A stretch of 64,000 nucleotides of DNA from Longimicrobiales bacterium. Lineage in GTDB: Bacteria; Gemmatimonadota; Gemmatimonadetes; Longimicrobiales; Gaopeijiaceae. The notes beneath the pieces are model-generated. The model was not told the DNA's origin and ran no database searches. It saw nothing but the letters and a program-made list of their open reading frames with translations. Position 1 is the stretch's first letter, and each line of letters opens with the position of its first letter. Of this stretch, positions 1-64,000 are shown in pieces. Position numbers and translations under genes: made by a program. The stretch spans positions 256,001-320,000 of the forward strand of contig OZ250165.1 of the NCBI GenBank assembly GCA_965238005.1. The letters run 5' to 3'.

Positions 1-838
1 GGACCCGCAACCCGACGGCACCCACCACCACCACCCGACCCCGATCGCGGCAGATCTCCCCGGCCAGCTCCACCGGTTCGTTGCTGGAGGTGGCAGCCGT
101 CAGCAGCACCGCGTCCACGCCCCGCCCTCCGCTGAAGGTCATGGCAGCCGAGATCGGATCTTCGCGATCGGCGCCGGATTCGATCGCGACGTCCACCCCG
201 AGGTCTCGTGCGAGGGCAACCCGCGACGCATCCACGTCAATGCCAATCACACGGCACCCCGCTGCCCGGGCCATCTGGACAGTGAGGAGCCCGATCAGGC
301 CGAGCCCGACGACCGCGACGGACTCACCGAGCTGCACATCCGCGAGCCGAATGCCCTGGAGCCCAACGGCACCAACCGTCGTGAACGCCGCCGCCTCCAG
401 AGACACACCATCGGGCAGGGGCGTCACCAGGTTCCTCGGCACTGAGATGATCTCGGCGTGCGACGCGTATCCGGCACCCGCGCAGGCCACCTGGTCCCCG
501 GCGCGGACGCCTTCGACACCGTCCCCCACTTCCAGGACACGGCCAGCGGCGGAGTATCCCAACGCAAGGGGCTGTCGAAGCCGACTTCGGGCGGCCTCCC
601 ATGCGCTCCGCGGACCATCCGCCCAGGCCTTAGCCACAACCTTCTTCACGAGGTCCGGCCGGGCTCGGGCCTTTTGGAGGAGGCTCTTCTTGGAGAACTC
701 GACGGTCTTGCGCTCCGTCCCCGCCGACACTAGCGACGCGGCGTTGCGGACCAGCACGAACCCCGGGCCAACCTGCGGCGCCGGAACGTCCTCCACCCGG
801 GGCTCGCCGGTGTCGGCGGATTGAAGCAGTTGCTTCAC
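1..838 (-). CDS. Bi-domain oxidoreductase (Zn-binding dehydrogenase N-terminal part, usually fused to Gfo/Idh/MocA), partial at window edge
   Basis: Manual minus-strand translation from GTG at 838: MKQLLQSADTGEPRVEDVPAP...SLVSAGTER...LGYSAAG, followed by a VVGLGLIG Rossmann motif. Absent from the ORF track because it runs off the window. Confidence 0.85.
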   Translation of the reverse strand, partial: MKQLLQSADTGEPRVEDVPAPQVGPGFVLVRNAASLVSAGTERKTVEFSKKSLLQKARARPDLVKKVVAKAWADGPRSAWEAARSRLRQPLALGYSAAGRVLEVGDGVEGVRAGDQVACAGAGYASHAEIISVPRNLVTPLPDGVSLEAAAFTTVGAVGLQGIRLADVQLGESVAVVGLGLIGLLTVQMARAAGCRVIGIDVDASRVALARDLGVDVAIESGADREDPISAAMTFSGGRGVDAVLLTAATSSNEPVELAGEICRDRGRVVVVGAVGLRV

Positions 839-1923
839 TTCCCGTAGCCTTCTGGAAGCCCTCGCGAGGCCGTGCTGCCCGCGCGAACCCCCGGGGTCAG
901 TAGGTGGATTTCGTCGTCGGAGTTCTTAGGGATCCAAAGCTGTGCGAGCAGTTGTCTGACCGACACTTCGACGAAGTGTTTCACATCGGCGCTACATACC
1001 AAGGAGCTCATTCGATCATACCCTTCAACGGGTGCACTTTCATCAAGTGTTGAATGACGGGGAAAGCTCAAACTCGAACGCCGGGGGGACAAACGTATCT
1101 AGTGGACGCGCGATTTCAAGTGGCCTGCCTGGGGGCGATACCCCTTGAGCTTGCGGACATCTCAGTTTGGCACTCGTGTTCCACAGCCCCCATGTCTCAT
1201 GCGGGAAATGGACCTGAAGCCACCGCGAAACGTATGAACCCCGTCACAGAACCCTCGAATCCGTTCTTTCATCGTCGAAGCTGCCCTCGGGTCTTCCACA
1301 CGCCTTGACGCCAGCCCTTTCAATCAGTTCCTGTCGGAAACCCAAAGCGTTACTGAGGCCCCTCCTCAACTCCGATCCGGACCTAGAAGATCGCTGGGAG
1401 GGACGGCTCGCCGCCCACTCAAGCCTCTCGGGCATGGACTTGGCGAATAGTCGGCCGACAGGTCCACACTGCTCACGCGGCCGGATCCGGCTCTAGCACT
1501 CGACGGCGAGTGGAACAGGCTCGTCCAAGAGCTAGAACGGGGCCGGGCGCGGCGCGAGGTAGTGGCTCAGTCACTCGACTATGCGACCTAGGTCGTGTGC
1601 CACCTCGCCCGGCCTCCCTTCGCCCCTCGAGCGCCTGACCCTGTTCGTGCCTCCGCCTCGTGTCCACCGCTCGCACTAACGCCCGGCTTCGGGCCCCACG
1701 AGTTCGAAAAGTGAAGGTTCGCCTTGACCTAACAGGCCAGACGGGCTTAGCCATTCGGCCACGTCGATCCGCCCATCCGCACATCCCCCCTTCGCGCCAC
1801 GCCATCCGAGGTCCTGGACACGTCCCTCTGGCCGGCGGCGCCAACCTTTGTTGCATGGCCCACTCGAGTGATGCCATATATATGGACTCAACATCCGTGT
1901 GGGGAGCCCAAGAAGACCCGATC

Positions 1924-2940
1924 ATGAGCCGCCAGTTGTTTCAGTACCACACGGTGATGGGCTACCACTTCATCCCCGGAATCAGGGCACGCATTGACCA
2001 TGAAGGTGGCGGGTATCTGGTACGGGCCAACGGATCGGGCTTCCGGTGCGAGCACGAGTTCAGTGCCGCGAAGCCGCCGTCCGTCTTCCGGATCCTGCTG
2101 TTCGGCGACTCGTTCACAGCGGGCGACGGCGTCAGCAACAAGCACCGCTACGGCGACGTGCTCGAAAGAGCCCTGCCCGGCAGCCAGGTATTCAACTTTG
2201 GCCTTCCGGGCACGGGCACCGACCAGCAGTACCTGATCTATCGAGAGCTGGCGGCGGGGCTGGAGCACGACCTTGTCGTCGTCGGCGTCGTGGTCGAAAA
2301 CATTTGACGCGTCGTTGCCCGCTATCGCCCTTACGCCACACAGGATGGGAAGGAGATCTTCCTCGCGAAACCGTACTTTACCCGGTCGCGGGGGGGCGAG
2401 CTTCTGCTCCACCATGTTCCTGTGCCGAAGGAGTTCGTTGCCCCGGAGAAGGTGGATTCAAAGGAGAGGGCTCACTTCGACCGCGGTGGTCGGTTTGCTT
2501 CATTGCGCCGGATGGTGAACCGTCTCGGACCACGGTTCAAGGCCTCTGCGCAGCGCGTCACCCGGTACCAGCCGCTCCCCGGCTACAACAGTCCGGCGGA
2601 CCCAGCTTGGAAGCTCATGAAGGCGATCCTCGCCACGTGGGCGAGCGAGAGCCGGGCACCGCTGATGATCGTCCCGATTCCGATCTACATGTACGTGGAG
2701 GAGACCGCCTCCCCGAAAGCCTACCAGGCACGCTTCCGGGAGCTGGAAGCCCTTTCGGGGGTCACGGTTCACGATCCTCTCCCCGCCTTCCACGCACTGC
2801 CGCCCGATCAGCGACGGTCTCTGCGATTTCCGCAGGACGTGCATCCCACGCCCGAGTTTCACCGAATCCTCGCGGAGTCACTAGCAACTCGCATCACAAC
2901 GTTCAAGGAACTCGAGCAGGCCAACGAAGCATGCCGGTAA
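1924..2940 (+). pseudogene. SGNH/GDSL hydrolase-family protein with in-frame TGA at 2305-2307
   Basis: FGDSFTAG and NFGLPGTG blocks, C-terminal DVHP. ORFs 1660-2307 and 2422-2940 share one frame, interrupted only by ENI*RVVARY. Confidence 0.8.
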
Positions 2941-4769
2941 TCGTCCTCGGGATTTCCGCCTTCTACCACGACTCGGCGGCGGCCATCGTCCGGGACGGGG
3001 AGATCGTCGCTGCGGCCCAGGAGGAGCGCTTCTCGCGGAAGAAACACGATCCGCGGTTTCCCCGCAACGCGATCAACTACTGCCTCGAGGAGGCATTCAT
3101 CGAGCCCGACGAGTTGGACGCGGTGGTTTTCTACGACAACCCCGTGTTGAGCTTCGATCGGATCATCAAGTCTCTGCTCACGATGGCCCCGGGCAGCGAG
3201 AACCAGTGGCTTAGAGCGGCGCGCTCGTTCCTCGGCGTCAAGCCCTTCGTGACGGGCTACGTCCGGAGGATGCTCAAGGTCGAAGTTCCGGTGATGTTCA
3301 CGCGCCACCACCTGGCCCACGCCGCATCCGCGTTCTACCCGTCCCCTTTCGAGCGGGCCGCCATCCTAACGATCGACGGTGTCGGTGAGTGGGCCACCAC
3401 CAGCGTCGCCTGGGGCGAGGGTACAGAAATCACGACGCTGGACGAAATCCATTACCCGCACTCACTCGGCCTGCTCTATAGCGCGTTCACGTATTATTGC
3501 GGCTTCAAGGTGAACTCCGGTGAGTACAAGCTGATGGGCCTGGCGCCGTACGGCGAGCCCCGCTATGTGGATCGGATCCGGGACAAGCTGATCTTCTCGA
3601 AGCCCGACGGATCGTTCCGTCTGGACACCGGCTACTTCGGCTACCTGGAGTCCGCCCTGATGACTAACGAGCACTTTCACGAACTCATGGGGGGGCCACC
3701 GCGAAAACCGGAGTCCCGGATCACCCGGCGAGAAATGGACATCGCGGCGTCCATCCAGAAGGTCACCGAGGAGATCGTCGTGGGCCTAGCCCGGCACACC
3801 CGAGAGACCACCGGCATGAAGAACCTAGCCCTCGCCGGCGGTGTGGCCCTCAACTGCGTGGCCAATAGTGTGCTGTTGCGCGAGGGGATCTTTGATCGAA
3901 TCTGGATTCAGCCCGCAGCCGGCGACGCCGGCGGCGCCCTCGGGGCGGCGCTCCTGGGTTCGCACCGGCGGTTCGGCGTGCCACGGAAGATCCTGGCCTC
4001 CGGCCAGGACGCGCAAATGGGAAGTTACCTCGGCCCCAGTTACACCCCGGCGGAGGTGCAAGCCTTCCTCGATCGACATGACTACCCGTACGAGGTCGTG
4101 GAGGACACCAAGGAGCGCGCTGAGAGGATTGCCGGGCTGCTCGCCCACGGGAAGGCGGTCGGTCACCACTCTGGGCGTATGGAGTTCGGACCGCGCGCAC
4201 TCGGTGCACGCTCGATCCTGGGCGATCCGCGGCGCGCGGACACTCAGTTGCTAATGAATATCAAGATCAAGTACCGCGAGTCGTTCCGCCCCTTCGCCCC
4301 CTCGGTGCTTGCGGAGCGCTCGAGCGACTACTTCGAGATGGAGGGTGAAAGTCCCTACATGTTGCTCGTGGCGCCGGTCTGCGAGAAGCGACGAATCGCC
4401 ATGGACCGCTCGGCATTTGACGCGGGCGACGACGATCTTCTCGCCGTCGTGCGCCTGGAGCGGAGCGACATCCCGGCGGTAACCCATTTCGACTACAGCG
4501 CCCGAATCCAGACCGTGAGCCGCAAGGACCACCCGGTCTACTATGCGGTGATCGAGGCATTCGAACGCATGACCGGTTGTCCCGTAGTGGTGAACACCTC
4601 CTTCAACGTTCGCGGGGAGCCCATCGTCTGCTCCCCACAGGACGCTTACCGCTGTTTCATGCGGACCGCGATGGACGCCCTTGTTCTGGAGGACTTTCTC
4701 CTTCTCAAGAGCCAGCAGCCGAAGTTCGAGGACGACGAGTCCTGGAAGGACCGATATGAGCTCGATTGA
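2931..4769 (+). CDS. Carbamoyltransferase (CmcH/NodU family)
   Basis: LGISAFYHDSAA, HHLAHAASAF, GGVALNC, GPRALG.RS and NTSFN motifs. Start MPVIVLG overlaps the SGNH stop. Confidence 0.95.
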   Translation: MPVIVLGISAFYHDSAAAIVRDGEIVAAAQEERFSRKKHDPRFPRNAINYCLEEAFIEPDELDAVVFYDNPVLSFDRIIKSLLTMAPGSENQWLRAARSFLGVKPFVTGYVRRMLKVEVPVMFTRHHLAHAASAFYPSPFERAAILTIDGVGEWATTSVAWGEGTEITTLDEIHYPHSLGLLYSAFTYYCGFKVNSGEYKLMGLAPYGEPRYVDRIRDKLIFSKPDGSFRLDTGYFGYLESALMTNEHFHELMGGPPRKPESRITRREMDIAASIQKVTEEIVVGLARHTRETTGMKNLALAGGVALNCVANSVLLREGIFDRIWIQPAAGDAGGALGAALLGSHRRFGVPRKILASGQDAQMGSYLGPSYTPAEVQAFLDRHDYPYEVVEDTKERAERIAGLLAHGKAVGHHSGRMEFGPRALGARSILGDPRRADTQLLMNIKIKYRESFRPFAPSVLAERSSDYFEMEGESPYMLLVAPVCEKRRIAMDRSAFDAGDDDLLAVVRLERSDIPAVTHFDYSARIQTVSRKDHPVYYAVIEAFERMTGCPVVVNTSFNVRGEPIVCSPQDAYRCFMRTAMDALVLEDFLLLKSQQPKFEDDESWKDRYELD

Positions 4770-5100
4770 CCGTTGCCTTCCCGAAAAACGCCTGCGGCAG
4801 TTCTACAAGGAGCGCCTGACGGTCGCCGCCGAGAAGCTGCGAGAACGGAAGGTGAGGCTCATGCCTCTCGGACCCGAGCCGAACAGCGGCACGTGGTACG
4901 TCGCCCTCTCGCCGGACGAACCGGAGTTCATCGAGTTCGAAGGGGAACAATGGGGGTCGACCCTGCGCGCGCTGTGGGAAGCTCAAGGCTTACCCGAGCT
5001 CACCGAGTTGGCCGAACCCCTCGCCGAGCTTGCTCGCGAAATGGAACTCGGCGAAGACGAGTCGAGCGATGTCTCCCCGTTTATCTATGTCATGTACTGA
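4756..5100 (+). CDS. Hypothetical protein ending in a PFIY motif (SxtK/DUF5989-like C-terminus)
   Basis: ATG overlaps the carbamoyltransferase end; protein ends SDVSPFIYVMY. Confidence 0.6.
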   Translation: MSSIDRCLPEKRLRQFYKERLTVAAEKLRERKVRLMPLGPEPNSGTWYVALSPDEPEFIEFEGEQWGSTLRALWEAQGLPELTELAEPLAELAREMELGEDESSDVSPFIYVMY

Positions 5101-5112
5101 AAGACCGGCCTC

Positions 5113-6282
5113 ATGACGGCCGACGTTGCCGAAGAGAGGGACTGGGTCGGCTCCCTCCACGGGCCCTTTCGGGAAGCGTTCTGCGACTCGATTCGAGCGC
5201 TTTCTCTGGCCCGCCTCCAGAAATACCCGACTCCTAAGAACGCGGGTCTTCCGTTCGGCCAAGAGGCTCGCGTCCTCCAACGCTTTCTGTCCGGACGGAG
5301 CTCGCTGCTCGATCCCTCGGGTCTGTCCCGCGCCTACCTTTCCCTCGCATCGAGCCGGGACCGGCTTCTCTACCGAGCGTTCATCCTGGGGCAGGCTCTG
5401 CCCCGGGCCTGGTGGCTGGACGCGATCGGCTCGGACGCGGTTGCTGGCTGGCTGGATCGCTCCCTCCTGTTGACGACGCCGGAGGGGAACCTGTGCTGCC
5501 GCTTCCGGGTCATCGCGGTGGGAGACGTGACCGTGGTGGCCGATCACGAGAACCCCTCGCTTCCGAACCGCGTTCACATCGGCCAGGACTCTCTCAACTT
5601 GCTCGAGTTTCTTCTTCGCGAGGCGCCGACCGAGGCCGGGCGATTCCTGGACGTAGGCACCGGCTCCGGCCTCATCCTCCTTGCCATGGCCCGAGGCCGC
5701 GACGAAGCTCTGGGGATCGACATCAACCCCCGGGCCGTGACTCTCGCGCGGGTCAACGCCGCGCTCAACCGGAGCCGCGGGTGTAGGGTGGAAGAGAAAA
5801 ACGCCCTCGGGCTCGGATCCTCGGAAGGAGCCTTCGACCTCGTGACCTGGAATGCGCCCTTCATGTTCTTGCCGGAAGGCGAGAGGGACCGGCACGTCGA
5901 CGGGTACGGAGGCCACCTGGGCATCGCGTTGACCCTGGATTTCGTCGAGCGTCTTCCCAACCTTCTCGGCGCGAACGGTGTCGCCTACATCCTTACCTCC
6001 GCGCCCGTTCTCCAGACGGGCGAGAACAAACTGGAAACGGAAATCGCCGCACGTGCGGAGCGGCTCAACCTAGACGTCGTCGCTCACGTGTTGCAGGCGT
6101 TCTGGAACCCGGCCCTTCGAGAGTTTCACCGGCGTCACGCGATTCGCCACTTCGAGAGCGTGATCTTGAAGATTTCTTTGGGAGGAGGCCGCGTGCGACG
6201 TATCGCCCCACCCATGAGCAGGAGGGCCGTCGACGCCGCACGCTCGTGGCTTTATGGCGCTCTCGGGAGCGCAAAGCCGTGA
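5113..6282 (+). CDS. Class I SAM-dependent methyltransferase (HemK/MTS-like)
   Basis: LDVGTGSG motif I, DINPRA, and NAPF (NPPF-like) motif. Confidence 0.85.
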   Translation: MTADVAEERDWVGSLHGPFREAFCDSIRALSLARLQKYPTPKNAGLPFGQEARVLQRFLSGRSSLLDPSGLSRAYLSLASSRDRLLYRAFILGQALPRAWWLDAIGSDAVAGWLDRSLLLTTPEGNLCCRFRVIAVGDVTVVADHENPSLPNRVHIGQDSLNLLEFLLREAPTEAGRFLDVGTGSGLILLAMARGRDEALGIDINPRAVTLARVNAALNRSRGCRVEEKNALGLGSSEGAFDLVTWNAPFMFLPEGERDRHVDGYGGHLGIALTLDFVERLPNLLGANGVAYILTSAPVLQTGENKLETEIAARAERLNLDVVAHVLQAFWNPALREFHRRHAIRHFESVILKISLGGGRVRRIAPPMSRRAVDAARSWLYGALGSAKP

Positions 6283-7172
6283 GGCGAGTCTTCCGCTCCC
6301 TTTTCGTGGAGTTCGGAGTTCGGTCCGGTGGTGCTCGGTGGTTCCTCCATTCCATGAAGAGCAGGACGAGACGGGAGCCGCGCCCTCTCGTGCGCGTTGT
6401 GAACCTACACGGCACGCCGGCCCGGGACCGGGAGCGCTTTCGCAGACAGGTCGAATGGGTCTGCAGGCACTTCACGCCCGTCAATGCGCAGGCCCTCAGC
6501 TCTCTCTGGGAGACCGGCACCGAGCCGGTCCCGAAGGGAGAAAAGCCGTGGGTGCTCTTCACATTCGATGATGGCCTGGCCAGTAACTACCATATCGCGG
6601 CGCCGGTCTTGGAGTCGATGAACGCCACGGGCCTTTTCTTCGTGGTTCCTGGCTTCTCCCAGTGCAAAGACGATGAGGCAAGGTCTTTTTACTACCATCG
6701 ACTGATGGGCGTATCTGGGTCCTCCCTCGTTGACAGCGCTCCGGAGGAATGGACTCCCATGTCCCCGGAGCAGATCGCCGAGCTTGCCTCGCGGGGGCAC
6801 GATATCGGCAACCACACGTTCTCTCATTCAAGGCTCAACAGGGTGCCGGTATCCGAGCTTCATAAGGAGATCGTGGAGAGCGCGCGGGTCATTCGCCAGT
6901 GGACGAGCAAAGACGTCGACACCTTCACCTGGACCTTCTCCTGGGAGTCGATCAACGCGGAAGCCTGGAAGGTCGCAGGGGACCATCATTCCCTCGTCTT
7001 CGCTCCTTGTCCTGGAACGTTGGACCCCGCTCTGGACTCACCCAAGCTGATCTGGCGCTCCAACGTGGAGGCATGGTACGGCCGCTCCGAGTACCGGTTC
7101 ATGTACTCGGGCCTCGCGGATCCGTTCTGGCGCTCCCGCAGAAACCGACTGCAAGACATGCTCGGAACGTGA
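6279..7172 (+). CDS. Polysaccharide deacetylase (NodB/CE4)
   Basis: TFDDG and IGNHTFSH motifs; GTGA overlap with the upstream gene. Confidence 0.88.
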   Translation: MRRVFRSLFVEFGVRSGGARWFLHSMKSRTRREPRPLVRVVNLHGTPARDRERFRRQVEWVCRHFTPVNAQALSSLWETGTEPVPKGEKPWVLFTFDDGLASNYHIAAPVLESMNATGLFFVVPGFSQCKDDEARSFYYHRLMGVSGSSLVDSAPEEWTPMSPEQIAELASRGHDIGNHTFSHSRLNRVPVSELHKEIVESARVIRQWTSKDVDTFTWTFSWESINAEAWKVAGDHHSLVFAPCPGTLDPALDSPKLIWRSNVEAWYGRSEYRFMYSGLADPFWRSRRNRLQDMLGT

Positions 7173-7696
7173 GTGCGTCGGGCTTTGCCTTCGCCCTGAG
7201 AGTCCGTAGTCGTCCGCCTCGCCAACCCCCACACGCCCACTGCGGCAAGAAACGGCAGATTCGGAAAGAGAAGCGGAGCGTTGTTTATGATGCGTTAATT
7301 CCCCTCGGGAACTGCTTTGGCATGCTTGACAAACCCAAAGAGCCGGCCTAAACAACACGGGACAAAGACTTCAGTGAGTTCGGCATGCTGGGGAGCGCGG
7401 CTCGGCTCAAACTGGAGGACCGGGAGTCATATCGTTCACTCGACCGAAGAGGCGACCTGGTGGTCCAGCCGCCGCGTGCGGTGAAAGCGCTGCGTCGCGA
7501 TGCCATCCTGATCACCACGTTCCGTCACGTCCAGGACATCCGCCTCCGCCTGGACCACACATTTCCTCCCCGCGTCCCGTTGGTCGAACTATGAACGCGC
7601 ATCAAGAGAGAAGGGTGTGGGCGGCCCTATTCCTCGCCTCCACGGAGCCAACGATGGCCCCGACCTCGGAATCCTCCATGGTGCTGGGGGCCTAGG

Positions 7697-8530
7697 ATGA
7701 GATCGGGAGCGGCGTGGAAGCCAGAGGGGGCCCACCCCTCCGTCAACGATGTGCAGCGGTGGTGGGACCAGGCAGCCTGCGGGACGCAGTTCACCGAAGC
7801 GGAGAAGTTCTCGGAAGACTATTTTGAACAAATCGAAAAAGCGCGCTACGGACTCGAGCCCATGATCCTCGACTTCGCCGACTTCCCGGGCGCTCGAGAC
7901 AGGGACGTATTGGAGGTTGGCGTCGGGGCCGGAACCGACTTCGTGAACTGGGTGCGCCACGGAGCTAGAGCTCACGGGGTCGACCTCACACTCGAGGCCA
8001 TCGAGCATACTCGGCGGAGACTCCAGATGGAGCGGCTGGAGCCCGCCGCACTAGAGCAAGCTAATGCGGAGGCGCTGGATTTCGCCGATGCGAGCTTCGA
8101 TCTGGTGTACTCCTGGGGGGTGATCCATCACTCGCCGTCGTCGCAGCGCTCCCTCGCCGAGATCGTTCGGGTCACACGCCCCGGGGGGACGATCAAGCTG
8201 ATGGTGTACCACCGCCACTCCGTCGCCGCTTTCATGGTCTGGCTTCGTCGGTGCGCCCTGCGCGGCCGCCCGGACCGTTCTCTCTCCTACGCGATGGCCC
8301 ATTTCGTCGAAAGCCCGGGGACCCGGGCCTTCACTCAACAGGAAGTTAAGGACCTCCTGGCGCGCCTTCCCGTCAACGACGTGCGCGTTCGGACCGTCCT
8401 GACGTGGTGCGACGTGGCTACGAAGAGTCGCTCACGACTGTATAGGGGGTTCTGCCGCTCCCTGGCAGCACTCGGGGGCGGAGACCGTGTCGGCTGGTTC
8501 ATGCTGATCGAGGCGACGAAGAGCGTATGA
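7697..8530 (+). CDS. Class I SAM-dependent methyltransferase
   Basis: VLEVGVGAG and FDLVYSWGVIHH motifs. Confidence 0.9.
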   Translation: MRSGAAWKPEGAHPSVNDVQRWWDQAACGTQFTEAEKFSEDYFEQIEKARYGLEPMILDFADFPGARDRDVLEVGVGAGTDFVNWVRHGARAHGVDLTLEAIEHTRRRLQMERLEPAALEQANAEALDFADASFDLVYSWGVIHHSPSSQRSLAEIVRVTRPGGTIKLMVYHRHSVAAFMVWLRRCALRGRPDRSLSYAMAHFVESPGTRAFTQQEVKDLLARLPVNDVRVRTVLTWCDVATKSRSRLYRGFCRSLAALGGGDRVGWFMLIEATKSV

Positions 8531-8537
8531 CCAACTG

Positions 8538-8723
8538 ATGTGTGGCATCGCCGGAGTATACCACACCGAAGTTGCGAAGGGCGTCGATCCTGTTCTACTC
8601 GACGCGATGGGATCCGCTCAGGCTCATTGTGGCGCCGATGACGTCGGCGCACACCTGAGCCCCGACCGTCGTGTCGAACTCTCGTTACTCACATCAACCG
8701 CTCTCTGGAGTGGTGTCCCGTGA
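8538..8723 (+). pseudogene. Asparagine synthase (glutamine-hydrolysing) N-terminal remnant
   Basis: Starts MCGIAG with a degenerate HRGPDD (HCGADD); stops after 61 aa. Confidence 0.75.
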
Positions 8724-8829
8724 TCGCTCTCACGGCACGGCGGTCGCACTTCCAGTCCTCAGGCGCCCCCCAGAGATCAGCCAAGAAAAGCTTCATTCCC
8801 CACTCAATCTTGACACGGCCGGAGAGTTA

Positions 8830-9792
8830 ATGATTCCCCCACATTACTTTCAGGTGATTTGTTGTCTCAACTGTAAGTCGAATTTCGACGACGATCGGAA
8901 CCTCGTCGATGCGTTGGCGTGTCCTGGATGCGAATCGGAATATCCCGTCATAGAAGGCGTGCCGGTGCTCCTCCCGAAATCGAGTGATGAAGTAAGTCGA
9001 GTAATCAAGGAATTTTACGACACGGCGTGGGAGAGAGACGAAGCCGGCGTCCTGAAAGCAAAGGTCAGGCACGAAGATCTATCCCCTTACGGCCAACGCT
9101 ACATCAAGAGGAATGAAGCCCGGTTCGCCACGGTGTTCGACCGAGAACAAGACTGCAACTGCGGGTTTTTTCTCGACGTGGGATCCGGGGCCCAACCGAG
9201 GGTACGGCTTGGGAAACACTACGAGTACCATATCTGCGTGGATTTCTCATTGGATGGGCTGATGGAGAGCAGAAAACTGCTCGGCGACAGAGCGATTTGC
9301 GTTTGCGCGTCGATCCTGAATCTTCCGATAAAGGCATCAACATGTGACGGGCTGCTCGCGTCTCACGTCCTTTACCATATCGACAAAGACCTTCAGGCGC
9401 GTGCAGTCCATCAATTGTCCCGGGTCGCTCGCCGCAACGCCAAACTGCTCATCTTTTATGCCAACCCGAATTCATTCGAGCAGATGCTCATGAGGGGATT
9501 AAGAAGAGTAAGACGAAAGAACGCGTCGGAAACGAGAGACAGAAGCAGCTTTTACTACTATGCCCATTCCATAGACTACATGTTGGATGCGCTGTCGAAC
9601 GACTTCGGAAAGGAGAATGTCGAGATTAGATCGCTGCGGGTCTTCTCAAAACCGCTGACAGAACCCGTCCACAATAGGGGGGGATTGCCAAGCTACGTGG
9701 CGATCAACGCCATCGACAGCCTGTTTCGCGTCATGCCGAGAATGGCCACCTATGTGTCCTACCTTGCGAGGAATCGACGCAGGGAGGAATAG
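8830..9792 (+). CDS. Methyltransferase with N-terminal Trm112-like zinc ribbon
   Basis: GGAG RBS before ATG 8830; CLNC...CPGC...YPVIEGVPVLL; LDVGSG. Confidence 0.8.
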   Translation: MIPPHYFQVICCLNCKSNFDDDRNLVDALACPGCESEYPVIEGVPVLLPKSSDEVSRVIKEFYDTAWERDEAGVLKAKVRHEDLSPYGQRYIKRNEARFATVFDREQDCNCGFFLDVGSGAQPRVRLGKHYEYHICVDFSLDGLMESRKLLGDRAICVCASILNLPIKASTCDGLLASHVLYHIDKDLQARAVHQLSRVARRNAKLLIFYANPNSFEQMLMRGLRRVRRKNASETRDRSSFYYYAHSIDYMLDALSNDFGKENVEIRSLRVFSKPLTEPVHNRGGLPSYVAINAIDSLFRVMPRMATYVSYLARNRRREE

Positions 9793-9917
9793 GCATCAGG
9801 GGGCTGTCCGTGAAATCAGGCTTGTGGCAAGACCGGGAGCCACGATCGTAGTCAGTGTCCCATCGCCTGAAGGTCTCTTCGGCGCGAGAATTAAGCGGAT
9901 CTGTCATGGAGGCCTAG

Positions 9918-11519
9918 GAGTCTGCGCCGCAGAACCCTGCGGCGGCTATCTTTGGTGGTAGCGAAGGCATTGGGAAGGCTTGCGGATCACCGAGGGGGGT
10001 GAATGGGAACGACATTTCGACCGTACGATCCGGAGCAGATGTTGTTGCTGCCTCCGGATCTTCGGGAGTGGGTGTCGGAGGGTCATTTGGCGCACCATGT
10101 GAGCGACCTGGTGGACGCGGTGGAGCTGAGCGCGTTCTACGGGCGGTACCGGGGGGACGGGCGGCGCAACTCGCCGTACGACCCTCGGATGATGGTCAAG
10201 GTGCTGATCTACGCGTATGCGACGGGCACCTTCTCGTCGCGGAAGATGGCGAGGAAGCTGGAGGAGGATGTCGCGTTTCGGATGCTGGCGGCGGAGAACT
10301 TCCCGAAGCACCGGACGCTGTGCGAGTTCCGCAAGCGCCATCTCGGGGATTTCCGGGCGGTGTTTGTGGAGGTGGTGATGCTCGCGCGGGCCTTGGGGCT
10401 GGCGGGGCTTGGCAGGGTGTCGGTGGACGGGACGAAGGTTCGGGCGAACGCGAACAAGCGCAAGGCGATGAGCTACGGCCGGATGGTGACCGGGGAGCCT
10501 CGGCTGGAGGCGGAGATCCGGGGGCTGTTGGAGAGGGCCGAGGCGGTGGACGAAGCGGAAGACGAGCGCTACGGCGAGGAAGCATGCGGAGACGAGGTGC
10601 CGGAGGAGCTCAAGCGGCGCGAGGACCGGCTGGCGGCGATCCGGGAGGCGAAGGCGCGCCTGGAAGCCGAGCAGAGAGCGGCGGACGACGCACGGGGCCG
10701 CAAGCCGGGGCAGACGCGCAACCCGAAGGGCGGCAGGCCCTACAAGCGGGAGTACGGAGAGCCGGACGAGGCGGCGCAGAGCAACTTCACGGACCCTGAG
10801 AGCCGGATCATGAAGACGAGTTCGGAGGGGTTCCAGCAGTGCTACAACGCACAGACGGTCGTGGAGGGGGAGAACCAGCTGGTGGTCGGGGCCGAGGTGA
10901 CGGACAACGCGAGCGACCAGGGCCAGCTGGTGCCCATGGTCGACGCGGTGGCGCAAGCGTACGGCGAGACGCCGGCGCAGGTGCTGGCGGACACGGGCTA
11001 TTGCAACGAGCGGGATCTCGAGGAACTGGAAGAGCGAGACATCGACGGGTATGTGGCGCTGGCCCGGGAGGGCAAGGCCGCCCCCACGGTTGACAAGGAG
11101 GAATATCCGGCGAAAGTCCGCATGGCGGAGAAGCTGGCGAGCGAAGATGGCCGCAGACGCTACGCACGGCGAAAGTCGCAGGCCGAGGCGCCCATCGGCT
11201 GGATCAAGGAAGTGATGGGCTTTCGACGATTCAGCTTCCGGGGCCTCGAGAAGGTCCGGGCCGAGTGGACCCTCGTGTGCCTGGCACTCAATGTGAAGCG
11301 GCTGCACACCCTTCAGGCGGCATGACTGCACGAGGGTTCACCCGCATCTGCCGGCGCGAGGGCTCTCGTAGCTCTCTTGCCCCCCCCAACGCATCCATTC
11401 CGCTCTCCCGATCCGTCGCAGACACAAGTCCTCAACCTCCCAATCACCCGGATCCGCCTCGCCGCGGACGGCTCGATGACCATTCGGCTCAGTCAGCTGT
11501 GCTTCTGCGGCGCAGACTC
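9918..11519 (+). mobile_element. IS1182-family insertion sequence
   Basis: Perfect 17-bp terminal IRs GAGTCTGCGCCGCAGAA (9918-9934 / 11503-11519), flanked by a CTAG duplication (9914-9917 / 11520-11523). Confidence 0.92.
10003..11325 (+). CDS. IS1182-family DDE transposase
   Basis: PYDPRMMVKVLIYAY, DGTKVRANA, NFTDPESRIMK, ADTGY and GFRRFSFRGLEKV motifs. Confidence 0.95.
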   Translation: MGTTFRPYDPEQMLLLPPDLREWVSEGHLAHHVSDLVDAVELSAFYGRYRGDGRRNSPYDPRMMVKVLIYAYATGTFSSRKMARKLEEDVAFRMLAAENFPKHRTLCEFRKRHLGDFRAVFVEVVMLARALGLAGLGRVSVDGTKVRANANKRKAMSYGRMVTGEPRLEAEIRGLLERAEAVDEAEDERYGEEACGDEVPEELKRREDRLAAIREAKARLEAEQRAADDARGRKPGQTRNPKGGRPYKREYGEPDEAAQSNFTDPESRIMKTSSEGFQQCYNAQTVVEGENQLVVGAEVTDNASDQGQLVPMVDAVAQAYGETPAQVLADTGYCNERDLEELEERDIDGYVALAREGKAAPTVDKEEYPAKVRMAEKLASEDGRRRYARRKSQAEAPIGWIKEVMGFRRFSFRGLEKVRAEWTLVCLALNVKRLHTLQAA

Positions 11520-11879
11520 CTAGATGACAGCGGTCCCGAGAAGCATCAGCGAGACGGGTACACACGATCAGGATTGCGAGCACTACTCACGGACAGCGGC
11601 ATAGAGGTTAATGAACATCGCCATACGCTCGTGTTCTTCGCAGAGTTGTTGATGGGAGTCACAAAACTGGCTTACTCCATCAGTTCTGGGAAGCGAGAAT
11701 TGGAGAGCCAGGCGGAGGTCCTACAGGTTAAGGACTCAGCCCTCTGGACCATTTGGCGCATGCTCTTCCCCGTATTCACGCTCATGGCACGCACTGAGGA
11801 CGTCCTGCTCGCCCCTTGGGCAAGGGGTCACCTGCTTCCCGAGCTTCCACCCACCACGTACGTAAAACATAGTGGCCGA

Positions 11880-12333
11880 ACGGAACCACTTCATCTTCGG
11901 CGGTCGGGAGTCGGCCACGCTGAGGAAGCGTCCCGAGTACCTCGAAGGCGCTAGCCGTCATCATCTGCGCATTGAGTGTTAGAGGTGGGCCGTCCCCGGT
12001 CAGCGGAAATTGTTCTAGCACCGTCGAGTAGCCGCCGAATCCGTCAAAGGTCCGGTTGTTGTTCACGAAGTGCCGATACCCTGCCTCGGAGAACGGAATT
12101 ACATCACCGGTCCGACCTTCGACCGGGAGCGTCCCAGCGGCCACGGTTACGACACGGTCCGCATCGGGATACGGAAGGGGGCGCAACAGAACTCCCTCCA
12201 CGACCGAGAAGATCGCCGTGTTGGCGCCGATCGCTACGGCCAGGGTCAGGACGGTTACGGCCGTGAAACCGCGGTCCTTCAGGAGCGTGCGGAGAGCCAG
12301 GCGCACGTCTTGCAGGGTGGATCCCAGCATCAT
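11880..12333 (-). pseudogene. ADOP/MacB-like ABC permease N-terminal fragment
   Basis: QDVRLALRTLLKDRGFTAVTVLTLAVAIGANTAIFSVV...LLRPLPYPDADR; truncated after about 150 aa. Confidence 0.85.
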
Positions 12334-12442
12334 GACAATCTCCGGCTAGCGATCAGCGGACGACCCCACCCCCCACCTGCCGCCTCGGGGGAGAGCTGGC
12401 AGGTTACTTCCTGCTGTCGATTCTATCGCTGGCTCCGAACTA

Positions 12443-12760
12443 GGAGCAAGCGAATCCGCTGCCTGCTGTCCGAGGGGCATGGCCGTGTTCTCCGCGAGAA
12501 CCTATCGAGCTGGCTGTCTACGGTGGATCACGGCCATGCCACGTGGTGTCGGTGGCATCAGCTAGCGTCGCCCCAGAGACCGCCAGATCAGCGTTCTACT
12601 CGATCCACGAGACATCAGGTGAGAGCACCTATGGGCTGGGAGAACAGGCCCAACATAGAGGCGAACATAGAGTCTTGAGGGGGCCGGCGTCCCACCTCAG
12701 CCCGATAATCCAGTAGCCATGCGGGTTTCCCAGGAGTCTACGACTTTGCGACCTCTGGCT
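12443..12760 (+). repeat. Island repeat R1 (tRNA-Ala-proximal end type) with AACATAGAG direct pair and a 13-bp tRNA-Ala fragment
   Basis: GGCCGTGTTCTCCGCGAGAACCTA core shared with R4; AACATAGAG x2 at 12652-12672; GCGACCTCTGGCT (12748-12760) is identical to tRNA-Ala 21671-21683. Confidence 0.8.
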
Positions 12761-12851
12761 CCTTTAGCAAGTGGCCAGTTTCCATCCCAGTCGAACAGTC
12801 CCACTTTGTGTCAGCCCTGGTAGCACGCATTCTCCCCCGAAATGTCACGCC

Positions 12852-13943
12852 ATGCCCATCGCGCACGCCATCTGGAAGGTCGGGGAGCGCCCCCTTCCGC
12901 TATCCCCTGGGCGCCTGGCAAGCGAACAACAGTTGGAAGAAATGATCGTGTCAGATCCCGGGATCATTTCGAGCGAGTGGATGCTCATCGGCCGACAAGA
13001 GGTGACCAGCCACGGCGGTCGCATCGATCTGCTCGCAATAGCTCCGGATGGCTCACTCGTCTTGATGGAGTTGAAGCGGGACCGTACGCCTCGCGAACTC
13101 ATTGCGCAGGCGCTTGACTACGCATCTTGGGTAGAGGATCTCGGTGCTGAAAAACTTGCACAGATGTATCGGCGCTTCTCCGATGGTGGCAGCCTGGATG
13201 ACGCGTTCAAGGAACGGTTCGGCGTCGACCTCGATGAGGAAACGCTCAACCAGTCTCACCAGATCATCGTCGTCGCGGCCGAACTCGATGACTCTACAGA
13301 GCGCATCATCGGATACCTCAATGCGCGTGACCTCGCGATCAACGTCGTCTTCTTTCAAGTCTTTGAGTTCGATGATGAGCTCTTGCTGAGCCGCGCGTGG
13401 CTCATCGATCCAGGGGAGACCCAGGCGAACGTCATCAGAACAACTAGGAGCAAGGGGCAGAAGGAGCCGTGGAATGGAGAATACTACGTGTCGTTTGGGC
13501 CTCTCCGCTCAAGAGACTGGGAAGACGCCCGTCATTTCGGATTCATCAGCGCGGGTGGCGGGAGGTGGTACAGCCAGACTTTGAGGATGCTGTCACCGGG
13601 CGATCGTATATGGGTGAATATCCCGAAGACTGGATACGTTGGCGTCGGTGAGGTGACGGAGGCGGTAACCCCAGCGGAGGACTTCAATGTTCGAACGGCG
13701 GAACGTGAGCAACCTTGTCTCGAGGTCCTGAAGCATGCGGACCTATACAAGCAGAAGATCCAAGACCCCGAAAAGGCCGAGTATTTTGTGCGAGTGCGGT
13801 GGATTGACACAGTACCAGTGGAAAAAGCGCTCAACGAGGTCGGGTTGTTCGGCAATCAGAATACAGTCTGTCAGCCGACAGCCCCCAAATGGAGGCACAC
13901 CGTTGACCGCCTGAAGACTCACTTCCCGAAGTGGCAGGATTGA
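12852..13943 (+). CDS. NucS/DUF91-like endonuclease domain protein
   Basis: EQQLE...GRIDLLAI...ELKRDRTPRE...QALDYA, a PD-(D/E)XK pattern typical of NucS-like proteins. Confidence 0.85.
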   Translation: MPIAHAIWKVGERPLPLSPGRLASEQQLEEMIVSDPGIISSEWMLIGRQEVTSHGGRIDLLAIAPDGSLVLMELKRDRTPRELIAQALDYASWVEDLGAEKLAQMYRRFSDGGSLDDAFKERFGVDLDEETLNQSHQIIVVAAELDDSTERIIGYLNARDLAINVVFFQVFEFDDELLLSRAWLIDPGETQANVIRTTRSKGQKEPWNGEYYVSFGPLRSRDWEDARHFGFISAGGGRWYSQTLRMLSPGDRIWVNIPKTGYVGVGEVTEAVTPAEDFNVRTAEREQPCLEVLKHADLYKQKIQDPEKAEYFVRVRWIDTVPVEKALNEVGLFGNQNTVCQPTAPKWRHTVDRLKTHFPKWQD

Positions 13944-14064
13944 TTTCGTGAGTCCAGAGTAAGCCGGGCCTGTTGAACCCTGCGCGTTGGCATCCAACGG
14001 GTAAGGGGCCTGCGTCGAAGCGATAGAACCACGAAGTGACCGCTCGCCGAATTAGCCTACCCGG

Positions 14065-14850
14065 CTAGATAGCATCCGGCACCGGTGGCCAGTCAATCGA
14101 GAACTCATGACACACGGCTTGCCAGGTGGCCGCCCCGAGGACCCCTCCCGCAATGGCATCTCGCTCTTCGTCCGTCCGATGAGGGAGGCTCGGGATCAGA
14201 AGATCGGGCTGTAGCTGTTCATCCGAGGCTGCTGACCAATGCTCCGGCACCAGCATCGGGTCTGGGTCCTCCCCTTCCACCAGGAGTAAGCCAAGCACCG
14301 CGCGGCCAGCTGCGATCTCCCAAGTAGCGTCCATGTGACGAATGAGCTGACTTCGCTTCCTCATCCACGTCGTCTTGCTCGTGGTCGACCGTTCGGTGCG
14401 CTTCCCCTCCACCACGAGAACCACACTGTCGGTCTCAAGGCAGGCGTCGGGAAACGAATCGCCTTCGAGAACGAACCATTGTCGTCCACGCTCGCTGGCT
14501 CGGAGCCGCCTTAGCGCCTCCTGCACCACTTTCGGATCGCCGCTCGCCAGTGCCCGCCGTTTCCTCACCGTCTCAGGGTGACCGCCAGACTTGGCCACCT
14601 GTTCCTCTGAGACATTCTGGACCAGCCATTCAAGGAGGCTCAGCGGCGGCGCAAGGGGGCGTTCGTTCGACCCCCACCATGACTGATGGCCCGGGACGAG
14701 CACACCGAGTTGTACCGGGAGGGCAACATCAGCAACGCGGGATCCCAAGCGCACTAGAAGTGGAAGCCATGACCTACCGCTTGAATCCGACCGCAGGAGA
14801 TGGTCAAACACTGGGACCACCCGAGTCTTTGAGGAATCGAACTTGCCCAT
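14065..14850 (-). CDS. Hypothetical protein with a PD-(D/E)XK nuclease-like motif
   Basis: LEGDSFPDACLETDSVVLVVEGKRTE and a later SQLIRH. Confidence 0.65.
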   Translation of the reverse strand: MGKFDSSKTRVVPVFDHLLRSDSSGRSWLPLLVRLGSRVADVALPVQLGVLVPGHQSWWGSNERPLAPPLSLLEWLVQNVSEEQVAKSGGHPETVRKRRALASGDPKVVQEALRRLRASERGRQWFVLEGDSFPDACLETDSVVLVVEGKRTERSTTSKTTWMRKRSQLIRHMDATWEIAAGRAVLGLLLVEGEDPDPMLVPEHWSAASDEQLQPDLLIPSLPHRTDEERDAIAGGVLGAATWQAVCHEFSIDWPPVPDAI

Positions 14851-14899
14851 GAGCCAACCCTGGGAGAATGAGTTACTCCGACGCTGGACAGCGCCTTGA

Positions 14900-16060
14900 T
14901 TATGCCATGATCTTCTCGACGGATTCTGGGCCAAAACCATCCCAAAATTGCTCCGTACGGTGCCAATCAATGAAGCGAAATCGCTCCTTCAGCACAGTCG
15001 CCTCATCCGTTGAAGCTGGACGACTGACAAAGCGCAAGGGCGTCTTCTTCAAGCCCGGAATGCCGGGATCATAGCTCTGGTAGTTGTCGACGACTTCGTA
15101 GAGAATCTGTCGTAGGTAATCATCGTGCGGAGGGAGGGAAAAGCCGATTATCGCGAGCCCGAAGTTGGCGGAGCCAGCGCCTTGGAGCCCGTACCAGAAT
15201 TCTTTGAGGGGGTTCACGTAAAAGAGCTTGGCGGTCGATGGTGCGAGGATCAACGGTGATTCGACGTTCAAGCGACAACGCTCGAAGTATGCATCAAGGT
15301 CTCGAACGCGGAAGATTTTCTTCAAAGGATCATCTGGAAATCGAGGACCTGAGGTGATCGGTTCTGGCGTGAACAATTCGGAATCACCGAAGACCGGATG
15401 CCGCGTGGCTGGATCAAGCCCAGAGGCCTTTGCACTTTCGATCTCCCCTTCGATGGGTCCCAAATCGAACCAGTCGATAGACCCGTGCAGCTTCAGAACG
15501 ATTACGTCGCTGCGGGCAGAATCCACTGTCGCGCCTGTTTCGCGAACCTCCGAGTAGAGGTGTGGGCATAATCGGTAAGGCTTGCCGACCCTCTCTAACG
15601 CAGTTTCGACCAGCGTGTCGTAATTGAAGGTCAGTATGTAGTCGTCGGGGAGGAGCGTGTCGACAAATGTCAGATACGGCTTCCAGGCGTCCGAGTTCAT
15701 CGCCTTTTGGCGTTCATGGAGTTCAAGGGAGATCAGGTTACGGACAACATGTTGGCTCTCGTTGCCGGTCGAGGTCCACGTATCACTCCCGCGAAGCCCA
15801 AGAAAATGTTCAAGGTCGAGAAATCCCATGAATTCCTCGAAATCGATCGTTTCCTCGGTGAGCATGACGCCCCCGCTGGCGGCCTTGTACTTGATGAAAC
15901 GCTGCAGGTCCGGTCGCAGAAAGCTCTCGTAGAAGGTGGTTTTCCGCGCGCGCGCAAGAACTGATGACCAGAGCTCCAGCCCAAGAGGCAATCCGGCGTA
16001 ACGCGAGAACCCAGCCCCAAGGATGATGATTCGAAACCGTTTGTTAGAGGATGGAGCCAT
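14900..16060 (-). CDS. SIR2-like (SIR2_2) protein, putative NADase
   Basis: ILGAGFS, TFNYDTLVE, KLHGSIDW and IIGFSL motifs. Confidence 0.88.
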   Translation of the reverse strand: MAPSSNKRFRIIILGAGFSRYAGLPLGLELWSSVLARARKTTFYESFLRPDLQRFIKYKAASGGVMLTEETIDFEEFMGFLDLEHFLGLRGSDTWTSTGNESQHVVRNLISLELHERQKAMNSDAWKPYLTFVDTLLPDDYILTFNYDTLVETALERVGKPYRLCPHLYSEVRETGATVDSARSDVIVLKLHGSIDWFDLGPIEGEIESAKASGLDPATRHPVFGDSELFTPEPITSGPRFPDDPLKKIFRVRDLDAYFERCRLNVESPLILAPSTAKLFYVNPLKEFWYGLQGAGSANFGLAIIGFSLPPHDDYLRQILYEVVDNYQSYDPGIPGLKKTPLRFVSRPASTDEATVLKERFRFIDWHRTEQFWDGFGPESVEKIMA

Positions 16061-16208
16061 TGTGTCAATCGGCCAAACGGTTCCTTGACCCAGGGCGGAG
16101 CGCCCCAAAGGCTGGTGGGTCTAATTCCAAAACCTTACAACGTGCCAATAGGACGAGCAAGCAAGCATTGGCAGGCGAATCCGTTACGGTGCCAACGATG
16201 GCCAATCC

Positions 16209-16315
16209 CCGCGAGAACCCACCGAGCTGCCTGTCTACGATGGATCACGGCCTTGGCGCCTGGTGTCGGTGGCATCGAACTGTCCCACGCCAGAGACCGG
16301 CAAATCAGCGCTCTT
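16209..16315 (+). repeat. Island repeat R2
   Basis: CCGCGAGAACC.ACCGAGCTG.CTGTCTACG.TGGATCACGGCC...TGGTGTCGGTGGCATC...CAGAGACCG...ATCAGCG aligns with R1. Confidence 0.8.
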
Positions 16316-16895
16316 CCGTCTTGAATTGGGCAGCCACCCAGGCCTCGACGTACGCACGGTCGAGAATCGAGGCCGCCGCCCAAAGGTGCCACGCATGTGA
16401 ATCGAGGCCGTTAGCCAACTGGGCGTAGGCTTTGGGGCGAGGCTGCGCCAACCCCGCTTTCCAGTTCCGCAAAGTCGATGGGTGGACGCCGAGAACATCG
16501 GCGAGGCGGCCCTGGCTCGCGCAAAGAGCCCTCACCGCGTCTGGAACCGAATCAGGAGGTTGGAGGCCTCGCGGCACAGGGTCGTAATCCTCATATGCGA
16601 GATACGACAGCGGGTCACCGTCCAGAACCCGTTTTATCCTGAGCGCGACTGCCCACATCTGGGCGACATGGCGTTGGTGTACACAGAGCTCCGCAAGTCG
16701 CCGCCTGAAGAGTCGGCCCATCCCACCGGACGATGACCAGTTGCGGACTGTCCCTGGGGACAAGCCGAGGAAGTCGGCAAGCCACGCTTGCGGGAGGCAG
16801 AGCTCGTTCACGAAGCCTCCTGCCGCGAGATTGCGATAGAACTCCTCGACCCCATTGGTTACAGCGGCCACAATCGCAGCCGGCTGTTCGGTCAT
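16305..16895 (-). CDS. Hypothetical protein with two XRE-like HTH motifs
   Basis: QAWLADFLGLSPGTVRNW and QGRLADVLGVHPSTLRNW. Confidence 0.7.
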   Translation of the reverse strand: MTEQPAAIVAAVTNGVEEFYRNLAAGGFVNELCLPQAWLADFLGLSPGTVRNWSSSGGMGRLFRRRLAELCVHQRHVAQMWAVALRIKRVLDGDPLSYLAYEDYDPVPRGLQPPDSVPDAVRALCASQGRLADVLGVHPSTLRNWKAGLAQPRPKAYAQLANGLDSHAWHLWAAASILDRAYVEAWVAAQFKTEER

Positions 16896-17319
16896 CGGGA
16901 AGACCTCAACCAGATCGTGCCATTCCGCACGGATATGGACAATTTATCATTCAGTCGAATCGCAAGCTCTCACGCGGGATATGTCCCGATGGGATCTAGA
17001 TCGTTTTCGGGCTAAGTCTTGGAACGAAATGGACAGATGCTAACGTTTTTTTGAAGGAGGCCAGCACGAGGAGGGTTACGAGCAGCTCGCTGACCAGATT
17101 CGATCCGAGGAACTCCCAGATCGAATAGAGGAGGGACAAATCCACGACTGTGGACCTAATGCATGCATCGTGAGATTATCATGGTGGACAATATAGCACT
17201 GATTGGCGAAGAGGTATAACGACTTTGGGCTTTAAGCTGCCGCACCACCATGCCCCGCCCCAGAGTGCAAATAGCAAGACGTGCGCTCTCTGACCCGCGC
17301 GGCTTAACGGCCATCCCTC

Positions 17320-17620
17320 TTCTCCGCGTGAACCTACCGAGCTGGCGATCTGCGATGGATCATGGCCTTGGCCCCTGGTGTCGGGTCAGCTCACGTCGCA
17401 CCACATGCCGCCAGATCAACGCCTGATGCGTAGGGTCGCCGTGACACACATTGAGCCTCGTTACTCAGCTGGCAACCTCTGGCTAGCTTAGCTTCTTCAC
17501 ACACGCCCATTTTCACCAATTTCGCGCAGTTCTGGGGGAATCTTCGCTATTCTCCGGTAGATGGCTTCCCGGTTCTCACCATGTTGATACATCCGAACAT
17601 AGAGAGAAGCATAGAGACCC
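17320..17620 (+). repeat. Island repeat R3
   Basis: TTCTCCGCGTGAACCTACCGAGCTGG...GGGTCAGCTCACGTCGCACCA (shared with R4) and AACATAGAGAGAAGCATAGAGACCC at 17596-17620. Confidence 0.8.
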
Positions 17621-17725
17621 TTCCGTTGGCAGGCCCCAGGGTCGTCCGGTCCCAAGCCTAGCTCTCGCCAAGATTCACGGAAGGGTCGCACCCCCTACCT
17701 GGGACGCCCTCCGTCTTGCCCTACG

Positions 17726-19147
17726 TCACATATAGAAGCTGTAGCGTGCAGGAAGGTGATCTGACGTGCTCAGATAGGGGAGAATCTCCCCGACCTTGCG
17801 TGATGCCTTGAGTGTGATCGGGTCCCGGTTGTCGAACTGCGTGTCATTCCAATTCATCTTCGTCAAAGCGAGAACCTCACGCGCCAAGAACTCCGGTGAG
17901 TGATCTGAGCGGAAGATCTCGATCGAGAGCGGACGGGGGACGTACTGCCCGGGGTAGGTCGAATAAAAGTCGACCGACCCTCTTGTATAGAGGATGTTGC
18001 GAGTCGGCGTCCGTAGGAAAGTACCTCTGAGCGGTGGGTAGCGTCCGGCACGAAAGAGACGGGTGTTGCTCCGTCGAATCCACATGAGCGAGATGTCGTC
18101 GATCCGATGGTCCTCACATGCCGCCTCAAACCCGTCTGCTTCCGAAGGAAGGAAACGGGAACTCTTGTGCAGGACCAGACGCGCCGGATCCGTTCCGTGT
18201 TCCTGGCGATAGCGGTCAAGCGCAAGGCTAAGTAGCCCGTATGCGCCCTCCCGATCAAGGTGTGGTTGGCGGTCCTCCTTTGAGACCTTTGCTAACCCGC
18301 CGCGGATGATCAAGCCATCCCCGCGCTGACTGAATACCTGCGCAACGCTTGTGTGAAGCTGCTCGTCGCCCCCCTCGAAGAAGCTCACTCCGACGTAGCA
18401 AACCGAATAGTCATCGACAGCTGTCTGAATCCGCCATGGAGTACCGCCTGCCTTGTAGTAGAGCGCCGTAAACAGATTCCAGGCGCGCGTGGCCTCATCT
18501 TGGAGGCGTATTGCTCCCCGCAGCCTGACAGGCAACTCTTTCCGGTACTGCGGGCGATAGGTGGTTGGCAGAACGATCTGGATCGGCACTGGCAGCGCCT
18601 GCATCCCTCGCGCCTTTAACAGCCTTCGAAAGTCGAGCCCGTCGGCAGGTTCCTCATCCTCGGTCTTGTACCCCCGTAGCATGGCGCGAAGGATCTCCAT
18701 GGGAGGAGCACACACGACAACCTGAACGGCCGGAGACTCCGCCAACACCTCCAGTTCGCGAATGAAGAGCTCGACCGAACCAGCCACCAAAGCGTCCGGT
18801 GACGCCTTATCCGCTAGGCGTTCGAACTCCTTCTGTGGAATGGTCCTACAGTTCCTGGAAGCGACGTCCAACGTTGATCGGAAAGTCCGGTTGGAAGTGA
18901 ACCCAGGAAACCGAACGAAGAGCTGCGGCTGCGCGCTCTTCTTCGCCTCGATCGGGGAGGAACATTTTCCCAACCAGGTCGTCAGGTGCTCGACCGTCTC
19001 AGCTGTCCCGACTACCCCGAGTCGAAGAGAGCGCAGTTCTGTGCGATCCACGTCGAGGGGGCCGTGCTCCATGATCCCGAACCGGATATCCACGTGTGGT
19101 CCGGTCCCGAACTCCAGCTCGGGCTCAGAGAGATGGACCGCCTTCAT
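17726..19147 (-). CDS. Short prokaryotic Argonaute (MID-PIWI, catalytically inactive)
   Basis: 473 aa; EPELEFG N-terminus, LYYKAGGTPW (MID), YVGVSF, HKSSRF, PPLRGT and LTKMNWN. The catalytic tetrad appears substituted. Confidence 0.93.
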   Translation of the reverse strand: MKAVHLSEPELEFGTGPHVDIRFGIMEHGPLDVDRTELRSLRLGVVGTAETVEHLTTWLGKCSSPIEAKKSAQPQLFVRFPGFTSNRTFRSTLDVASRNCRTIPQKEFERLADKASPDALVAGSVELFIRELEVLAESPAVQVVVCAPPMEILRAMLRGYKTEDEEPADGLDFRRLLKARGMQALPVPIQIVLPTTYRPQYRKELPVRLRGAIRLQDEATRAWNLFTALYYKAGGTPWRIQTAVDDYSVCYVGVSFFEGGDEQLHTSVAQVFSQRGDGLIIRGGLAKVSKEDRQPHLDREGAYGLLSLALDRYRQEHGTDPARLVLHKSSRFLPSEADGFEAACEDHRIDDISLMWIRRSNTRLFRAGRYPPLRGTFLRTPTRNILYTRGSVDFYSTYPGQYVPRPLSIEIFRSDHSPEFLAREVLALTKMNWNDTQFDNRDPITLKASRKVGEILPYLSTSDHLPARYSFYM

Positions 19148-20247
19148 TCGTCAAAAAAAGAAGGCTCTGCAGCATTATCGGGTGCAGGCAGTTCCTGCGC
19201 ACCCCATTCAGCCTCATCTAGGCTCACGTCGATCGGGATCTCCACAAGTCTACCGAAACGGATATAGGGGTAGCCGAGTCCGAGCGGGTCGTCCTCGTCA
19301 CTGAGTAGGCTCGCCCACATCACTTCGCGGGTCGGGGACTGTTTCAACGAGCGATATCGAGCAGTTCGGCCGGGGCCACCCTTCCGGCCAGGCAGAAAAA
19401 AGTAGTACCTGTGTTTAGCGTTCCATCGGACACCAAACTGATCAAGCCGAGATGAGAGGGAGTGGTTAAGTAGCCGCACGAAGTCCCGTAGAAGATCGGG
19501 GCTATCGGAGCGCGAAAAGTGTGCCGTTTCGATCGACTCCACAGTGCCTCGGTCTACAACGGAGCCCCACGGCTCAGCATCCAGATCAAGGAATGAAAAG
19601 ATCTTGCCTTCCTTGAGGAACCACTCACCGGTTGGGTCATTCTGACCATCTCGGAGGAGTTGCCAGACCTCTTTGTGTGTCGAGCATTCCGTGGCTGCAA
19701 CCTGAACGGAGGGGCCAAACTCGGTCACCTCGAGCAGATTGCTCAAGAGCGTCTCAGGCTTGGGTGGCGGCGAGAGGTACACTCCCAAGCCCTCAGGCCG
19801 CGCCTGTCCGGCAAGTTGAGCCGCCGCGCTGACGTCGAATCGGTCCTTCGACTTGTCGAATTGCACGCTTCGCAACGCACGTCTCTCCGGTATCTCAAAG
19901 TACGACTTCACCGAGACCCAATAAGCTTCATCGGTCTTGGGTCGGGTCACCACGAGAAGCACCGGCGCGTTTCCACCCAACCAGTATGCCAAGTCACGCT
20001 GATCTACAGGCCAGCGGAATGAGGACTCGGACTCGCTTGGAAAGGGAGCGTCCGTCGTCTTGACCTGCACCAGAATGACGAAGTTCGTGGCCATGCCGCC
20101 CTGGCCACGAAGCTCAATCGTCCCATCGATGCCCGCGTCGATCGTGGACGGATTCCATACATGGCCCATCTCGAGCACGACGCGCTCGACGAGGTTCACC
20201 CCACGCTGACCGAGGACAGTACTCTTGTGGATTTGCTTCGGTTTCAT
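19144..20247 (-). CDS. DUF4365 (DREN nuclease)-APAZ partner of short pAgo (SPARDA-like)
   Basis: GQRGVNLVER...DAGIDGTIE...VQVKT...DLAYW (DUF4365), then ETLLSNLL and DFVRLLNHSL (APAZ-like). ATGA overlap with pAgo. Confidence 0.85.
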   Translation of the reverse strand: MKPKQIHKSTVLGQRGVNLVERVVLEMGHVWNPSTIDAGIDGTIELRGQGGMATNFVILVQVKTTDAPFPSESESSFRWPVDQRDLAYWLGGNAPVLLVVTRPKTDEAYWVSVKSYFEIPERRALRSVQFDKSKDRFDVSAAAQLAGQARPEGLGVYLSPPPKPETLLSNLLEVTEFGPSVQVAATECSTHKEVWQLLRDGQNDPTGEWFLKEGKIFSFLDLDAEPWGSVVDRGTVESIETAHFSRSDSPDLLRDFVRLLNHSLSSRLDQFGVRWNAKHRYYFFLPGRKGGPGRTARYRSLKQSPTREVMWASLLSDEDDPLGLGYPYIRFGRLVEIPIDVSLDEAEWGAQELPAPDNAAEPSFFDE

Positions 20248-20305
20248 GCTAGGAACGCTAACGGCAACAGCCCATCTGAGAAGTCCTCGGAGGCGCGTAC
20301 CACCT

Positions 20306-20413
20306 GCCGAACAAAACGGGCGATCTGACCCACATCCGCAACGACGCGTAGGACCGGTAGGCCGCGCAGGGGCAAAGCCCGACCCCGCACAGGTCCGGGG
20401 TCAGGTGTTAGGC
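20306..20413 (-). other. Degenerate integron attC-like site
   Basis: On the minus strand GCCTAAC (contains the protease TAA stop) ... GTTCGGC, with internal IR CTGACCC/GGGTCAG. Confidence 0.5.
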
Positions 20414-21175
20414 GTCACCCCCACCCAATAGCTCGCCGACCAACTTGGGCCGCCATACTCGGCCGATCTCCGAATCATCGCGGATCCGCCCTGAATACAC
20501 TCCCAAGAATGCTGTCACGCTTCCACCCATCCTTAATGCACCCCCCTTGGACAGATACCCACTGGAAGACTGGTACACCACCGGCGAACCAGACATGCCA
20601 CCGCGGGTCGTTGCGTCAATGAGGAACACAGGCTTGTCGTCGTAATTGATGTCAGGATCTGACGCGATGTGACCAGTCTTCCAAATCGGAAACGCGACCC
20701 CGGTAGCAAGGCCGAAGGGGTAGCCGATAATCGAAACGGCCATAGCCGGCTGAAGCCTGACATCGTGCTCGGCCAGCGCGAGGTCAAGCGGATACGTTTT
20801 GATTTCAGGGTCAGCCAAATCAAGCGGAAGCGCCGCGATATCGATCTCCCTTCCGCCGGGGTGTTCAATCCAGAGCGGCTTGGCCTCAGCATCAACCAGG
20901 GGCTGGCTCATGAGCTTCCAGCTACCAAGTTGCTGGGTGTGATGCACGATGACGATCTCGTCGGGCAATGCACCGGCATCGGAAAGCGGCTGATCCGTAT
21001 TGGGGTGCCTCCCAGCCAAAACATGCCAGTTGCTGACGAGATATGACCCTGTATCATCCTGGACAACGAACGCGGATGCTGTGCTTAGTAAGTTCCCACG
21101 CGCCCGCAATTCGACCCGGAGACTCACACAGCTGAGCGGATCGATCGTGATGACTTGTTGATCGGTCACCTGCAT
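20408..21175 (-). CDS. Trypsin-like serine protease
   Basis: SNWHV, DIAAL and GGMSGSPV (H-D-S triad); AGGAG RBS; no signal peptide evident. Confidence 0.88.
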   Translation of the reverse strand: MQVTDQQVITIDPLSCVSLRVELRARGNLLSTASAFVVQDDTGSYLVSNWHVLAGRHPNTDQPLSDAGALPDEIVIVHHTQQLGSWKLMSQPLVDAEAKPLWIEHPGGREIDIAALPLDLADPEIKTYPLDLALAEHDVRLQPAMAVSIIGYPFGLATGVAFPIWKTGHIASDPDINYDDKPVFLIDATTRGGMSGSPVVYQSSSGYLSKGGALRMGGSVTAFLGVYSGRIRDDSEIGRVWRPKLVGELLGGGDA

Positions 21176-21351
21176 GCTCCTGGGGGTAATGGCATATAGA
21201 ACAATCGTATTGCCACACCATGTGTGCCATATAGCACTCCGATGTCGCGAAACGCGAATAATGCCATTGTGTAGACCTTTTGACGCACACCGCTTGGGGG
21301 GCGAGCGGCTTGGTGGTCGTGCTTCCAAGACTCTACAGGGTGCTGAGAGCC

Positions 21352-21586
21352 GGAGCAAGCACGATCAGCGTAGCCTGCCTTTCTCTCCGGGGGCGTGGCC
21401 GTGTTCTCCGCGAGAACCTACCGAACTGGCTGTCTCTTGGGTCAGAAGGCCCGACCGATGGTACGAGGTGGGGTCAGCTCACGTCGCACCAGACCAGCGC
21501 TTCTCGCCCTGACGAGTGACCAGCGCCCGCCGTGGCGACTATCGAGCCCAATTACTCGCTCAACATAGAGAGAAACATAGAGACCC
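21352..21586 (+). repeat. Island repeat R4, directly 3' of tRNA-Ala
   Basis: Same core as R1-R3 plus AACATAGAGAGAAACATAGAGACCCC. Confidence 0.82.
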
Positions 21587-21647
21587 CTTCGACCGTCATG
21601 CCGAAGGGGTCTCCTGTAACACTATTGCTCACAACGCTTTACATCAG

Positions 21648-21720
21648 TGGAGCCAGCCGGGATCGAACCGGCGACCTCTGGCTTGCAAAGCCAGCGCTCT
21701 CCCAACTGAGCTATGGCCCC
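21648..21720 (-). tRNA. tRNA-Ala(TGC)
   Basis: GGGGCCATAGCTCAGTTGGGAGAGCGCTGGCTTTGCAAGCCAGAGGTCGCCGGTTCGATCCCGGCTGGCTCCA; CCA not encoded. Confidence 0.96.
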
Positions 21721-21787
21721 ATATTGTTATTCTGCAACGACTTACACTGACACTATACCGAAGCAGTGGGAACAATCTTGGTATAGT

Positions 21788-22423
21788 TCATGCGTCTTTT
21801 TCCATGATCTTCCGGGTCTCCAAGACGGCCGCGAGAACCCCGTCGTCGTCGGACTGTTGGTACATCTTCAGCGACCGAACGTCACCCCAGCCACCCGCCT
21901 TGGCAACATCGACATCCGAGTGACCCTTCCTCTCGGTCGCCCATTTCCTCCTGAACGGATGGAACTCGCCCCTCTCTAATTTCTCCTCACTTAGCTCCCC
22001 GGCTTCGGCTGCGAGCTTTTGTGTTCTACGTAACAGTTTTGCCGCGTAATGTCGGGTCCACGACTTCGGTGTGCCGTTCGATTGGCGTGCCCTGACTGAC
22101 GGGAAGAGCGGGTAGCGACCGACACCTTTCGACATCTTCAGGAGTGCGACCAACGCTTCGCGAACGTCTTCGGAGATCGCCACCCAGGTGTCGCGGTGGC
22201 TCATCTTGTCGAATTCCTGGCGCCGGCAGATCTGGCCGAACGGAGCTTTCGGCGTAGACGTGAGGTCGACGTCTCGGACCTCGATCGAACACGCTGCTGT
22301 GACCCGGAACCCCGTGCCTTCTAGGATGGTGAGGAGTAGAGGAAAGCGACCGGAGAGGTCGGCCTGGGCAGCCCACTTCCTAACGGTCAAGAACCGGTCG
22401 TACGTGATCAAGGGTCGCATTCG
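21788..22423 (-). pseudogene. Tyrosine recombinase/integrase catalytic domain, N-terminus lost at the IS3 junction
   Basis: TGFR, HPFRR, GGW...MY catalytic residues; gene ends about 70 bp upstream of the tRNA-Ala 5' end. Confidence 0.85.
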
Positions 22424-23772
22424 TGTACCGGTTCCGGTTTGCTGGACAAGTCGGCGGCCTAATCAAGCCGCCTTCAGGGTGAGCTCCTGACGGACCTGGG
22501 CCGGGGTCCGATACCCATGCCGCTCTAGGAGCCACCCGCGGTTGTAGCGTTCGATAAACGCGTCGATCTCCTGTCTGGCCTCCTCGAGACTCTTGAAGTC
22601 GTGGAGGTACAAGCACTCCTCCTTCAGCGTCCGCATGAAGCGCTCTGCGACGCCGTTGCACTCCGGCTCTCCCACGTACGAGGCCGTCGAGCGGATCCCG
22701 AGCCAGGCCAGCTCCCCCTGGAACTGATGCGCCGTGTACTGCGGTCCCCAGTCGTGCCGTAGGCCGAGCCCCAGAGCGATCTTGGGCGCGTAGTCGTCCA
22801 TGTGGGTCCGTACGCCCTGGCGGATCGGCTCGAGCGCTGCCCACCGATCGCCCTTCTTCGCCACGTGCCAGCCCACCACGTCCGTGACGCAGTGATCCAC
22901 CGCCACGAAAAACCAGCACCACCCATCCTCCTTCGTGTAGAACCGCGTCGCGTCCGTGCCCCACAGCTCGTTCGGCACGTCCGTCGTGATCCGGCCACTG
23001 TGGCTCCGGTCCCCATGCGGATGCTTCCCGCGTCGTACAGGGGCCAGCAGCCCATTCTCCCGCATCAGCCTGAGCACGCGGTTCTTGCCCACATGGATCC
23101 CCTTCGGCCTCAGGCGCGCCCTCACCTTTCGATGACCCTCGCCCAGGAAGTCGCTCTGCTTCAGCACCTGTCGGATCTCCTCTACCAACTCCTCGTCGCT
23201 CAGCTTCGTCTTCGGTCCTCGTTTCTTCGGCTCTGCCGGCCCCTCGCTCTCTTCTCGATCCCGGGCCGCATAGACCGTCGAGCGCCCCACCCGCCAGGCC
23301 TCGCAGATCATCGTCAGAGGGTAGGGCCGCCCGGTCCCCGGACTCACTCGCGTCCACGCTTCAAGAGCGTCCGTAGCTCGTCCCCGTACCCCCTTTTTTC
23401 CAGGAGCTCTCTCGCAAGCTCCAGTCGCATCGTCAACTCTCCCAGCTTCGCCTGGGTCCGGGTCAGCTCTCGTTCTCCAGGGTCCCGGCCCCGGCGCCTC
23501 AGCCCCTGCTGACCGGTCTCCAGAAACACCCGCCGCCATTCCTCCAACTCCGGTGGTGAGACCTGCACCTCGCGGCTGACCTCCACCAGATCCTCCCCCC
23601 GCAGCAGGCGCAGCACCACCTCCGTCTTATGCTGTGCGCTCCACCGCTCGGGTACCTTCTCACGACCTTCGGTCGCCTTCTTTTCCCTCGGCTTCTGGGC
23701 CATCACGTCCCTTTCTCTCTGGACCCGCTCTCTTTGCCAATCTACTGTCCAGAGAAACAAGGGGGCGCTAAA
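22424..23772 (-). mobile_element. IS3-family element copy 1 (orfA 23344-23703, orfB ending at 22463)
   Basis: orfA HTH plus orfB rve (WGTD, HDWGPQY, AERFMRTLKEE); imperfect IRs ending TGGACA; translations identical to copy 2. Confidence 0.9.
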
Positions 23773-23805
23773 ACCGAGAGACCGCACGCACCGCTGATTG
23801 TCCAA

Positions 23806-23852
23806 TGAACCGGGCGGGTGTCAAACCCACGACCTACGGATCAAAAGACCGT
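23806..23852 (-). other. Degenerate tRNA 3'-half fragment (Lys-TTT-like), probable att remnant
   Basis: Minus strand ACGGTCTTTTGATCCGTAGGTCGTGGGTTTGACACCCGCCCGGTTCA resembles an anticodon arm + T arm + acceptor strand. Confidence 0.55.
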
Positions 23853-23923
23853 GAGTTCAACACTTTTCGGGATTGTTCGCCCGATTTCTTTTTTCGGGGG
23901 CGGGAAGCCGCGCCTGGTGAGGG

Positions 23924-24203
23924 AGGCGTCTGCCTCGCCCCCCCGGGGGGAGGGGCCCCAAAGGGGGGGGTGCACGGCAGCGCCGGGTTCCGGGGTCAGA
24001 TGCTTTACATAATCGCCATTATGCGTAGCCTGGGTTGTGCCGTAAGTTAATGCAGGACAGTCATTTACCGCTCGATGCATATTCGTGAGCTCGTCGCTGC
24101 AGGAGAGATGGCGCTCGAGTATGCACCTCGGTTGTGTAGTTATGAACTGCCGATCTCCGCGCCGTGTCTCACGCGCGCGAGGACTGTCACAGCGAGGGCG
24201 CTG
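23924..24203 (+). repeat. Repeat D1 containing a dif-like site (24002-24029)
   Basis: Minus strand GCTACGCATAA-TGGCGA-TTATGTAAAGC; the downstream block ending GTGTCTCACGCGCGCGAGGACTGTCAC recurs at about 26.5, 30.1 and 35.1 kb. Confidence 0.8.
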
Positions 24204-24244
24204 CAGGCGACCTCAAATCCTCTCAGGTCAGACACTAACCACAC

Positions 24245-26395
24245 CTACCGGGGACCGGGCGGCAGGTGCGTGAGCAGATACCGTGTTATGTGCATACGCA
24301 AGTGCAGCGATGTGCCTTCGCCTTCGCTGATTCCGTGGTCGCGGTTAGGGTACGTCATATAATCAAACTGCTTCCCCAACTCGATGAGGCGATCAACCAA
24401 TCCCTCGGTGATCTCCAGATGGGTATTGGTCTCTCCCGTGCCATGGATGATCAGGAGGTCTCCCTTGAGGCCCTCGGCAAAATTGATCGGAGCGGATTGG
24501 CGGTATCCCTCGGGGTTCTCCTCGGGCGTCCGCATGAAAATCTCCTGGAAAGATCCATGGTAGAGGTCCGGTTGCGGCTTGGGCGCAACGGCGATCCCTA
24601 CGTGATAAACATCCGGCTTGCGGAACATGGCATTAAGGGTGTTTGAACCACCGCCGCTCCAACCCCATATACCGACCCGGGACATGTCGACGTACGGCCG
24701 GGTACGGCCAAGTTCCTGCACACCTGCCGCCTGCTCCTCGGTGGAGAGTGGGCCAAGGCTAGGGAATATCGCCCGCCGCCATGCGGCCCCCTTCGGCGCA
24801 GGTGTACCACGGCCGTCAATGGACACCACAAGATAGCCTAAATCGGCGATCACGCGATGGTAGTTGATGTTGGTGTGGATGATGTTCCACGAGTCCAACA
24901 CCTTCTGACGGGCCGGCTCACCATATATATACACGAAAAGGGGATATTTTCGGGACGGATCGAAGTCGTGAGGTTTGATCATCCATGCGTCCATCACCAC
25001 GTTGTCGCCGATATCGAGTTGAATAAACTCTGTGGGCCGGGAAACCAATGTCTCCATTTTAGCGCGCAGCTCATTATTGTCTTCCAGAACGCGAACCATC
25101 CGGTGCTCCGGCATCTCCACGAGTTCGGTGACCGGAGGTGTGTCAAAGTTGGAGTAGGTGTGAAACGCCCATCTGTAGTCAGGGGAGAAGTCGTAATCGT
25201 GGAAGCCTGGCCGGTCCGTGGGGGTAATCCGTTCGGTTTCTCCGCTCCCGCTCAGCGGCACGCGATAAAGATACTTCTGGGTAGCGTTGTCAGGGGATGC
25301 ATAATAGTAAATCCAGCCTCCACCTTCATCCACCATGCCATGTTCAATATTTCTACCACGCTCCGTCTGATGGAAGCCCTTACTCAAAATAATATCGACG
25401 CCGCCGGGCGTTAATACCGCTTGCTCCTTTCCATCGCGCGAGTAAACATAGGCTCGGCGCCAGCCATCCTTTTCGCTCAATACGATGAACGCACTGCCAC
25501 CACGGATCCACTTCAGCCCGCCATTCCCTCGGCTGCCCAGAACCCATGCCGAATCGGATTCGTGGTAGATACTGGTGACCTGGCCGGTCTGGGCGTTACC
25601 AATCAGAAAGTCACGTTCATCCCTGCCGCGGCTAAACTTTTCTACCAATACCTCGTCTGAATTCTCAGCCCAACTCACCTGCCCGAGATAATAACCCTCT
25701 GCAGACGCCGGAATGGAGAGCCAGCGCGTGTTGCCTCCCGTAGCATCAACGACGCCAACGCGCAAGGTTGCAATGGTCTCGCCTACCCTGGCATACCGGA
25801 CTGCTCTAACCTCCGGATACGTTGGATCACCCGGGACGAGCGTCGGCCTCAGCCGGACATTGGACTGGTCCCTCTGCACATAAGCAATCCGCTTTCCATC
25901 GGGACTCCAGACCGCGTTACCATTCGAAATCGCGTCAGCGGTCCCGTCCTCCGTAATTTGAATCGTCCGGTTCCTGCGGATATCCCGAACAAACAGGTTC
26001 CCTTGATCGGTGTAAAGGCTGCGCTGGCCGTCGGGGGAAACGCTGCCTCTCATTTCTCTTTGTAGTGACTCCGGCACACTGCGTTCGCCGCTGACGACAT
26101 CATAACGTGCACGTACACGTTCGTTCGTTCCCGAATCAAGCTCCATTACTGTGTAACCAGAACCGTCAGCAAGCCAGGTTGCATTAGAGGTCCTGGCATC
26201 GAACTCATTCCGCTCGAAAATCGCCCGCAGACGTGCTTCGGCTTCAGCCGGGACTACGTCCTGATTATTCGAAGGCTTTTTTTCTACTGTTTCCTGACAA
26301 CCGATTACCAGAAGGGCAAAGGCGAGTACTAACCCAATCCCAATCAGATGCCGGAGTAAAGCTTTTAATGCGTTTAGTGTTAACATGGTAGTCAT
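24245..26395 (-). CDS. S9 family dipeptidyl peptidase IV-like lipoprotein
   Basis: Lipobox LVIGC, GWSGGG nucleophile, YPNRDH, beta-propeller SPDG repeats. Confidence 0.93.
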   Translation of the reverse strand: MTTMLTLNALKALLRHLIGIGLVLAFALLVIGCQETVEKKPSNNQDVVPAEAEARLRAIFERNEFDARTSNATWLADGSGYTVMELDSGTNERVRARYDVVSGERSVPESLQREMRGSVSPDGQRSLYTDQGNLFVRDIRRNRTIQITEDGTADAISNGNAVWSPDGKRIAYVQRDQSNVRLRPTLVPGDPTYPEVRAVRYARVGETIATLRVGVVDATGGNTRWLSIPASAEGYYLGQVSWAENSDEVLVEKFSRGRDERDFLIGNAQTGQVTSIYHESDSAWVLGSRGNGGLKWIRGGSAFIVLSEKDGWRRAYVYSRDGKEQAVLTPGGVDIILSKGFHQTERGRNIEHGMVDEGGGWIYYYASPDNATQKYLYRVPLSGSGETERITPTDRPGFHDYDFSPDYRWAFHTYSNFDTPPVTELVEMPEHRMVRVLEDNNELRAKMETLVSRPTEFIQLDIGDNVVMDAWMIKPHDFDPSRKYPLFVYIYGEPARQKVLDSWNIIHTNINYHRVIADLGYLVVSIDGRGTPAPKGAAWRRAIFPSLGPLSTEEQAAGVQELGRTRPYVDMSRVGIWGWSGGGSNTLNAMFRKPDVYHVGIAVAPKPQPDLYHGSFQEIFMRTPEENPEGYRQSAPINFAEGLKGDLLIIHGTGETNTHLEITEGLVDRLIELGKQFDYMTYPNRDHGISEGEGTSLHLRMHITRYLLTHLPPGPR

Positions 26396-26541
26396 TGGTT
26401 AAAGTATTTTGGTTGCTTAGTTGTTGTTAAAGAATTGATAATCCAATTTAGTCAAGATAGCAGATTATTTCTGGTCCGAAACCAAGGAAAAAATACTGAT
26501 TTTCAAAGGATAGGAGATTCTATCGCGTTCGCGAGGAGCAG

Positions 26542-26597
26542 TGCCGATCCCCGGGGCGTGTCTCACGTGCGCGAGGACTGTCACGGCGGGGGCGCTG
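26542..26597 (+). repeat. Repeat D2 (3' part only)
   Basis: TGCCGATCCCCGGGGCGTGTCTCACGTGCGCGAGGACTGTCACGGCGGGGGCGCTG. Confidence 0.75.
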
Positions 26598-26686
26598 ATG
26601 CCACCGCGGACGCGTCTTGAAAGACGCACAGTGATGCCCCTTGATGCCTCCTGATGCCCCCCGATGCCCCGATGCCTTTGTGCCCC

Positions 26687-29600
26687 CTAATGGTTAGACT
26701 GCACGTCCGTCGCAACCCCAACCGACAACTCGTGCAGGCCCACAACGAGCGATCCGGGCCCCTGTATCAACACCGCGGTGTATGGCGCACGTCCCGTCGC
26801 GTGCTCGGCATCGGAGATCCACGCATGCGCCGTAGCCGTCCACTCGGCGCCAAAGGCTCGCTCTTCAGAAACGTCTGTGAGCGCAACCATGCCGTACGAG
26901 GGATTGAACACGACATCCATGTACTCGTACGTCGTGCTTCCACTAGGCACGGCCGGAGCATCGATAAAGACCTTCCAGGTCCCGGCCGCCGGGTTGCGCA
27001 CCATGACGAATTCATCGCCAATACGATCCGCATCGCCACCCCCACTCCTGCACCGTTTCTCTGTGCAATTGTAGACGTAGACATCGATGTCTGCATCTTG
27101 CTGCGACGGCCTTGCCTTGACGATGAGGAACGGTGAACCCTTTGGTACTTCGATTTCGAACACTTGCTGTTCGTTCTGTCGAATCGTCGGACGTTCGTGG
27201 CGCACACTGCCCACAGGCGTGCTCACCGCGTTGCCGGTGAACGACGCCATCCGATTGGCGAGGGTCAGGTAGTAGGTTGCGCTGCCGGGTTGCATGAGAT
27301 CGCCGGCCTCGCCGCCATTCGCTGCGGTCAGCTCGGTGTGCAGCGCGGATACCGTCAGCGTCGCCGACGTCGGCGGCACTGGGTCGTCCTCCTTGGCCTG
27401 CTCCCAGTCCCAGGTGCGCGTGTCGTACGTGTCGGATAACCTGATCTCCCACATCCCCGGCATGGGATCGACAACCACATTTGTCGCGCTCTCCCCGGCG
27501 GCACCCGGACTGGATACGCCGCGCTGCGAACGTGTGTCGGGACGAATCACCGCGAGGCCGACTTGTCGCTCCGGCGCGCTCAGATCGATCTTGAGAGCGG
27601 TCACGCCTTCGTCGACGCGGTAGAAAAAACTCTGCATTCCGGGTCGTGGGACTTTTGTTTCCTTCTTAACGGTGAAGCTGTCCGCAACCGTGAACCGGTC
27701 CGCGGCGACAACGGTTGTGAGCATACGATACGCGTAACCCGGGACACTCGGATGATCGAGCGTGAGCAGCGCAGTGTGCACACCCGCGGTGGCCGGCGCC
27801 ACGCCGATGTTCATCGCCACCGGCGTGTTGAGGGGAAGCATGAGGGACGACGGCGCCGAGTACGTCACGCTGTCGTTGCCCGTCCAGCTCACGTTGAACG
27901 TCATCGAACCCCTTGGTCCGGACGTCCGTGTGAACGTGATCGCGCGCTCATCGCGGTCGCCGACGTTCCACCCGTCGCGCTCGTAGAGTCCCACGCCTTC
28001 GTTCGGCGTCGGCAGCATGTCGCTATAAACCGTACGTACCGATGCGCTGCTGGTGATGGCGATCTCCTCGGTCTCCCTGTCGAGCGCCTTCAGAATCTCC
28101 CAGGCGTATGCCACGTTGATGACGCCGTTGCCCTGCTTATACGCCGGAATGTGCGGCACGTAGCGCGCAGATCTCGTGATCGCGTGCTTGAGACGGAAGG
28201 CGTCGTACTGCACTCCCTCCTGTTTGGCCGCGCTGATCAACAACGCCACCGCGCCCGCGGCCGTGGGCGTCGCGGTCGACGCACCCCCGGCGATGGTGTA
28301 ACCCGGAGGTAGCTGGAAAGTGGCAAACCTCAGACCCTCGAGGTACCCACGGGACGTGCTCACGTAATTCGACGGCGAGATCACGTCGGGCTTGAGCGCG
28401 CCGTTGCCCATCGGGCCGTACCCGCCGGTGATGAGCAGGTTGTCTTGATGCTCGACACGCACGCCGTGATTGGCGAAGAAGTTGTCTTTACTCTCGTGCC
28501 CGCTGACACCGATTGCACCGCGTGCCAGTACCAAATCATCGATGGCGCCGAGTATCGGGTAGTTGTGCGTTGGCACGAGGAGCGGCTTCTTGTACTTGTC
28601 GATGAGCCGAGTGTAGATCACCGTCGGCACGAGGCGTCCGTCGCGCAACAGATAGGAGCGCGTGATGCCGGACCACTGCTCGAGGAACGCGATGTCGATG
28701 ATCGGGTTCTTCAGGGCCTCGATCACCGCCTCGGTCTGTCCGTACGAGGCGCCGCTCTCGGAGATGCTCGCGAGCCGTGCTCCGGGCGCAACGCCGTCGA
28801 AGCGTCCCTTCTCCCCGCGGCTCGCCACCGCCGCGCCGACCACCAACGACCCGTGACCGTCAATACCCATGTTCAACGCAACGCGCTTCTTGTCTCGATC
28901 GATTTGCACACCAAACCCAACCGACTCGCGTACCGGCGTCTCCGGATTGTCGGTTCCAAAGACACCAAACTCTCGGCGGTCGTTGTAATTGGTCAGCCTT
29001 TTCTCATCGGTGAAGCTCAGGTCCTGGTCGGTATCGACCCAGACATCATTCGACCCCTCGTCCCAGATCACACCAAACAACCGACTCGAACCCTCGGGAT
29101 TCTCATCGCGGTTGACGTCCCCATCCAGCCCTCCACGAGCCACCGAATCGAAACTTGCCTCATCGAGGATGGCAATGCGGAACGTGCCGTTGTGGGGTGC
29201 CGTGTATGTCGTGCTGTCGAATTCGAAACTTCCACCGGCGGCAGTCACGGTTTCGTCCATGCGTAACCACCGACCGTCGTTTTGCTCGTCGAGGTCGATA
29301 GCGGTCTGGTACACGACGATCTTGGGCGTCGGCCTCCCGTCGAGCGTCATCGCGACCTGTAACTCAGGAAGTAGCATGTCGGGGTTGTGGTCGATCATCG
29401 CGATCGTCACCCCACGGCCGTCGAACGTTGGATTCTGCTCGAGAAAAGCCTTCGCGCCAATGTCGGCAATCGGACTGTAGCGGTTCCGAAGGGGAAGGTC
29501 CGAGAGCAGTGGCGGCCAGGGTTCTTTCGCGGTCGTGTCCTGAACCACTCTTCGGGTGGTGCCGGAGCGCGTGTCCACCGTCTCCCCGTCTCCGGAGCCA

Positions 29601-29944
29601 CCCCGTCCGAGGTTCTGCGGTTTGGAGATGTCGATGCTATGCAGCGCGGGATCTCCCTCCAGACGCTCCACACTGTCCACCGGAACAAACGCGCGGATGT
29701 AGTCCACGTCGTCGTCCCGATATCGGATGGTGCCGCCGAGGGCGGTGATGATCCGGGCGAGCGTCGCGTTCGCGCCGGGCATGGCAGCCGCCACCACGGT
29801 GACACCGCTGTCGCCACGGGCCCGCGCGGAGGCCACCTCGACGCGGCCGTCCTTAAAGAGGAAAGGGCGGCGGGCCACCTGGGCGGAGAGGCTGGGGGCG
29901 GCGAGGATCGATGAGAGGATGAGGAGTACGGGGGCGCGTTTCAT
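26687..29944 (-). CDS. Secreted S8 subtilase (tripeptidyl-peptidase II-like)
   Basis: Signal peptide; DGRGVTIAMID, DGHGS, LKPDV and GGASTATP (catalytic Ser). Confidence 0.88.
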   Translation of the reverse strand: MKRAPVLLILSSILAAPSLSAQVARRPFLFKDGRVEVASARARGDSGVTVVAAAMPGANATLARIITALGGTIRYRDDDVDYIRAFVPVDSVERLEGDPALHSIDISKPQNLGRGGSGDGETVDTRSGTTRRVVQDTTAKEPWPPLLSDLPLRNRYSPIADIGAKAFLEQNPTFDGRGVTIAMIDHNPDMLLPELQVAMTLDGRPTPKIVVYQTAIDLDEQNDGRWLRMDETVTAAGGSFEFDSTTYTAPHNGTFRIAILDEASFDSVARGGLDGDVNRDENPEGSSRLFGVIWDEGSNDVWVDTDQDLSFTDEKRLTNYNDRREFGVFGTDNPETPVRESVGFGVQIDRDKKRVALNMGIDGHGSLVVGAAVASRGEKGRFDGVAPGARLASISESGASYGQTEAVIEALKNPIIDIAFLEQWSGITRSYLLRDGRLVPTVIYTRLIDKYKKPLLVPTHNYPILGAIDDLVLARGAIGVSGHESKDNFFANHGVRVEHQDNLLITGGYGPMGNGALKPDVISPSNYVSTSRGYLEGLRFATFQLPPGYTIAGGASTATPTAAGAVALLISAAKQEGVQYDAFRLKHAITRSARYVPHIPAYKQGNGVINVAYAWEILKALDRETEEIAITSSASVRTVYSDMLPTPNEGVGLYERDGWNVGDRDERAITFTRTSGPRGSMTFNVSWTGNDSVTYSAPSSLMLPLNTPVAMNIGVAPATAGVHTALLTLDHPSVPGYAYRMLTTVVAADRFTVADSFTVKKETKVPRPGMQSFFYRVDEGVTALKIDLSAPERQVGLAVIRPDTRSQRGVSSPGAAGESATNVVVDPMPGMWEIRLSDTYDTRTWDWEQAKEDDPVPPTSATLTVSALHTELTAANGGEAGDLMQPGSATYYLTLANRMASFTGNAVSTPVGSVRHERPTIRQNEQQVFEIEVPKGSPFLIVKARPSQQDADIDVYVYNCTEKRCRSGGGDADRIGDEFVMVRNPAAGTWKVFIDAPAVPSGSTTYEYMDVVFNPSYGMVALTDVSEERAFGAEWTATAHAWISDAEHATGRAPYTAVLIQGPGSLVVGLHELSVGVATDVQSNH

Positions 29945-30126
29945 GGCATACCTCAGGGGTGGGGCGTTGTAGCTAGTGGGTTTTAGAATACGGGTGGATG
30001 CGGGGGATGGCTAGGAACGGCGGGGCACGGGGGCATGGGCGCATGGGCGCATCGAGGGGCATCAGCATCAGGGTACATCAAAGGGGCATTCCTGAATGAT
30101 CAACTTGGGCGATGCCGCTTGATGCC

Positions 30127-30317
30127 TCCTGATGTAATTGCCATTATGCGCAGCCTGTGCAGCGCCGTAAGTGGATGCAGGACTGTCATTTACATCTCAG
30201 CGCATATTCATGAGCTCGTCGCTGCATGAGGGATGGCGCTGGAGTATGCAACTCGGCCGTGTAGTTATCGATCTGCCGATCCGGCGAGTGTCTCACGCGT
30301 GCGCGACGACTGTCACC
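30127..30317 (+). repeat. Repeat D3 with a degenerate dif-like site (30127-30154)
   Basis: Minus strand GCTGCGCATAA-TGGCAA-TTACATCAGGA; the following ~160 bp align with D1. Confidence 0.8.
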
Positions 30318-30489
30318 GGCTTGGTCAGCCAACCCCCTCAAGGTTGCGGATGCGATGCTCGATCAGGGGGTCGTCTAGTACCACGCTGATACGTTCTAGG
30401 GCGGGTCACCGTTGGCGGGCGTGGCCCGCCCCTTTGCCACTCGCTATTCTTGCTCCCCTTTGGAGAACCGATGGAATAGCGAGGCGACC

Positions 30490-32007
30490 ATGCGCGCACG
30501 TCCCCTTCTTGAACGCGTCCCCACGCGACAGACCTTGATTGCCCCCGTCACCGTCACCTTGGCCGCGCTCAGCCTCAGCGTGACCCCCGCAACCGCCCAA
30601 ACCTACGACGCCTTGACCCCCCAGGTCCGCGAGTTCGTGAGCGTGGGTGGACCTCTCATCGCGCTCACCCACGTCCAGGTCATCGACGGCACGGGCTCTG
30701 CGCCCGCACAGGATCAGACGGTCCTGATCGCCGACGGCCGCGTTGAAGCCGTGGGTCGAACGGGTGATGTGGCCGTCCCGTCCGGCGCCGAAGTGCACGA
30801 CCTGACCGGGCACACGGTCATCCCCGGCATCGTCGGACTGCACAACCACACGTTCTATCGAGGAGTTCGTGGAACCGCGGGCGAAACGACGGCTCAACTC
30901 GACGTGTCGTCTCCGCGACTCTACCTGGCCAATGGGGTGACCACGATTCGCACTACGGGGAGTATCTCTCCCTACAGCGAGTTGAATGTGAAGCACCAGA
31001 TCGATTCTGGTGAGACGCCTGGCCCCCGGATGTACGTGACGGGCCCCTACTTCGACGGTGAGGGTGCAACGGTGTCGCGCTATCAGCCGGCATCGCCGGA
31101 GGACGCCAAGCGCGTGGTCCGGTATTGGATCGAAGAGGGCGTCACCTGGTTCAAAGCCTACGCGAACATCAAGGGTGAGAACCTCAAGGCCATCATCGAC
31201 GAGGCGCACCGCCTGGGAGCGAAGGTCACGGGCCACCTGTGCTCCGTGACGTTCGGCGAGGCGATGGAGCTCGAGATCGACAACCTGGAGCACGGCTTCC
31301 TCACCGCGAGCGACTTCGAGGCCGATAAGCCACAGGACGTCTGCCCTCCGGGATTCATCCAGCGACTCGCGGACGTCGACGTCGAGGGTCCGGAAGCTCA
31401 GGATCTGATTCAGGATCTGGTCCGGTCGGGCACACCCATCACCTCGACCCTCTCCGCGTACGAATTCAGCTTCGTACCGGGTGGGAGGCCTATCGAAGAT
31501 CGGGTGCTGGAGATGATGCCGACCGAGTTGGCCGAGTGGTACGTCGTTGCCCATCAAGCGCTTATCGAGCGTGAGCGCGAGTTCCGGGCCGACCCCGACG
31601 TCGGTGAGGACGATCCTTGGCCGTTCGCTCAAGTGTTCCGCAACGCGCAGGCCTTCGAGCGTTCGTTCGTCGAGCAGGGTGGACTGCTCGTTGCGGGCAC
31701 CGATCCGTGCTGTCCCGTGCTCCCGGGATTCGGTGATCAGCGCAACTTCGAGCTGCTCTCCTCGTCGGGGTTCTCACCGTCGCAAGTCGTCCAGATCATG
31801 TCGGCGAACGGCGCGCGGGTCCTCGACGGCCAGGACTCGTTCGGCACGGTGACCCCGGGTAAGCGTGCCGACCTCGTGGTCATCGAGGGAGATCTGACGA
31901 GCGATCCGGTGGTGATCCAGAACGTCCGGATCGTCTTCAAGGAAGGCGTGGGATACGATCCCGAGAAGCTGCTGGCGTCGGTGCGGGGGACGGTCGGACT
32001 GCGGTAG
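30490..32007 (+). CDS. Amidohydrolase family protein (secreted)
   Basis: PGIVGLHNH, GVTTIRTTG, TGH, EHG, AGTD and GKRADLVV motifs. Confidence 0.92.
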   Translation: MRARPLLERVPTRQTLIAPVTVTLAALSLSVTPATAQTYDALTPQVREFVSVGGPLIALTHVQVIDGTGSAPAQDQTVLIADGRVEAVGRTGDVAVPSGAEVHDLTGHTVIPGIVGLHNHTFYRGVRGTAGETTAQLDVSSPRLYLANGVTTIRTTGSISPYSELNVKHQIDSGETPGPRMYVTGPYFDGEGATVSRYQPASPEDAKRVVRYWIEEGVTWFKAYANIKGENLKAIIDEAHRLGAKVTGHLCSVTFGEAMELEIDNLEHGFLTASDFEADKPQDVCPPGFIQRLADVDVEGPEAQDLIQDLVRSGTPITSTLSAYEFSFVPGGRPIEDRVLEMMPTELAEWYVVAHQALIEREREFRADPDVGEDDPWPFAQVFRNAQAFERSFVEQGGLLVAGTDPCCPVLPGFGDQRNFELLSSSGFSPSQVVQIMSANGARVLDGQDSFGTVTPGKRADLVVIEGDLTSDPVVIQNVRIVFKEGVGYDPEKLLASVRGTVGLR

Positions 32008-32042
32008 CGATCATCGGCAACGTAAGAGGAGGAGCAACACCG

Positions 32043-32165
32043 TTGGCTTCGGACACGTTCAGAATCGCGGCCGTGCAGGCCGCCTCGGTCTTCTTGGATC
32101 TGGAGGCGACAGTCGACAAGGCCTGCCGGTTGATCCGGGAAGCGGCGGAGGGGGGCGCCACTACG
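32043..32165 (+). pseudogene. Nitrilase (carbon-nitrogen hydrolase) N-terminal remnant
   Basis: GAGGAGGAG RBS; MASDTFRIAAVQAASVFLDLEATVDKACRLIREAAEGGA, then breaks off into the repeat. Confidence 0.75.
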
Positions 32166-32179
32166 GATAGGGAATCCGA

Positions 32180-32460
32180 ACACCCTTTTGGAGTTCGGCA
32201 CCCAGCTTGAGCGAGGCGAGACCCTCGCCTTGCGAGGCACGACCCCAGGGCAACGTGCGCGCTTGCCGTCCGGCCATGCAAGGACGAGACGATCGGATGC
32301 GTGGATGGGCAACGGGTGAGACCATCTAGCGACGGGTTCCGAAGCGCCTGTGCGGAAACCGACGACCCCTGATGGCAGGGGGTGATGTTCCACTGCTCCT
32401 TCGTCCTTCCCACGGTCGGGCGCGGCCCTTAGATACGGGAGCAGGAGCTCGTCGGTCCGC
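32180..32460. repeat. Deleted copy of the tRNA-Pro-proximal element (homologous to 36955-37206 and 37415-37440)
   Basis: Shared GGATGCGTGGATGGGCAACGG...CGACGGGTTCCGAAGCGCCTGT.CGGAAACCGACGACCCCTGATGGCAGGGGGTG, and an LLLPYLRAA-coding stretch. Confidence 0.85.
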
Positions 32461-32471
32461 ATCCGGACCGC

Positions 32472-32500
32472 TTCGAACCGGCGACCCCCTGAACCCCATT
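32472..32500 (-). other. att direct repeat: 29-bp copy of part of tRNA-Pro
   Basis: TTCGAACCGGCGACCCCCTGAACCCCATT is identical to 38240-38268. Confidence 0.88.
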
Positions 32501-32854
32501 ACTAACAGCTTATACGCCATATCACGGGAGATACCTGGTTCCATGTGGGTTTCGGAGAAAAGTTTCCCGGAGTCGGGATCCTGGATTCCCTGGATCAATG
32601 GGGGTCAGGTATTGGAGAAGGTATTGGAGTGCGGCTCTCCGGGGACTCAATCACCTAGTCCGTGTTGCACTTCAAAGTTGATCCTGAGTGGCGGCCCCAA
32701 GACCTACGAACTAAGGAACTCAGTGATCTCGGACCGCCACTCTGCCAGTGGAAGACTGTGCGACACGTGCCTCGCCCGGCCAGGTTGGTGCGGTAACGTT
32801 ACAAAGGTTCTTAGAACCACGTTTTCCACAGCCGGTCCAGCTGATATGAACTGC

Positions 32855-34924
32855 CTATTTGCTTCTCTCGTTGGAGTTCATTATGACCGGCATTCCGAAC
32901 CTCCATGTGCTCCAAAGCTCTGCGTTCTCGACGAGCTCAATCATGAAGTGAGCGACATTGGCTCGGGCGGTAGGGCGGCCAGTGAAGATACCGGTGGTGG
33001 GGGACTGTTCTATGTTATACGAAGAAATCTCAGCGTCGACCAACGAGTCGGGGCGGACGCTGCACCACTCAACGTGTTGACTCTCCTTCCCCACGTTCTG
33101 ATGGAGATGTTCTGCCGCAGTTTCATTATCCCGATGTGGAGGCAGGGTGTGGCGCAGGAGAGCCAAGAGCCATCGCTCAAACCAGGCTCTCTTCTCTTCG
33201 AGGTCGGGATTCTGGACCCCAACCGTGCTCATGAGGATGAATTTGGTAGGTTTGGTGGGGCGATTCTCTTCGATTGCATCACACAAGCGTTGCGTCGCGT
33301 CTGTGCATAGCCCTTTGGGTTCTCCAAACATCCCCTTTAGATCCATGACATGTCCCAAGCACGAGACCACGGCATCACAATCCTTTACATGCTCTGCCAT
33401 CTCCTCATCAGTTAAGTCGAGCACACTCGCTTTAGCGCCCCCGGTTTCTCTGGACAGTAGATTGGCAAAGAGAGCGGGTCCAGAGAGAAAGGGACGTGAT
33501 GGCCCAGAAGCCGAGGGAAAAGAAGGCGACCGAAGGTCGTGAGAAGGTACCCGAGCGGTGGAGCGCACAGCATAAGACGGAGGTGGTGCTGCGCCTGCTG
33601 CGGGGGGAGGATCTGGTGGAGGTCAGCCGCGAGGTGCAGGTCTCACCACCGGAGTTGGAGGAATGGCGGCGGGTGTTTCTGGAGACCGGTCAGCAGGGGC
33701 TGAGGCGCCGGGGCCGGGACCCTGGAGAACGAGAGCTGACCCGGACCCAGGCGAAGCTGGGAGAGTTGACGATGCGACTGGAGCTTGCGAGAGAGCTCCT
33801 GGAAAAAAGGGGGTACGGGGACGAGCTACGGACGCTCTTGAAGCGTGGACGCGAGTGAGTCCGGGGACCGGGCGGCCCTACCCTCTGACGATGATCTGCG
33901 AGGCCTGGCGGGTGGGGCGCTCGACGGTCTATGCGGCCCGGGATCGAGAAGAGAGCGAGGGGCCGGCAGAGCCGAAGAAACGAGGACCGAAGACGAAGCT
34001 GAGCGACGAGGAGTTGGTAGAGGAGATCCGACAGGTGCTGAAGCAGAGCGACTTCCTGGGCGAGGGTCATCGAAAGGTGAGGGCGCGCCTGAGGCCGAAG
34101 GGGATCCATGTGGGCAAGAACCGCGTGCTCAGGCTGATGCGGGAGAATGGGCTGCTGGCCCCTGTACGACGCGGGAAGCATCCGCATGGGGACCGGAGCC
34201 ACAGTGGCCGGATCACGACGGACGTGCCGAACGAGCTGTGGGGCACGGACGCGACGCGGTTCTACACGAAGGAGGATGGGTGGTGCTGGTTTTTCGTGGC
34301 GGTGGATCACTGCGTCACGGACGTGGTGGGCTGGCACGTGGCGAAGAAGGGCGATCGGTGGGCAGCGCTCGAGCCGATCCGCCAGGGCGTACGGACCCAC
34401 ATGGACGACTACGCGCCCAAGATCGCTCTGGGGCTCGGCCTACGGCACGACTGGGGACCGCAGTACACGGCGCATCAGTTCCAGGGGGAGCTGGCCTGGC
34501 TCGGGATCCGCTCGACGGCCTCGTACGTGGGAGAGCCGGAGTGCAACGGCGTCGCAGAGCGCTTCATGCGGACGCTGAAGGAGGAGTGCTTGTACCTCCA
34601 CGACTTCAAGAGTCTCGAGGAGGCCAGACAGGAGATCGACGCGTTTATCGAACGCTACAACCGCGGGTGGCTCCTAGAGCGGCATGGGTATCGGACCCCG
34701 GCCCAGGTCCGTCAGGAGCTCACCCTGAAGGCGGCTTGATTAGGCCGCCGACTTGTCCAGCAAACCGGAACCTCTATGACTGTCGCGTTTGGGTGATCCC
34801 GAACCTTCGCGGGGAGTTTGCGAGGCGAGCGGACAATAGCGCGAACTTTCTGACCCTTGCTTAGCAACTGCTCCACTAGGGCCCGCCCCGTCATACCTGT
34901 CGCTCCAACCACTAGTACCGTCAT
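32855..34924 (-). pseudogene. NAD(P)H-binding (BVR-B/atypical SDR-like) protein interrupted by IS3 copy 2
   Basis: N-part MTVLVVGATGMTG...PNATVIE (34924-34775) continues as ASVLDLTDEEM...CDAVVSCLG (33430-32855). Confidence 0.88.
33431..34778 (+). mobile_element. IS3-family element copy 2 (orfA 33499-33858, orfB ending at 34739)
   Basis: Same translations as copy 1, inverted orientation; A6G slippery run near 33803 in the orfA/orfB overlap. Confidence 0.9.
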
Positions 34925-34989
34925 CGATGGTGTCCTGCTCCTGTCCGTGTCTCAGGGGCGGCTTGTGGGTCCGGCTCATCTCTCACGCT

Positions 34990-35088
34990 GCCTAACGTCT
35001 CGCACTTCTGCTGCGGCCAAGATGGTGATCGCAAGCATATCACGCAGACCCTCTAGTCTACAGCGACCGCAGCCATCGCCTGTTAGAC
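34990..35088 (-). other. Integron attC-like site
   Basis: Minus strand GTCTAAC-AGGCG-ATGGCTGCGG ... CCGCAGCAGAA-GTGCGAGAC-GTTAGGC: R''/L''/L'/R' layout, 99 bp. Confidence 0.7.
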
Positions 35089-35143
35089 CGCTCAGCGAAG
35101 GGCGGAATTTATTACACTCGTCATCGGACCCACACGGGGAGCT

Positions 35144-35316
35144 GGCGTCTGCCTCGCCCCCGGGGGGAGGGGCCCCAGAAGGGGGGGGGCGACCGGCAAT
35201 GCCCGGTAGCGGGAGAGATGGCGATCGAGTATGCAGCCCGGCCGTGTAGATATCGATCCGCCGATCTCCGGGGGCGTGTCTCACGCGTGCGCGAGGACTG
35301 TCACGGCGGAGCGCTG
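35144..35316 (+). repeat. Repeat D4 (dif segment deleted)
   Basis: GGCGTCTGCCTCGCCCCCGGGGGGAGGGGCCCCA (as at the D1 5' end) joined to GAGAGATGGCG...GTGTCTCACGCGTGCGCGAGGACTGTCAC. Confidence 0.8.
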
Positions 35317-35365
35317 CCGCATATTCGCGACTGGGAGGCGGCCCTCCGCTCGCGGGCCTTTCAGG

Positions 35366-36862
35366 CTAGCGGCTCCGCAACCGGGCATTCTCCCGATGTG
35401 GAGCGTAGAAGACCTCTTCGTGTCGGCCGTCGACGCGTGGATCGCCGGTACGGCGCAACTCGGCGTCCAGCTCTGTCGCGAGAGCGTCCCGGACCGAGGC
35501 GTACGCTGCTACTCCGGCAACGTTGTTGAGCTGGTAGGGGTCTGTGGCGAGATCGTAGAGTTCCTCCGGTGGCCGGGCGCCGACGATCCTCTGGTACATG
35601 TCGGACTCGTGATCGAGCGCCTGTACTGAGATCCACGTCGGTGAGTATCCTCCCTCTGATTCCCAGTAGCTGGCGCAGACATTGATCGGCCGTTCGGGCT
35701 CGTAGTTGCGCACGAAGAGATATTCGGAGGTGCGGATGGCGCGCATCGGATAACGACCACAGTGCAGCTCGATGGAGGAAAAAGCGCGCGTTCGACTGGT
35801 GTCGAGTAATCCCGAGTCCGGGGATTCGAGCGCGGCGAGAACGCTGCGGCCACTCATGGCCTCCGGAGGTTCGACGCCGGCCGCCTCGAGAAATGTGGGG
35901 GCCATGTCGGAGAACCTGACAAAGTCCTCCACGACCCTTCCGCTACCCGCGTGCTCCGGCCAGCGTACGACGAGGGGAACCCGGGTGCCGAGATCATAGA
36001 GGGTCATCTTGGCGCGCGGGAACGGCATACCGTTGTCACCGGTCATGACGACGATGGTGTTGTCGAGCTCGCCGATCGCTTCGAGGTGGGCGATCAGTTG
36101 GGATGCGGCGGAATCGAACATCTCGACCTCGTAGTAGTAGTCGGCCAAGTCGGTTCGGGTCTCCTCGGTATCGGGCAGGGTAGGCGGCACGACGACGTCT
36201 TCCAGGCTCATGCCTCTCCGCAGGCCGGATTGCCATTCGTACGGTCGATGTGGCTCGCCGGTGTTGAACCAGAAGTGAAACGGCTGCCTGTCTTCTCGGC
36301 GCGCCAGGAAATCCTCGAACGTCGCGACCCGATCGCGGGAGTCCCAGGCGCGGCCCGGAGGATCACCGACGACGATCCTTCCGGCCGGGTTGTCTTCGCG
36401 TCCGGTCTCGACGAGATAGCCAGGCCCCCATCCCTTGCCGGAGTATCCGACGAGGTACCCCGCCCCTTCGAGCAGGTCCGTATACGTTTCGAACTTCGCC
36501 GGCAGCGCGCCCCACAGGTGCACACCAGTTTCGAGCATCCACGGGTGCATGCCGGTTAGCAGCGCGGCGCGTGACGGTGTGCACGACGGGGAGTCGACAA
36601 AGGCGTTGCTGAACCGGACCCCTTCGGCGGCGATGCGATCGAGGGTCGGGGTCCGGAGATTCGGATCAGACACGTTCTCCGACTGAGGCCAATTCCAATC
36701 GTCGGCCATGAGGATCAGGATGTTCGGTGGGCGCTCGGGTTCCTCGGTTGGCTCCGGAGCGCGGCCGCACGCGAGTCCCAGAACAGCGAGGCTCAACAGT
36801 GGGAGGGCCGAGTGGCTGCGACATCGTCCTACTGTGTTCCAGAACATGCCCGTTACCTCCAT
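35366..36862 (-). CDS. Sulfatase (lipoprotein)
   Basis: Lipobox GLAC, PNILILMADD, CTPSRAALLTG, EPHRPY and GDNG motifs. Confidence 0.94.
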   Translation of the reverse strand: MEVTGMFWNTVGRCRSHSALPLLSLAVLGLACGRAPEPTEEPERPPNILILMADDWNWPQSENVSDPNLRTPTLDRIAAEGVRFSNAFVDSPSCTPSRAALLTGMHPWMLETGVHLWGALPAKFETYTDLLEGAGYLVGYSGKGWGPGYLVETGREDNPAGRIVVGDPPGRAWDSRDRVATFEDFLARREDRQPFHFWFNTGEPHRPYEWQSGLRRGMSLEDVVVPPTLPDTEETRTDLADYYYEVEMFDSAASQLIAHLEAIGELDNTIVVMTGDNGMPFPRAKMTLYDLGTRVPLVVRWPEHAGSGRVVEDFVRFSDMAPTFLEAAGVEPPEAMSGRSVLAALESPDSGLLDTSRTRAFSSIELHCGRYPMRAIRTSEYLFVRNYEPERPINVCASYWESEGGYSPTWISVQALDHESDMYQRIVGARPPEELYDLATDPYQLNNVAGVAAYASVRDALATELDAELRRTGDPRVDGRHEEVFYAPHRENARLRSR

Positions 36863-37287
36863 TCCATCAAGGGAACCGACGCAGAATCAACGCGCCATCG
36901 CGTCACAGGGATAGGCATTGCCCGGCTCCCGAGGCGACAGGGATAGGCATTTTAAAGACCCTTTCCGAGTCCGGCACCCTGCTTGAGGGAGCCGAGACAC
37001 CCCAGAACCTCCGCTTGCGAGGCCGTGCCCAGGCTAAGGTGCACTCTCACGGTTCGCCCCTGCAAGGATCGGACGAGCGGATGCGTGGATGGGCAACGGT
37101 TCAGACCATCTACCGACGGGTTCCGAAGCGCCTGTACGGAAACCGACGACCCCTGATGGCAGGGGGTGGGTGTTCCAGTGCTCCTTGTCCTTCCCTAAAA
37201 TCGGGCTCACTCGCCCTGGCGCTCGCCCGGGGGGTGGTGAAAATGCGCCTCGGGGCGAGTGCCGATCCCTCCCTGACCGGCATGGGT

Positions 37288-38212
37288 CTAGCCCGAATCC
37301 CAATCCATCTCCTCTTCTTCAACATCCTCGTCGTGAGCTGTTGGCGGGTGGGCCCCTTTGATCCTCGTGAGCTCGCTCTCACGCTCCCGCAACAGGATCT
37401 CCTCTCGGTCGAGTGCGGCCCTGAGATATGGGAGCAGGAGATCGACGTCATGGAGCTCTCGCCACGACCGCTCGACGCCCCATGTATCGTGCGCGTCGAC
37501 CAGTGGTTCAACCGCTCGGTAGAGGGCGAGCGTACAACGCTTCTCGTGCGATTCCGGTTCGTCCTCCTTTCGTAGCCTCTCAACGAAGTCGCCGATGAGC
37601 TCGTCACGCTCCAGCAGCTCACGGAGAACGGGCTCGACCCTTCCCGCAAGCCCGCGCAACTGCCGATCGAGCCACGCCTCGTAGCGGTCCTGGATCTTAC
37701 GCTCGTCCTCCGTAAGGATGCTGTCCAGGAACCTCAGCAAGTAGGGAGTAGTCGGTCTGGGCGCGCCGCGACCGCTCCTGCATGAGAGAGCGCCGCCCCT
37801 CCTCGAGTTCATCAGGGCTGATTACCACGTCTGTCGGAACTGACTGCACGATCGCGTCAAGATCATCAAAGTTGAGCTCGCGCTCCCGTATTTGCGGGTC
37901 CCGTGCCTTGGCCTGAAGTGCCTTCCACCTAGCGTCCCCATCGTCGACTAGCGGATCCGGAATCGGCCGATCAAGCCGTCGTCGGGGGGCGTCCGGATCA
38001 GCGTCGAATGCCCAGCAGATGGCCGCATACGTGTCATGGGACATAGCCCTCGTCGTCGCGCCATTCCGGAGTCGGGAGAAGGTCCACGGCCCAATTCCCA
38101 GCCAGGCCGCAGTCTTCCGACCGCTCTCATACCGCTCGCTCAGCTCCTCGAGCACGCCCCTGAGTTTCTCGTCGTCGACGATTCTGATGTGATGCAACCT
38201 CAAGCGGGGCAA
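37288..38212 (-). pseudogene. Hypothetical HTH-containing protein, frameshifted near 37740
   Basis: N-terminal RKTAAWLGIGPWTFSRLRNG; coding-like sequence switches from ORF 37697-38212 to ORF 37288-37812. Confidence 0.55.
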
Positions 38213-38225
38213 TCTCTTTCCTCAG

Positions 38226-38299
38226 TCGGGACGGCCGGATTCGAACCGGCGACCCCCTGAACCCCATTCAGGTGCGCTACCGAGCTGCGCCACGTCCCG
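38226..38299 (-). tRNA. tRNA-Pro(GGG)
   Basis: CGGGACGTGGCGCAGCTCGGTAGCGCACCTGAATGGGGTTCAGGGGGTCGCCGGTTCGAATCCGGCCGTCCCGA. Confidence 0.96.
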
Positions 38300-38583
38300 T
38301 GAGGGAGTGAATATAGATGTAGGCTAGAGGCCACTCAACGGGCGGGAGTGGATTTCTGGCGCGTGCTGCCGGCCAGAATATGCCGAAGCTGGAGCCGGCT
38401 CCCTCACGGTTTCGAGAGGAACGTCGGTGGAGTAGCTGCACGTCGTTTGCGGATATTATGCCCGGACGGTAGAATCGGACTCGTCTGCAACGCGACGATG
38501 AATCCATGCTGAAGAGGATCGAAACCGCCCTCTGCCGACCCTCCCAGGGGGTCAGAAACGCCCTCGCGCCGCGGCGTGCCTCA

Positions 38584-38967
38584 ATGCTCCGGATGACCCA
38601 GCTGTTAGTTGTCATATTGGTCATCTTCATGGCATGGGACTTTGTTCTCGGGTTTTGGGACCCCAATCGCCCGAACACGTGGAGTGAGGTCACGCGTGCC
38701 GGCAGTCATGGTCTCCCCATTTTGCCCTGGTTCTTGGGGGCGTTGGTTGGGCATCTCTTCCACGGTGGTCGGATTCCGGTGATCGATCGTGATGCCGGCG
38801 CGACGCTGATGGGAGCGTTCACGCTTCTGGTGATCGGCTGGAGTGTTTTCTTACATCTCACCGACGGGGCAGTCCCGACCCTGGTGGTCGCCGGCATGGC
38901 CCTCGTGGGGGGGGTGGTTTCCTATCTATTTTGGCCGCTGCATCGGCCGGGGGGCTGGAAGTGGTGA
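38584..38967 (+). CDS. Small multi-TM hypothetical protein
   Basis: Four hydrophobic segments; PNTWSE and GHLFH motifs. Confidence 0.7.
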   Translation: MLRMTQLLVVILVIFMAWDFVLGFWDPNRPNTWSEVTRAGSHGLPILPWFLGALVGHLFHGGRIPVIDRDAGATLMGAFTLLVIGWSVFLHLTDGAVPTLVVAGMALVGGVVSYLFWPLHRPGGWKW

Positions 38968-39401
38968 GTCGTGCCCCCGATTGGGTCCCGGATTGCCTCC
39001 TGCTCTCGCCGGAGGCAGCGTCGCAGATTGGCGCGGTCTTTCTCGTCCTGATCGTCATCCTCGACGTGTACGCCTCGGATGACAACATCCCGAACAATAC
39101 TCCTCGGGAGTTGCTTCTCCGGCTTACGAAGTGGAAGAGCTCGCGCGCCTATTTGCCCATTACAGGCGCGTTCGCACCGTTCGTGGTCGCGGCGGTGGTG
39201 GGGCATTTGTTCCACCCGTGGTCCGACGTAGGTCCCTTGGGGAACGACTTCCCGGGGCTCGGGGTGCTGCTGGGCATCGCTGGCCTGCTGGCGATCGTGA
39301 CGTGGGTTCTCGACCCCCAGATCTCGGGCAAGAAGTGGGTTGTTGGCCTCGCCCTACTCGGACTCGTCGCCGGAGTGGTACTCTGGCCCTCAGGGGCGTA
39401 G
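38964..39401 (+). CDS. Small multi-TM hypothetical protein, paralog of the upstream gene
   Basis: GTGA overlap; PNNTPRE and GHLFH motifs. Confidence 0.7.
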   Translation: MSRAPDWVPDCLLLSPEAASQIGAVFLVLIVILDVYASDDNIPNNTPRELLLRLTKWKSSRAYLPITGAFAPFVVAAVVGHLFHPWSDVGPLGNDFPGLGVLLGIAGLLAIVTWVLDPQISGKKWVVGLALLGLVAGVVLWPSGA

Positions 39402-39530
39402 GGCTCCGGGCCAAGAGGAGTGGGGGTGCCTCCGCTGAGCGCATTGGCGGGGTCGCCAACACCCCGCGGATCTGTGGGGGCCCGGACGATGTACTCTCTC
39501 GAACGAACGACGGATTCGTGACGGTCGACC

Positions 39531-40607
39531 CTAATTCCCCTCCGCCCCCTCGTAGATCTCCGCTTCCGGAAACGTCAGCGCGAACCCGTACCAGCGCGTA
39601 AAGACCTGGAGCGGACGTTCCGTGCGTATCCGGCTGCCGTCCTCATTGTGCATGACGCCGTCACGGATGTAGTGCCCGGACGATAGCCGCAGCGTGTCGT
39701 CCTCCCACCAGACCCGGTCCGCTTCTACGAAGTGGGCGCCCAGGGTAAAACTGCCCGGGTCGTAGTAGATCAAGACGGTACGCCCGCCGAATGTGTCCAG
39801 CAGCGCCCGACCCTGCTTCATCACGTCGTCCTGGGCGTAGTAGCGCGCGTCGTCACCCATCTAGAGGCCCAGTCCCACGTCCATGGTTTCCCGGCGGTCG
39901 TCCTCCTCGTCGATGGTCCCCAGGAAGAACTGGCTGAGGCCCCGGCGGACCCGGGACATGAGGCCGCCTCCCCCCCCACCACGCCGACCGCGCCCAGATC
40001 GGCGCTGGGCCCGCGGGTGATCCGAAATCGCGATCAACGCGTCGGGGTCGAGGGCGAGTGTCTGTTCCACCGTGCTGTGGAGAACGTTTTGGACGGGAAG
40101 CTTCTTTCCGGCCGACGGGCCGTACAGACCCTCACCCGTGAGGTGGTTCCAGTAGGTCCCTGACTCCTCGTCCCACATGATGAAGAGGCCGTCGTAGAGA
40201 CCTTGTTCGGTGAAGGTGTGGACCTGGCCGTCCACGCTTGGAGTCATACTGACCCCTGTATTGCAGACCACTCAGAAGGTGACGAGCCACGGCTCTCCCA
40301 TCAGGTTGCCCTGCGCCACGTGGTGATAGGCCATCTGGGTGGTGATCAGGGCGAGCGTCGCTTCCTCGCGCTGCATCACCATCAGAGGCGTGTCGCGCTC
40401 CACGGCTCCGTCCTTGAGGGCATCGGCGAGCGACTGTGTCTCCTTCTGCCTGAACGCATCGAAGTTCGGCCGCTCCGCGAGTATGGCCCGGTCCGGATCG
40501 AAGTCGGGGACTTTCTTCACCTGGTCGGCGTCTTGCGCGGCTGACTCACCGTAGACGAGGCCGAGACCGGCAAGCGCAGTGAGGAGCCACGGGGCCTGAT
40601 GACGCAT
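39531..40607 (-). CDS. DUF3179 (seleno)protein with UxxC; also an in-frame TAG at 39861-39863
   Basis: Three consecutive same-frame ORFs; HHVAQ...VTF-TGA-VVCNTG; WDEESGTYWNHLTGE; FTRWYGF. Confidence 0.8.
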
Positions 40608-40840
40608 GGATACCTCCGCGGGGCGGAATGAGGTTGACGAATCCGTGCTTGAATGATGACACCGCGTGCGAAGAAAGCGTTAAGTGATCCCGAGTGAAAC
40701 AGGCGGTCCGAAGCCGGATCGGTCTCCTCCCCGAGGACGCGGGCGGCCACCCGTTCAACGAAGTTCATCGAGCCCATTGTCAGCACATCATTACGTCCGT
40801 ATCCGATTGTGCCACGTCCTCGCGCGCAAAATCGGGGCGG

Positions 40841-41323
40841 TCATCGTCGGGTGGGACGCCTACCAGTGCCCCTGCGACGGGGAAGCTCGAGTGACGAGCG
40901 GGCGTTGATGTTGAAGTTGAAGTCGACGGTGTGCATCTCCTCGGCTTCACCCTTCTTGAAGCTCAGGACCGTCTCGTACTCTCCCGGCTCGGTGAAGATG
41001 TGGCGCGTTTGATAGCTGCCAGGCGTGCCGCGCCTCCCGCGCACCGGGAACGTGCCTTGCTCTTCGCCGTCGAAGCTGATCACGACCTCGCCGGAGAGCT
41101 CTGTGTAGGGTTCCTCACTGCCCAGCGAGCTCACCCGCCACCGCAGAAACTGCATCTCTTCGGTGAGCGCGGGCTCGGGCTCGGCGCCGAAGACGATCGC
41201 GAGGCCCGCAACCTCCTTGCGCTCGTGGAATGTGCTCGCCATTTCCGGCGCGACCGCCGCTACGAGGATGGAGCCTCCCGCTGCGAGCGCGAAGATCGTA
41301 GAGAGCTTGTGGTGGGCCTTCAT
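40841..41323 (-). CDS. Secreted hypothetical protein (YtkA/FixH-like Ig fold possible)
   Basis: AGGAG RBS, signal peptide, GSYQTRHIFTEPGEY. Confidence 0.65.
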   Translation of the reverse strand: MKAHHKLSTIFALAAGGSILVAAVAPEMASTFHERKEVAGLAIVFGAEPEPALTEEMQFLRWRVSSLGSEEPYTELSGEVVISFDGEEQGTFPVRGRRGTPGSYQTRHIFTEPGEYETVLSFKKGEAEEMHTVDFNFNINARSSLELPRRRGTGRRPTRR

Positions 41324-41499
41324 TCTCCTGTCTCCCTGGTCTCGAGTGTCATTATGCTGAGAAAGATTGCAAAAGGTAACGTCTCGCGATTCTACTGCGC
41401 CACAACCTTGAGCGGGCGCAGATTTAGGGAATCGGAGAGGTGGCAAGTTAGAGGGGTCGGCTTTCGATCAGGGCCACCCCTTCTCCCCACCGCACCAAA

Positions 41500-41706
41500 C
41501 TGTGGGCCCGTCTACCGCCGGCGCCGTCCCACTCAGACGCCGCTCTACCCGCTCGTCCAGCACCACCTCAAGACCTTCCTCACAGAGGCCACCTCCCCCC
41601 AGGGAGGGGGTCCGCCTCCTTGCCCCCGTACACTGGCGGGAGCCCGCAAGTTGACTGGTTTGGCCCTGCCCCCTCACGTTATCGAGGGCCTTTGTTTTTC
41701 CTATCC
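41500..41706 (+). mobile_element. IS91/ISCR-like remnant 1 (transposase N-terminus fused to an oriIS-like end)
   Basis: Encodes YRRRRPTQTPLYPLVQHHLKTFL; ends GGGCCTTTGTTTTTCCTATCC. Confidence 0.65.
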
Positions 41707-41776
41707 CTGGGAGTCGGACGCTTGGGGTGGCGGACAGGAAGTAGGCACGATGTGGGCCACTGAGGGAGGGTGTCTA

Positions 41777-43244
41777 ATGTCTATTCGAATTGCTTCGGTC
41801 TTGATCATTCCTGTGTCCGTTTTCTTCTGTTCCTGCAGTTCTGAAAGGGTCGACGCGGAATCGACCGATACGGCGACGACCGAAGCACAAGCTCAGGAAG
41901 TGGCCGCCCTGCGCGAATGGAATCATCGGATTCGTCGCGAAAAGTTCGATATCGTCCTGCCTGAAGTCATGAGGAAGAACGATGTCGATATGTCGATTCA
42001 TGTGATGAGAGAGACCATTCCGGATTCCTTCGGTGCGGAAGACTTGGGGAGCACATCCGGTGTTTTCGTCTTCACGGACCGCGGCGGCGACCGGATCGAA
42101 CGTGCGGTTCTCGGACGTCGCTGGGGAGCTTCACATGCTGGAGAAACATGGAGGGTGACTTGGGAGACCGAGTCGGTCGAGGAATCACGAGCCTACGACA
42201 TAGTCCACGACCCGGTTCTCGTGAAGCAACCGCCGGGAGGGCCGGAGACGGAATACGATTATCGATTCCAGGGCCTCGGAGAATTCGTTGAAGAACGTGA
42301 CCCCGAACGAATCGCTCTGAACTTCAAGCTCGACCTGGGGCCCTATCCGACCACGACAAGAGCACAAGACGGCCTCTCGCATACCGACTACCTCCTCTTG
42401 GCCGAGGAGCTCGGCGACAAATACGCCGACCGGATCGTTTCGTCTGAATTCGTGATGATGGAGTACATAGCCAGACCGGTGCCAAGTGAAGTTGAGCTAC
42501 TCAAGAAGATGCGTGAGGACGAAGTTGAGCGCATAACGAGAGCTTTTGAGGGAGATCGTGCCGGGTGTGACGAGGAATCGCGAGGTCGGAGTGACCGTTT
42601 TTCGCCGTAGAGGCACCGGCGTATCACAAAGGGGACGGACTCCGGGTCATGAGAACGTTGTGATCGAGGGAGGCGACATCATCGCAGCCCCGAGTCAGGG
42701 TATGTACGCCTACGTGCTCCGTGAGGGAGAGACTGAACCGCCTCCAGAGATCGAGGAACTCTGGGCAAGATATCGGAGAATTGATGAGGTTTTGGCAGAA
42801 CACATCAAGGTGGGCCTCACCCCTCGTGAAATAGTCACTAACTTCACGGCCGTTTTCGAAGAGGAAGGAATAATTCTCCGGGACGACCAGTTGTTGCATT
42901 TGTTCACCCCAAGGAATGATTTTTCCGCATATGCCGCAGGTTTTGACCCTGAAAAGACCCACCTCAATATCGATCTCCATGCCATGGGGAAAGGAGCGCG
43001 TGAGAGGACGTTTGAGAATTATTTTGGCCCCAGGATTGGCACTTACGGTCCCGAGTGGATGTGGGACATCCCGCTCCCACCCAATCACCACTTCGTTATA
43101 GAGTTCTTCATGTATATGCCATGGCCTTCCCCAGAACACGAAGACCAATATCTATTCTGGTGGGATCATGAGCAGGCGCTTGCCACCGAAAGTGGAATCG
43201 AATATTTGTCTCCGCCGCAAGAGGAGCTTTATCTCATCACATAG
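41777..43244 (+). pseudogene. M24/Xaa-Pro aminopeptidase-like lipoprotein, frameshifted near 42548
   Basis: IRREKFDIVLPEVMRKNDVDM, ERDPERIALN and DGLSHTDY; continues as EIVPGVT in another frame. Confidence 0.75.
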
Positions 43245-43298
43245 GAGGGGAGCTCTACCACCGTGCTACCAGACGTGTGCTGAGGGCCGAATGGAGCC

Positions 43299-45149
43299 CT
43301 AGAACATCTCCGATGGGTCGGGCTCTGTGGGCCCCTCCCCATCGTACCGGTTCGGAATGAAGTCGCCGGTGATCATATCGCGATAGGATAGACCCGGCCC
43401 GACCATCGGGTAGACGCCGGCCTCTGGGTCGATGATCACCTCGAGGAACGCCGGCCCCTCGAAGCTCAGGAATTCCTCGAGGACCCGGGTGACGTCGTCC
43501 TTGCGATCCAATCGAACGGCGTACGGGAAGCCGTCGGACTCGGCGGCCTTCACGAAGTCCTTCTTGCGCAGCGACTTGTCACTCCCCGACAGACGCCCCT
43601 TGAAGAAGAGGCGCTGCCACTGCATGACCATGCCGTCACCATAGTTGTTCAGCACCATGACCTTGACCGGCAGATCATACGTGGTCACGGTCTCGAGTTC
43701 CCCGAGATTCATGCGCATGCTGCCGTCGCCGTCCACGTCGATCACGAGCTTGTCCGGGCGAGCGAACTGCGCACCGATCGCCGCGGGCAGCCCGAAACCC
43801 ATCGTCCCCATACTTCCCGACGTCAGCCACAGGTTGGGTTCTCGGAAGTCGCAATATTGCGCGGCCCACATCTGGTGTTGGCCAACCCCCGTCGAGATGA
43901 TCGCCTCACCCTTGGTGATCCGGTTCATCGTCTCGATGACGTAGTGGGGCTGGATGAGCTCGCTTTCGCGGTCATAGTTCAGGGCGTATGTCGCCTTGAG
44001 GTCCGCGATCTCGGCGTGCCACTCCGAGAAGTCTCCCTCAAAGCCTGTCTCGACCCCGTGAGCGGCGAGCGCAGCGAGTGCCTCCCTGAGTCGCCCCACG
44101 TAGTGCCAGTCGGCCTTTTTGACCTTGTGGATCTCGGAGGGGTCGATGTCGAAGTGGAGGACCCGCCGGGCCTTGGGCGCGAAAGCCGTCGGGACGCCCG
44201 CGACCCGGTCGTCGAAGCGGGCCGCCACCGCGATGAGCAGGTCGCAGTCGTCCACGGCGTAGTTTGCGTACGCCATCCCGTGCATGCCCAACATGTGAAG
44301 CGAGAGCGGATGGGTCGTGTCCATGCTCCCCAGCCCCATCAGCGTCGTCACGACCGGAATCCGGAACGTTTCCGCCAGCGCGCGCATCTCCGCGCTCGCC
44401 TCCCCCTTGATGACGCCTCCGCCCACGTACATCAGGGGTCGCCTGCTCTCCCCGAGCATCGCGAAGAACTCCCGGCACCGGTCTTCTCCGAGCGTGTTGG
44501 CGTAGACGCCTTCCATCCGGTGCCGGTACCCCGGTATCGGCAGTCGGCCCTCGCCATGGAAGGGGCCCTCCCAGTTCTGCACGTCTTTGGGCACGTCCAC
44601 CACCACCGGGCCCGGCCGCCCCGTGCGGGCGATCTCGAACGCCGTCCGGACGGTCGACTCGAGCTCCTCCGCATCAGTCACCAGAAACACGTGCTTGGCG
44701 ACGGCGCCCATGATCGAGGCCACGGGTGCTTCCTGGAACGCGTCGGTGCCGACGGCTTCGGTGGGCACCTGCCCGCAGATGACGACGATCGGTACCGAGT
44801 CCGCCATGCAGTCCCGTACCGGTGTGACGCAGTTCGTCGCTCCCGGACCCGAGGTCACCATCACCACGCCGACCCGTCCACTCGCCCGCGCGAAGCCCGC
44901 GGCCATGAACCCGGCACCCTGCTCGTTGGCCGGAACGATGAGCGACATCGGCTCGACGCCGCCCTCGATGTGTTCCGCGTTGTAGCGGAACACCGCGTCA
45001 TAGGTTGGCAGGATCGCGCCGCCACTGTACCCGAAGATGGTCTCCACCCCCTCGTCCGCGAGCACGTGCACGATGATGTCCGCGCCGCTCATGACGCGGC
45101 CAGAGGGGGCATACGTCTGACTGGGCTTGGGTCGAGCCTGTGTGTCCAT
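43299..45149 (-). CDS. ilvB: Acetolactate synthase large subunit
   Basis: FGYSGGAILP, TSGPGATN, GVGQHQMW and DGDGS...NN TPP motif. Confidence 0.96.
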   Translation of the reverse strand: MDTQARPKPSQTYAPSGRVMSGADIIVHVLADEGVETIFGYSGGAILPTYDAVFRYNAEHIEGGVEPMSLIVPANEQGAGFMAAGFARASGRVGVVMVTSGPGATNCVTPVRDCMADSVPIVVICGQVPTEAVGTDAFQEAPVASIMGAVAKHVFLVTDAEELESTVRTAFEIARTGRPGPVVVDVPKDVQNWEGPFHGEGRLPIPGYRHRMEGVYANTLGEDRCREFFAMLGESRRPLMYVGGGVIKGEASAEMRALAETFRIPVVTTLMGLGSMDTTHPLSLHMLGMHGMAYANYAVDDCDLLIAVAARFDDRVAGVPTAFAPKARRVLHFDIDPSEIHKVKKADWHYVGRLREALAALAAHGVETGFEGDFSEWHAEIADLKATYALNYDRESELIQPHYVIETMNRITKGEAIISTGVGQHQMWAAQYCDFREPNLWLTSGSMGTMGFGLPAAIGAQFARPDKLVIDVDGDGSMRMNLGELETVTTYDLPVKVMVLNNYGDGMVMQWQRLFFKGRLSGSDKSLRKKDFVKAAESDGFPYAVRLDRKDDVTRVLEEFLSFEGPAFLEVIIDPEAGVYPMVGPGLSYRDMITGDFIPNRYDGEGPTEPDPSEMF

Positions 45150-45246
45150 GGCGCTGGAAGGTCGACGAGGCCCTGGCCCATTGCAATAGGCACCGCCCCT
45201 ACGCGACTTTTACACTTTGCTGTAGTGCCGCGGCGAACGCACCGAA

Positions 45247-45753
45247 ATGCGACACATCATCTCCATTCTCCTGGATAACCAGGCCGGCGCCCTCTCGCGC
45301 GTCGCGAACCTCTTCTCGTCCCGGGGCTACAACATCGAGAGCCTGAACGTGGCCCCTACGCACGACGAGAGAGTCTCACGGGTGACCCTCGTCACGCGCG
45401 GCTCCGACGCCGTCATCCGTCAGATCTCCAACCAGCTCGGCAAGCTGATCGATGTGGTGAGCATCGTCGACCTGACCGGCACCGATCACATCGAGCGTGA
45501 GCTGGCTCTGTTCAAGGTGCGCGCGCCCGAGGATTCTCGGGCCGAGCTCGCGGCGATGCTGGAGGAGTTCGGCGGACAAATCCTGGGCTACGACGAGGGG
45601 CACGGCACGCTGGAGCTGATCGGGAGCGGGCCCGAGATCGATCTCTTCATGAAGAACGTCGCGGCCTTCGCCGAAATCGAGTCGGTGGCGCGGAGCGGCG
45701 CCGTCGCGGTGGCAAAGGGTTCGCCGATCTTCGACACTCACGTGGCGGACTAG
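45247..45753 (+). CDS. ilvN: Acetolactate synthase small subunit
   Basis: MRHIISILLDNQAGALSRVANLFSSRGYNIESL ACT domain. Confidence 0.96.
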   Translation: MRHIISILLDNQAGALSRVANLFSSRGYNIESLNVAPTHDERVSRVTLVTRGSDAVIRQISNQLGKLIDVVSIVDLTGTDHIERELALFKVRAPEDSRAELAAMLEEFGGQILGYDEGHGTLELIGSGPEIDLFMKNVAAFAEIESVARSGAVAVAKGSPIFDTHVAD

Positions 45754-45812
45754 GGCCCGAAAATCACAACGCACGCGTCTCGGTACGCGGGCATACGGAG
45801 GCGACGGCACAC

Positions 45813-46865
45813 ATGGCGCAGATTCAGTTTGGTGACGAGTTGGAGACCGTGGTCACTCGAGATGAGTGGCCCTTGGAGAGAGCAATCGAGTACCTTGCGG
45901 ACGAGACGATCGCCGTTCTCGGCTATGGGGTTCAGGGTCCCGGACAGGCGCTGAATCTCAAGGACAATGGCTTCAACGTGTTCGTCGGACAGAGGCGGGG
46001 CACGCGGAGCTGGGACAAGGCCGTCGCCGACGGCTGGGTGGAGGGCGACGATCTCTTCGAGATCGAAGAGGCGGCCGCGCGGGGCACGATCATCCAGTAC
46101 CTGCTGTCCGACGCGGGACAGATCACACAGTGGAGCACGCTCCTCCCGCACCTGACGCCCGGAAAGTGCTTGTACTTCTCTCATGGCTTCGCGGTGACCT
46201 TCAAGGACGACACAGGGGTCGTCCCACCGGAGGGAATCGATGTCGTGCTGATCGCACCCAAAGGCTCGGGGACGTCACTTCGGCGGTTCTTCCTCCAGGG
46301 CAAAGGGATCAACTCGAGCTACGCGATCTTCCAGGACGCGACGGGACGAGCACGGGATCGGGTCGTGTCTCTCGGCATCGGTGTCGGCTCCGGGTACCTG
46401 TTCGAGACCGACTTCGAGAAGGAGGTCCTCTCCGACCTCACCGGAGAGCGGGGTGTGCTGCTGGGCGCGATCGCGGGCGTGTTCGAGGCCCAGTTCACCT
46501 GCCTGCGAAAGAACGGCCACTCGCCGTCCGAGGCCTTCAACGAGACGGTCGAGGAGCTCACCGAGAGCCTGATGCCTCTGGTCGCCGAGAACGGCATGGA
46601 TTGGATGTATGCGAACTGTTCGACGACCGCGCAGCGGGGGGCGCTCAACTGGCGGCACAGGTTCAGGGACGCGGTGGCGCCTCTCTTCGACGAGCTCTAC
46701 GAGAGCGTCAGGTCGGGGAACGAGGCCCGGATCGTGATCGAGACCTGCGGCGCCGAGGACTACCGCGACCGGCTCGAAGAGGAGCTCGCCGCGCTTGGCG
46801 ACGAGGAAATCTGGCGCGCCGGCAAGCAGGTGCGGGCGCTGAGGCCGGATACAGCCGGAAGCTGA
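45813..46865 (+). CDS. ilvC: Ketol-acid reductoisomerase
   Basis: GYGVQG, SHGF, APKGSG, SDLTGERG and CSTTAQRG motifs. Confidence 0.96.
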   Translation: MAQIQFGDELETVVTRDEWPLERAIEYLADETIAVLGYGVQGPGQALNLKDNGFNVFVGQRRGTRSWDKAVADGWVEGDDLFEIEEAAARGTIIQYLLSDAGQITQWSTLLPHLTPGKCLYFSHGFAVTFKDDTGVVPPEGIDVVLIAPKGSGTSLRRFFLQGKGINSSYAIFQDATGRARDRVVSLGIGVGSGYLFETDFEKEVLSDLTGERGVLLGAIAGVFEAQFTCLRKNGHSPSEAFNETVEELTESLMPLVAENGMDWMYANCSTTAQRGALNWRHRFRDAVAPLFDELYESVRSGNEARIVIETCGAEDYRDRLEEELAALGDEEIWRAGKQVRALRPDTAGS

Positions 46866-47145
46866 CGATCCGCGCGTCCGGGTCGGCCGGGTCGAACCTA
46901 GATGGCGCTCACTCACGCGTGACCGTTCCAGGAGTTCTGCCCGGGATCGAGAGTAGGGATGCTTCATCCCGGATCACGTCAAACCCGCTGTCACGCTCCA
47001 ACTCGGCAAGGCCTTCCAGGCCTCCTTCGGCCACCACGATCTCGTGATGGGGTTAGAGGATCCGGCGCAGCGCGGAACCTGCGACAGCTTCGCCCGATCG
47101 GCGGCGATGAGAGGTAGTTTGCCGAAATTCTTGACCAGCCCCAGC

Positions 47146-47226
47146 TGTCAGCCCTCAGCAAGAGCTCGCCGAGCAAGACCTGATGACCGGAGACTGAAGA
47201 CTGATGACTGTCGACTGACGACTCCC
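47146..47226. repeat. Degenerate heptamer repeat tract (GACTGAN-like)
   Basis: GACTGAA GACTGAT GACTGTC GACTGAC GACT. Confidence 0.6.
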
Positions 47227-47332
47227 ACTTGACCAGCCCACCCACCCCGACCAGAATGGACGTCTACTGTCGTATACGAAAGCGTATACCGTCCAGGTTC
47301 GCTCACCGGCCAGTCACAAAGTTGAGGAGTTG

Positions 47333-48451
47333 ATGACGAGCCCAGCAGTTGATCGACGGACGTGGCTGAAAGCGGCCGGTGCCGCCGTGGTCGGTGCGGG
47401 TTTCGGCTCTGGCTGCGCCGCACCGGCGACCGGGGCCTCCAGGCTGACGAAGGTGCACGTCTCCCCGGACAGGGTCATTCGAACGACGGTCGGCTTGCGT
47501 CCGACGCGCCCATCCGGGTTCGTCCTCAAATCGGAGCGGGTCAACGACAAGACGGTCATCCATAACTACGGCCACGGCGGAAGCGGCATGTCCCTCTCAT
47601 GGGGCACCGCCCACCTCGCGACGGACGAAGCGCTGAAGACCGGCGAGACACGTTATGCCGTGATCGGCGCCGGTGTGGTGGGACTGTCCACCGCTCGGCT
47701 GCTGCAGCGACAGGGGTTCGCGGTGACCATCTACGCGAAAGACCTGCCGCCGCGCACGACGTCCAACATGTCGGCCGCGTGGTTCGGGCCGGCCGGCGCC
47801 TCGGATCCGGACCACACGACGCCGGAGTTCACCGAAGTGTGGCACAAGGCCACGCGCCTCTCCCACCGGTACTTCCAAGACTACCTTGGTGAGGCGTACG
47901 GCATCCGCTGGCTGCCGTATTACAGCGTCTCCGAGAGCCCGCCCAACCCAGAAGCGCAGCAGGGCGATCTGGGGCAGCTCATCACCGATCTGTATCCTGA
48001 AACCGTGGAGCTCGAGCCGGATCAACATCCCTTCTCTTCCCCGTACGTCCGCCGGCGCTGGACGATGCGGTTCGAGCCCGGGGTGTACCTGAACGCGATT
48101 CTGCGAGACTTCCGGCTGGCCGGCGGGCGGGTCGTCGTGCGCGAGTTCGAGAGCGCCGATCAGCTGCTGAGCCTGGACGAACCGGTGCTCATGAACTGCA
48201 CCGGTTTGGGCGCCAAGGAGCTGTTCGGCGACGAGGAGCTCCATCCGGTCAAGGGCCAGCTCACGGTGCTCCTGCCCCAGCCCGATGTCGACTACATGAC
48301 GGTCGGCGGTGGGTTGTACATGCTGCCGCGCCGGGACGGCATCGTGCTTGGCGCAACACGCGAAGTGGGCGAGTGGTCGCTCGAGCCGAGCCCCACCGAG
48401 ATGGAGCGCGTCATGAGCGGCCACATCGAATTCTTCGCTGGGATGACCTGA
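47333..48451 (+). CDS. D-amino acid oxidase-like FAD oxidoreductase with Tat signal
   Basis: RRTWLK Tat motif; GLRP...HNYGHGGSG; GAGVVG; NCTGLG; KGQ. Confidence 0.9.
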   Translation: MTSPAVDRRTWLKAAGAAVVGAGFGSGCAAPATGASRLTKVHVSPDRVIRTTVGLRPTRPSGFVLKSERVNDKTVIHNYGHGGSGMSLSWGTAHLATDEALKTGETRYAVIGAGVVGLSTARLLQRQGFAVTIYAKDLPPRTTSNMSAAWFGPAGASDPDHTTPEFTEVWHKATRLSHRYFQDYLGEAYGIRWLPYYSVSESPPNPEAQQGDLGQLITDLYPETVELEPDQHPFSSPYVRRRWTMRFEPGVYLNAILRDFRLAGGRVVVREFESADQLLSLDEPVLMNCTGLGAKELFGDEELHPVKGQLTVLLPQPDVDYMTVGGGLYMLPRRDGIVLGATREVGEWSLEPSPTEMERVMSGHIEFFAGMT

Positions 48452-48620
48452 CGGCCGTGTACAGACCGAGCCCGACGCAGGGTGTCGGGCTCGGCGGAGA
48501 GGGTGACGTGAGGGGTCCGTACGATTAGGAGCACTGAAGGGGAAGGGGACATCGCAGAGCGATGTCCCCTTCTAAAACCGGGACCCGGCTCCCCAGCTGT
48601 TGCGGCTCCCCACCGCAATT

Positions 48621-48758
48621 AGCACACCCCCATGCCTCTGTCCCTCCGGTTTGAGGGTCCACCCCGCTCACCCGTCGCCGCCCATCCACACATGCGTTCG
48701 TCCCATTCGAGCATTGCGAATCCCCGAGCGCACGCTTGCCCCCCGTACACTGGCGGGC
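48621..48758 (+). mobile_element. IS91/ISCR-like remnant 2 (3' non-coding part)
   Basis: Near-identical to 62428-62542 and overlaps the CCCCGTACACTGGCGGG block of remnants 1 and 3. Confidence 0.65.
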
Positions 48759-48834
48759 TCATGTATGGAATGGTGCCGGCGAGCTCTCCGGGCGCGGTCA
48801 GGCCGGTGGCCTCTCCCGTCGGGTCGTGCTCCTC

Positions 48835-49046
48835 CAGGCCATAATCGTCGCGATGTTCGAGTGCTTCAGCGATGCCAGGAGCTTGGCCTCACGGTTGAAT
48901 CGCGCCAGGTGCGTCGGATCGGCACCGAGGTCGGTCGGCAGGATCTTGATGGCGACCTCGCGATCGAGCGTGGCGTCGTGGGCAAGGTACACCTCACCCA
49001 TCCCGCCGAATCCGAGCGAGACGAGGATCTCGTAATGTCCGAGGGT
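48835..49046 (-). pseudogene. Ser/Thr protein kinase N-lobe remnant
   Basis: LGHYEILVSLGFGGMGEVYLAHDATLDREVAIKIL...FNREAKLLASLKHSNI. Confidence 0.8.
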
Positions 49047-49140
49047 GCGGTTGGAACCAAGCCCTCCGGTGCCCTACCGGCGCGCGCTCTTTCCCACGCC
49101 CGCGCGACGAAACCGGTTGAGGTATGCGGGCCAGGTTCGT

Positions 49141-51819
49141 TTAGCGCTCCAGCGGCACCACCAACACCGTCTGCGGCTCGCCCAGGTCGGTCACGTCTTC
49201 ACCCACCAGCCGGCCGAGGGTTGCCGTGTAGCGTCCGGTCTCTACTCGAGCGCCCTGTTCGTCCTGGCCGCCCCGGCCACCGGGTCCACCACGCTCGGCG
49301 GGGGTGCCGGCGGGGGGAGGCGGCGGGGGATCGTGACGCAGGTCCCACGAGACCCGGTGCACACCGGCCTCGCCGGACAGCTCCATGCGACGAACCCGTT
49401 CGCCAGCGTCATCGGTGATCGTCAGCACGAGTTGCGCTCCACCGGCAATCGGCTCGCGCAGGTGATAGGTCAGGGTGGCGCCGAACGGCGGGTTCGCCTC
49501 GGCGACGTCGCCCCAAGCGGCGCGCACCTGGCCGAGCTCGTTGAACAGCGGCGCGGCCCGCAGCGGGAACAACCAGGCGTCCGCCGCTAGCGTCTCCGTG
49601 TTGACGTCGCGAAGCGCCGTGTAGTCGTCGAGGATGTAGGTGCCGCGACCGAACGTGCCTACCACGAGGTCGGTCCACTGGCGCTGGATGTGCAGATCGC
49701 GCGCCTGCATCCTCGGGATGCCGTTGCGCAACTCGGTCCACTGGCGGCCGCCGTCGACGCTGAAGTACACGCCGAACTCGAGGCCCACGAACAACAGATC
49801 GGGGTTTACGTGGTCCTGCACGATCGACCAGGCGCCGGAGCGCTCCGGCAAGTTGCTGGTGATGTTTGTCCAGGTGCGACCGCGATCCGCGCTCTTCAGA
49901 ACCCAGGGTCGAAAGTCACCGCGCTGCCAGTTGTTGAACGTGGCGAAGACGGTTTCGGAGTCGCGGGCCGAGGCGAACACATCGGTGACGTAGATCTGCT
50001 CCGGAAGCCCCGGAATGCGTTCGATGCGGCGCCAGTTTTCGCCGCCGTCTTCCGAGATTTGTACGAGCCCGTCGTCGCTACCTACGTACAGGAGGCCCTC
50101 GACGAGCGGCGACTCGTCGAACGTCGTGATGACGCTCATCGTCGTGGTGTACAAATGCAGCCCGACGGCGTCCTCCGGCCAGATGCGGCCCATGATCGGC
50201 ATCTCGGTGCGGTCGAGGTTGCGCGTGAGGTCACCGCTCACCGGGGTCCAGTTGTCGCCTCGGTCGTCGCTCCGATACAGCCGGTGGCCCCCGTAGTAGA
50301 TGCGTCCCGCCGCGTGTTGGCTCAGCAGAAGGGGGCTGTCCCAATGCCAGCGGCCGCGGTCTTGGTCGCCGCGGTCGCCCCCGGTCGGGCGGATGCCGAC
50401 GCTCTGACCGGTGCTCAGGTCGAGGCGGTTGAGCGAACCGTTCTGCGACTGGGCGTAGACGATGTCGAGATCGGTGCGGTCGATGTAGGCCTGGAAGCCG
50501 TCGCCGCCGCCGACCCGGTACCAATCGCTGGTGCGAATGCCGGCCAAGTTGAGCGTTCGCGAGGGCCCACAGATGGTGCCGTTGTCCTGCGCGCCGCCGC
50601 ACACCCGGTAGAACGGTCGTGAGTTGTCGGCGCTCACGCGGTAGAACTGCGACAGCGGCAGGTTGGTGAAATGGCGCCAGGTGTCGCCGCCGTCGTACGT
50701 CTCGTACAAACCGCCGTCGTTGCCGATCCACATGTGCATCGGGTCGGTCTCGTCGAAGGTGATCTCGTGGTTGTCGACGTGCATGCTGAAGTTCATGCGC
50801 TCCCAGGTGGCGCCCTTGTCGGTGCTGCGCATGATCCGTACTTCGATGTTCCAGATGGTGTTGGGCCGATGCGGATCGACGAAGATCTCGCCGTAGTACT
50901 GGGGATCACCGCCCGAGTAGTCGCTCATGCGCGTCCACGACTCGCCGGTGTCCTCCGACAGGAAAAAACCGCCGTTGTCGCCTTGGGCGACGACCATGGC
51001 GTAGACGCGATCGGAGTTGCGGAAATCAACGCCTAGCGCGATGCGCCCCTTGTCGACCTGGGGAATGCCGTTCTCGATGCGTTCCCACGTGGCGCCGGCG
51101 TCGGTCGTCTTGAAGATCCCGGCCTCCGGGCCGCCCCCGATGGTCATGGCGTTATGGCGCCGTCGCTCGTAGGCGGCGGCGTAGATCACGTCGGGGTCCT
51201 CCGGATGGAACACGGCGTCGGCGATGCCGGTGTCCTCGCTGACGTACAGCACGCGGCTCCAGGTCTGTCCGCCATCGGTGGTCTTGTAGAGGCCCCGGTC
51301 GCCGCCGGAATTCCACAGCGGACCCGCCGCGGTCACGTATACGACGTCGGAGTCGCGCGGGTCGATAAGGATCTTCTGGATCTTCTGTGAATCGGTGAGG
51401 CCTGCCTGCGTCCAGGTGGCGCCGGCGTCGGACGACTTGTAGATGCCGTCGCCGTATGAGGTACTGCGATTGTGGATGTTCTCACCGGTGCCGAGCCAAA
51501 CGACGTTCGAGTCGCGTGGATCGACGACGACGGCACCCAACGAATACGACGGGTACTCGTCGAAGATCGGCGTCCAGGTGTTGCCCCGGTTGACGGTCTT
51601 CCACAGACCGCTGGATCCGACCGCCAGATACCAGACGTTGGAGTTGTTGGGATCGACCTCGAGGTCGGAGACGCGGCCGGTCGTCAGGCCCGGGCCAATG
51701 CTGCGGAACTCGAGGCCGCGGAATACCTCCATGCTCAACCGATCGCTGCCCGATTGTGCGTACAGGGAGGAGGTCGCGACCAAGAGGGCGACCAGGACTT
51801 TTCCGAGTGTGACTTTCAT
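49141..51819 (-). CDS. VPS10/BNR-repeat secreted protein (glycosyl hydrolase-like)
   Basis: Signal peptide; FRSIGP; many S/TxDxGxTW repeats; GGAQDNG. Confidence 0.9.
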   Translation of the reverse strand: MKVTLGKVLVALLVATSSLYAQSGSDRLSMEVFRGLEFRSIGPGLTTGRVSDLEVDPNNSNVWYLAVGSSGLWKTVNRGNTWTPIFDEYPSYSLGAVVVDPRDSNVVWLGTGENIHNRSTSYGDGIYKSSDAGATWTQAGLTDSQKIQKILIDPRDSDVVYVTAAGPLWNSGGDRGLYKTTDGGQTWSRVLYVSEDTGIADAVFHPEDPDVIYAAAYERRRHNAMTIGGGPEAGIFKTTDAGATWERIENGIPQVDKGRIALGVDFRNSDRVYAMVVAQGDNGGFFLSEDTGESWTRMSDYSGGDPQYYGEIFVDPHRPNTIWNIEVRIMRSTDKGATWERMNFSMHVDNHEITFDETDPMHMWIGNDGGLYETYDGGDTWRHFTNLPLSQFYRVSADNSRPFYRVCGGAQDNGTICGPSRTLNLAGIRTSDWYRVGGGDGFQAYIDRTDLDIVYAQSQNGSLNRLDLSTGQSVGIRPTGGDRGDQDRGRWHWDSPLLLSQHAAGRIYYGGHRLYRSDDRGDNWTPVSGDLTRNLDRTEMPIMGRIWPEDAVGLHLYTTTMSVITTFDESPLVEGLLYVGSDDGLVQISEDGGENWRRIERIPGLPEQIYVTDVFASARDSETVFATFNNWQRGDFRPWVLKSADRGRTWTNITSNLPERSGAWSIVQDHVNPDLLFVGLEFGVYFSVDGGRQWTELRNGIPRMQARDLHIQRQWTDLVVGTFGRGTYILDDYTALRDVNTETLAADAWLFPLRAAPLFNELGQVRAAWGDVAEANPPFGATLTYHLREPIAGGAQLVLTITDDAGERVRRMELSGEAGVHRVSWDLRHDPPPPPPAGTPAERGGPGGRGGQDEQGARVETGRYTATLGRLVGEDVTDLGEPQTVLVVPLER

Positions 51820-51939
51820 GACTCCTCGCAGGGTAGGGGAGAGTGCACGATTCGGCTCCGGGCGGAGGCGTCCGGTTCGACACGTGCGGGAACCTCCCGC
51901 ATTCCACGGCCCGACGCAAGCTGGCCGGAGCTCGCCCTC

Positions 51940-52266
51940 CTCACAGAGGCCGCCGAGGGGTCATCGACGGCGTGTTCGGCGAGGGTCCGAGGGCTCGGTC
52001 CAGCTCCACGAGACCACCCACCTCACGGCCTCCGACTGGGACCAGCTTCAGCAGACCCTGCGCCACCGGGTGCTGCGCCACCGGGTGCTGCGCCACCGGG
52101 TGCTCAGATAATTCCACCGCCACGGTCTGCTCGAACGCCACGTCACCGATCGAGCATTGCGAATGCCCGAGCGCACGCTTGTCCCCCGTACACTGGCGGG
52201 AGCCCGCGAGTTGACTGGTTTGGCCCTGCCCCCTCAGGTTATCAAGGGCCTTTGTTTTTCCTTCCC
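51940..52266 (+). mobile_element. IS91/ISCR-like remnant 3 (transposase middle plus oriIS-like end)
   Basis: VIDGVF...HETTHLTASDWDQLQQTLRHRVLR; a 15-bp unit x3 at 52058-52102; same end block as remnant 1. Confidence 0.65.
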
Positions 52267-52410
52267 TGACTGCCCTTGCCATGGAGCGACGCGCACTGAT
52301 CGGTTTGTCCGGGGACGTTCTACCAAGCCTCCAAGGGAGCAGTTAGCGAAAGCACCGCAAGAGTCGAACGGTGGAAGGTCATCTGCTCATCGGGGCGCTG
52401 TCGCGGGCGT

Positions 52411-53397
52411 TCAGTTGGCTTCCACAAAACTCTTTAAGCTATTCAACAAATTATCTTCCACTTCAATTTCGCCACTATCAAGCAGTTTGGATCTGATCTT
52501 ATCTCCACGCTCCCCTGGAATCATCACTTCTTCCACGCCGTCGAGCTTCTTTGCTTGTTTTATTGCCTTGGTCATTTTTGTCGTTTCTTCGATAAACCTC
52601 TGCATTCCTATCATAGATTCGGGGTCGATCGCAATTACGACATTTCCATCATGGTCGCTTTCATTCAAGAAGTCCCCGCCAACCAAGGCTCCTCCTATGA
52701 TCTGAACCATCAAGGCAAGTCCGGCGCCCTTGAATCCCTTATCAAACGGCCTGATGGCCCCTTCCATAATTTCAGAAGGATTTGTTGTTTCGTTCCCTTC
52801 CTTGTCATAACCGAGCCCTTCAGCGACTCGGACTCCTTGGGTTTTTGCTTCTATCAAACCAAAATAGGATATGCCTGATGATGACATATCCAAGACGATC
52901 GGTTCGGCATCGGTAGGAACACCCCAAGCTATCGGATTGGTACAAAATAAAGGTTCATAAGAGCCGCTGGGAGGTACCATTCCGTAAGGGTAACTCGACA
53001 TAGTAATGCCAACTAAACCCGCGTCCGCAATCCTTCGTGACCAGTAGCCGATCGCGCCAGAGGATCCATGACCCGTATGTGTCCCCACTATTGCTATGCC
53101 CATTTCTTTGGCCTTTTCTATTACCATGTCTACGGCTTGTACCATGGCGATAGCTTCCATTGAGAGATTTGCGTTGATTATTGCAGTGGTGGGAGTGTTC
53201 TTTTCTATCGTTGGTGTTTGTGCCCTTTCATGCTTTGGCATTCCTTCACCGATCAATTTGACGATGCCTTGATCGTTGCCCCTCAGTTGAGCATACATGA
53301 GCATGTCCAATATTATTTCGGCTTCTGCCTCTGAGTAGCCATACTTGAGAATTGCTTTGCGGGACAGTTCGCTTAGTTCTTGGATTGAGATTCTCAC
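52411..53397 (-). CDS. Ldh_2 family (malate/L-lactate/sulfolactate dehydrogenase-like) oxidoreductase
   Basis: TNPIAW, VLDMSSS, KGAGLALMV and IPGE motifs; AGGAGG RBS; visibly AT-richer than the flanks. Confidence 0.9.
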   Translation of the reverse strand: MRISIQELSELSRKAILKYGYSEAEAEIILDMLMYAQLRGNDQGIVKLIGEGMPKHERAQTPTIEKNTPTTAIINANLSMEAIAMVQAVDMVIEKAKEMGIAIVGTHTGHGSSGAIGYWSRRIADAGLVGITMSSYPYGMVPPSGSYEPLFCTNPIAWGVPTDAEPIVLDMSSSGISYFGLIEAKTQGVRVAEGLGYDKEGNETTNPSEIMEGAIRPFDKGFKGAGLALMVQIIGGALVGGDFLNESDHDGNVVIAIDPESMIGMQRFIEETTKMTKAIKQAKKLDGVEEVMIPGERGDKIRSKLLDSGEIEVEDNLLNSLKSFVEAN

Positions 53398-53582
53398 ACT
53401 ACCTCCTTGGCTAATTGTCGACCCTTATGAGCCGATCCAAACCCATTACGGCTTTCGCTCCGCGTTCGCTACTCGTCCCCCTCGGTACAAAGTGAAGCCC
53501 GTGGCCCGACCCCCCTGGACGACAAATTTCAGGCGAATGTTCGCATCGGAGGAAAGCAGGAATACGTGATCGCCGCGGCGCT

Positions 53583-54563
53583 TCAGTCGAATGGGGTTTT
53601 GCCCTGGACAGCGCGCGAAGAGCTGATCGTCTGCAGAGTAAACAGAGAAGTCGCAAGACGGGTTAGTTCATAGACCCCTTCGTACACTGCGCGCTCTTCA
53701 TCCGAGAGTATCTCGCCGTCGCGGATGCGGACACTCTGGACGAGCGACCGGATCGATTCTACCACGAGATCCGGCTCCTCCATATGAATGTTGTGACCGC
53801 TTTGGGTTACGACATGCGCTCCCTGAGTGGTGTGTCCGAAGAACTCACTCTGCAACCTGCGCGAGAGCTGCCGACCGGCCTCGGTTTGGACGACCGATGT
53901 GGATTCAGGGTCAGTCTGGAGGGATGTGAGAACGACGGTCGGCACGTTCGGAAGAGGATAGGCCTCGGGGAGGGCTCCTCGAAGCATATTCGGCCAAAGG
54001 TCAATCCACTCCTGTGTTCGCCCCTCCCCAGGTCGAGCGACTTGCAATGAGTCAATGAACTGTTTGGTGTCCGCGAGCGAGCCCGGCGATAGGGCATCGA
54101 ATTCCAGCCACCCACGCTCGTGTGGGGAATCCACTAGGAGGAGACCCGCGACTTGATCAGGGTACTGTGCCGCAAAAACCCGCATGTAAAGGCCGCCGAG
54201 CGAGTGGCCGACCAAGACATAGGGCGGGGCGGCATCGATCGCTTTCAGAAGCGCGTGCAACTCTGATGTGATCTGAAGTGGCGTGCGCCGCGTGGAAGGG
54301 GCGTCCGAATTCCCGTAGCCAGCACGGGAATAGCTGACAACCCTCGTAAGTGGGGCGATGGAGTCCATGATCGGAATCCAATTCCTCCAATCAAGACCGC
54401 TCCCCGCCTCCACGACGACGACGGGCTGCCCCTGCCCTCGTTGGACTACCTCAAGGCGCTGGCCATCGACGTCCACAAGTCGAGGAGATTCGTCCGCACT
54501 CTGAGCCACACACACGTGAGGTATCAAGAGTGCCGCCGCAGCCAAGCATGGTCTGCGGGTCAT
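53583..54563 (-). CDS. Alpha/beta hydrolase (secreted)
   Basis: GHSLGG nucleophile, SGHNIH; GGAGG RBS; the C-terminus may be degenerate. Confidence 0.88.
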   Translation of the reverse strand: MTRRPCLAAAALLIPHVCVAQSADESPRLVDVDGQRLEVVQRGQGQPVVVVEAGSGLDWRNWIPIMDSIAPLTRVVSYSRAGYGNSDAPSTRRTPLQITSELHALLKAIDAAPPYVLVGHSLGGLYMRVFAAQYPDQVAGLLLVDSPHERGWLEFDALSPGSLADTKQFIDSLQVARPGEGRTQEWIDLWPNMLRGALPEAYPLPNVPTVVLTSLQTDPESTSVVQTEAGRQLSRRLQSEFFGHTTQGAHVVTQSGHNIHMEEPDLVVESIRSLVQSVRIRDGEILSDEERAVYEGVYELTRLATSLFTLQTISSSRAVQGKTPFD

Positions 54564-54769
54564 TGAAACCTCCAATGATTGGGATGGCCATCACGTGACC
54601 GCGCGGTCAACCCGTGATTGTACTGCGACGCTAATATGTGCTGCGGAGCTTGGAGGTGCGACTCCGCTGCAAGGCTGCTACAGCCTCGTCCCAACCAGTC
54701 CGTAGGATTCGCTGGATCGACTCACCAGCGGAAACGCTTCAGGCCGTTCGATCCTGGTTGGACCTCAAG

Positions 54770-54864
54770 CTGGCTTCATGAGCCTCGTGGGGCTTCTTGC
54801 TGCGCTCGGCCCCGCACGTCGTGGGCCCCGGATCGAGCCGATAGAGGCGCTGAAGGGGGAGTAG
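54770..54864 (+). pseudogene. ADOP permease extreme C-terminal remnant
   Basis: PARRGPRIEPIEALKGE* resembles the PARRA..DP..AL..E terminus of this family. Confidence 0.55.
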
Positions 54865-55006
54865 TCTTCTCGTATCGGGTGCTGCGACCCCGGTCCGGAC
54901 ACACCTCTCCTGGGGAGCAACTTTAGGCTGATTTCTTGTTACAAGCTTTCCAATGGGCGATGGCTTCAGCGCGCTCGTGCGACCGGGGAATTCGGTAACT
55001 GAAATT

Positions 55007-55597
55007 TCATGGTGTTAGTATGAATAAATTGGCAGGCATTGGATAGAAAAACGGTTGTTTGGAGAATGGAAATTCAAACCGGGAAATTGGCTGTGCATTG
55101 ACACTAGAAAAATTGGCCTTGAAAATATCAACCCACTCCTTTTCTTGATGGAAATTTCCGCGACCCCACTTGGAAGACTCATGCAGATTTGCAAGTTTCC
55201 AATCGAATTGATTTTTGGGTGTATCTTCAAATATGAGAACTGATTTGCGACTTACACGCTGAATTTCTTCCAATGTCTCTAAATAATTTGGGATATGATG
55301 TAACACAAAAGCGCAAATAATCACATCAAATGAATTGTCAGGGAATGGGAATCTTCCTCCATCGTAAATTGTTGGTTGAAAGAATTTTCCTTCGTTGACC
55401 ACATCTAACCCAGTTATTTCGTATCCCATGGTTTGCAAGCGTTTTGTAAGACAACAATCCGCACATCCTACGTCCAAAATTTTATCCGATTTGCTGAGAT
55501 GAGGGAGTATCCTGGACATCCTCAATTGGGTGTATCTCCAATGGGGGTATTTCCAAAAAAAGCACAGTACCAAAACAATAAATATTACTAGGTACAT
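55007..55597 (-). CDS. Class I SAM methyltransferase with N-terminal TM, strongly AT-rich
   Basis: ILDVGC and FPDNSFDVIICAFVLHH motifs. Confidence 0.88.
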   Translation of the reverse strand: MYLVIFIVLVLCFFWKYPHWRYTQLRMSRILPHLSKSDKILDVGCADCCLTKRLQTMGYEITGLDVVNEGKFFQPTIYDGGRFPFPDNSFDVIICAFVLHHIPNYLETLEEIQRVSRKSVLIFEDTPKNQFDWKLANLHESSKWGRGNFHQEKEWVDIFKANFSSVNAQPISRFEFPFSKQPFFYPMPANLFILTP

Positions 55598-56199
55598 CTT
55601 ATTTATACTTTTCTGTGTTTAGATTTGATCGATCGGTGGATGGCGACAAAGCCCTCCCAACGCGTCTCTGTTGGTTGAAGCGATTCACGCGCAACGGGAA
55701 CAGCTCGGTTTGCCGGAATTTCCCAGCTACTGGACACGCGACGGAGGTGACGGGTTCTCGGCAACGATGTGGAATATGAAGGAGGACTCGTATGGATTCG
55801 GGATCGATCAGGACTTCCGTTGGAGATGTGTTGAAGTTTAAACATTTGGTGGGGCTGTCAAGGCTCGGTCTGGATGATGAGTATTCGGATGCGGCCTGGA
55901 TTGTGTTTCAAACGCGCGAATTGATGAGACAATTGTAAAGAACGGATTTTTTGCTCTTGTGTTCAACGTCAAATGAAGATGGAAAGTGTTAGGTCGAGTG
56001 CGGGCTTCCAATTGAATTCCGCCTTGCAGCTTGTGAGTCTTCAAACCCGAACTCCCCTTATGTGCTCAAGTGATCGAGCCATCGCCGAAGGACCGGAATC
56101 GGGTTGTCGTCCCGTTCGCGATCCCAGTAGACAAGTACATCGGCAGTTAGGACCGCATCGTCTCGGTGACCGCCACGGGGTCATGGACTCGCTGAGCTG

Positions 56200-57321
56200 A
56201 TGTCGACGGATCGTCACCTCCGCATCGTAGCGCACAACGGGGCGCCGGAGTGGGGCGGAGCGGAGATCGCTCTGGCCGACCTCCTGGCCGGGCTCTCCGA
56301 GCGCGGCCACAACGTCACGCTCTTCTGCAACCGGCCGCTGGTAGCGGAAAGGGCGACGGCCAGGGGTGTCGAGACGCGGCTCCTGCGGCTGGGGGGCGAC
56401 GTGGCGCTGCACGACGCCCTCCGGCTGAACCGCGAGCTCCGGCGTGAACGGCCCCACGCGCTCGTGGTCGGCACGTTCCGGAAGCTCTGGTTGGCCGCGC
56501 TGGCCGGCCGCATGGCCAAGGTGCCCCGGGTCGTGGCCAGGATCGGGCTCTCGACGGACACGCCCCGGAGTGCCAAGTACCGCTTCGTCCTGAAGCGCTG
56601 GGTGGGCCGGGTCGTCTTCGTGGCCGACTCGATGCGCGAGGCGTACGGTCGCGCCATGCCCGAACTCGAAGACCGGTACGTTACGATCTACAAGGGGCTG
56701 CCCCCGCTGGGCGCGGCCACGCCCCGAGTCGAGGCCCGTAGGGCTCTGGGCGTGCCCACGGAGGGCATGCTGGTGGGTGGGGTGGGCCGGCTGGTGCCCC
56801 AGAAGCGCTTCGACCGGTTCCTGGATGTGGTGGCCGCACTGGACCGGCCCGTGCACGCGGTGCTGGCAGGCGACGGGCCGCTGCGGGAGGAACTCGAGAG
56901 TCGCGCCGGAGCTGTCGGCCTCAGCGACCGGGTCCGTTTCCTCGGACACCGCGACGACGTGGCGCTCGTCATGGACGCCCTCGACTTGCTCCTCATCACC
57001 TCGGACCGGGAGGGCATGGCCGGTGCCATGCTGGAGGCCCTCTCGCGGGGCGTACCGGTGGTGTCGACCGACGTGTCGGGGGCCAGGGAAGGATTGGAGG
57101 CCGGCCCCGGAAGCGAGGCACCGGGATTGATCACGGGCCACGAGACCCACCAGATCACGGCAGCCGTGGCGCGTCTCCTGGGCGACGCTGCTCTCCGCGC
57201 GACCATGGGCCGAGCGGCACGCGAGCGCTACCGCGAGCGCTTCTCGTTCGATCGGATGCTGGACGCATGGGAGGCGGTGTTGGGCGGGGAGACCTACCTC
57301 CAGCCCCCCCCCACCGGCTGA
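56200..57321 (+). CDS. Glycosyltransferase family 4
   Basis: WGGAE, GRLVPQK and EGMAGAMLEALSRGVPVV motifs. Confidence 0.93.
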   Translation: MSTDRHLRIVAHNGAPEWGGAEIALADLLAGLSERGHNVTLFCNRPLVAERATARGVETRLLRLGGDVALHDALRLNRELRRERPHALVVGTFRKLWLAALAGRMAKVPRVVARIGLSTDTPRSAKYRFVLKRWVGRVVFVADSMREAYGRAMPELEDRYVTIYKGLPPLGAATPRVEARRALGVPTEGMLVGGVGRLVPQKRFDRFLDVVAALDRPVHAVLAGDGPLREELESRAGAVGLSDRVRFLGHRDDVALVMDALDLLLITSDREGMAGAMLEALSRGVPVVSTDVSGAREGLEAGPGSEAPGLITGHETHQITAAVARLLGDAALRATMGRAARERYRERFSFDRMLDAWEAVLGGETYLQPPPTG

Positions 57322-57330
57322 CGGCGCCTC

Positions 57331-57530
57331 TCAGCGCCGGCGCTGCAGCTCGTCCCGTTCGTCGTCGTCATCGTCGTGGTCCTCGTCCCGTTCGTGGTCC
57401 TCGCCAACCGCGCCATCCCGCTCCGCCGGACCGGAGGTCACGTACGCCTGCACCGCCCCGTGGGTGTAGACGAGCGCTCCTCCCGTGTGACCCACTTCGG
57501 CCCCCGCCGCCAGCAGTCCGAGCGTCAAAC
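57331..57530 (-). pseudogene. C-terminal remnant of a membrane protein (DUF2231-like) with an acidic/His tail
   Basis: VGHTGGALVYTHG...EDHERDEDHDDDDDERD; no N-terminus. Confidence 0.5.
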
Positions 57531-57984
57531 CCTGCTGGGCGGACACGTGATCTTCGAGCTCGTCATGATCGGCGTGAGTCTGGGTGCCGCGGTGTACCTC
57601 GGCAGGCAGTGGTACCAGGCGAACACGTTCGCGCGCCAGCTCACGCTCACCGTGGCGGCCAGCCGGGCCGAGCGAGACGCGTGGCGACAGCGAGCGCAGC
57701 GGGTGCTCGACGGGCTCGGTAAGGTAATGAGCGCTCAGTTCGAGTCATGGGCGCTGACGCCGACCGAACGCGAGACGGCGCTGATGCTGCTCAAGGGCCA
57801 CAGCCACAAGCGCATCGGCAAGCTCACGGGCCCGAGCGAGCGGACCATCCGGCAGCACGCGGTCTCCGTATACCGGAAGTCTGGCCTGGCAGGGCGCGCC
57901 GAGCTGGCGGGGTTCTTCCTGGGAGATCTGGTCCTTCCGGAGAGCCACCCGCTCCCGGATCCGTCGGTCGGCGAAAGGGCCTGA
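57525..57984 (+). CDS. Membrane-anchored LuxR-type HTH regulator, probably 5'-truncated
   Basis: HVIFE TM segment; LTPTERETALMLLKGHSHKRIG...SERTIRQHAVSVYRKSG. Confidence 0.75.
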
Positions 57985-58018
57985 CGAGCGATGTCCGAAT
58001 CCACGAGCGCGCTGGCTG

Positions 58019-59428
58019 CTACGCTCTCCGCTCCCAGGGCCCGGTGATCGCCACGGTGAGACCCTGAAGCTGCATATTCACGAACAGCGTCGTGCCGTCC
58101 GGTGAGAAGCACGACCCGGCGAACTCGCCGATCCCCGCCTGATTGTGGCCGAACTTATACGTCTCACCCGCGGGCGTGACACCGAAGAGATAGTCGTCTC
58201 CGATGCCGTCTTCGCACACGATCAGGTCGCCCCACGGGGCGCCGGTCAGGTTGTCGGCGTTTTCGACCAGGGTGCCTTCGTTGGGCTCGATGAAGAGCTC
58301 TACGGTGCCGGGCTCCTCGGACTCGCGCGACGTGCCCTCGTACGGGCTGGGCACATAGCGCCAGATCTGACCCTTTCTCGTATCACCGCCGTTCGTGCAG
58401 GCGAAATACACCGCGTTGTTGGCCCACCACATCCCCTCACCCCGCGCGAAGCGGGCGGCCCCGGCCTCGAAGCCCCGTAAGCGCAGGTCGTTGTCCGGCG
58501 ATTCCACGTCGCTCATGTCGATCCAGCCCACCGCGCGGGGCGAGCCGGGCAAGACGGTCTGTCCCTCCCAGTTTCGCGTGTCCATCGAAGGCTGATCGAG
58601 GATGCGGAGCGCTTGCAGGCGGCCGCCGGCCGCAATTTCGCCCGGGCGGTCCGGAATGAAGCGATAGATCAGTCCGTCCCACTGGTCTTCGGTTTGGTAC
58701 ACGATGCCGGACGCGGGGTGCACCGCCACGGCCTCGTGCTTGAAGCGTCCCATCGCTCTGAGGGGAACGGGCGTGACGACCCCTCCGTCCCAGGTCGCAG
58801 GCACCTCGAAGTTGTAGCCGTGATCCTCGAGGCGACCCTCGCCCACCTTATTCAGCGTCTCCTCGCAGCTGATCCAGCTTCCCCAGGGGGTCGGGCCTCC
58901 GGCGCAGTTAACGAGCGTGCCCGCGAGGCTCAGCCGGTGCCCGACCAGGTGCTGCTCGCGCGTGTCGAACAGGAGCGTCGTAGTTCCGCCCAGCGCCGGC
59001 CGCCCGCTCGCTCCGATGTCGTAGACCGTCCCCGGATCGAGGCGCTCGAGAAGCTCGTTATCGCGCCCAAACGGCCCCAACCGCCCAGGGGCACCCCAGT
59101 TCATCTCGTGATTGCGTACCAGGAGTGTGGATCCGTCGGGCCCGGGGAACGCGGCCATCCCGTCGTGTCTGGACAGCACGTAGAAACCGTCGTTCATGCG
59201 CTCGCCTGCACGAGAGATGATCGTGTACCTAAAGCCTTCCGGCAGAGCAAGCAGGCCCTCAGGGTCGTACACCAGGGGGCCGAAGCCGAGGACAGGTGCG
59301 GGAAGAAGGCCGTCCAGGCCACAGGAACGCTTCAGACCCGCGAGGCCCAGCGAGATGCCCGCGGCGGCTCCGAAGAAGCTCCTCCGCGAAAGGGTCGACT
59401 GCGACGCGGTCCCGGGGCGACGTGGCAT
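58019..59428 (-). CDS. PhoX/DUF839 alkaline phosphatase with Tat signal
   Basis: SRRSFF; NCAGGPTPWGSWISCEE; MGRFKHEA; RGEG; DN; CED. Confidence 0.9.
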   Translation of the reverse strand: MPRRPGTASQSTLSRRSFFGAAAGISLGLAGLKRSCGLDGLLPAPVLGFGPLVYDPEGLLALPEGFRYTIISRAGERMNDGFYVLSRHDGMAAFPGPDGSTLLVRNHEMNWGAPGRLGPFGRDNELLERLDPGTVYDIGASGRPALGGTTTLLFDTREQHLVGHRLSLAGTLVNCAGGPTPWGSWISCEETLNKVGEGRLEDHGYNFEVPATWDGGVVTPVPLRAMGRFKHEAVAVHPASGIVYQTEDQWDGLIYRFIPDRPGEIAAGGRLQALRILDQPSMDTRNWEGQTVLPGSPRAVGWIDMSDVESPDNDLRLRGFEAGAARFARGEGMWWANNAVYFACTNGGDTRKGQIWRYVPSPYEGTSRESEEPGTVELFIEPNEGTLVENADNLTGAPWGDLIVCEDGIGDDYLFGVTPAGETYKFGHNQAGIGEFAGSCFSPDGTTLFVNMQLQGLTVAITGPWERRA

Positions 59429-59939
59429 GGTGTCTCGGTAACTAGGGGGTCGAAAGTGGAGGGCAACCTGACGCTCCCACCGATATTTGACCAGGGGCCC
59501 TCGCGCGCGCGCCTCGTGGGTACCGCACCCGCTCACCTACCAACGCCGCTAACGATCCGGCGACGTAGCGGCAGGCCCCGCGTGCCCCCCGGGACGGTGC
59601 TTGACCAACGGCGGATTGGCGAGCGTGGTCGGTCTCGATCGCATCAACGGGGACCACCAGAGCGTCCACCATCGCGCAGAGCTCGTCGATACAGGCCTGC
59701 GCATCGATTTGCACCGACGAAGGCAAGCTCGCTCTGCCGACTCGCACGGCGAGGTAGCTGCGACCCTCGAAGCCCCACGTGTACCATCGAATATCAGGTG
59801 TCGGGCCGCATCTTGCCGCCCTTTTCGCGAGCCTGTCCGTCACAGAGAGTCTCCCTTCCCGCGGTCTTTGTTCCCGACCGTCGACATACGTATTACCATT
59901 CCCCCTCGAACACGTGCGGATTCCAAGGAGGCGATCGTG

Positions 59940-62210
59940 ATGCCATCGAGAAGATGCGGATGTCGACTGATACTCGCAGCGTTTTTCTGCAGCGTAGTGG
60001 TCGCGCCTCTCTACGGCCAGGTGCCGGCGGCGCTTCAAGATCGGTTGGAGCGGATCTTCGACAGCGAAGATTTCTCATCCGCAAGCTTTGGCCCGGCGCG
60101 GTGGCTGGACGATGGCGACGCCTATACGACGGTCGAGCCGTCCGAGACCGTCGAGGACGCGCACGACATCGTGCGTTATGACACCGAGACCGGCACACGG
60201 CAGGTGCTCGTATCGGCTAGCGCGCTTCTCCCGCCGGACGCGGCACGACCACTCGAGATCGACGGCTACGAGTGGTCAGAAGATCGCGCACGGCTGCTCG
60301 TGTTCACCAACACCGTCCGCGTTTGGCGGCGGAACACGCGCGGCGACTACTGGGTCCTCGATGTCGCGAGCGGCGCGCTCCGGAAGCTCGGTGGGGTAGC
60401 CCCGCCCTCCTCACTCATGTTCGCCAAGTTCTCGCCCGACGGAACGCGGGTCGCCTATGTCGTGGCCAACAACTTGTATGTCGAGAATGTGGCGACCGGT
60501 TCGGTCACGCCGCTGAGCGAGAGCGGCTCGCCGACGATGATTTTCGGCACGTCGGACTGGGTCTACGAAGAGGAGTTCGGGCTTCGCGACGCCTTTCGGT
60601 GGAGCCCCGACGGCAAACGCATCGCCTTTTGGAATTTCGACGCCGAAGGCATCGGCGAGTTCACTATCATTAATAATACCGACGAGCTCTACCCGAGCTT
60701 GCTGCGCATTCCCTACCCCAAAGCGGGGACGACCAACTCCGCCGTGCGCATTGGGGTCGTGAGCGCGGAGGGCGGTGAGATGGCGTGGATGAAGGTGCCG
60801 GGCGATCCGCGCAACAGCTATGTGGCCAAGATGGAGTGGGCCGATGAGAACCACCTCGTCCTTCAGCATTTGAATCGCCTTCAGAACACGAACGAGGTGC
60901 TGCTCGCCGACGCGACGACCGGTGACGTCGTCCTCATCCATGAGGATCGCAACGACACTTGGGTCGAGGTCGTCCAGCGCATGGATTGGACCGCAGACGG
61001 TGAAGAGCTCGTGTGGCTCAGCGAAAAAAGCGGTTTTCGTCAGGCCTACGCTGTTCGCCGAGAAGTCGGGGCGGAGCGGCTCATCACGCGCTTCGAAGGT
61101 GATGTGATCCGACCGCTGGGGCTCGACTCGGCCGGAGAGTGGTTCTTTTTCATCGCATCGCCCGAGAGCGCGACCGAGAGCTATCTGTTTCGCTCGAGCA
61201 TCGAAGGCGGAGCACCTCCGGAGCGGCTGACGCCGCGCGACGAGACCGGGACCCACGGCTACGATCTGTCGCCGAACGGCCGATGGGCGTTTCATACGTT
61301 CTCGAGCTTCGACGAGCCACCCCGGATCGATCTCGTTCGACTTCCCGATCACACCTCCATGAGAACCCTCGAAGACAATGCGGCCCTGCGAGCGGCGCTC
61401 GAGGGTGTTCTCGACCCGCCCGTCTCGATGTTCGAGCTCGAGATCGAACCGGGCGTCACGCTCGATGCGTGGATACTCAAACCCGCCGATTTCGACGCCA
61501 GCAAGCAATACCCGCTCCTCGTCTACGTCTACGGCGAGCCCGCGGGGCAAACCGTTCTCAATCGATGGTTTGGCGCCCGCTCCTTGTTCCATCGCGCGCT
61601 CGCCAATGCCGGCTTCATCGTGGCGAGCTTCGACAACCGTGGGACCCCCGCCGCAAAAGGCGTGGCGTGGCGCAAGATCGTCTACGGGACCGTGGGAGAT
61701 CTTTCGTCGAGAGAGCAAGCCGCCGCGGTCCAGGCGCTCGTCAAGCAACGCTCCTACATCGACGGGAGCCGCGTCGCTATCTGGGGGTGGAGCGGCGGCG
61801 GGTCGAACACCTTGAACGCGATGTTCCGCTTCCCCGACATCTTCCACGTCGGCATCTCGGTTGCACCCGTGCCCGATCAAAGGCTCTATGACACGATCTA
61901 TCAAGAGCGTTATATGGGGCTCCCGCAAGAAAACGCCGAAGGCTACCGCCTAGGCTCGCCCATCTATTTCGCTGAAGGCCTGAAAGGCAAACTCCTGATC
62001 GTTCACGGCACGGCGGACGACAACGTGCACTATCAAGGAACGGAGCGACTCGTGAACCGGTTCGTCGAGCTCGGAAAGCCGTTCGATCTCATGGTCTACC
62101 CCAACCGATCGCATGCTATCAGCGAGGGCGACGGTACGACGCTCCACATCTACAGCCTCATCGCGCGCTACTTGCTCCAAACGGGGTGGCTGGATTCGAG
62201 CGACGGATAA
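59940..62210 (+). CDS. S9 family dipeptidyl peptidase IV-like protein
   Basis: AGGAGG RBS, signal peptide; DWVYEEE, GWSGGG, DDNVH and YPNRSH motifs. Confidence 0.95.
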   Translation: MPSRRCGCRLILAAFFCSVVVAPLYGQVPAALQDRLERIFDSEDFSSASFGPARWLDDGDAYTTVEPSETVEDAHDIVRYDTETGTRQVLVSASALLPPDAARPLEIDGYEWSEDRARLLVFTNTVRVWRRNTRGDYWVLDVASGALRKLGGVAPPSSLMFAKFSPDGTRVAYVVANNLYVENVATGSVTPLSESGSPTMIFGTSDWVYEEEFGLRDAFRWSPDGKRIAFWNFDAEGIGEFTIINNTDELYPSLLRIPYPKAGTTNSAVRIGVVSAEGGEMAWMKVPGDPRNSYVAKMEWADENHLVLQHLNRLQNTNEVLLADATTGDVVLIHEDRNDTWVEVVQRMDWTADGEELVWLSEKSGFRQAYAVRREVGAERLITRFEGDVIRPLGLDSAGEWFFFIASPESATESYLFRSSIEGGAPPERLTPRDETGTHGYDLSPNGRWAFHTFSSFDEPPRIDLVRLPDHTSMRTLEDNAALRAALEGVLDPPVSMFELEIEPGVTLDAWILKPADFDASKQYPLLVYVYGEPAGQTVLNRWFGARSLFHRALANAGFIVASFDNRGTPAAKGVAWRKIVYGTVGDLSSREQAAAVQALVKQRSYIDGSRVAIWGWSGGGSNTLNAMFRFPDIFHVGISVAPVPDQRLYDTIYQERYMGLPQENAEGYRLGSPIYFAEGLKGKLLIVHGTADDNVHYQGTERLVNRFVELGKPFDLMVYPNRSHAISEGDGTTLHIYSLIARYLLQTGWLDSSDG

Positions 62211-62221
62211 AGGAATTCTGT

Positions 62222-62304
62222 CGAGATTCTCGCCCCTATCGGAGCTGGAGGCATGGGTGAGGTCTACCGAGCCCGGATACGAAGCTCAAGCGGGAGGTGG
62301 CGGG
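62222..62304 (+). pseudogene. Ser/Thr kinase Gly-loop remnant
   Basis: EILAPIGAGGMGEVYRAR/DTKLKREVA with a 1-nt frameshift. Confidence 0.7.
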
Positions 62305-62542
62305 CTCCGCCCCAGGGCATCTTCGGGTTCGATCAGACCGATGGGTTCGACCCCGCCGATCCGGAACCCATTCCCGACCACGCTTCGCGCGGTGCCCTCG
62401 AGTTCGATCAGTCGCTGCCAGACTGAGAGCACACCCCCATGCCTCTGTCCCTCCGGTTTGAGGGTCCACCCCGCTCACCCGTCGCCGCCCATCCACACAT
62501 GCGTTCCTCCCATTCGAGCATCGCGAATGCCCGAGCGCACGC
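62305..62542 (+). mobile_element. IS91/ISCR-like remnant 4 (transposase C-terminus plus 3' region)
   Basis: FDQTDGFDPADPEPIPD...EFDQSLPD*, followed by the block shared with remnant 2. Confidence 0.65.
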
Positions 62543-62955
62543 GTCACAAGGAACAATCGATGCGTGCAAGTCTGAAGCGACTCATACGCCTGCACCGCCT
62601 ACTACTCGCCCTCATCGCCGTGGCCGCAGCTTGTCAGCCCCGCACGAGTCGGGTAGCGACGTAGACCAGCAGGACGCCCACGAGAGCGTTCACCCTCCCG
62701 AGCCAGACTGCGGTGGGCAGCGAGAGGAAGGCGCTCAACACGAGCGCCTTCGGGAAGTGTCTAATCAACGGCATCGGTCGAGTCGCCTGCGGTCGGAGGT
62801 GTCATACGGGAGGAAATCCTATTAGCCCTAGGGACTAGGAGGACAAGGATGGCATGGCGAGTGATCTCTAACACGTCTTGGGCACGCCCAGGAATGATCA
62901 TCGAGTTCATCGTGACGATGGGGCACCATCAACGACGCATTCATCGGAGGGATTG

Positions 62956-63554
62956 ATGAGGGTCTTGGTTGTGGGAGCATCGGGGACTATCGGCCGCGCG
63001 ATCGTCGCGGAGCTAGGGCAGCGTCATGAGGTCATCGCGGCCGGGCGATCGTCCGGTGAGTTGCAGACGGACATCACTGACCGCACGGCGATTCGGACGA
63101 TGTTCGAGAGGGCCGGGTCGGTTGATGCTCTCGTCTCCGCTACCGGAAAGGTCAAGTTCGCTCCGTTCGAAAACATGGTGGCGGAAGACTACGAGATCGG
63201 CTTGAAGGACAAGCTCATGGGACAGATCAATCTCGTTCTGATCGGTCGCGACTACCTGTCGGACGGGGGTCGTTCACGCTCACGACCGGCGTTCTCGACA
63301 GCGATCCGATTCGGCAGGGCACATCAGCCTCAATGGTGAATGGCGCGATCAACGCGTTCGTCGCAGCAGCAGCAATCGAGATGCCGCGAGGGCAACGCAT
63401 CAACGTCGTGAGTCCGGGAGTTATCGAAGAGGCGATGGAGATCTACACCCCGTTCTTCCGAGGCTTTGAGCCTGTCCCGGCGGCTCGTGGCGCGCTTGCG
63501 TACGCCAAGAGTGTCGAGGGCGCTCAAACTGGCCGGGTGTATCGTGTGCTCTAG
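62956..63554 (+). pseudogene. Short-chain dehydrogenase, frameshifted at a G-run near 63265
   Basis: MRVLVVGASGTIG...KLMGQINLV, then NGAINAFV...RINVVSPG in another frame. Confidence 0.85.
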
Positions 63555-63749
63555 AGGCCCGGACGGATCTCGCCGCCATTCACGCGTAATTTCCGGGATA
63601 CAGGGCACCGCCGCATCGACCCGATCTGCAGCACCGGTGACTTGGCAGCATCCTCGTCGACGGGCGCACATCCCGACTAAGTGATGACACGCTAGGTAGG
63701 GGACCAAGTGGGCACATCCACTCTGAGCAGTTATATCGTCAACCAACGG

Positions 63750-64000
63750 TCACGCGCAGCAACATCCCAGCAGCCCACAAGTTTGAAACACAAGCGTATC
63801 GGGGCTTAGTTCCAGGGCGGGATCATCCCTTTCCGCGTAAGGAGGAAACGACCCCGTGCCACCCGCAACGATCGGTGGGATAGGCCAACCTTCCGCAACC
63901 AACTGGTCACGGAAACCGATCGTTTGATTCCAACATTCATCCACCGCCACTCGTTGACATCGATTTAGTGGTTTTGTCCGTCGTAAACGTGCAAGCCACC
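63750..64000 (-). pseudogene. D-threonine aldolase/alanine racemase-like PLP enzyme fragment
   Basis: IVAGGTGSFP...LELSPDTLVF; truncated downstream and open at the window edge. Confidence 0.55.

Follow-up and report, generated by a model that had tools for sequence, protein, structure and literature searches.

Why do four genes for different secreted enzymes in the chromosome of a Longimicrobiales bacterium lie beside copies of one non-coding repeat, and why does this repeat carry a dif-like site? Plasmids, a few islands, and filamentous as well as tailless phages are known to exploit the Xer machinery of their host. A preliminary description of the locus proposed a Xer-dependent system accreting gene cassettes, and named decayed phage or satellite repeats near packaging genes, or the real chromosomal dif, as alternatives. 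We analysed the window, i.e. the whole stretch of 64,000 nucleotides (coordinates prefixed w), together with its source genome G000. Judged from sequence, the repeat, called element D here, is the leftover backbone of what appear to be stacked and decayed phage-satellite-like islands.

Copies of element D

Element D is present in the window as four co-oriented copies of one non-coding element, as found by a repeat search. BLAST of D1 against the whole genome gave 8 matches representing 6 copies, with two further D loci, E5 and E6, outside the window. The copies lie at 280, 282, 286, 291, 371 and 4464 kb of G000:

D1, w23924-24203, plus strand: full copy with G/C-run block 23924-23994, core 24002-24029 and accessory region 24030-24203 (repeats, BLAST)
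D1 dif-like core, w24002-24029, minus strand: XerC arm, 6-nt spacer TGGCGA, XerD arm
D2, w26542-26597, plus strand: last 56 nt of the element only (repeats, BLAST)
D3, w30135-30317, plus strand: 5'-truncated, begins within the core (repeats, BLAST)
D4, w35144-35316, plus strand: G/C-run block fused to the final ~100 nt; the core is deleted along with about 110 nt (repeats, BLAST)
E5, G000 4463828-4464104: full copy (BLAST)
E6, G000 371490-371701 (BLAST)

These places agree with the preliminary description, whose start for D3 (30127) is 8 nt too early, and so does the common 3' end: all the copies share a 3' motif and end in ...GCTG. The repeat family members are w24148-24190, 26542-26584, 30274-30316 and 35262-35304, and the longer repeat pairs are w24010-24143/30135-30268 and 23925-23994/35144-35213. 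The pairwise identity between D copies is 82-91% (BLAST). A second, core-less mini copy follows E5 at G000 4463769-4463808.

An intact 11-6-11 site is found in D1, E5 and E6, that is, in one of the four window copies (D1) and in one of the two copies at the E5 locus. The site reported earlier as degenerate in D3 is indeed so: its remnant (w30128-30155) keeps the XerC arm and the spacer TGGCAA, while its XerD arm has diverged (6/11 versus the host arm). Both flanks of the core are conserved between D copies. The flank of ~170 bp on the XerC side, correctly recognized before as a conserved accessory region, is 82-88% identical among D1, D3, E5 and E6, all within G000, and it contains repeated palindrome-like motifs, GACWGTC (twice) and CATGAATATCC. 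Although the flanks are this similar, the spacers are all different (TGGCGA, TAGGGA, TGGTTG and TGGCAA). Both 5' truncations end inside the 280-bp D, which is somewhat unexpected under random deletion.

Gene content between the two tRNA genes

The region holding the D copies extends from a tRNA-Ala gene to a tRNA-Pro gene and contains, besides the D copies, the following features:

w21647..21720, minus strand: tRNA-Ala(tgc), left limit of the accessory region (ARAGORN, Rfam)
w21788..22420, minus strand: C-terminal part of a tyrosine integrase interrupted by IS copy 1 (Pfam PF00589, tblastn)
w22430..23764, minus strand: IS3-family insertion sequence copy 1, with rve transposase (Pfam)
w23802..23852: tRNA-Lys(ttt)-like fragment corresponding to the 3' half, about 70 nt ahead of D1 (blastn, 87.5% to G000 3680701-3680748)
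w24245..26395, minus strand: S9 / DPPIV-type peptidase with lipoprotein-like leader (Pfam; leader by eye)
w26687..29944, minus strand: S8 subtilase-family protein, 1085 aa, with signal peptide (Pfam; leader by eye)
w30490..32007, plus strand: amidohydrolase; the ORF opens at 30412, with the likely start Met at 30490 followed by a signal peptide (Pfam; leader by eye)
w32165..32411, plus strand: rep copy A, a dispersed repeat of ~165-250 nt (repeat search, blastn)
w32413..32500: remnant of an island HTH gene (32413-32454), then a 37-nt tRNA-Pro fragment (32464-32500) (blastn)
w32855..34924, minus strand: NmrA-like NAD(P)-binding gene, cleanly interrupted by IS3 copy 2 (33438-34772) (Pfam)
w35366..36862, minus strand: sulfatase with lipoprotein-like leader (Pfam; leader by eye)
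w36941..37195, plus strand: rep copy B (repeat search, blastn)
w37251..38196, minus strand: frameshifted homologue of the HTH-like gene of the E5 island (blastn, 79% DNA identity; tblastn, two HSPs in different frames)
w38225..38299, minus strand: tRNA-Pro(ggg), integration target; its second copy, G000 4455173-4455247, carries the E5 island

The expectation of a different secreted hydrolase after each copy holds for the enzymes themselves, which are an S9 peptidase, an S8 subtilase, an amidohydrolase and a sulfatase, all with leaders. It does not hold for their direction, as the S9, S8 and sulfatase genes are on the minus strand and converge on the 3' end of D, their stop codons being 41, 89 and 49 nt away from it. 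The amidohydrolase gene, on the plus strand, has its 5' end facing D3. Arrays of a GATGCC decamer flank the S8 gene.

Two units of the window keep the order D, cargo, rep, HTH and att. The HTH homologue abuts tRNA-Pro, and the features at w32413..32500 may represent the right end of an older island unit. A query spanning rep copy B has 14 blastn matches in G000, its own place included. The stretch D1-S9-D2-S8 has no island marker besides D, and hence a decayed-island origin for both of these units is something we infer. The two IS3 copies form a 1335-nt inverted repeat with 100% identity. Profile positions 1-44 and 45-183 of the NmrA-like gene fall on the two sides of IS3 copy 2 (Pfam), and contigs with an empty site for this copy were seen.

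An intact exemplar in the E5 island

The D copy at E5 appears to be an intergenic module of a phage-satellite-like island integrated at tRNA-Pro, and this intact copy bears out the earlier alternative of decayed phage or satellite repeats near packaging genes. The island adjoins the tRNA-Pro copy at G000 4455173-4455247, and the order of the locus is tRNA-Pro, integrase, small ORF, primase-helicase, HTH-like gene, variable cargo slot, D and TerS-like gene (Pfam, PHROGs). The integrase beside tRNA-Pro is a tyrosine integrase of 411 aa (Pfam), and the replication gene has the domains PriCT_2+AAA_25 (Pfam). The TerS-like gene, with D 120-200 nt upstream of it, matches PF20901 at 2.7e-6 and phrog_1482, and is 30% identical (E 9e-13) to the TerS preceding TerL in a phage of the relative G303. 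Phage satellites of the PICI or P4 type have no capsid, portal or tail genes. Among the ORFs scanned in 4455274-4474896 (18 ORFs in Pfam, 7 ORFs in PHROGs), a set that does not include the 640-aa ORF 4466258-4468180, no structural family had a match. We searched for the right end of the island and did not find it, so that D and TerS are not proven to belong to the same element as the integrase.

Similarity of the core to the host dif

The host dif is located at G000 1876885 (1.877 Mb), where the cumulative GC skew reaches its maximum. This is about 1.6 Mb away from the window, and the site is conserved in single copy in the relatives G058, G103 and G303. The idea that the repeat is the real chromosomal dif can thus be set aside.

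The D core is a close mimic of the host's own dif. When sites are scored by their matches to the host dif arms over 22 positions, E5 has 19/22, D1 17/22 and E6 16/22, so that the 11-6-11 site claimed for D1 stands; the XerD arm of D1 alone matches 10/11. Three shuffled genomes gave no site with a score of at least 18, one at 17 and five at 16, and we conclude that the dif likeness of the cores is not due to chance. The host has a XerD (TIGR02225, 347 bits, over the cut-off, at G000 1847042) and a XerC-like gene at G000 2140782 with 307 bits to TIGR02224, which is below the cut-off of that family. As D carries such a close mimic of the host dif, the D-bearing element probably borrows the host XerC/XerD. 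Position 7 of the XerD arm is unlike the host arm in 3/6 extra dif-like sites of G000.

Could the core be an attachment site of the IMEX type, with which islands or phages integrate into the chromosomal dif by XerCD, the present copies being relocated relics? The XerD arm is nearly identical to that of the host, and IMEX elements with one degenerate arm are known, according to the part of PMC5357621 consulted. We consider this origin very improbable, since the six extra sites of G000 all lie away from dif, the closest at 156 kb, the host dif has ordinary genes to either side (reading six flanking ORFs by eye revealed none of phage or integrase type), and the E5 island, at a tRNA gene, encodes an integrase itself. 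In addition, both core flanks are conserved between copies, hence the core is not a junction between element and chromosome, and by reading, the spacers share at most 2/3 letters with the host spacer on either side.

Distribution in the bacterial family

Element D is almost private to G000. It was matched in 3 of the 201 family genomes, G000 included, the other two having fragments only, and database searches gave 0 matches in genome contigs and 0 in metagenome contigs. Dif-like sites as such are more widely seen: 11 of 314 family genomes have at least two matches to a strict dif pattern, and the extra sites have G/C-containing spacers.

A terminase gene is within 2.5 kb of 5 of the 18 extra sites examined. 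This, together with the place of D directly upstream of the TerS-like gene in E5, would fit D being a cos/pac site and/or a promoter-operator of the terS operon in satellites and helper phages, with a phage or island protein, e.g. a tyrosine recombinase encoded by the element, and not host XerCD binding the palindrome. An integrase gene adjoins the extra site in G181 and G093, and tailed phages whose prophages are plasmids usually bring XerCD-related recombinases of their own (PMC8026635, in excerpt). The other 13 of the 18 sites have no terminase gene nearby, however, and the position relative to terS varies, being upstream in E5, G303 and G181 and downstream in G093 and s1360020. The match of the arms to the host dif is far above chance, and they also track its variants, as the minor letter at position 7 of the host XerD arm is copied in the extra site in three of four independent informative genomes (G035, G303 and G167, but not G093). 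The G/C-run block folds no better than shuffled versions of it. We therefore regard a packaging or regulatory role as rather unlikely. The integrases of G181 and G093 have no blastp match at 1e-3 to the XerC, XerD or E5 integrase of G000, which speaks neither for nor against them as the acting enzyme.

Origin of the hydrolase array

In cassette accretion, as first proposed, the hydrolase array would have grown by host XerCD inserting circular cassettes of genes at the cores of D, which would make it the chromosomal equivalent of pdif or IMEX stacks. In its favour, the D copies all point the same way and have different cargo between them, the dif likeness is genuine, and core loss in three of the four copies could freeze cassettes in place. 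Cargo and D have also reassorted: the 3' 321 nt of the sulfatase has a 99% match in G058 beside a D fragment, and the D allele linked to it there is 86% identical to D4 and 28/28 to D3. The S9 module (w24201-26509) is 95% identical to G058:C1:91344-93605, where there is no D element.

The constant junction with the cargo, at which homology breaks, is nevertheless the distal 3' end of D, about 170 bp from the core, and only one of the four window cores is intact; Xer-built accretion is therefore not supported. The 5' ends of D are ragged, what looks in G058 like a break at the core is explained by an internal deletion, running from one short repeat to another, and the XerD arm of D3 looks diverged rather than swapped. 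No cassette is bounded by a second site, the spacers differ between copies, which would hinder exchange, and no D1>D2 or D2>D3 joint was found among the contigs of 4 runs. The tRNA-Pro att fragments in two units point to entry by an integrase. We give accretion little credence; what stands of the preliminary interpretation is the dif-like core, the conserved flank, and the host XerD and XerC-like genes.

Comparison with known systems

The cer site of plasmid ColE1 and the psi site of plasmid pSC101 resolve multimers of these circular, autonomously replicating molecules, and their accessory DNA, bound by PepA with ArgR or ArcA, is on the XerC side. Element D shows the same make-up of two 11-nt arms with a 6-8-nt centre, host XerC/XerD genes and about 180 bp of accessory DNA. 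As far as the consulted parts of PMC5357621, PMC9113270 and 10.64898/2026.02.23.706985 describe them, cer and psi consist of a dif-like 11-6/8-11 core beside roughly 170-180 bp (~180 bp) of accessory DNA, have a spacer unlike dif, depend on host XerC/XerD (a dependence predicted here), and recombine only when directly repeated within the same molecule. D differs from them in lying in chromosomally integrated island remnants, beside terminase genes and in a phylum far from Enterobacteriaceae, and in having a G/C-run block on the XerD side.

Three other assignments were tried and rejected. Membership in IMEX, which sit at dif between dif or hybrid sites, fails as the D copies are not at dif and have both flanks of the core conserved, and the E5 island encodes an integrase. 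An integron cassette array has attC sites and an IntI integrase with attI; here the sole integrase in the array region is a fragment in Pfam's general phage-integrase family, and the structure search supported no structured repeat. Modules of pdif are bounded by two intact sites in alternating orientation, and by this definition the four D copies, co-oriented and with an intact core only in D1, do not form a pdif array.

Partial likenesses are found nonetheless. IMEX (CTXphi, VGJphi, TLCphi and the gonococcal genetic island) are likewise mobile elements exploiting XerCD with a host-dif mimic, in the excerpt of PMC5357621, but they integrate at dif and mostly without an integrase, whereas the D islands are at tRNA-Pro with their own integrase and an internal core. 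Acinetobacter pdif modules, including chromosomal dif modules, also have accessory genes flanked by repeated dif-like sites at a distance from the main dif (PMC7399989, PMC12907356, both in part), while three of the four co-oriented D copies are coreless or without an intact core and have junctions away from it. Integrase, primase or replication gene, small terminase and a fixed hotspot with variable cargo would be shared with P4-like and PICI satellites (portions of PMC9122126 and PMC10085698), in which the literature searched gave no dif mimic; in 4/6 slots, the cargo here is secreted hydrolases and not defence genes. Plasmid prophages of tailed phages are similar in that a tyrosine recombinase has to resolve the dimers of these replicons (PMC8026635, in part); these phages encode the recombinase themselves, whereas D copies the host dif, implying host enzymes.

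Proposed role of element D and its implications

Our favoured explanation, to which we give somewhat better than even chances, is that D is a conserved non-coding module of integrase-mobilised, phage-satellite-like islands with a Xer-bound, cer/psi-like core, and that the window is an eroded pile of such islands. In dif orientation, the module consists of the ~170-bp accessory region, XerC arm, private 6-nt spacer, XerD arm and G/C-run block. Host XerC/XerD would bind the core, which may serve as a cer/psi-like site resolving multimers of the circular replicating form of the island or phage. The private spacers would keep D copies from recombining with each other or with dif. Several islands may have piled up between tRNA-Ala and tRNA-Pro and been eroded later by deletions and the IS3 element, with the hydrolase genes presumably occupying the cargo slot adjoining the 3' end of D. 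As intact direct repeats would delete the DNA between them, arrays would persist only if all but one core per locus is destroyed. Unless satellites replicate as circles, it is hard to see why their integrated forms would need multimer resolution.

A bolder hypothesis, which we hold to be quite doubtful, is that the cores are live XerCD substrates and that core plus accessory region makes a family-wide type of mobile Xer site in these Gemmatimonadota-type bacteria, with which tailed phages and satellites manage their circles. Stacks would arise as D circles recombine into a resident D away from dif, with the cargo fixed once the extra cores are destroyed. If true, pdif/IMEX stacking would have a counterpart on the chromosome away from the terminus, one by which nutrient-scavenging enzymes are spread.

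If the favoured explanation, the island module with a cer/psi-like core, is true, a host-dif mimic with accessory region in tRNA-integrating, TerS-bearing satellites and beside tailed-phage terminases would widen the range of XerCD-borrowing replicons, and would do so in a little-studied phylum. It would also give a metagenome signature for such phages and satellites, namely a dif-like core whose private spacer contains G/C. The array would then show how genes of secreted hydrolases can be delivered and retained as satellite cargo.

Results

Copies of element D and the genes beside them

A repeat search of w22000-38000 (w, window position) recovered the families of the non-coding element D where the preliminary description had placed them. 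BLAST of D1 against the whole genome of the same bacterium (G000, a single contig of 4.84 Mb) gave eight matches, which make up six copies, two of them outside the window.

Copies of element D in the genome
D1, window: full length
D2, window: last 56 nt only
D3, window: starts within the core, the dif-like 11-6-11 site
D4, window: G/C-run block fused to the last ~100 nt, core deleted
E5, G000 4463828-4464104, minus strand: full length, then a second, core-less mini copy
E6, G000 371490-371701, minus strand: without the G/C block

All copies share the end point ...GCTG, and that of D1 is confirmed by the S9 gene-module homology with a same-genus genome, which begins there. The four different secreted hydrolases reported beside the window copies are present (S9/DPPIV peptidase, S8 subtilase, amidohydrolase and sulfatase), each with a signal-like N-terminus as judged by eye. 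Their arrangement has to be corrected, as the amidohydrolase gene points away from D3 while the other three converge on the D 3' end.

D was rejected as a structured RNA, since neither Rfam nor RNAalifold supported it. Over w20000-40000, the only Rfam matches at E<=1 were two tRNAs and a sub-threshold hit at the tRNA-Ala locus (RF04354, 25 bits versus a gathering score of 65.7). In the alignment of D1, D3, E5 and E6, 0 of 42 pairs were compensatory for the minus strand and 1 of 53 for the plus strand. A special hairpin in the G/C block was rejected with z-scores of -0.07 to -1.19 against shuffles. Promoter and terminator scans showed no excess over shuffles (3 versus 3.4 and 10 versus 8.7, respectively).

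The host dif and the dif-like cores

The pattern ATAA-N6-TTAT fits only 15 places in G000, the best being 1876885 with an all-A/T, palindromic spacer. The cumulative GC skew has its maximum at 1.87 Mb, coinciding with this site, whose sequence and flanks are kept as a single copy in the same-genus genomes G058 and G103; G303, of the same family, has a similar single site. Site 1876885 is the chromosomal dif, ~1.6 Mb from the window, and the suggestion that D itself might be the dif is thereby dismissed.

The dif-like nature of the D core, on the other hand, is real. Counting matches to the 22 arm positions of the host dif, E5 scores 19, D1 17 and E6 16, and sites 79076, 1360020 and 1721245 of an unrelated repeat family score 19-21, while three shuffled genomes gave no site of at least 18, one of 17 and five of 16. 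Among the D copies the XerD arm hardly varies; the XerC arm is less constant. The four spacers (TGGCGA, TGGCAA, TAGGGA and TGGTTG) are all distinct, and the flanks are nonetheless 82-88% identical. G000 encodes XerD, over the NCBIfam cut-off, plus a second Xer-type recombinase.

The second mimic family lies outside the window and reads CGTRCSTATAA-N6-TTATGTMAAGT; its homology runs from the XerC arm to ~200 nt beyond the XerD arm, entering a repeat with 12 matches (the query's own place included). The mimic at 1360020 comes after a TerS-TerL pair, and that at 1721245 is 0.7 kb from an integrase fragment adjoining tRNA-Pro(tgg).

The E5 island

The E5 locus reads tRNA-Pro(ggg), a 411-aa tyrosine integrase, a small ORF, a PriCT_2/AAA_25 primase-helicase, a 379-aa HTH-like gene, an AlbA_2/HATPase_c_4 gene split by an IS481-type element, the mini D copy and D, with a TerS-like gene 120 nt beyond. 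Family scores for the latter are weak (PF20901 2.7e-6, phrog_1482 4.3e-6); the call is backed by a match (E 9e-13, 30% identity) to the TerS of a G303 phage contig, which lies immediately before TerL, portal, scaffold and major head genes. No capsid, portal or large-terminase family matched the E5-locus ORFs scanned. Among 314 family genomes, the E5 TerS has matches in G303 and G130 only, and G130 has no dif-like site scoring at least 15 within 20 kb. In viral_contigs, the G303 TerL and the E5 TerS gave seven pattern matches each, none of them confirmed. The far end of the island was sought and not found; a 13-mer common to the tRNA-Pro flank and G000 4471020 was rejected as that end, as it sits in an uninterrupted gene with a paralogue.

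Eight full-length paralogues of the E5 integrase (52-55% identity) lie at G000 331762, 679697, 700139, 714485, 788623, 846964, 2837434 and 4829111, and six of them adjoin a paralogue of the E5 small ORF. Integrase elements of this family are thus numerous in G000. Two dense tRNA gene arrays were also seen, at G000 1035994-1037821 (21 genes) and 4451264-4453598 (17 genes), the second 1.6 kb from the tRNA-Pro bearing the E5 island.

Island remnants in the window

At w37251-38196 lies a frameshifted gene with 79% identity to the E5 HTH gene, abutting a second tRNA-Pro(ggg); relative to E5, 4.2 kb with the integrase and primase are missing here. Another HTH remnant (w32413-32454) is followed by a 37-nt tRNA-Pro fragment (w32464-32500). 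One unit therefore comprises D3, the amidohydrolase gene, copy A of a dispersed repeat, an HTH remnant and an att fragment, and the other an NmrA-like gene split by IS3 copy 2, D4, the sulfatase gene, repeat copy B, HTH and tRNA-Pro. Based on the HTH remnants and tRNA-Pro att pieces, these adjacent units have a common layout. D is shown to be an island backbone module carrying a mimic of the host dif, and the array to consist of island-derived units with cargo adjoining D. In our reading, the array consists of islands that lay in tandem at tRNA-Pro and eroded afterwards. For D1-S9-D2-S8 we infer an island origin from D, the sole island marker there.

Identity among the D copies is 82-91%, and between the two IS3-family copies (1335 nt, inverted, w22430-23764 and w33438-34772) it is 100%. 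The two IS copies bracket 9.7 kb, from D1 to the NmrA-like gene, in the manner of a composite transposon. Contigs of public runs holding the region contain empty sites for IS3 copy 2, so its insertion is recent or polymorphic.

The dispersed repeat (~165-250 nt, starting GGGATAGGC...) lies in the window at 32165-32411 and 36941-37195, between island cargo and HTH gene. It has 14 matches in G000 (blastn, the query spanning copy B and its own place counted), among them 365516, 1665401, 351277 and 3050128; G058 and G103 contain many more. Rfam gave no match to it, and it could be an RNA gene, a MITE or an IS end.

The S8 gene is flanked on both sides by arrays of the 10-nt unit GATGCCNCNT (window 26623-26680, 30029-30072, inverted, and 30111-30134). 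Two 24-mers within them (26633-26656 and 30111-30134) form a direct repeat with 96% identity, the right one abutting the truncated D3 core. The arrays may bind protein or delimit a small inserted unit.

Left of tRNA-Ala, window 10003-21358 encodes a DDE transposase, a SIR2_2-domain protein, an HTH protein, a DUF4365 protein and a trypsin-like peptidase. This stretch looks like accessory DNA and may be a defence-type island.

Relatives and populations

The D 3'-end pattern has no match in genome_contigs or metagenome_contigs, and BLAST of D against 201 family genomes gave only fragments in G058 and a 42-nt G/C-run match in G019. G058 has a 95% identical copy of the S9 module (w24201-26509) in another context and without D; w26509 was rejected as the module's right boundary, the break being due to an IS insertion in G058. 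In G058, a 43-nt D fragment is fused to the sulfatase 3' end. The sulfatase flank is 99% identical to the window, while the D part is only 86% identical to D4 and matches D3 at 28 of 28 nt; hence either D and cargo were reassorted or D copies convert each other.

Contigs of three public sequencing runs holding the region confirm D2-S8-D3, one of 4990 nt without differences. No D1>D2 or D2>D3 joint occurs in the contigs of runs X18, X19, X20 and X1, small-share runs being set aside. One D3>D4 joint, with three extra letters, was seen in a single X18 contig; this ambiguous joint may stem from a different D copy or strain. Joints from tRNA to tRNA have sides of 20 nt and are probably cross-matches.

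Junctions of D and cargo

Several features speak against the model of the preliminary description, in which XerC/D would build up cassettes of hydrolase genes at D. Cargo junctions lie at the distal end of D, ~170 bp off the core, the D 5' ends are ragged, the D copies are co-oriented, and the core is kept in only one of four window copies and one of two at the E5 locus. In the cargo position of E6 lies an IS with an internal deletion (at first listed as a truncated transposase), which ends 20 nt from D; this suggests that the position tolerates insertions and is not a Xer junction. A G058 breakpoint that looked Xer-made, with G/C block plus XerD arm, proved to be an internal deletion with the accessory region rejoined.

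Dif mimics across the family

A strict dif pattern is found in 171 of 314 family genomes, nearly always as a single site whose spacer is all A/T; when reversed as a control, the pattern matched once in the same 314. Eleven genomes have at least two matches (seven in G000, four in G181, three in G035 and two in each of eight others), and the extra sites have G/C-containing spacers. A terminase gene lies within 2.5 kb of five of the 18 extra sites examined, the G156 site being left out.

Extra sites near a terminase gene
E5: extra site near the TerS-like gene
G000 1360020: HTH, TerS, TerL, site
G303 phage: extra site near terminase gene
G181: integrase, site, 147-aa ORF, TerL
G093: integrase, TerS, site

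These neighbours bear on the main rival explanation, a packaging or regulatory role of D beside terS, possibly with a recombinase encoded by the element; own recombinases are described as usual in plasmid prophages in PMC8026635. Four genomes have a minor letter at position 7 of the host XerD arm, and in three of these the extra site has it too; within G000, three of six extra sites differ from the host arm there.

In other genera, loci L065-L072 (in G181, G093, G069 and G086) have 12-nt GCATGA.TCATGC-like palindromes beside the extra sites. Their distances from the core are fixed, at about -106, -70 and +54; six 10-kb loci contain 14 instances of the motif, 10 of them at these offsets. These look like larger recombination sites with boxes for accessory proteins. 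The strict palindrome GYATNNNNATRC is at fixed positions in all four genomes and at none of the G000 sites, which have degenerate versions only; a shared architecture with D was therefore dropped.

Discussion

Xer exploitation is on record, in the portions of the literature available, for plasmids, for filamentous, tailless and microvirus-type phages, and for Acinetobacter chromosomal dif modules; within the same portions we found no report of it for tRNA-integrating satellites or tailed phages of this phylum.

We propose that host XerCD would bind the D core as a mimic of dif. In cer and psi the accessory DNA is on the XerC side. By analogy, the ~170-bp flank of D may act as such DNA and would then restrict recombination to sister copies within one multimer of the circular form. 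The architecture of cer/psi and the limitation of its action to direct repeats are described in PMC5357621, PMC9113270 and 10.64898/2026.02.23.706985. The private spacers would block crossover with dif and between loci. Since intact direct repeats would cause loss of the intervening DNA, stacks of such islands would survive only after loss of the core.
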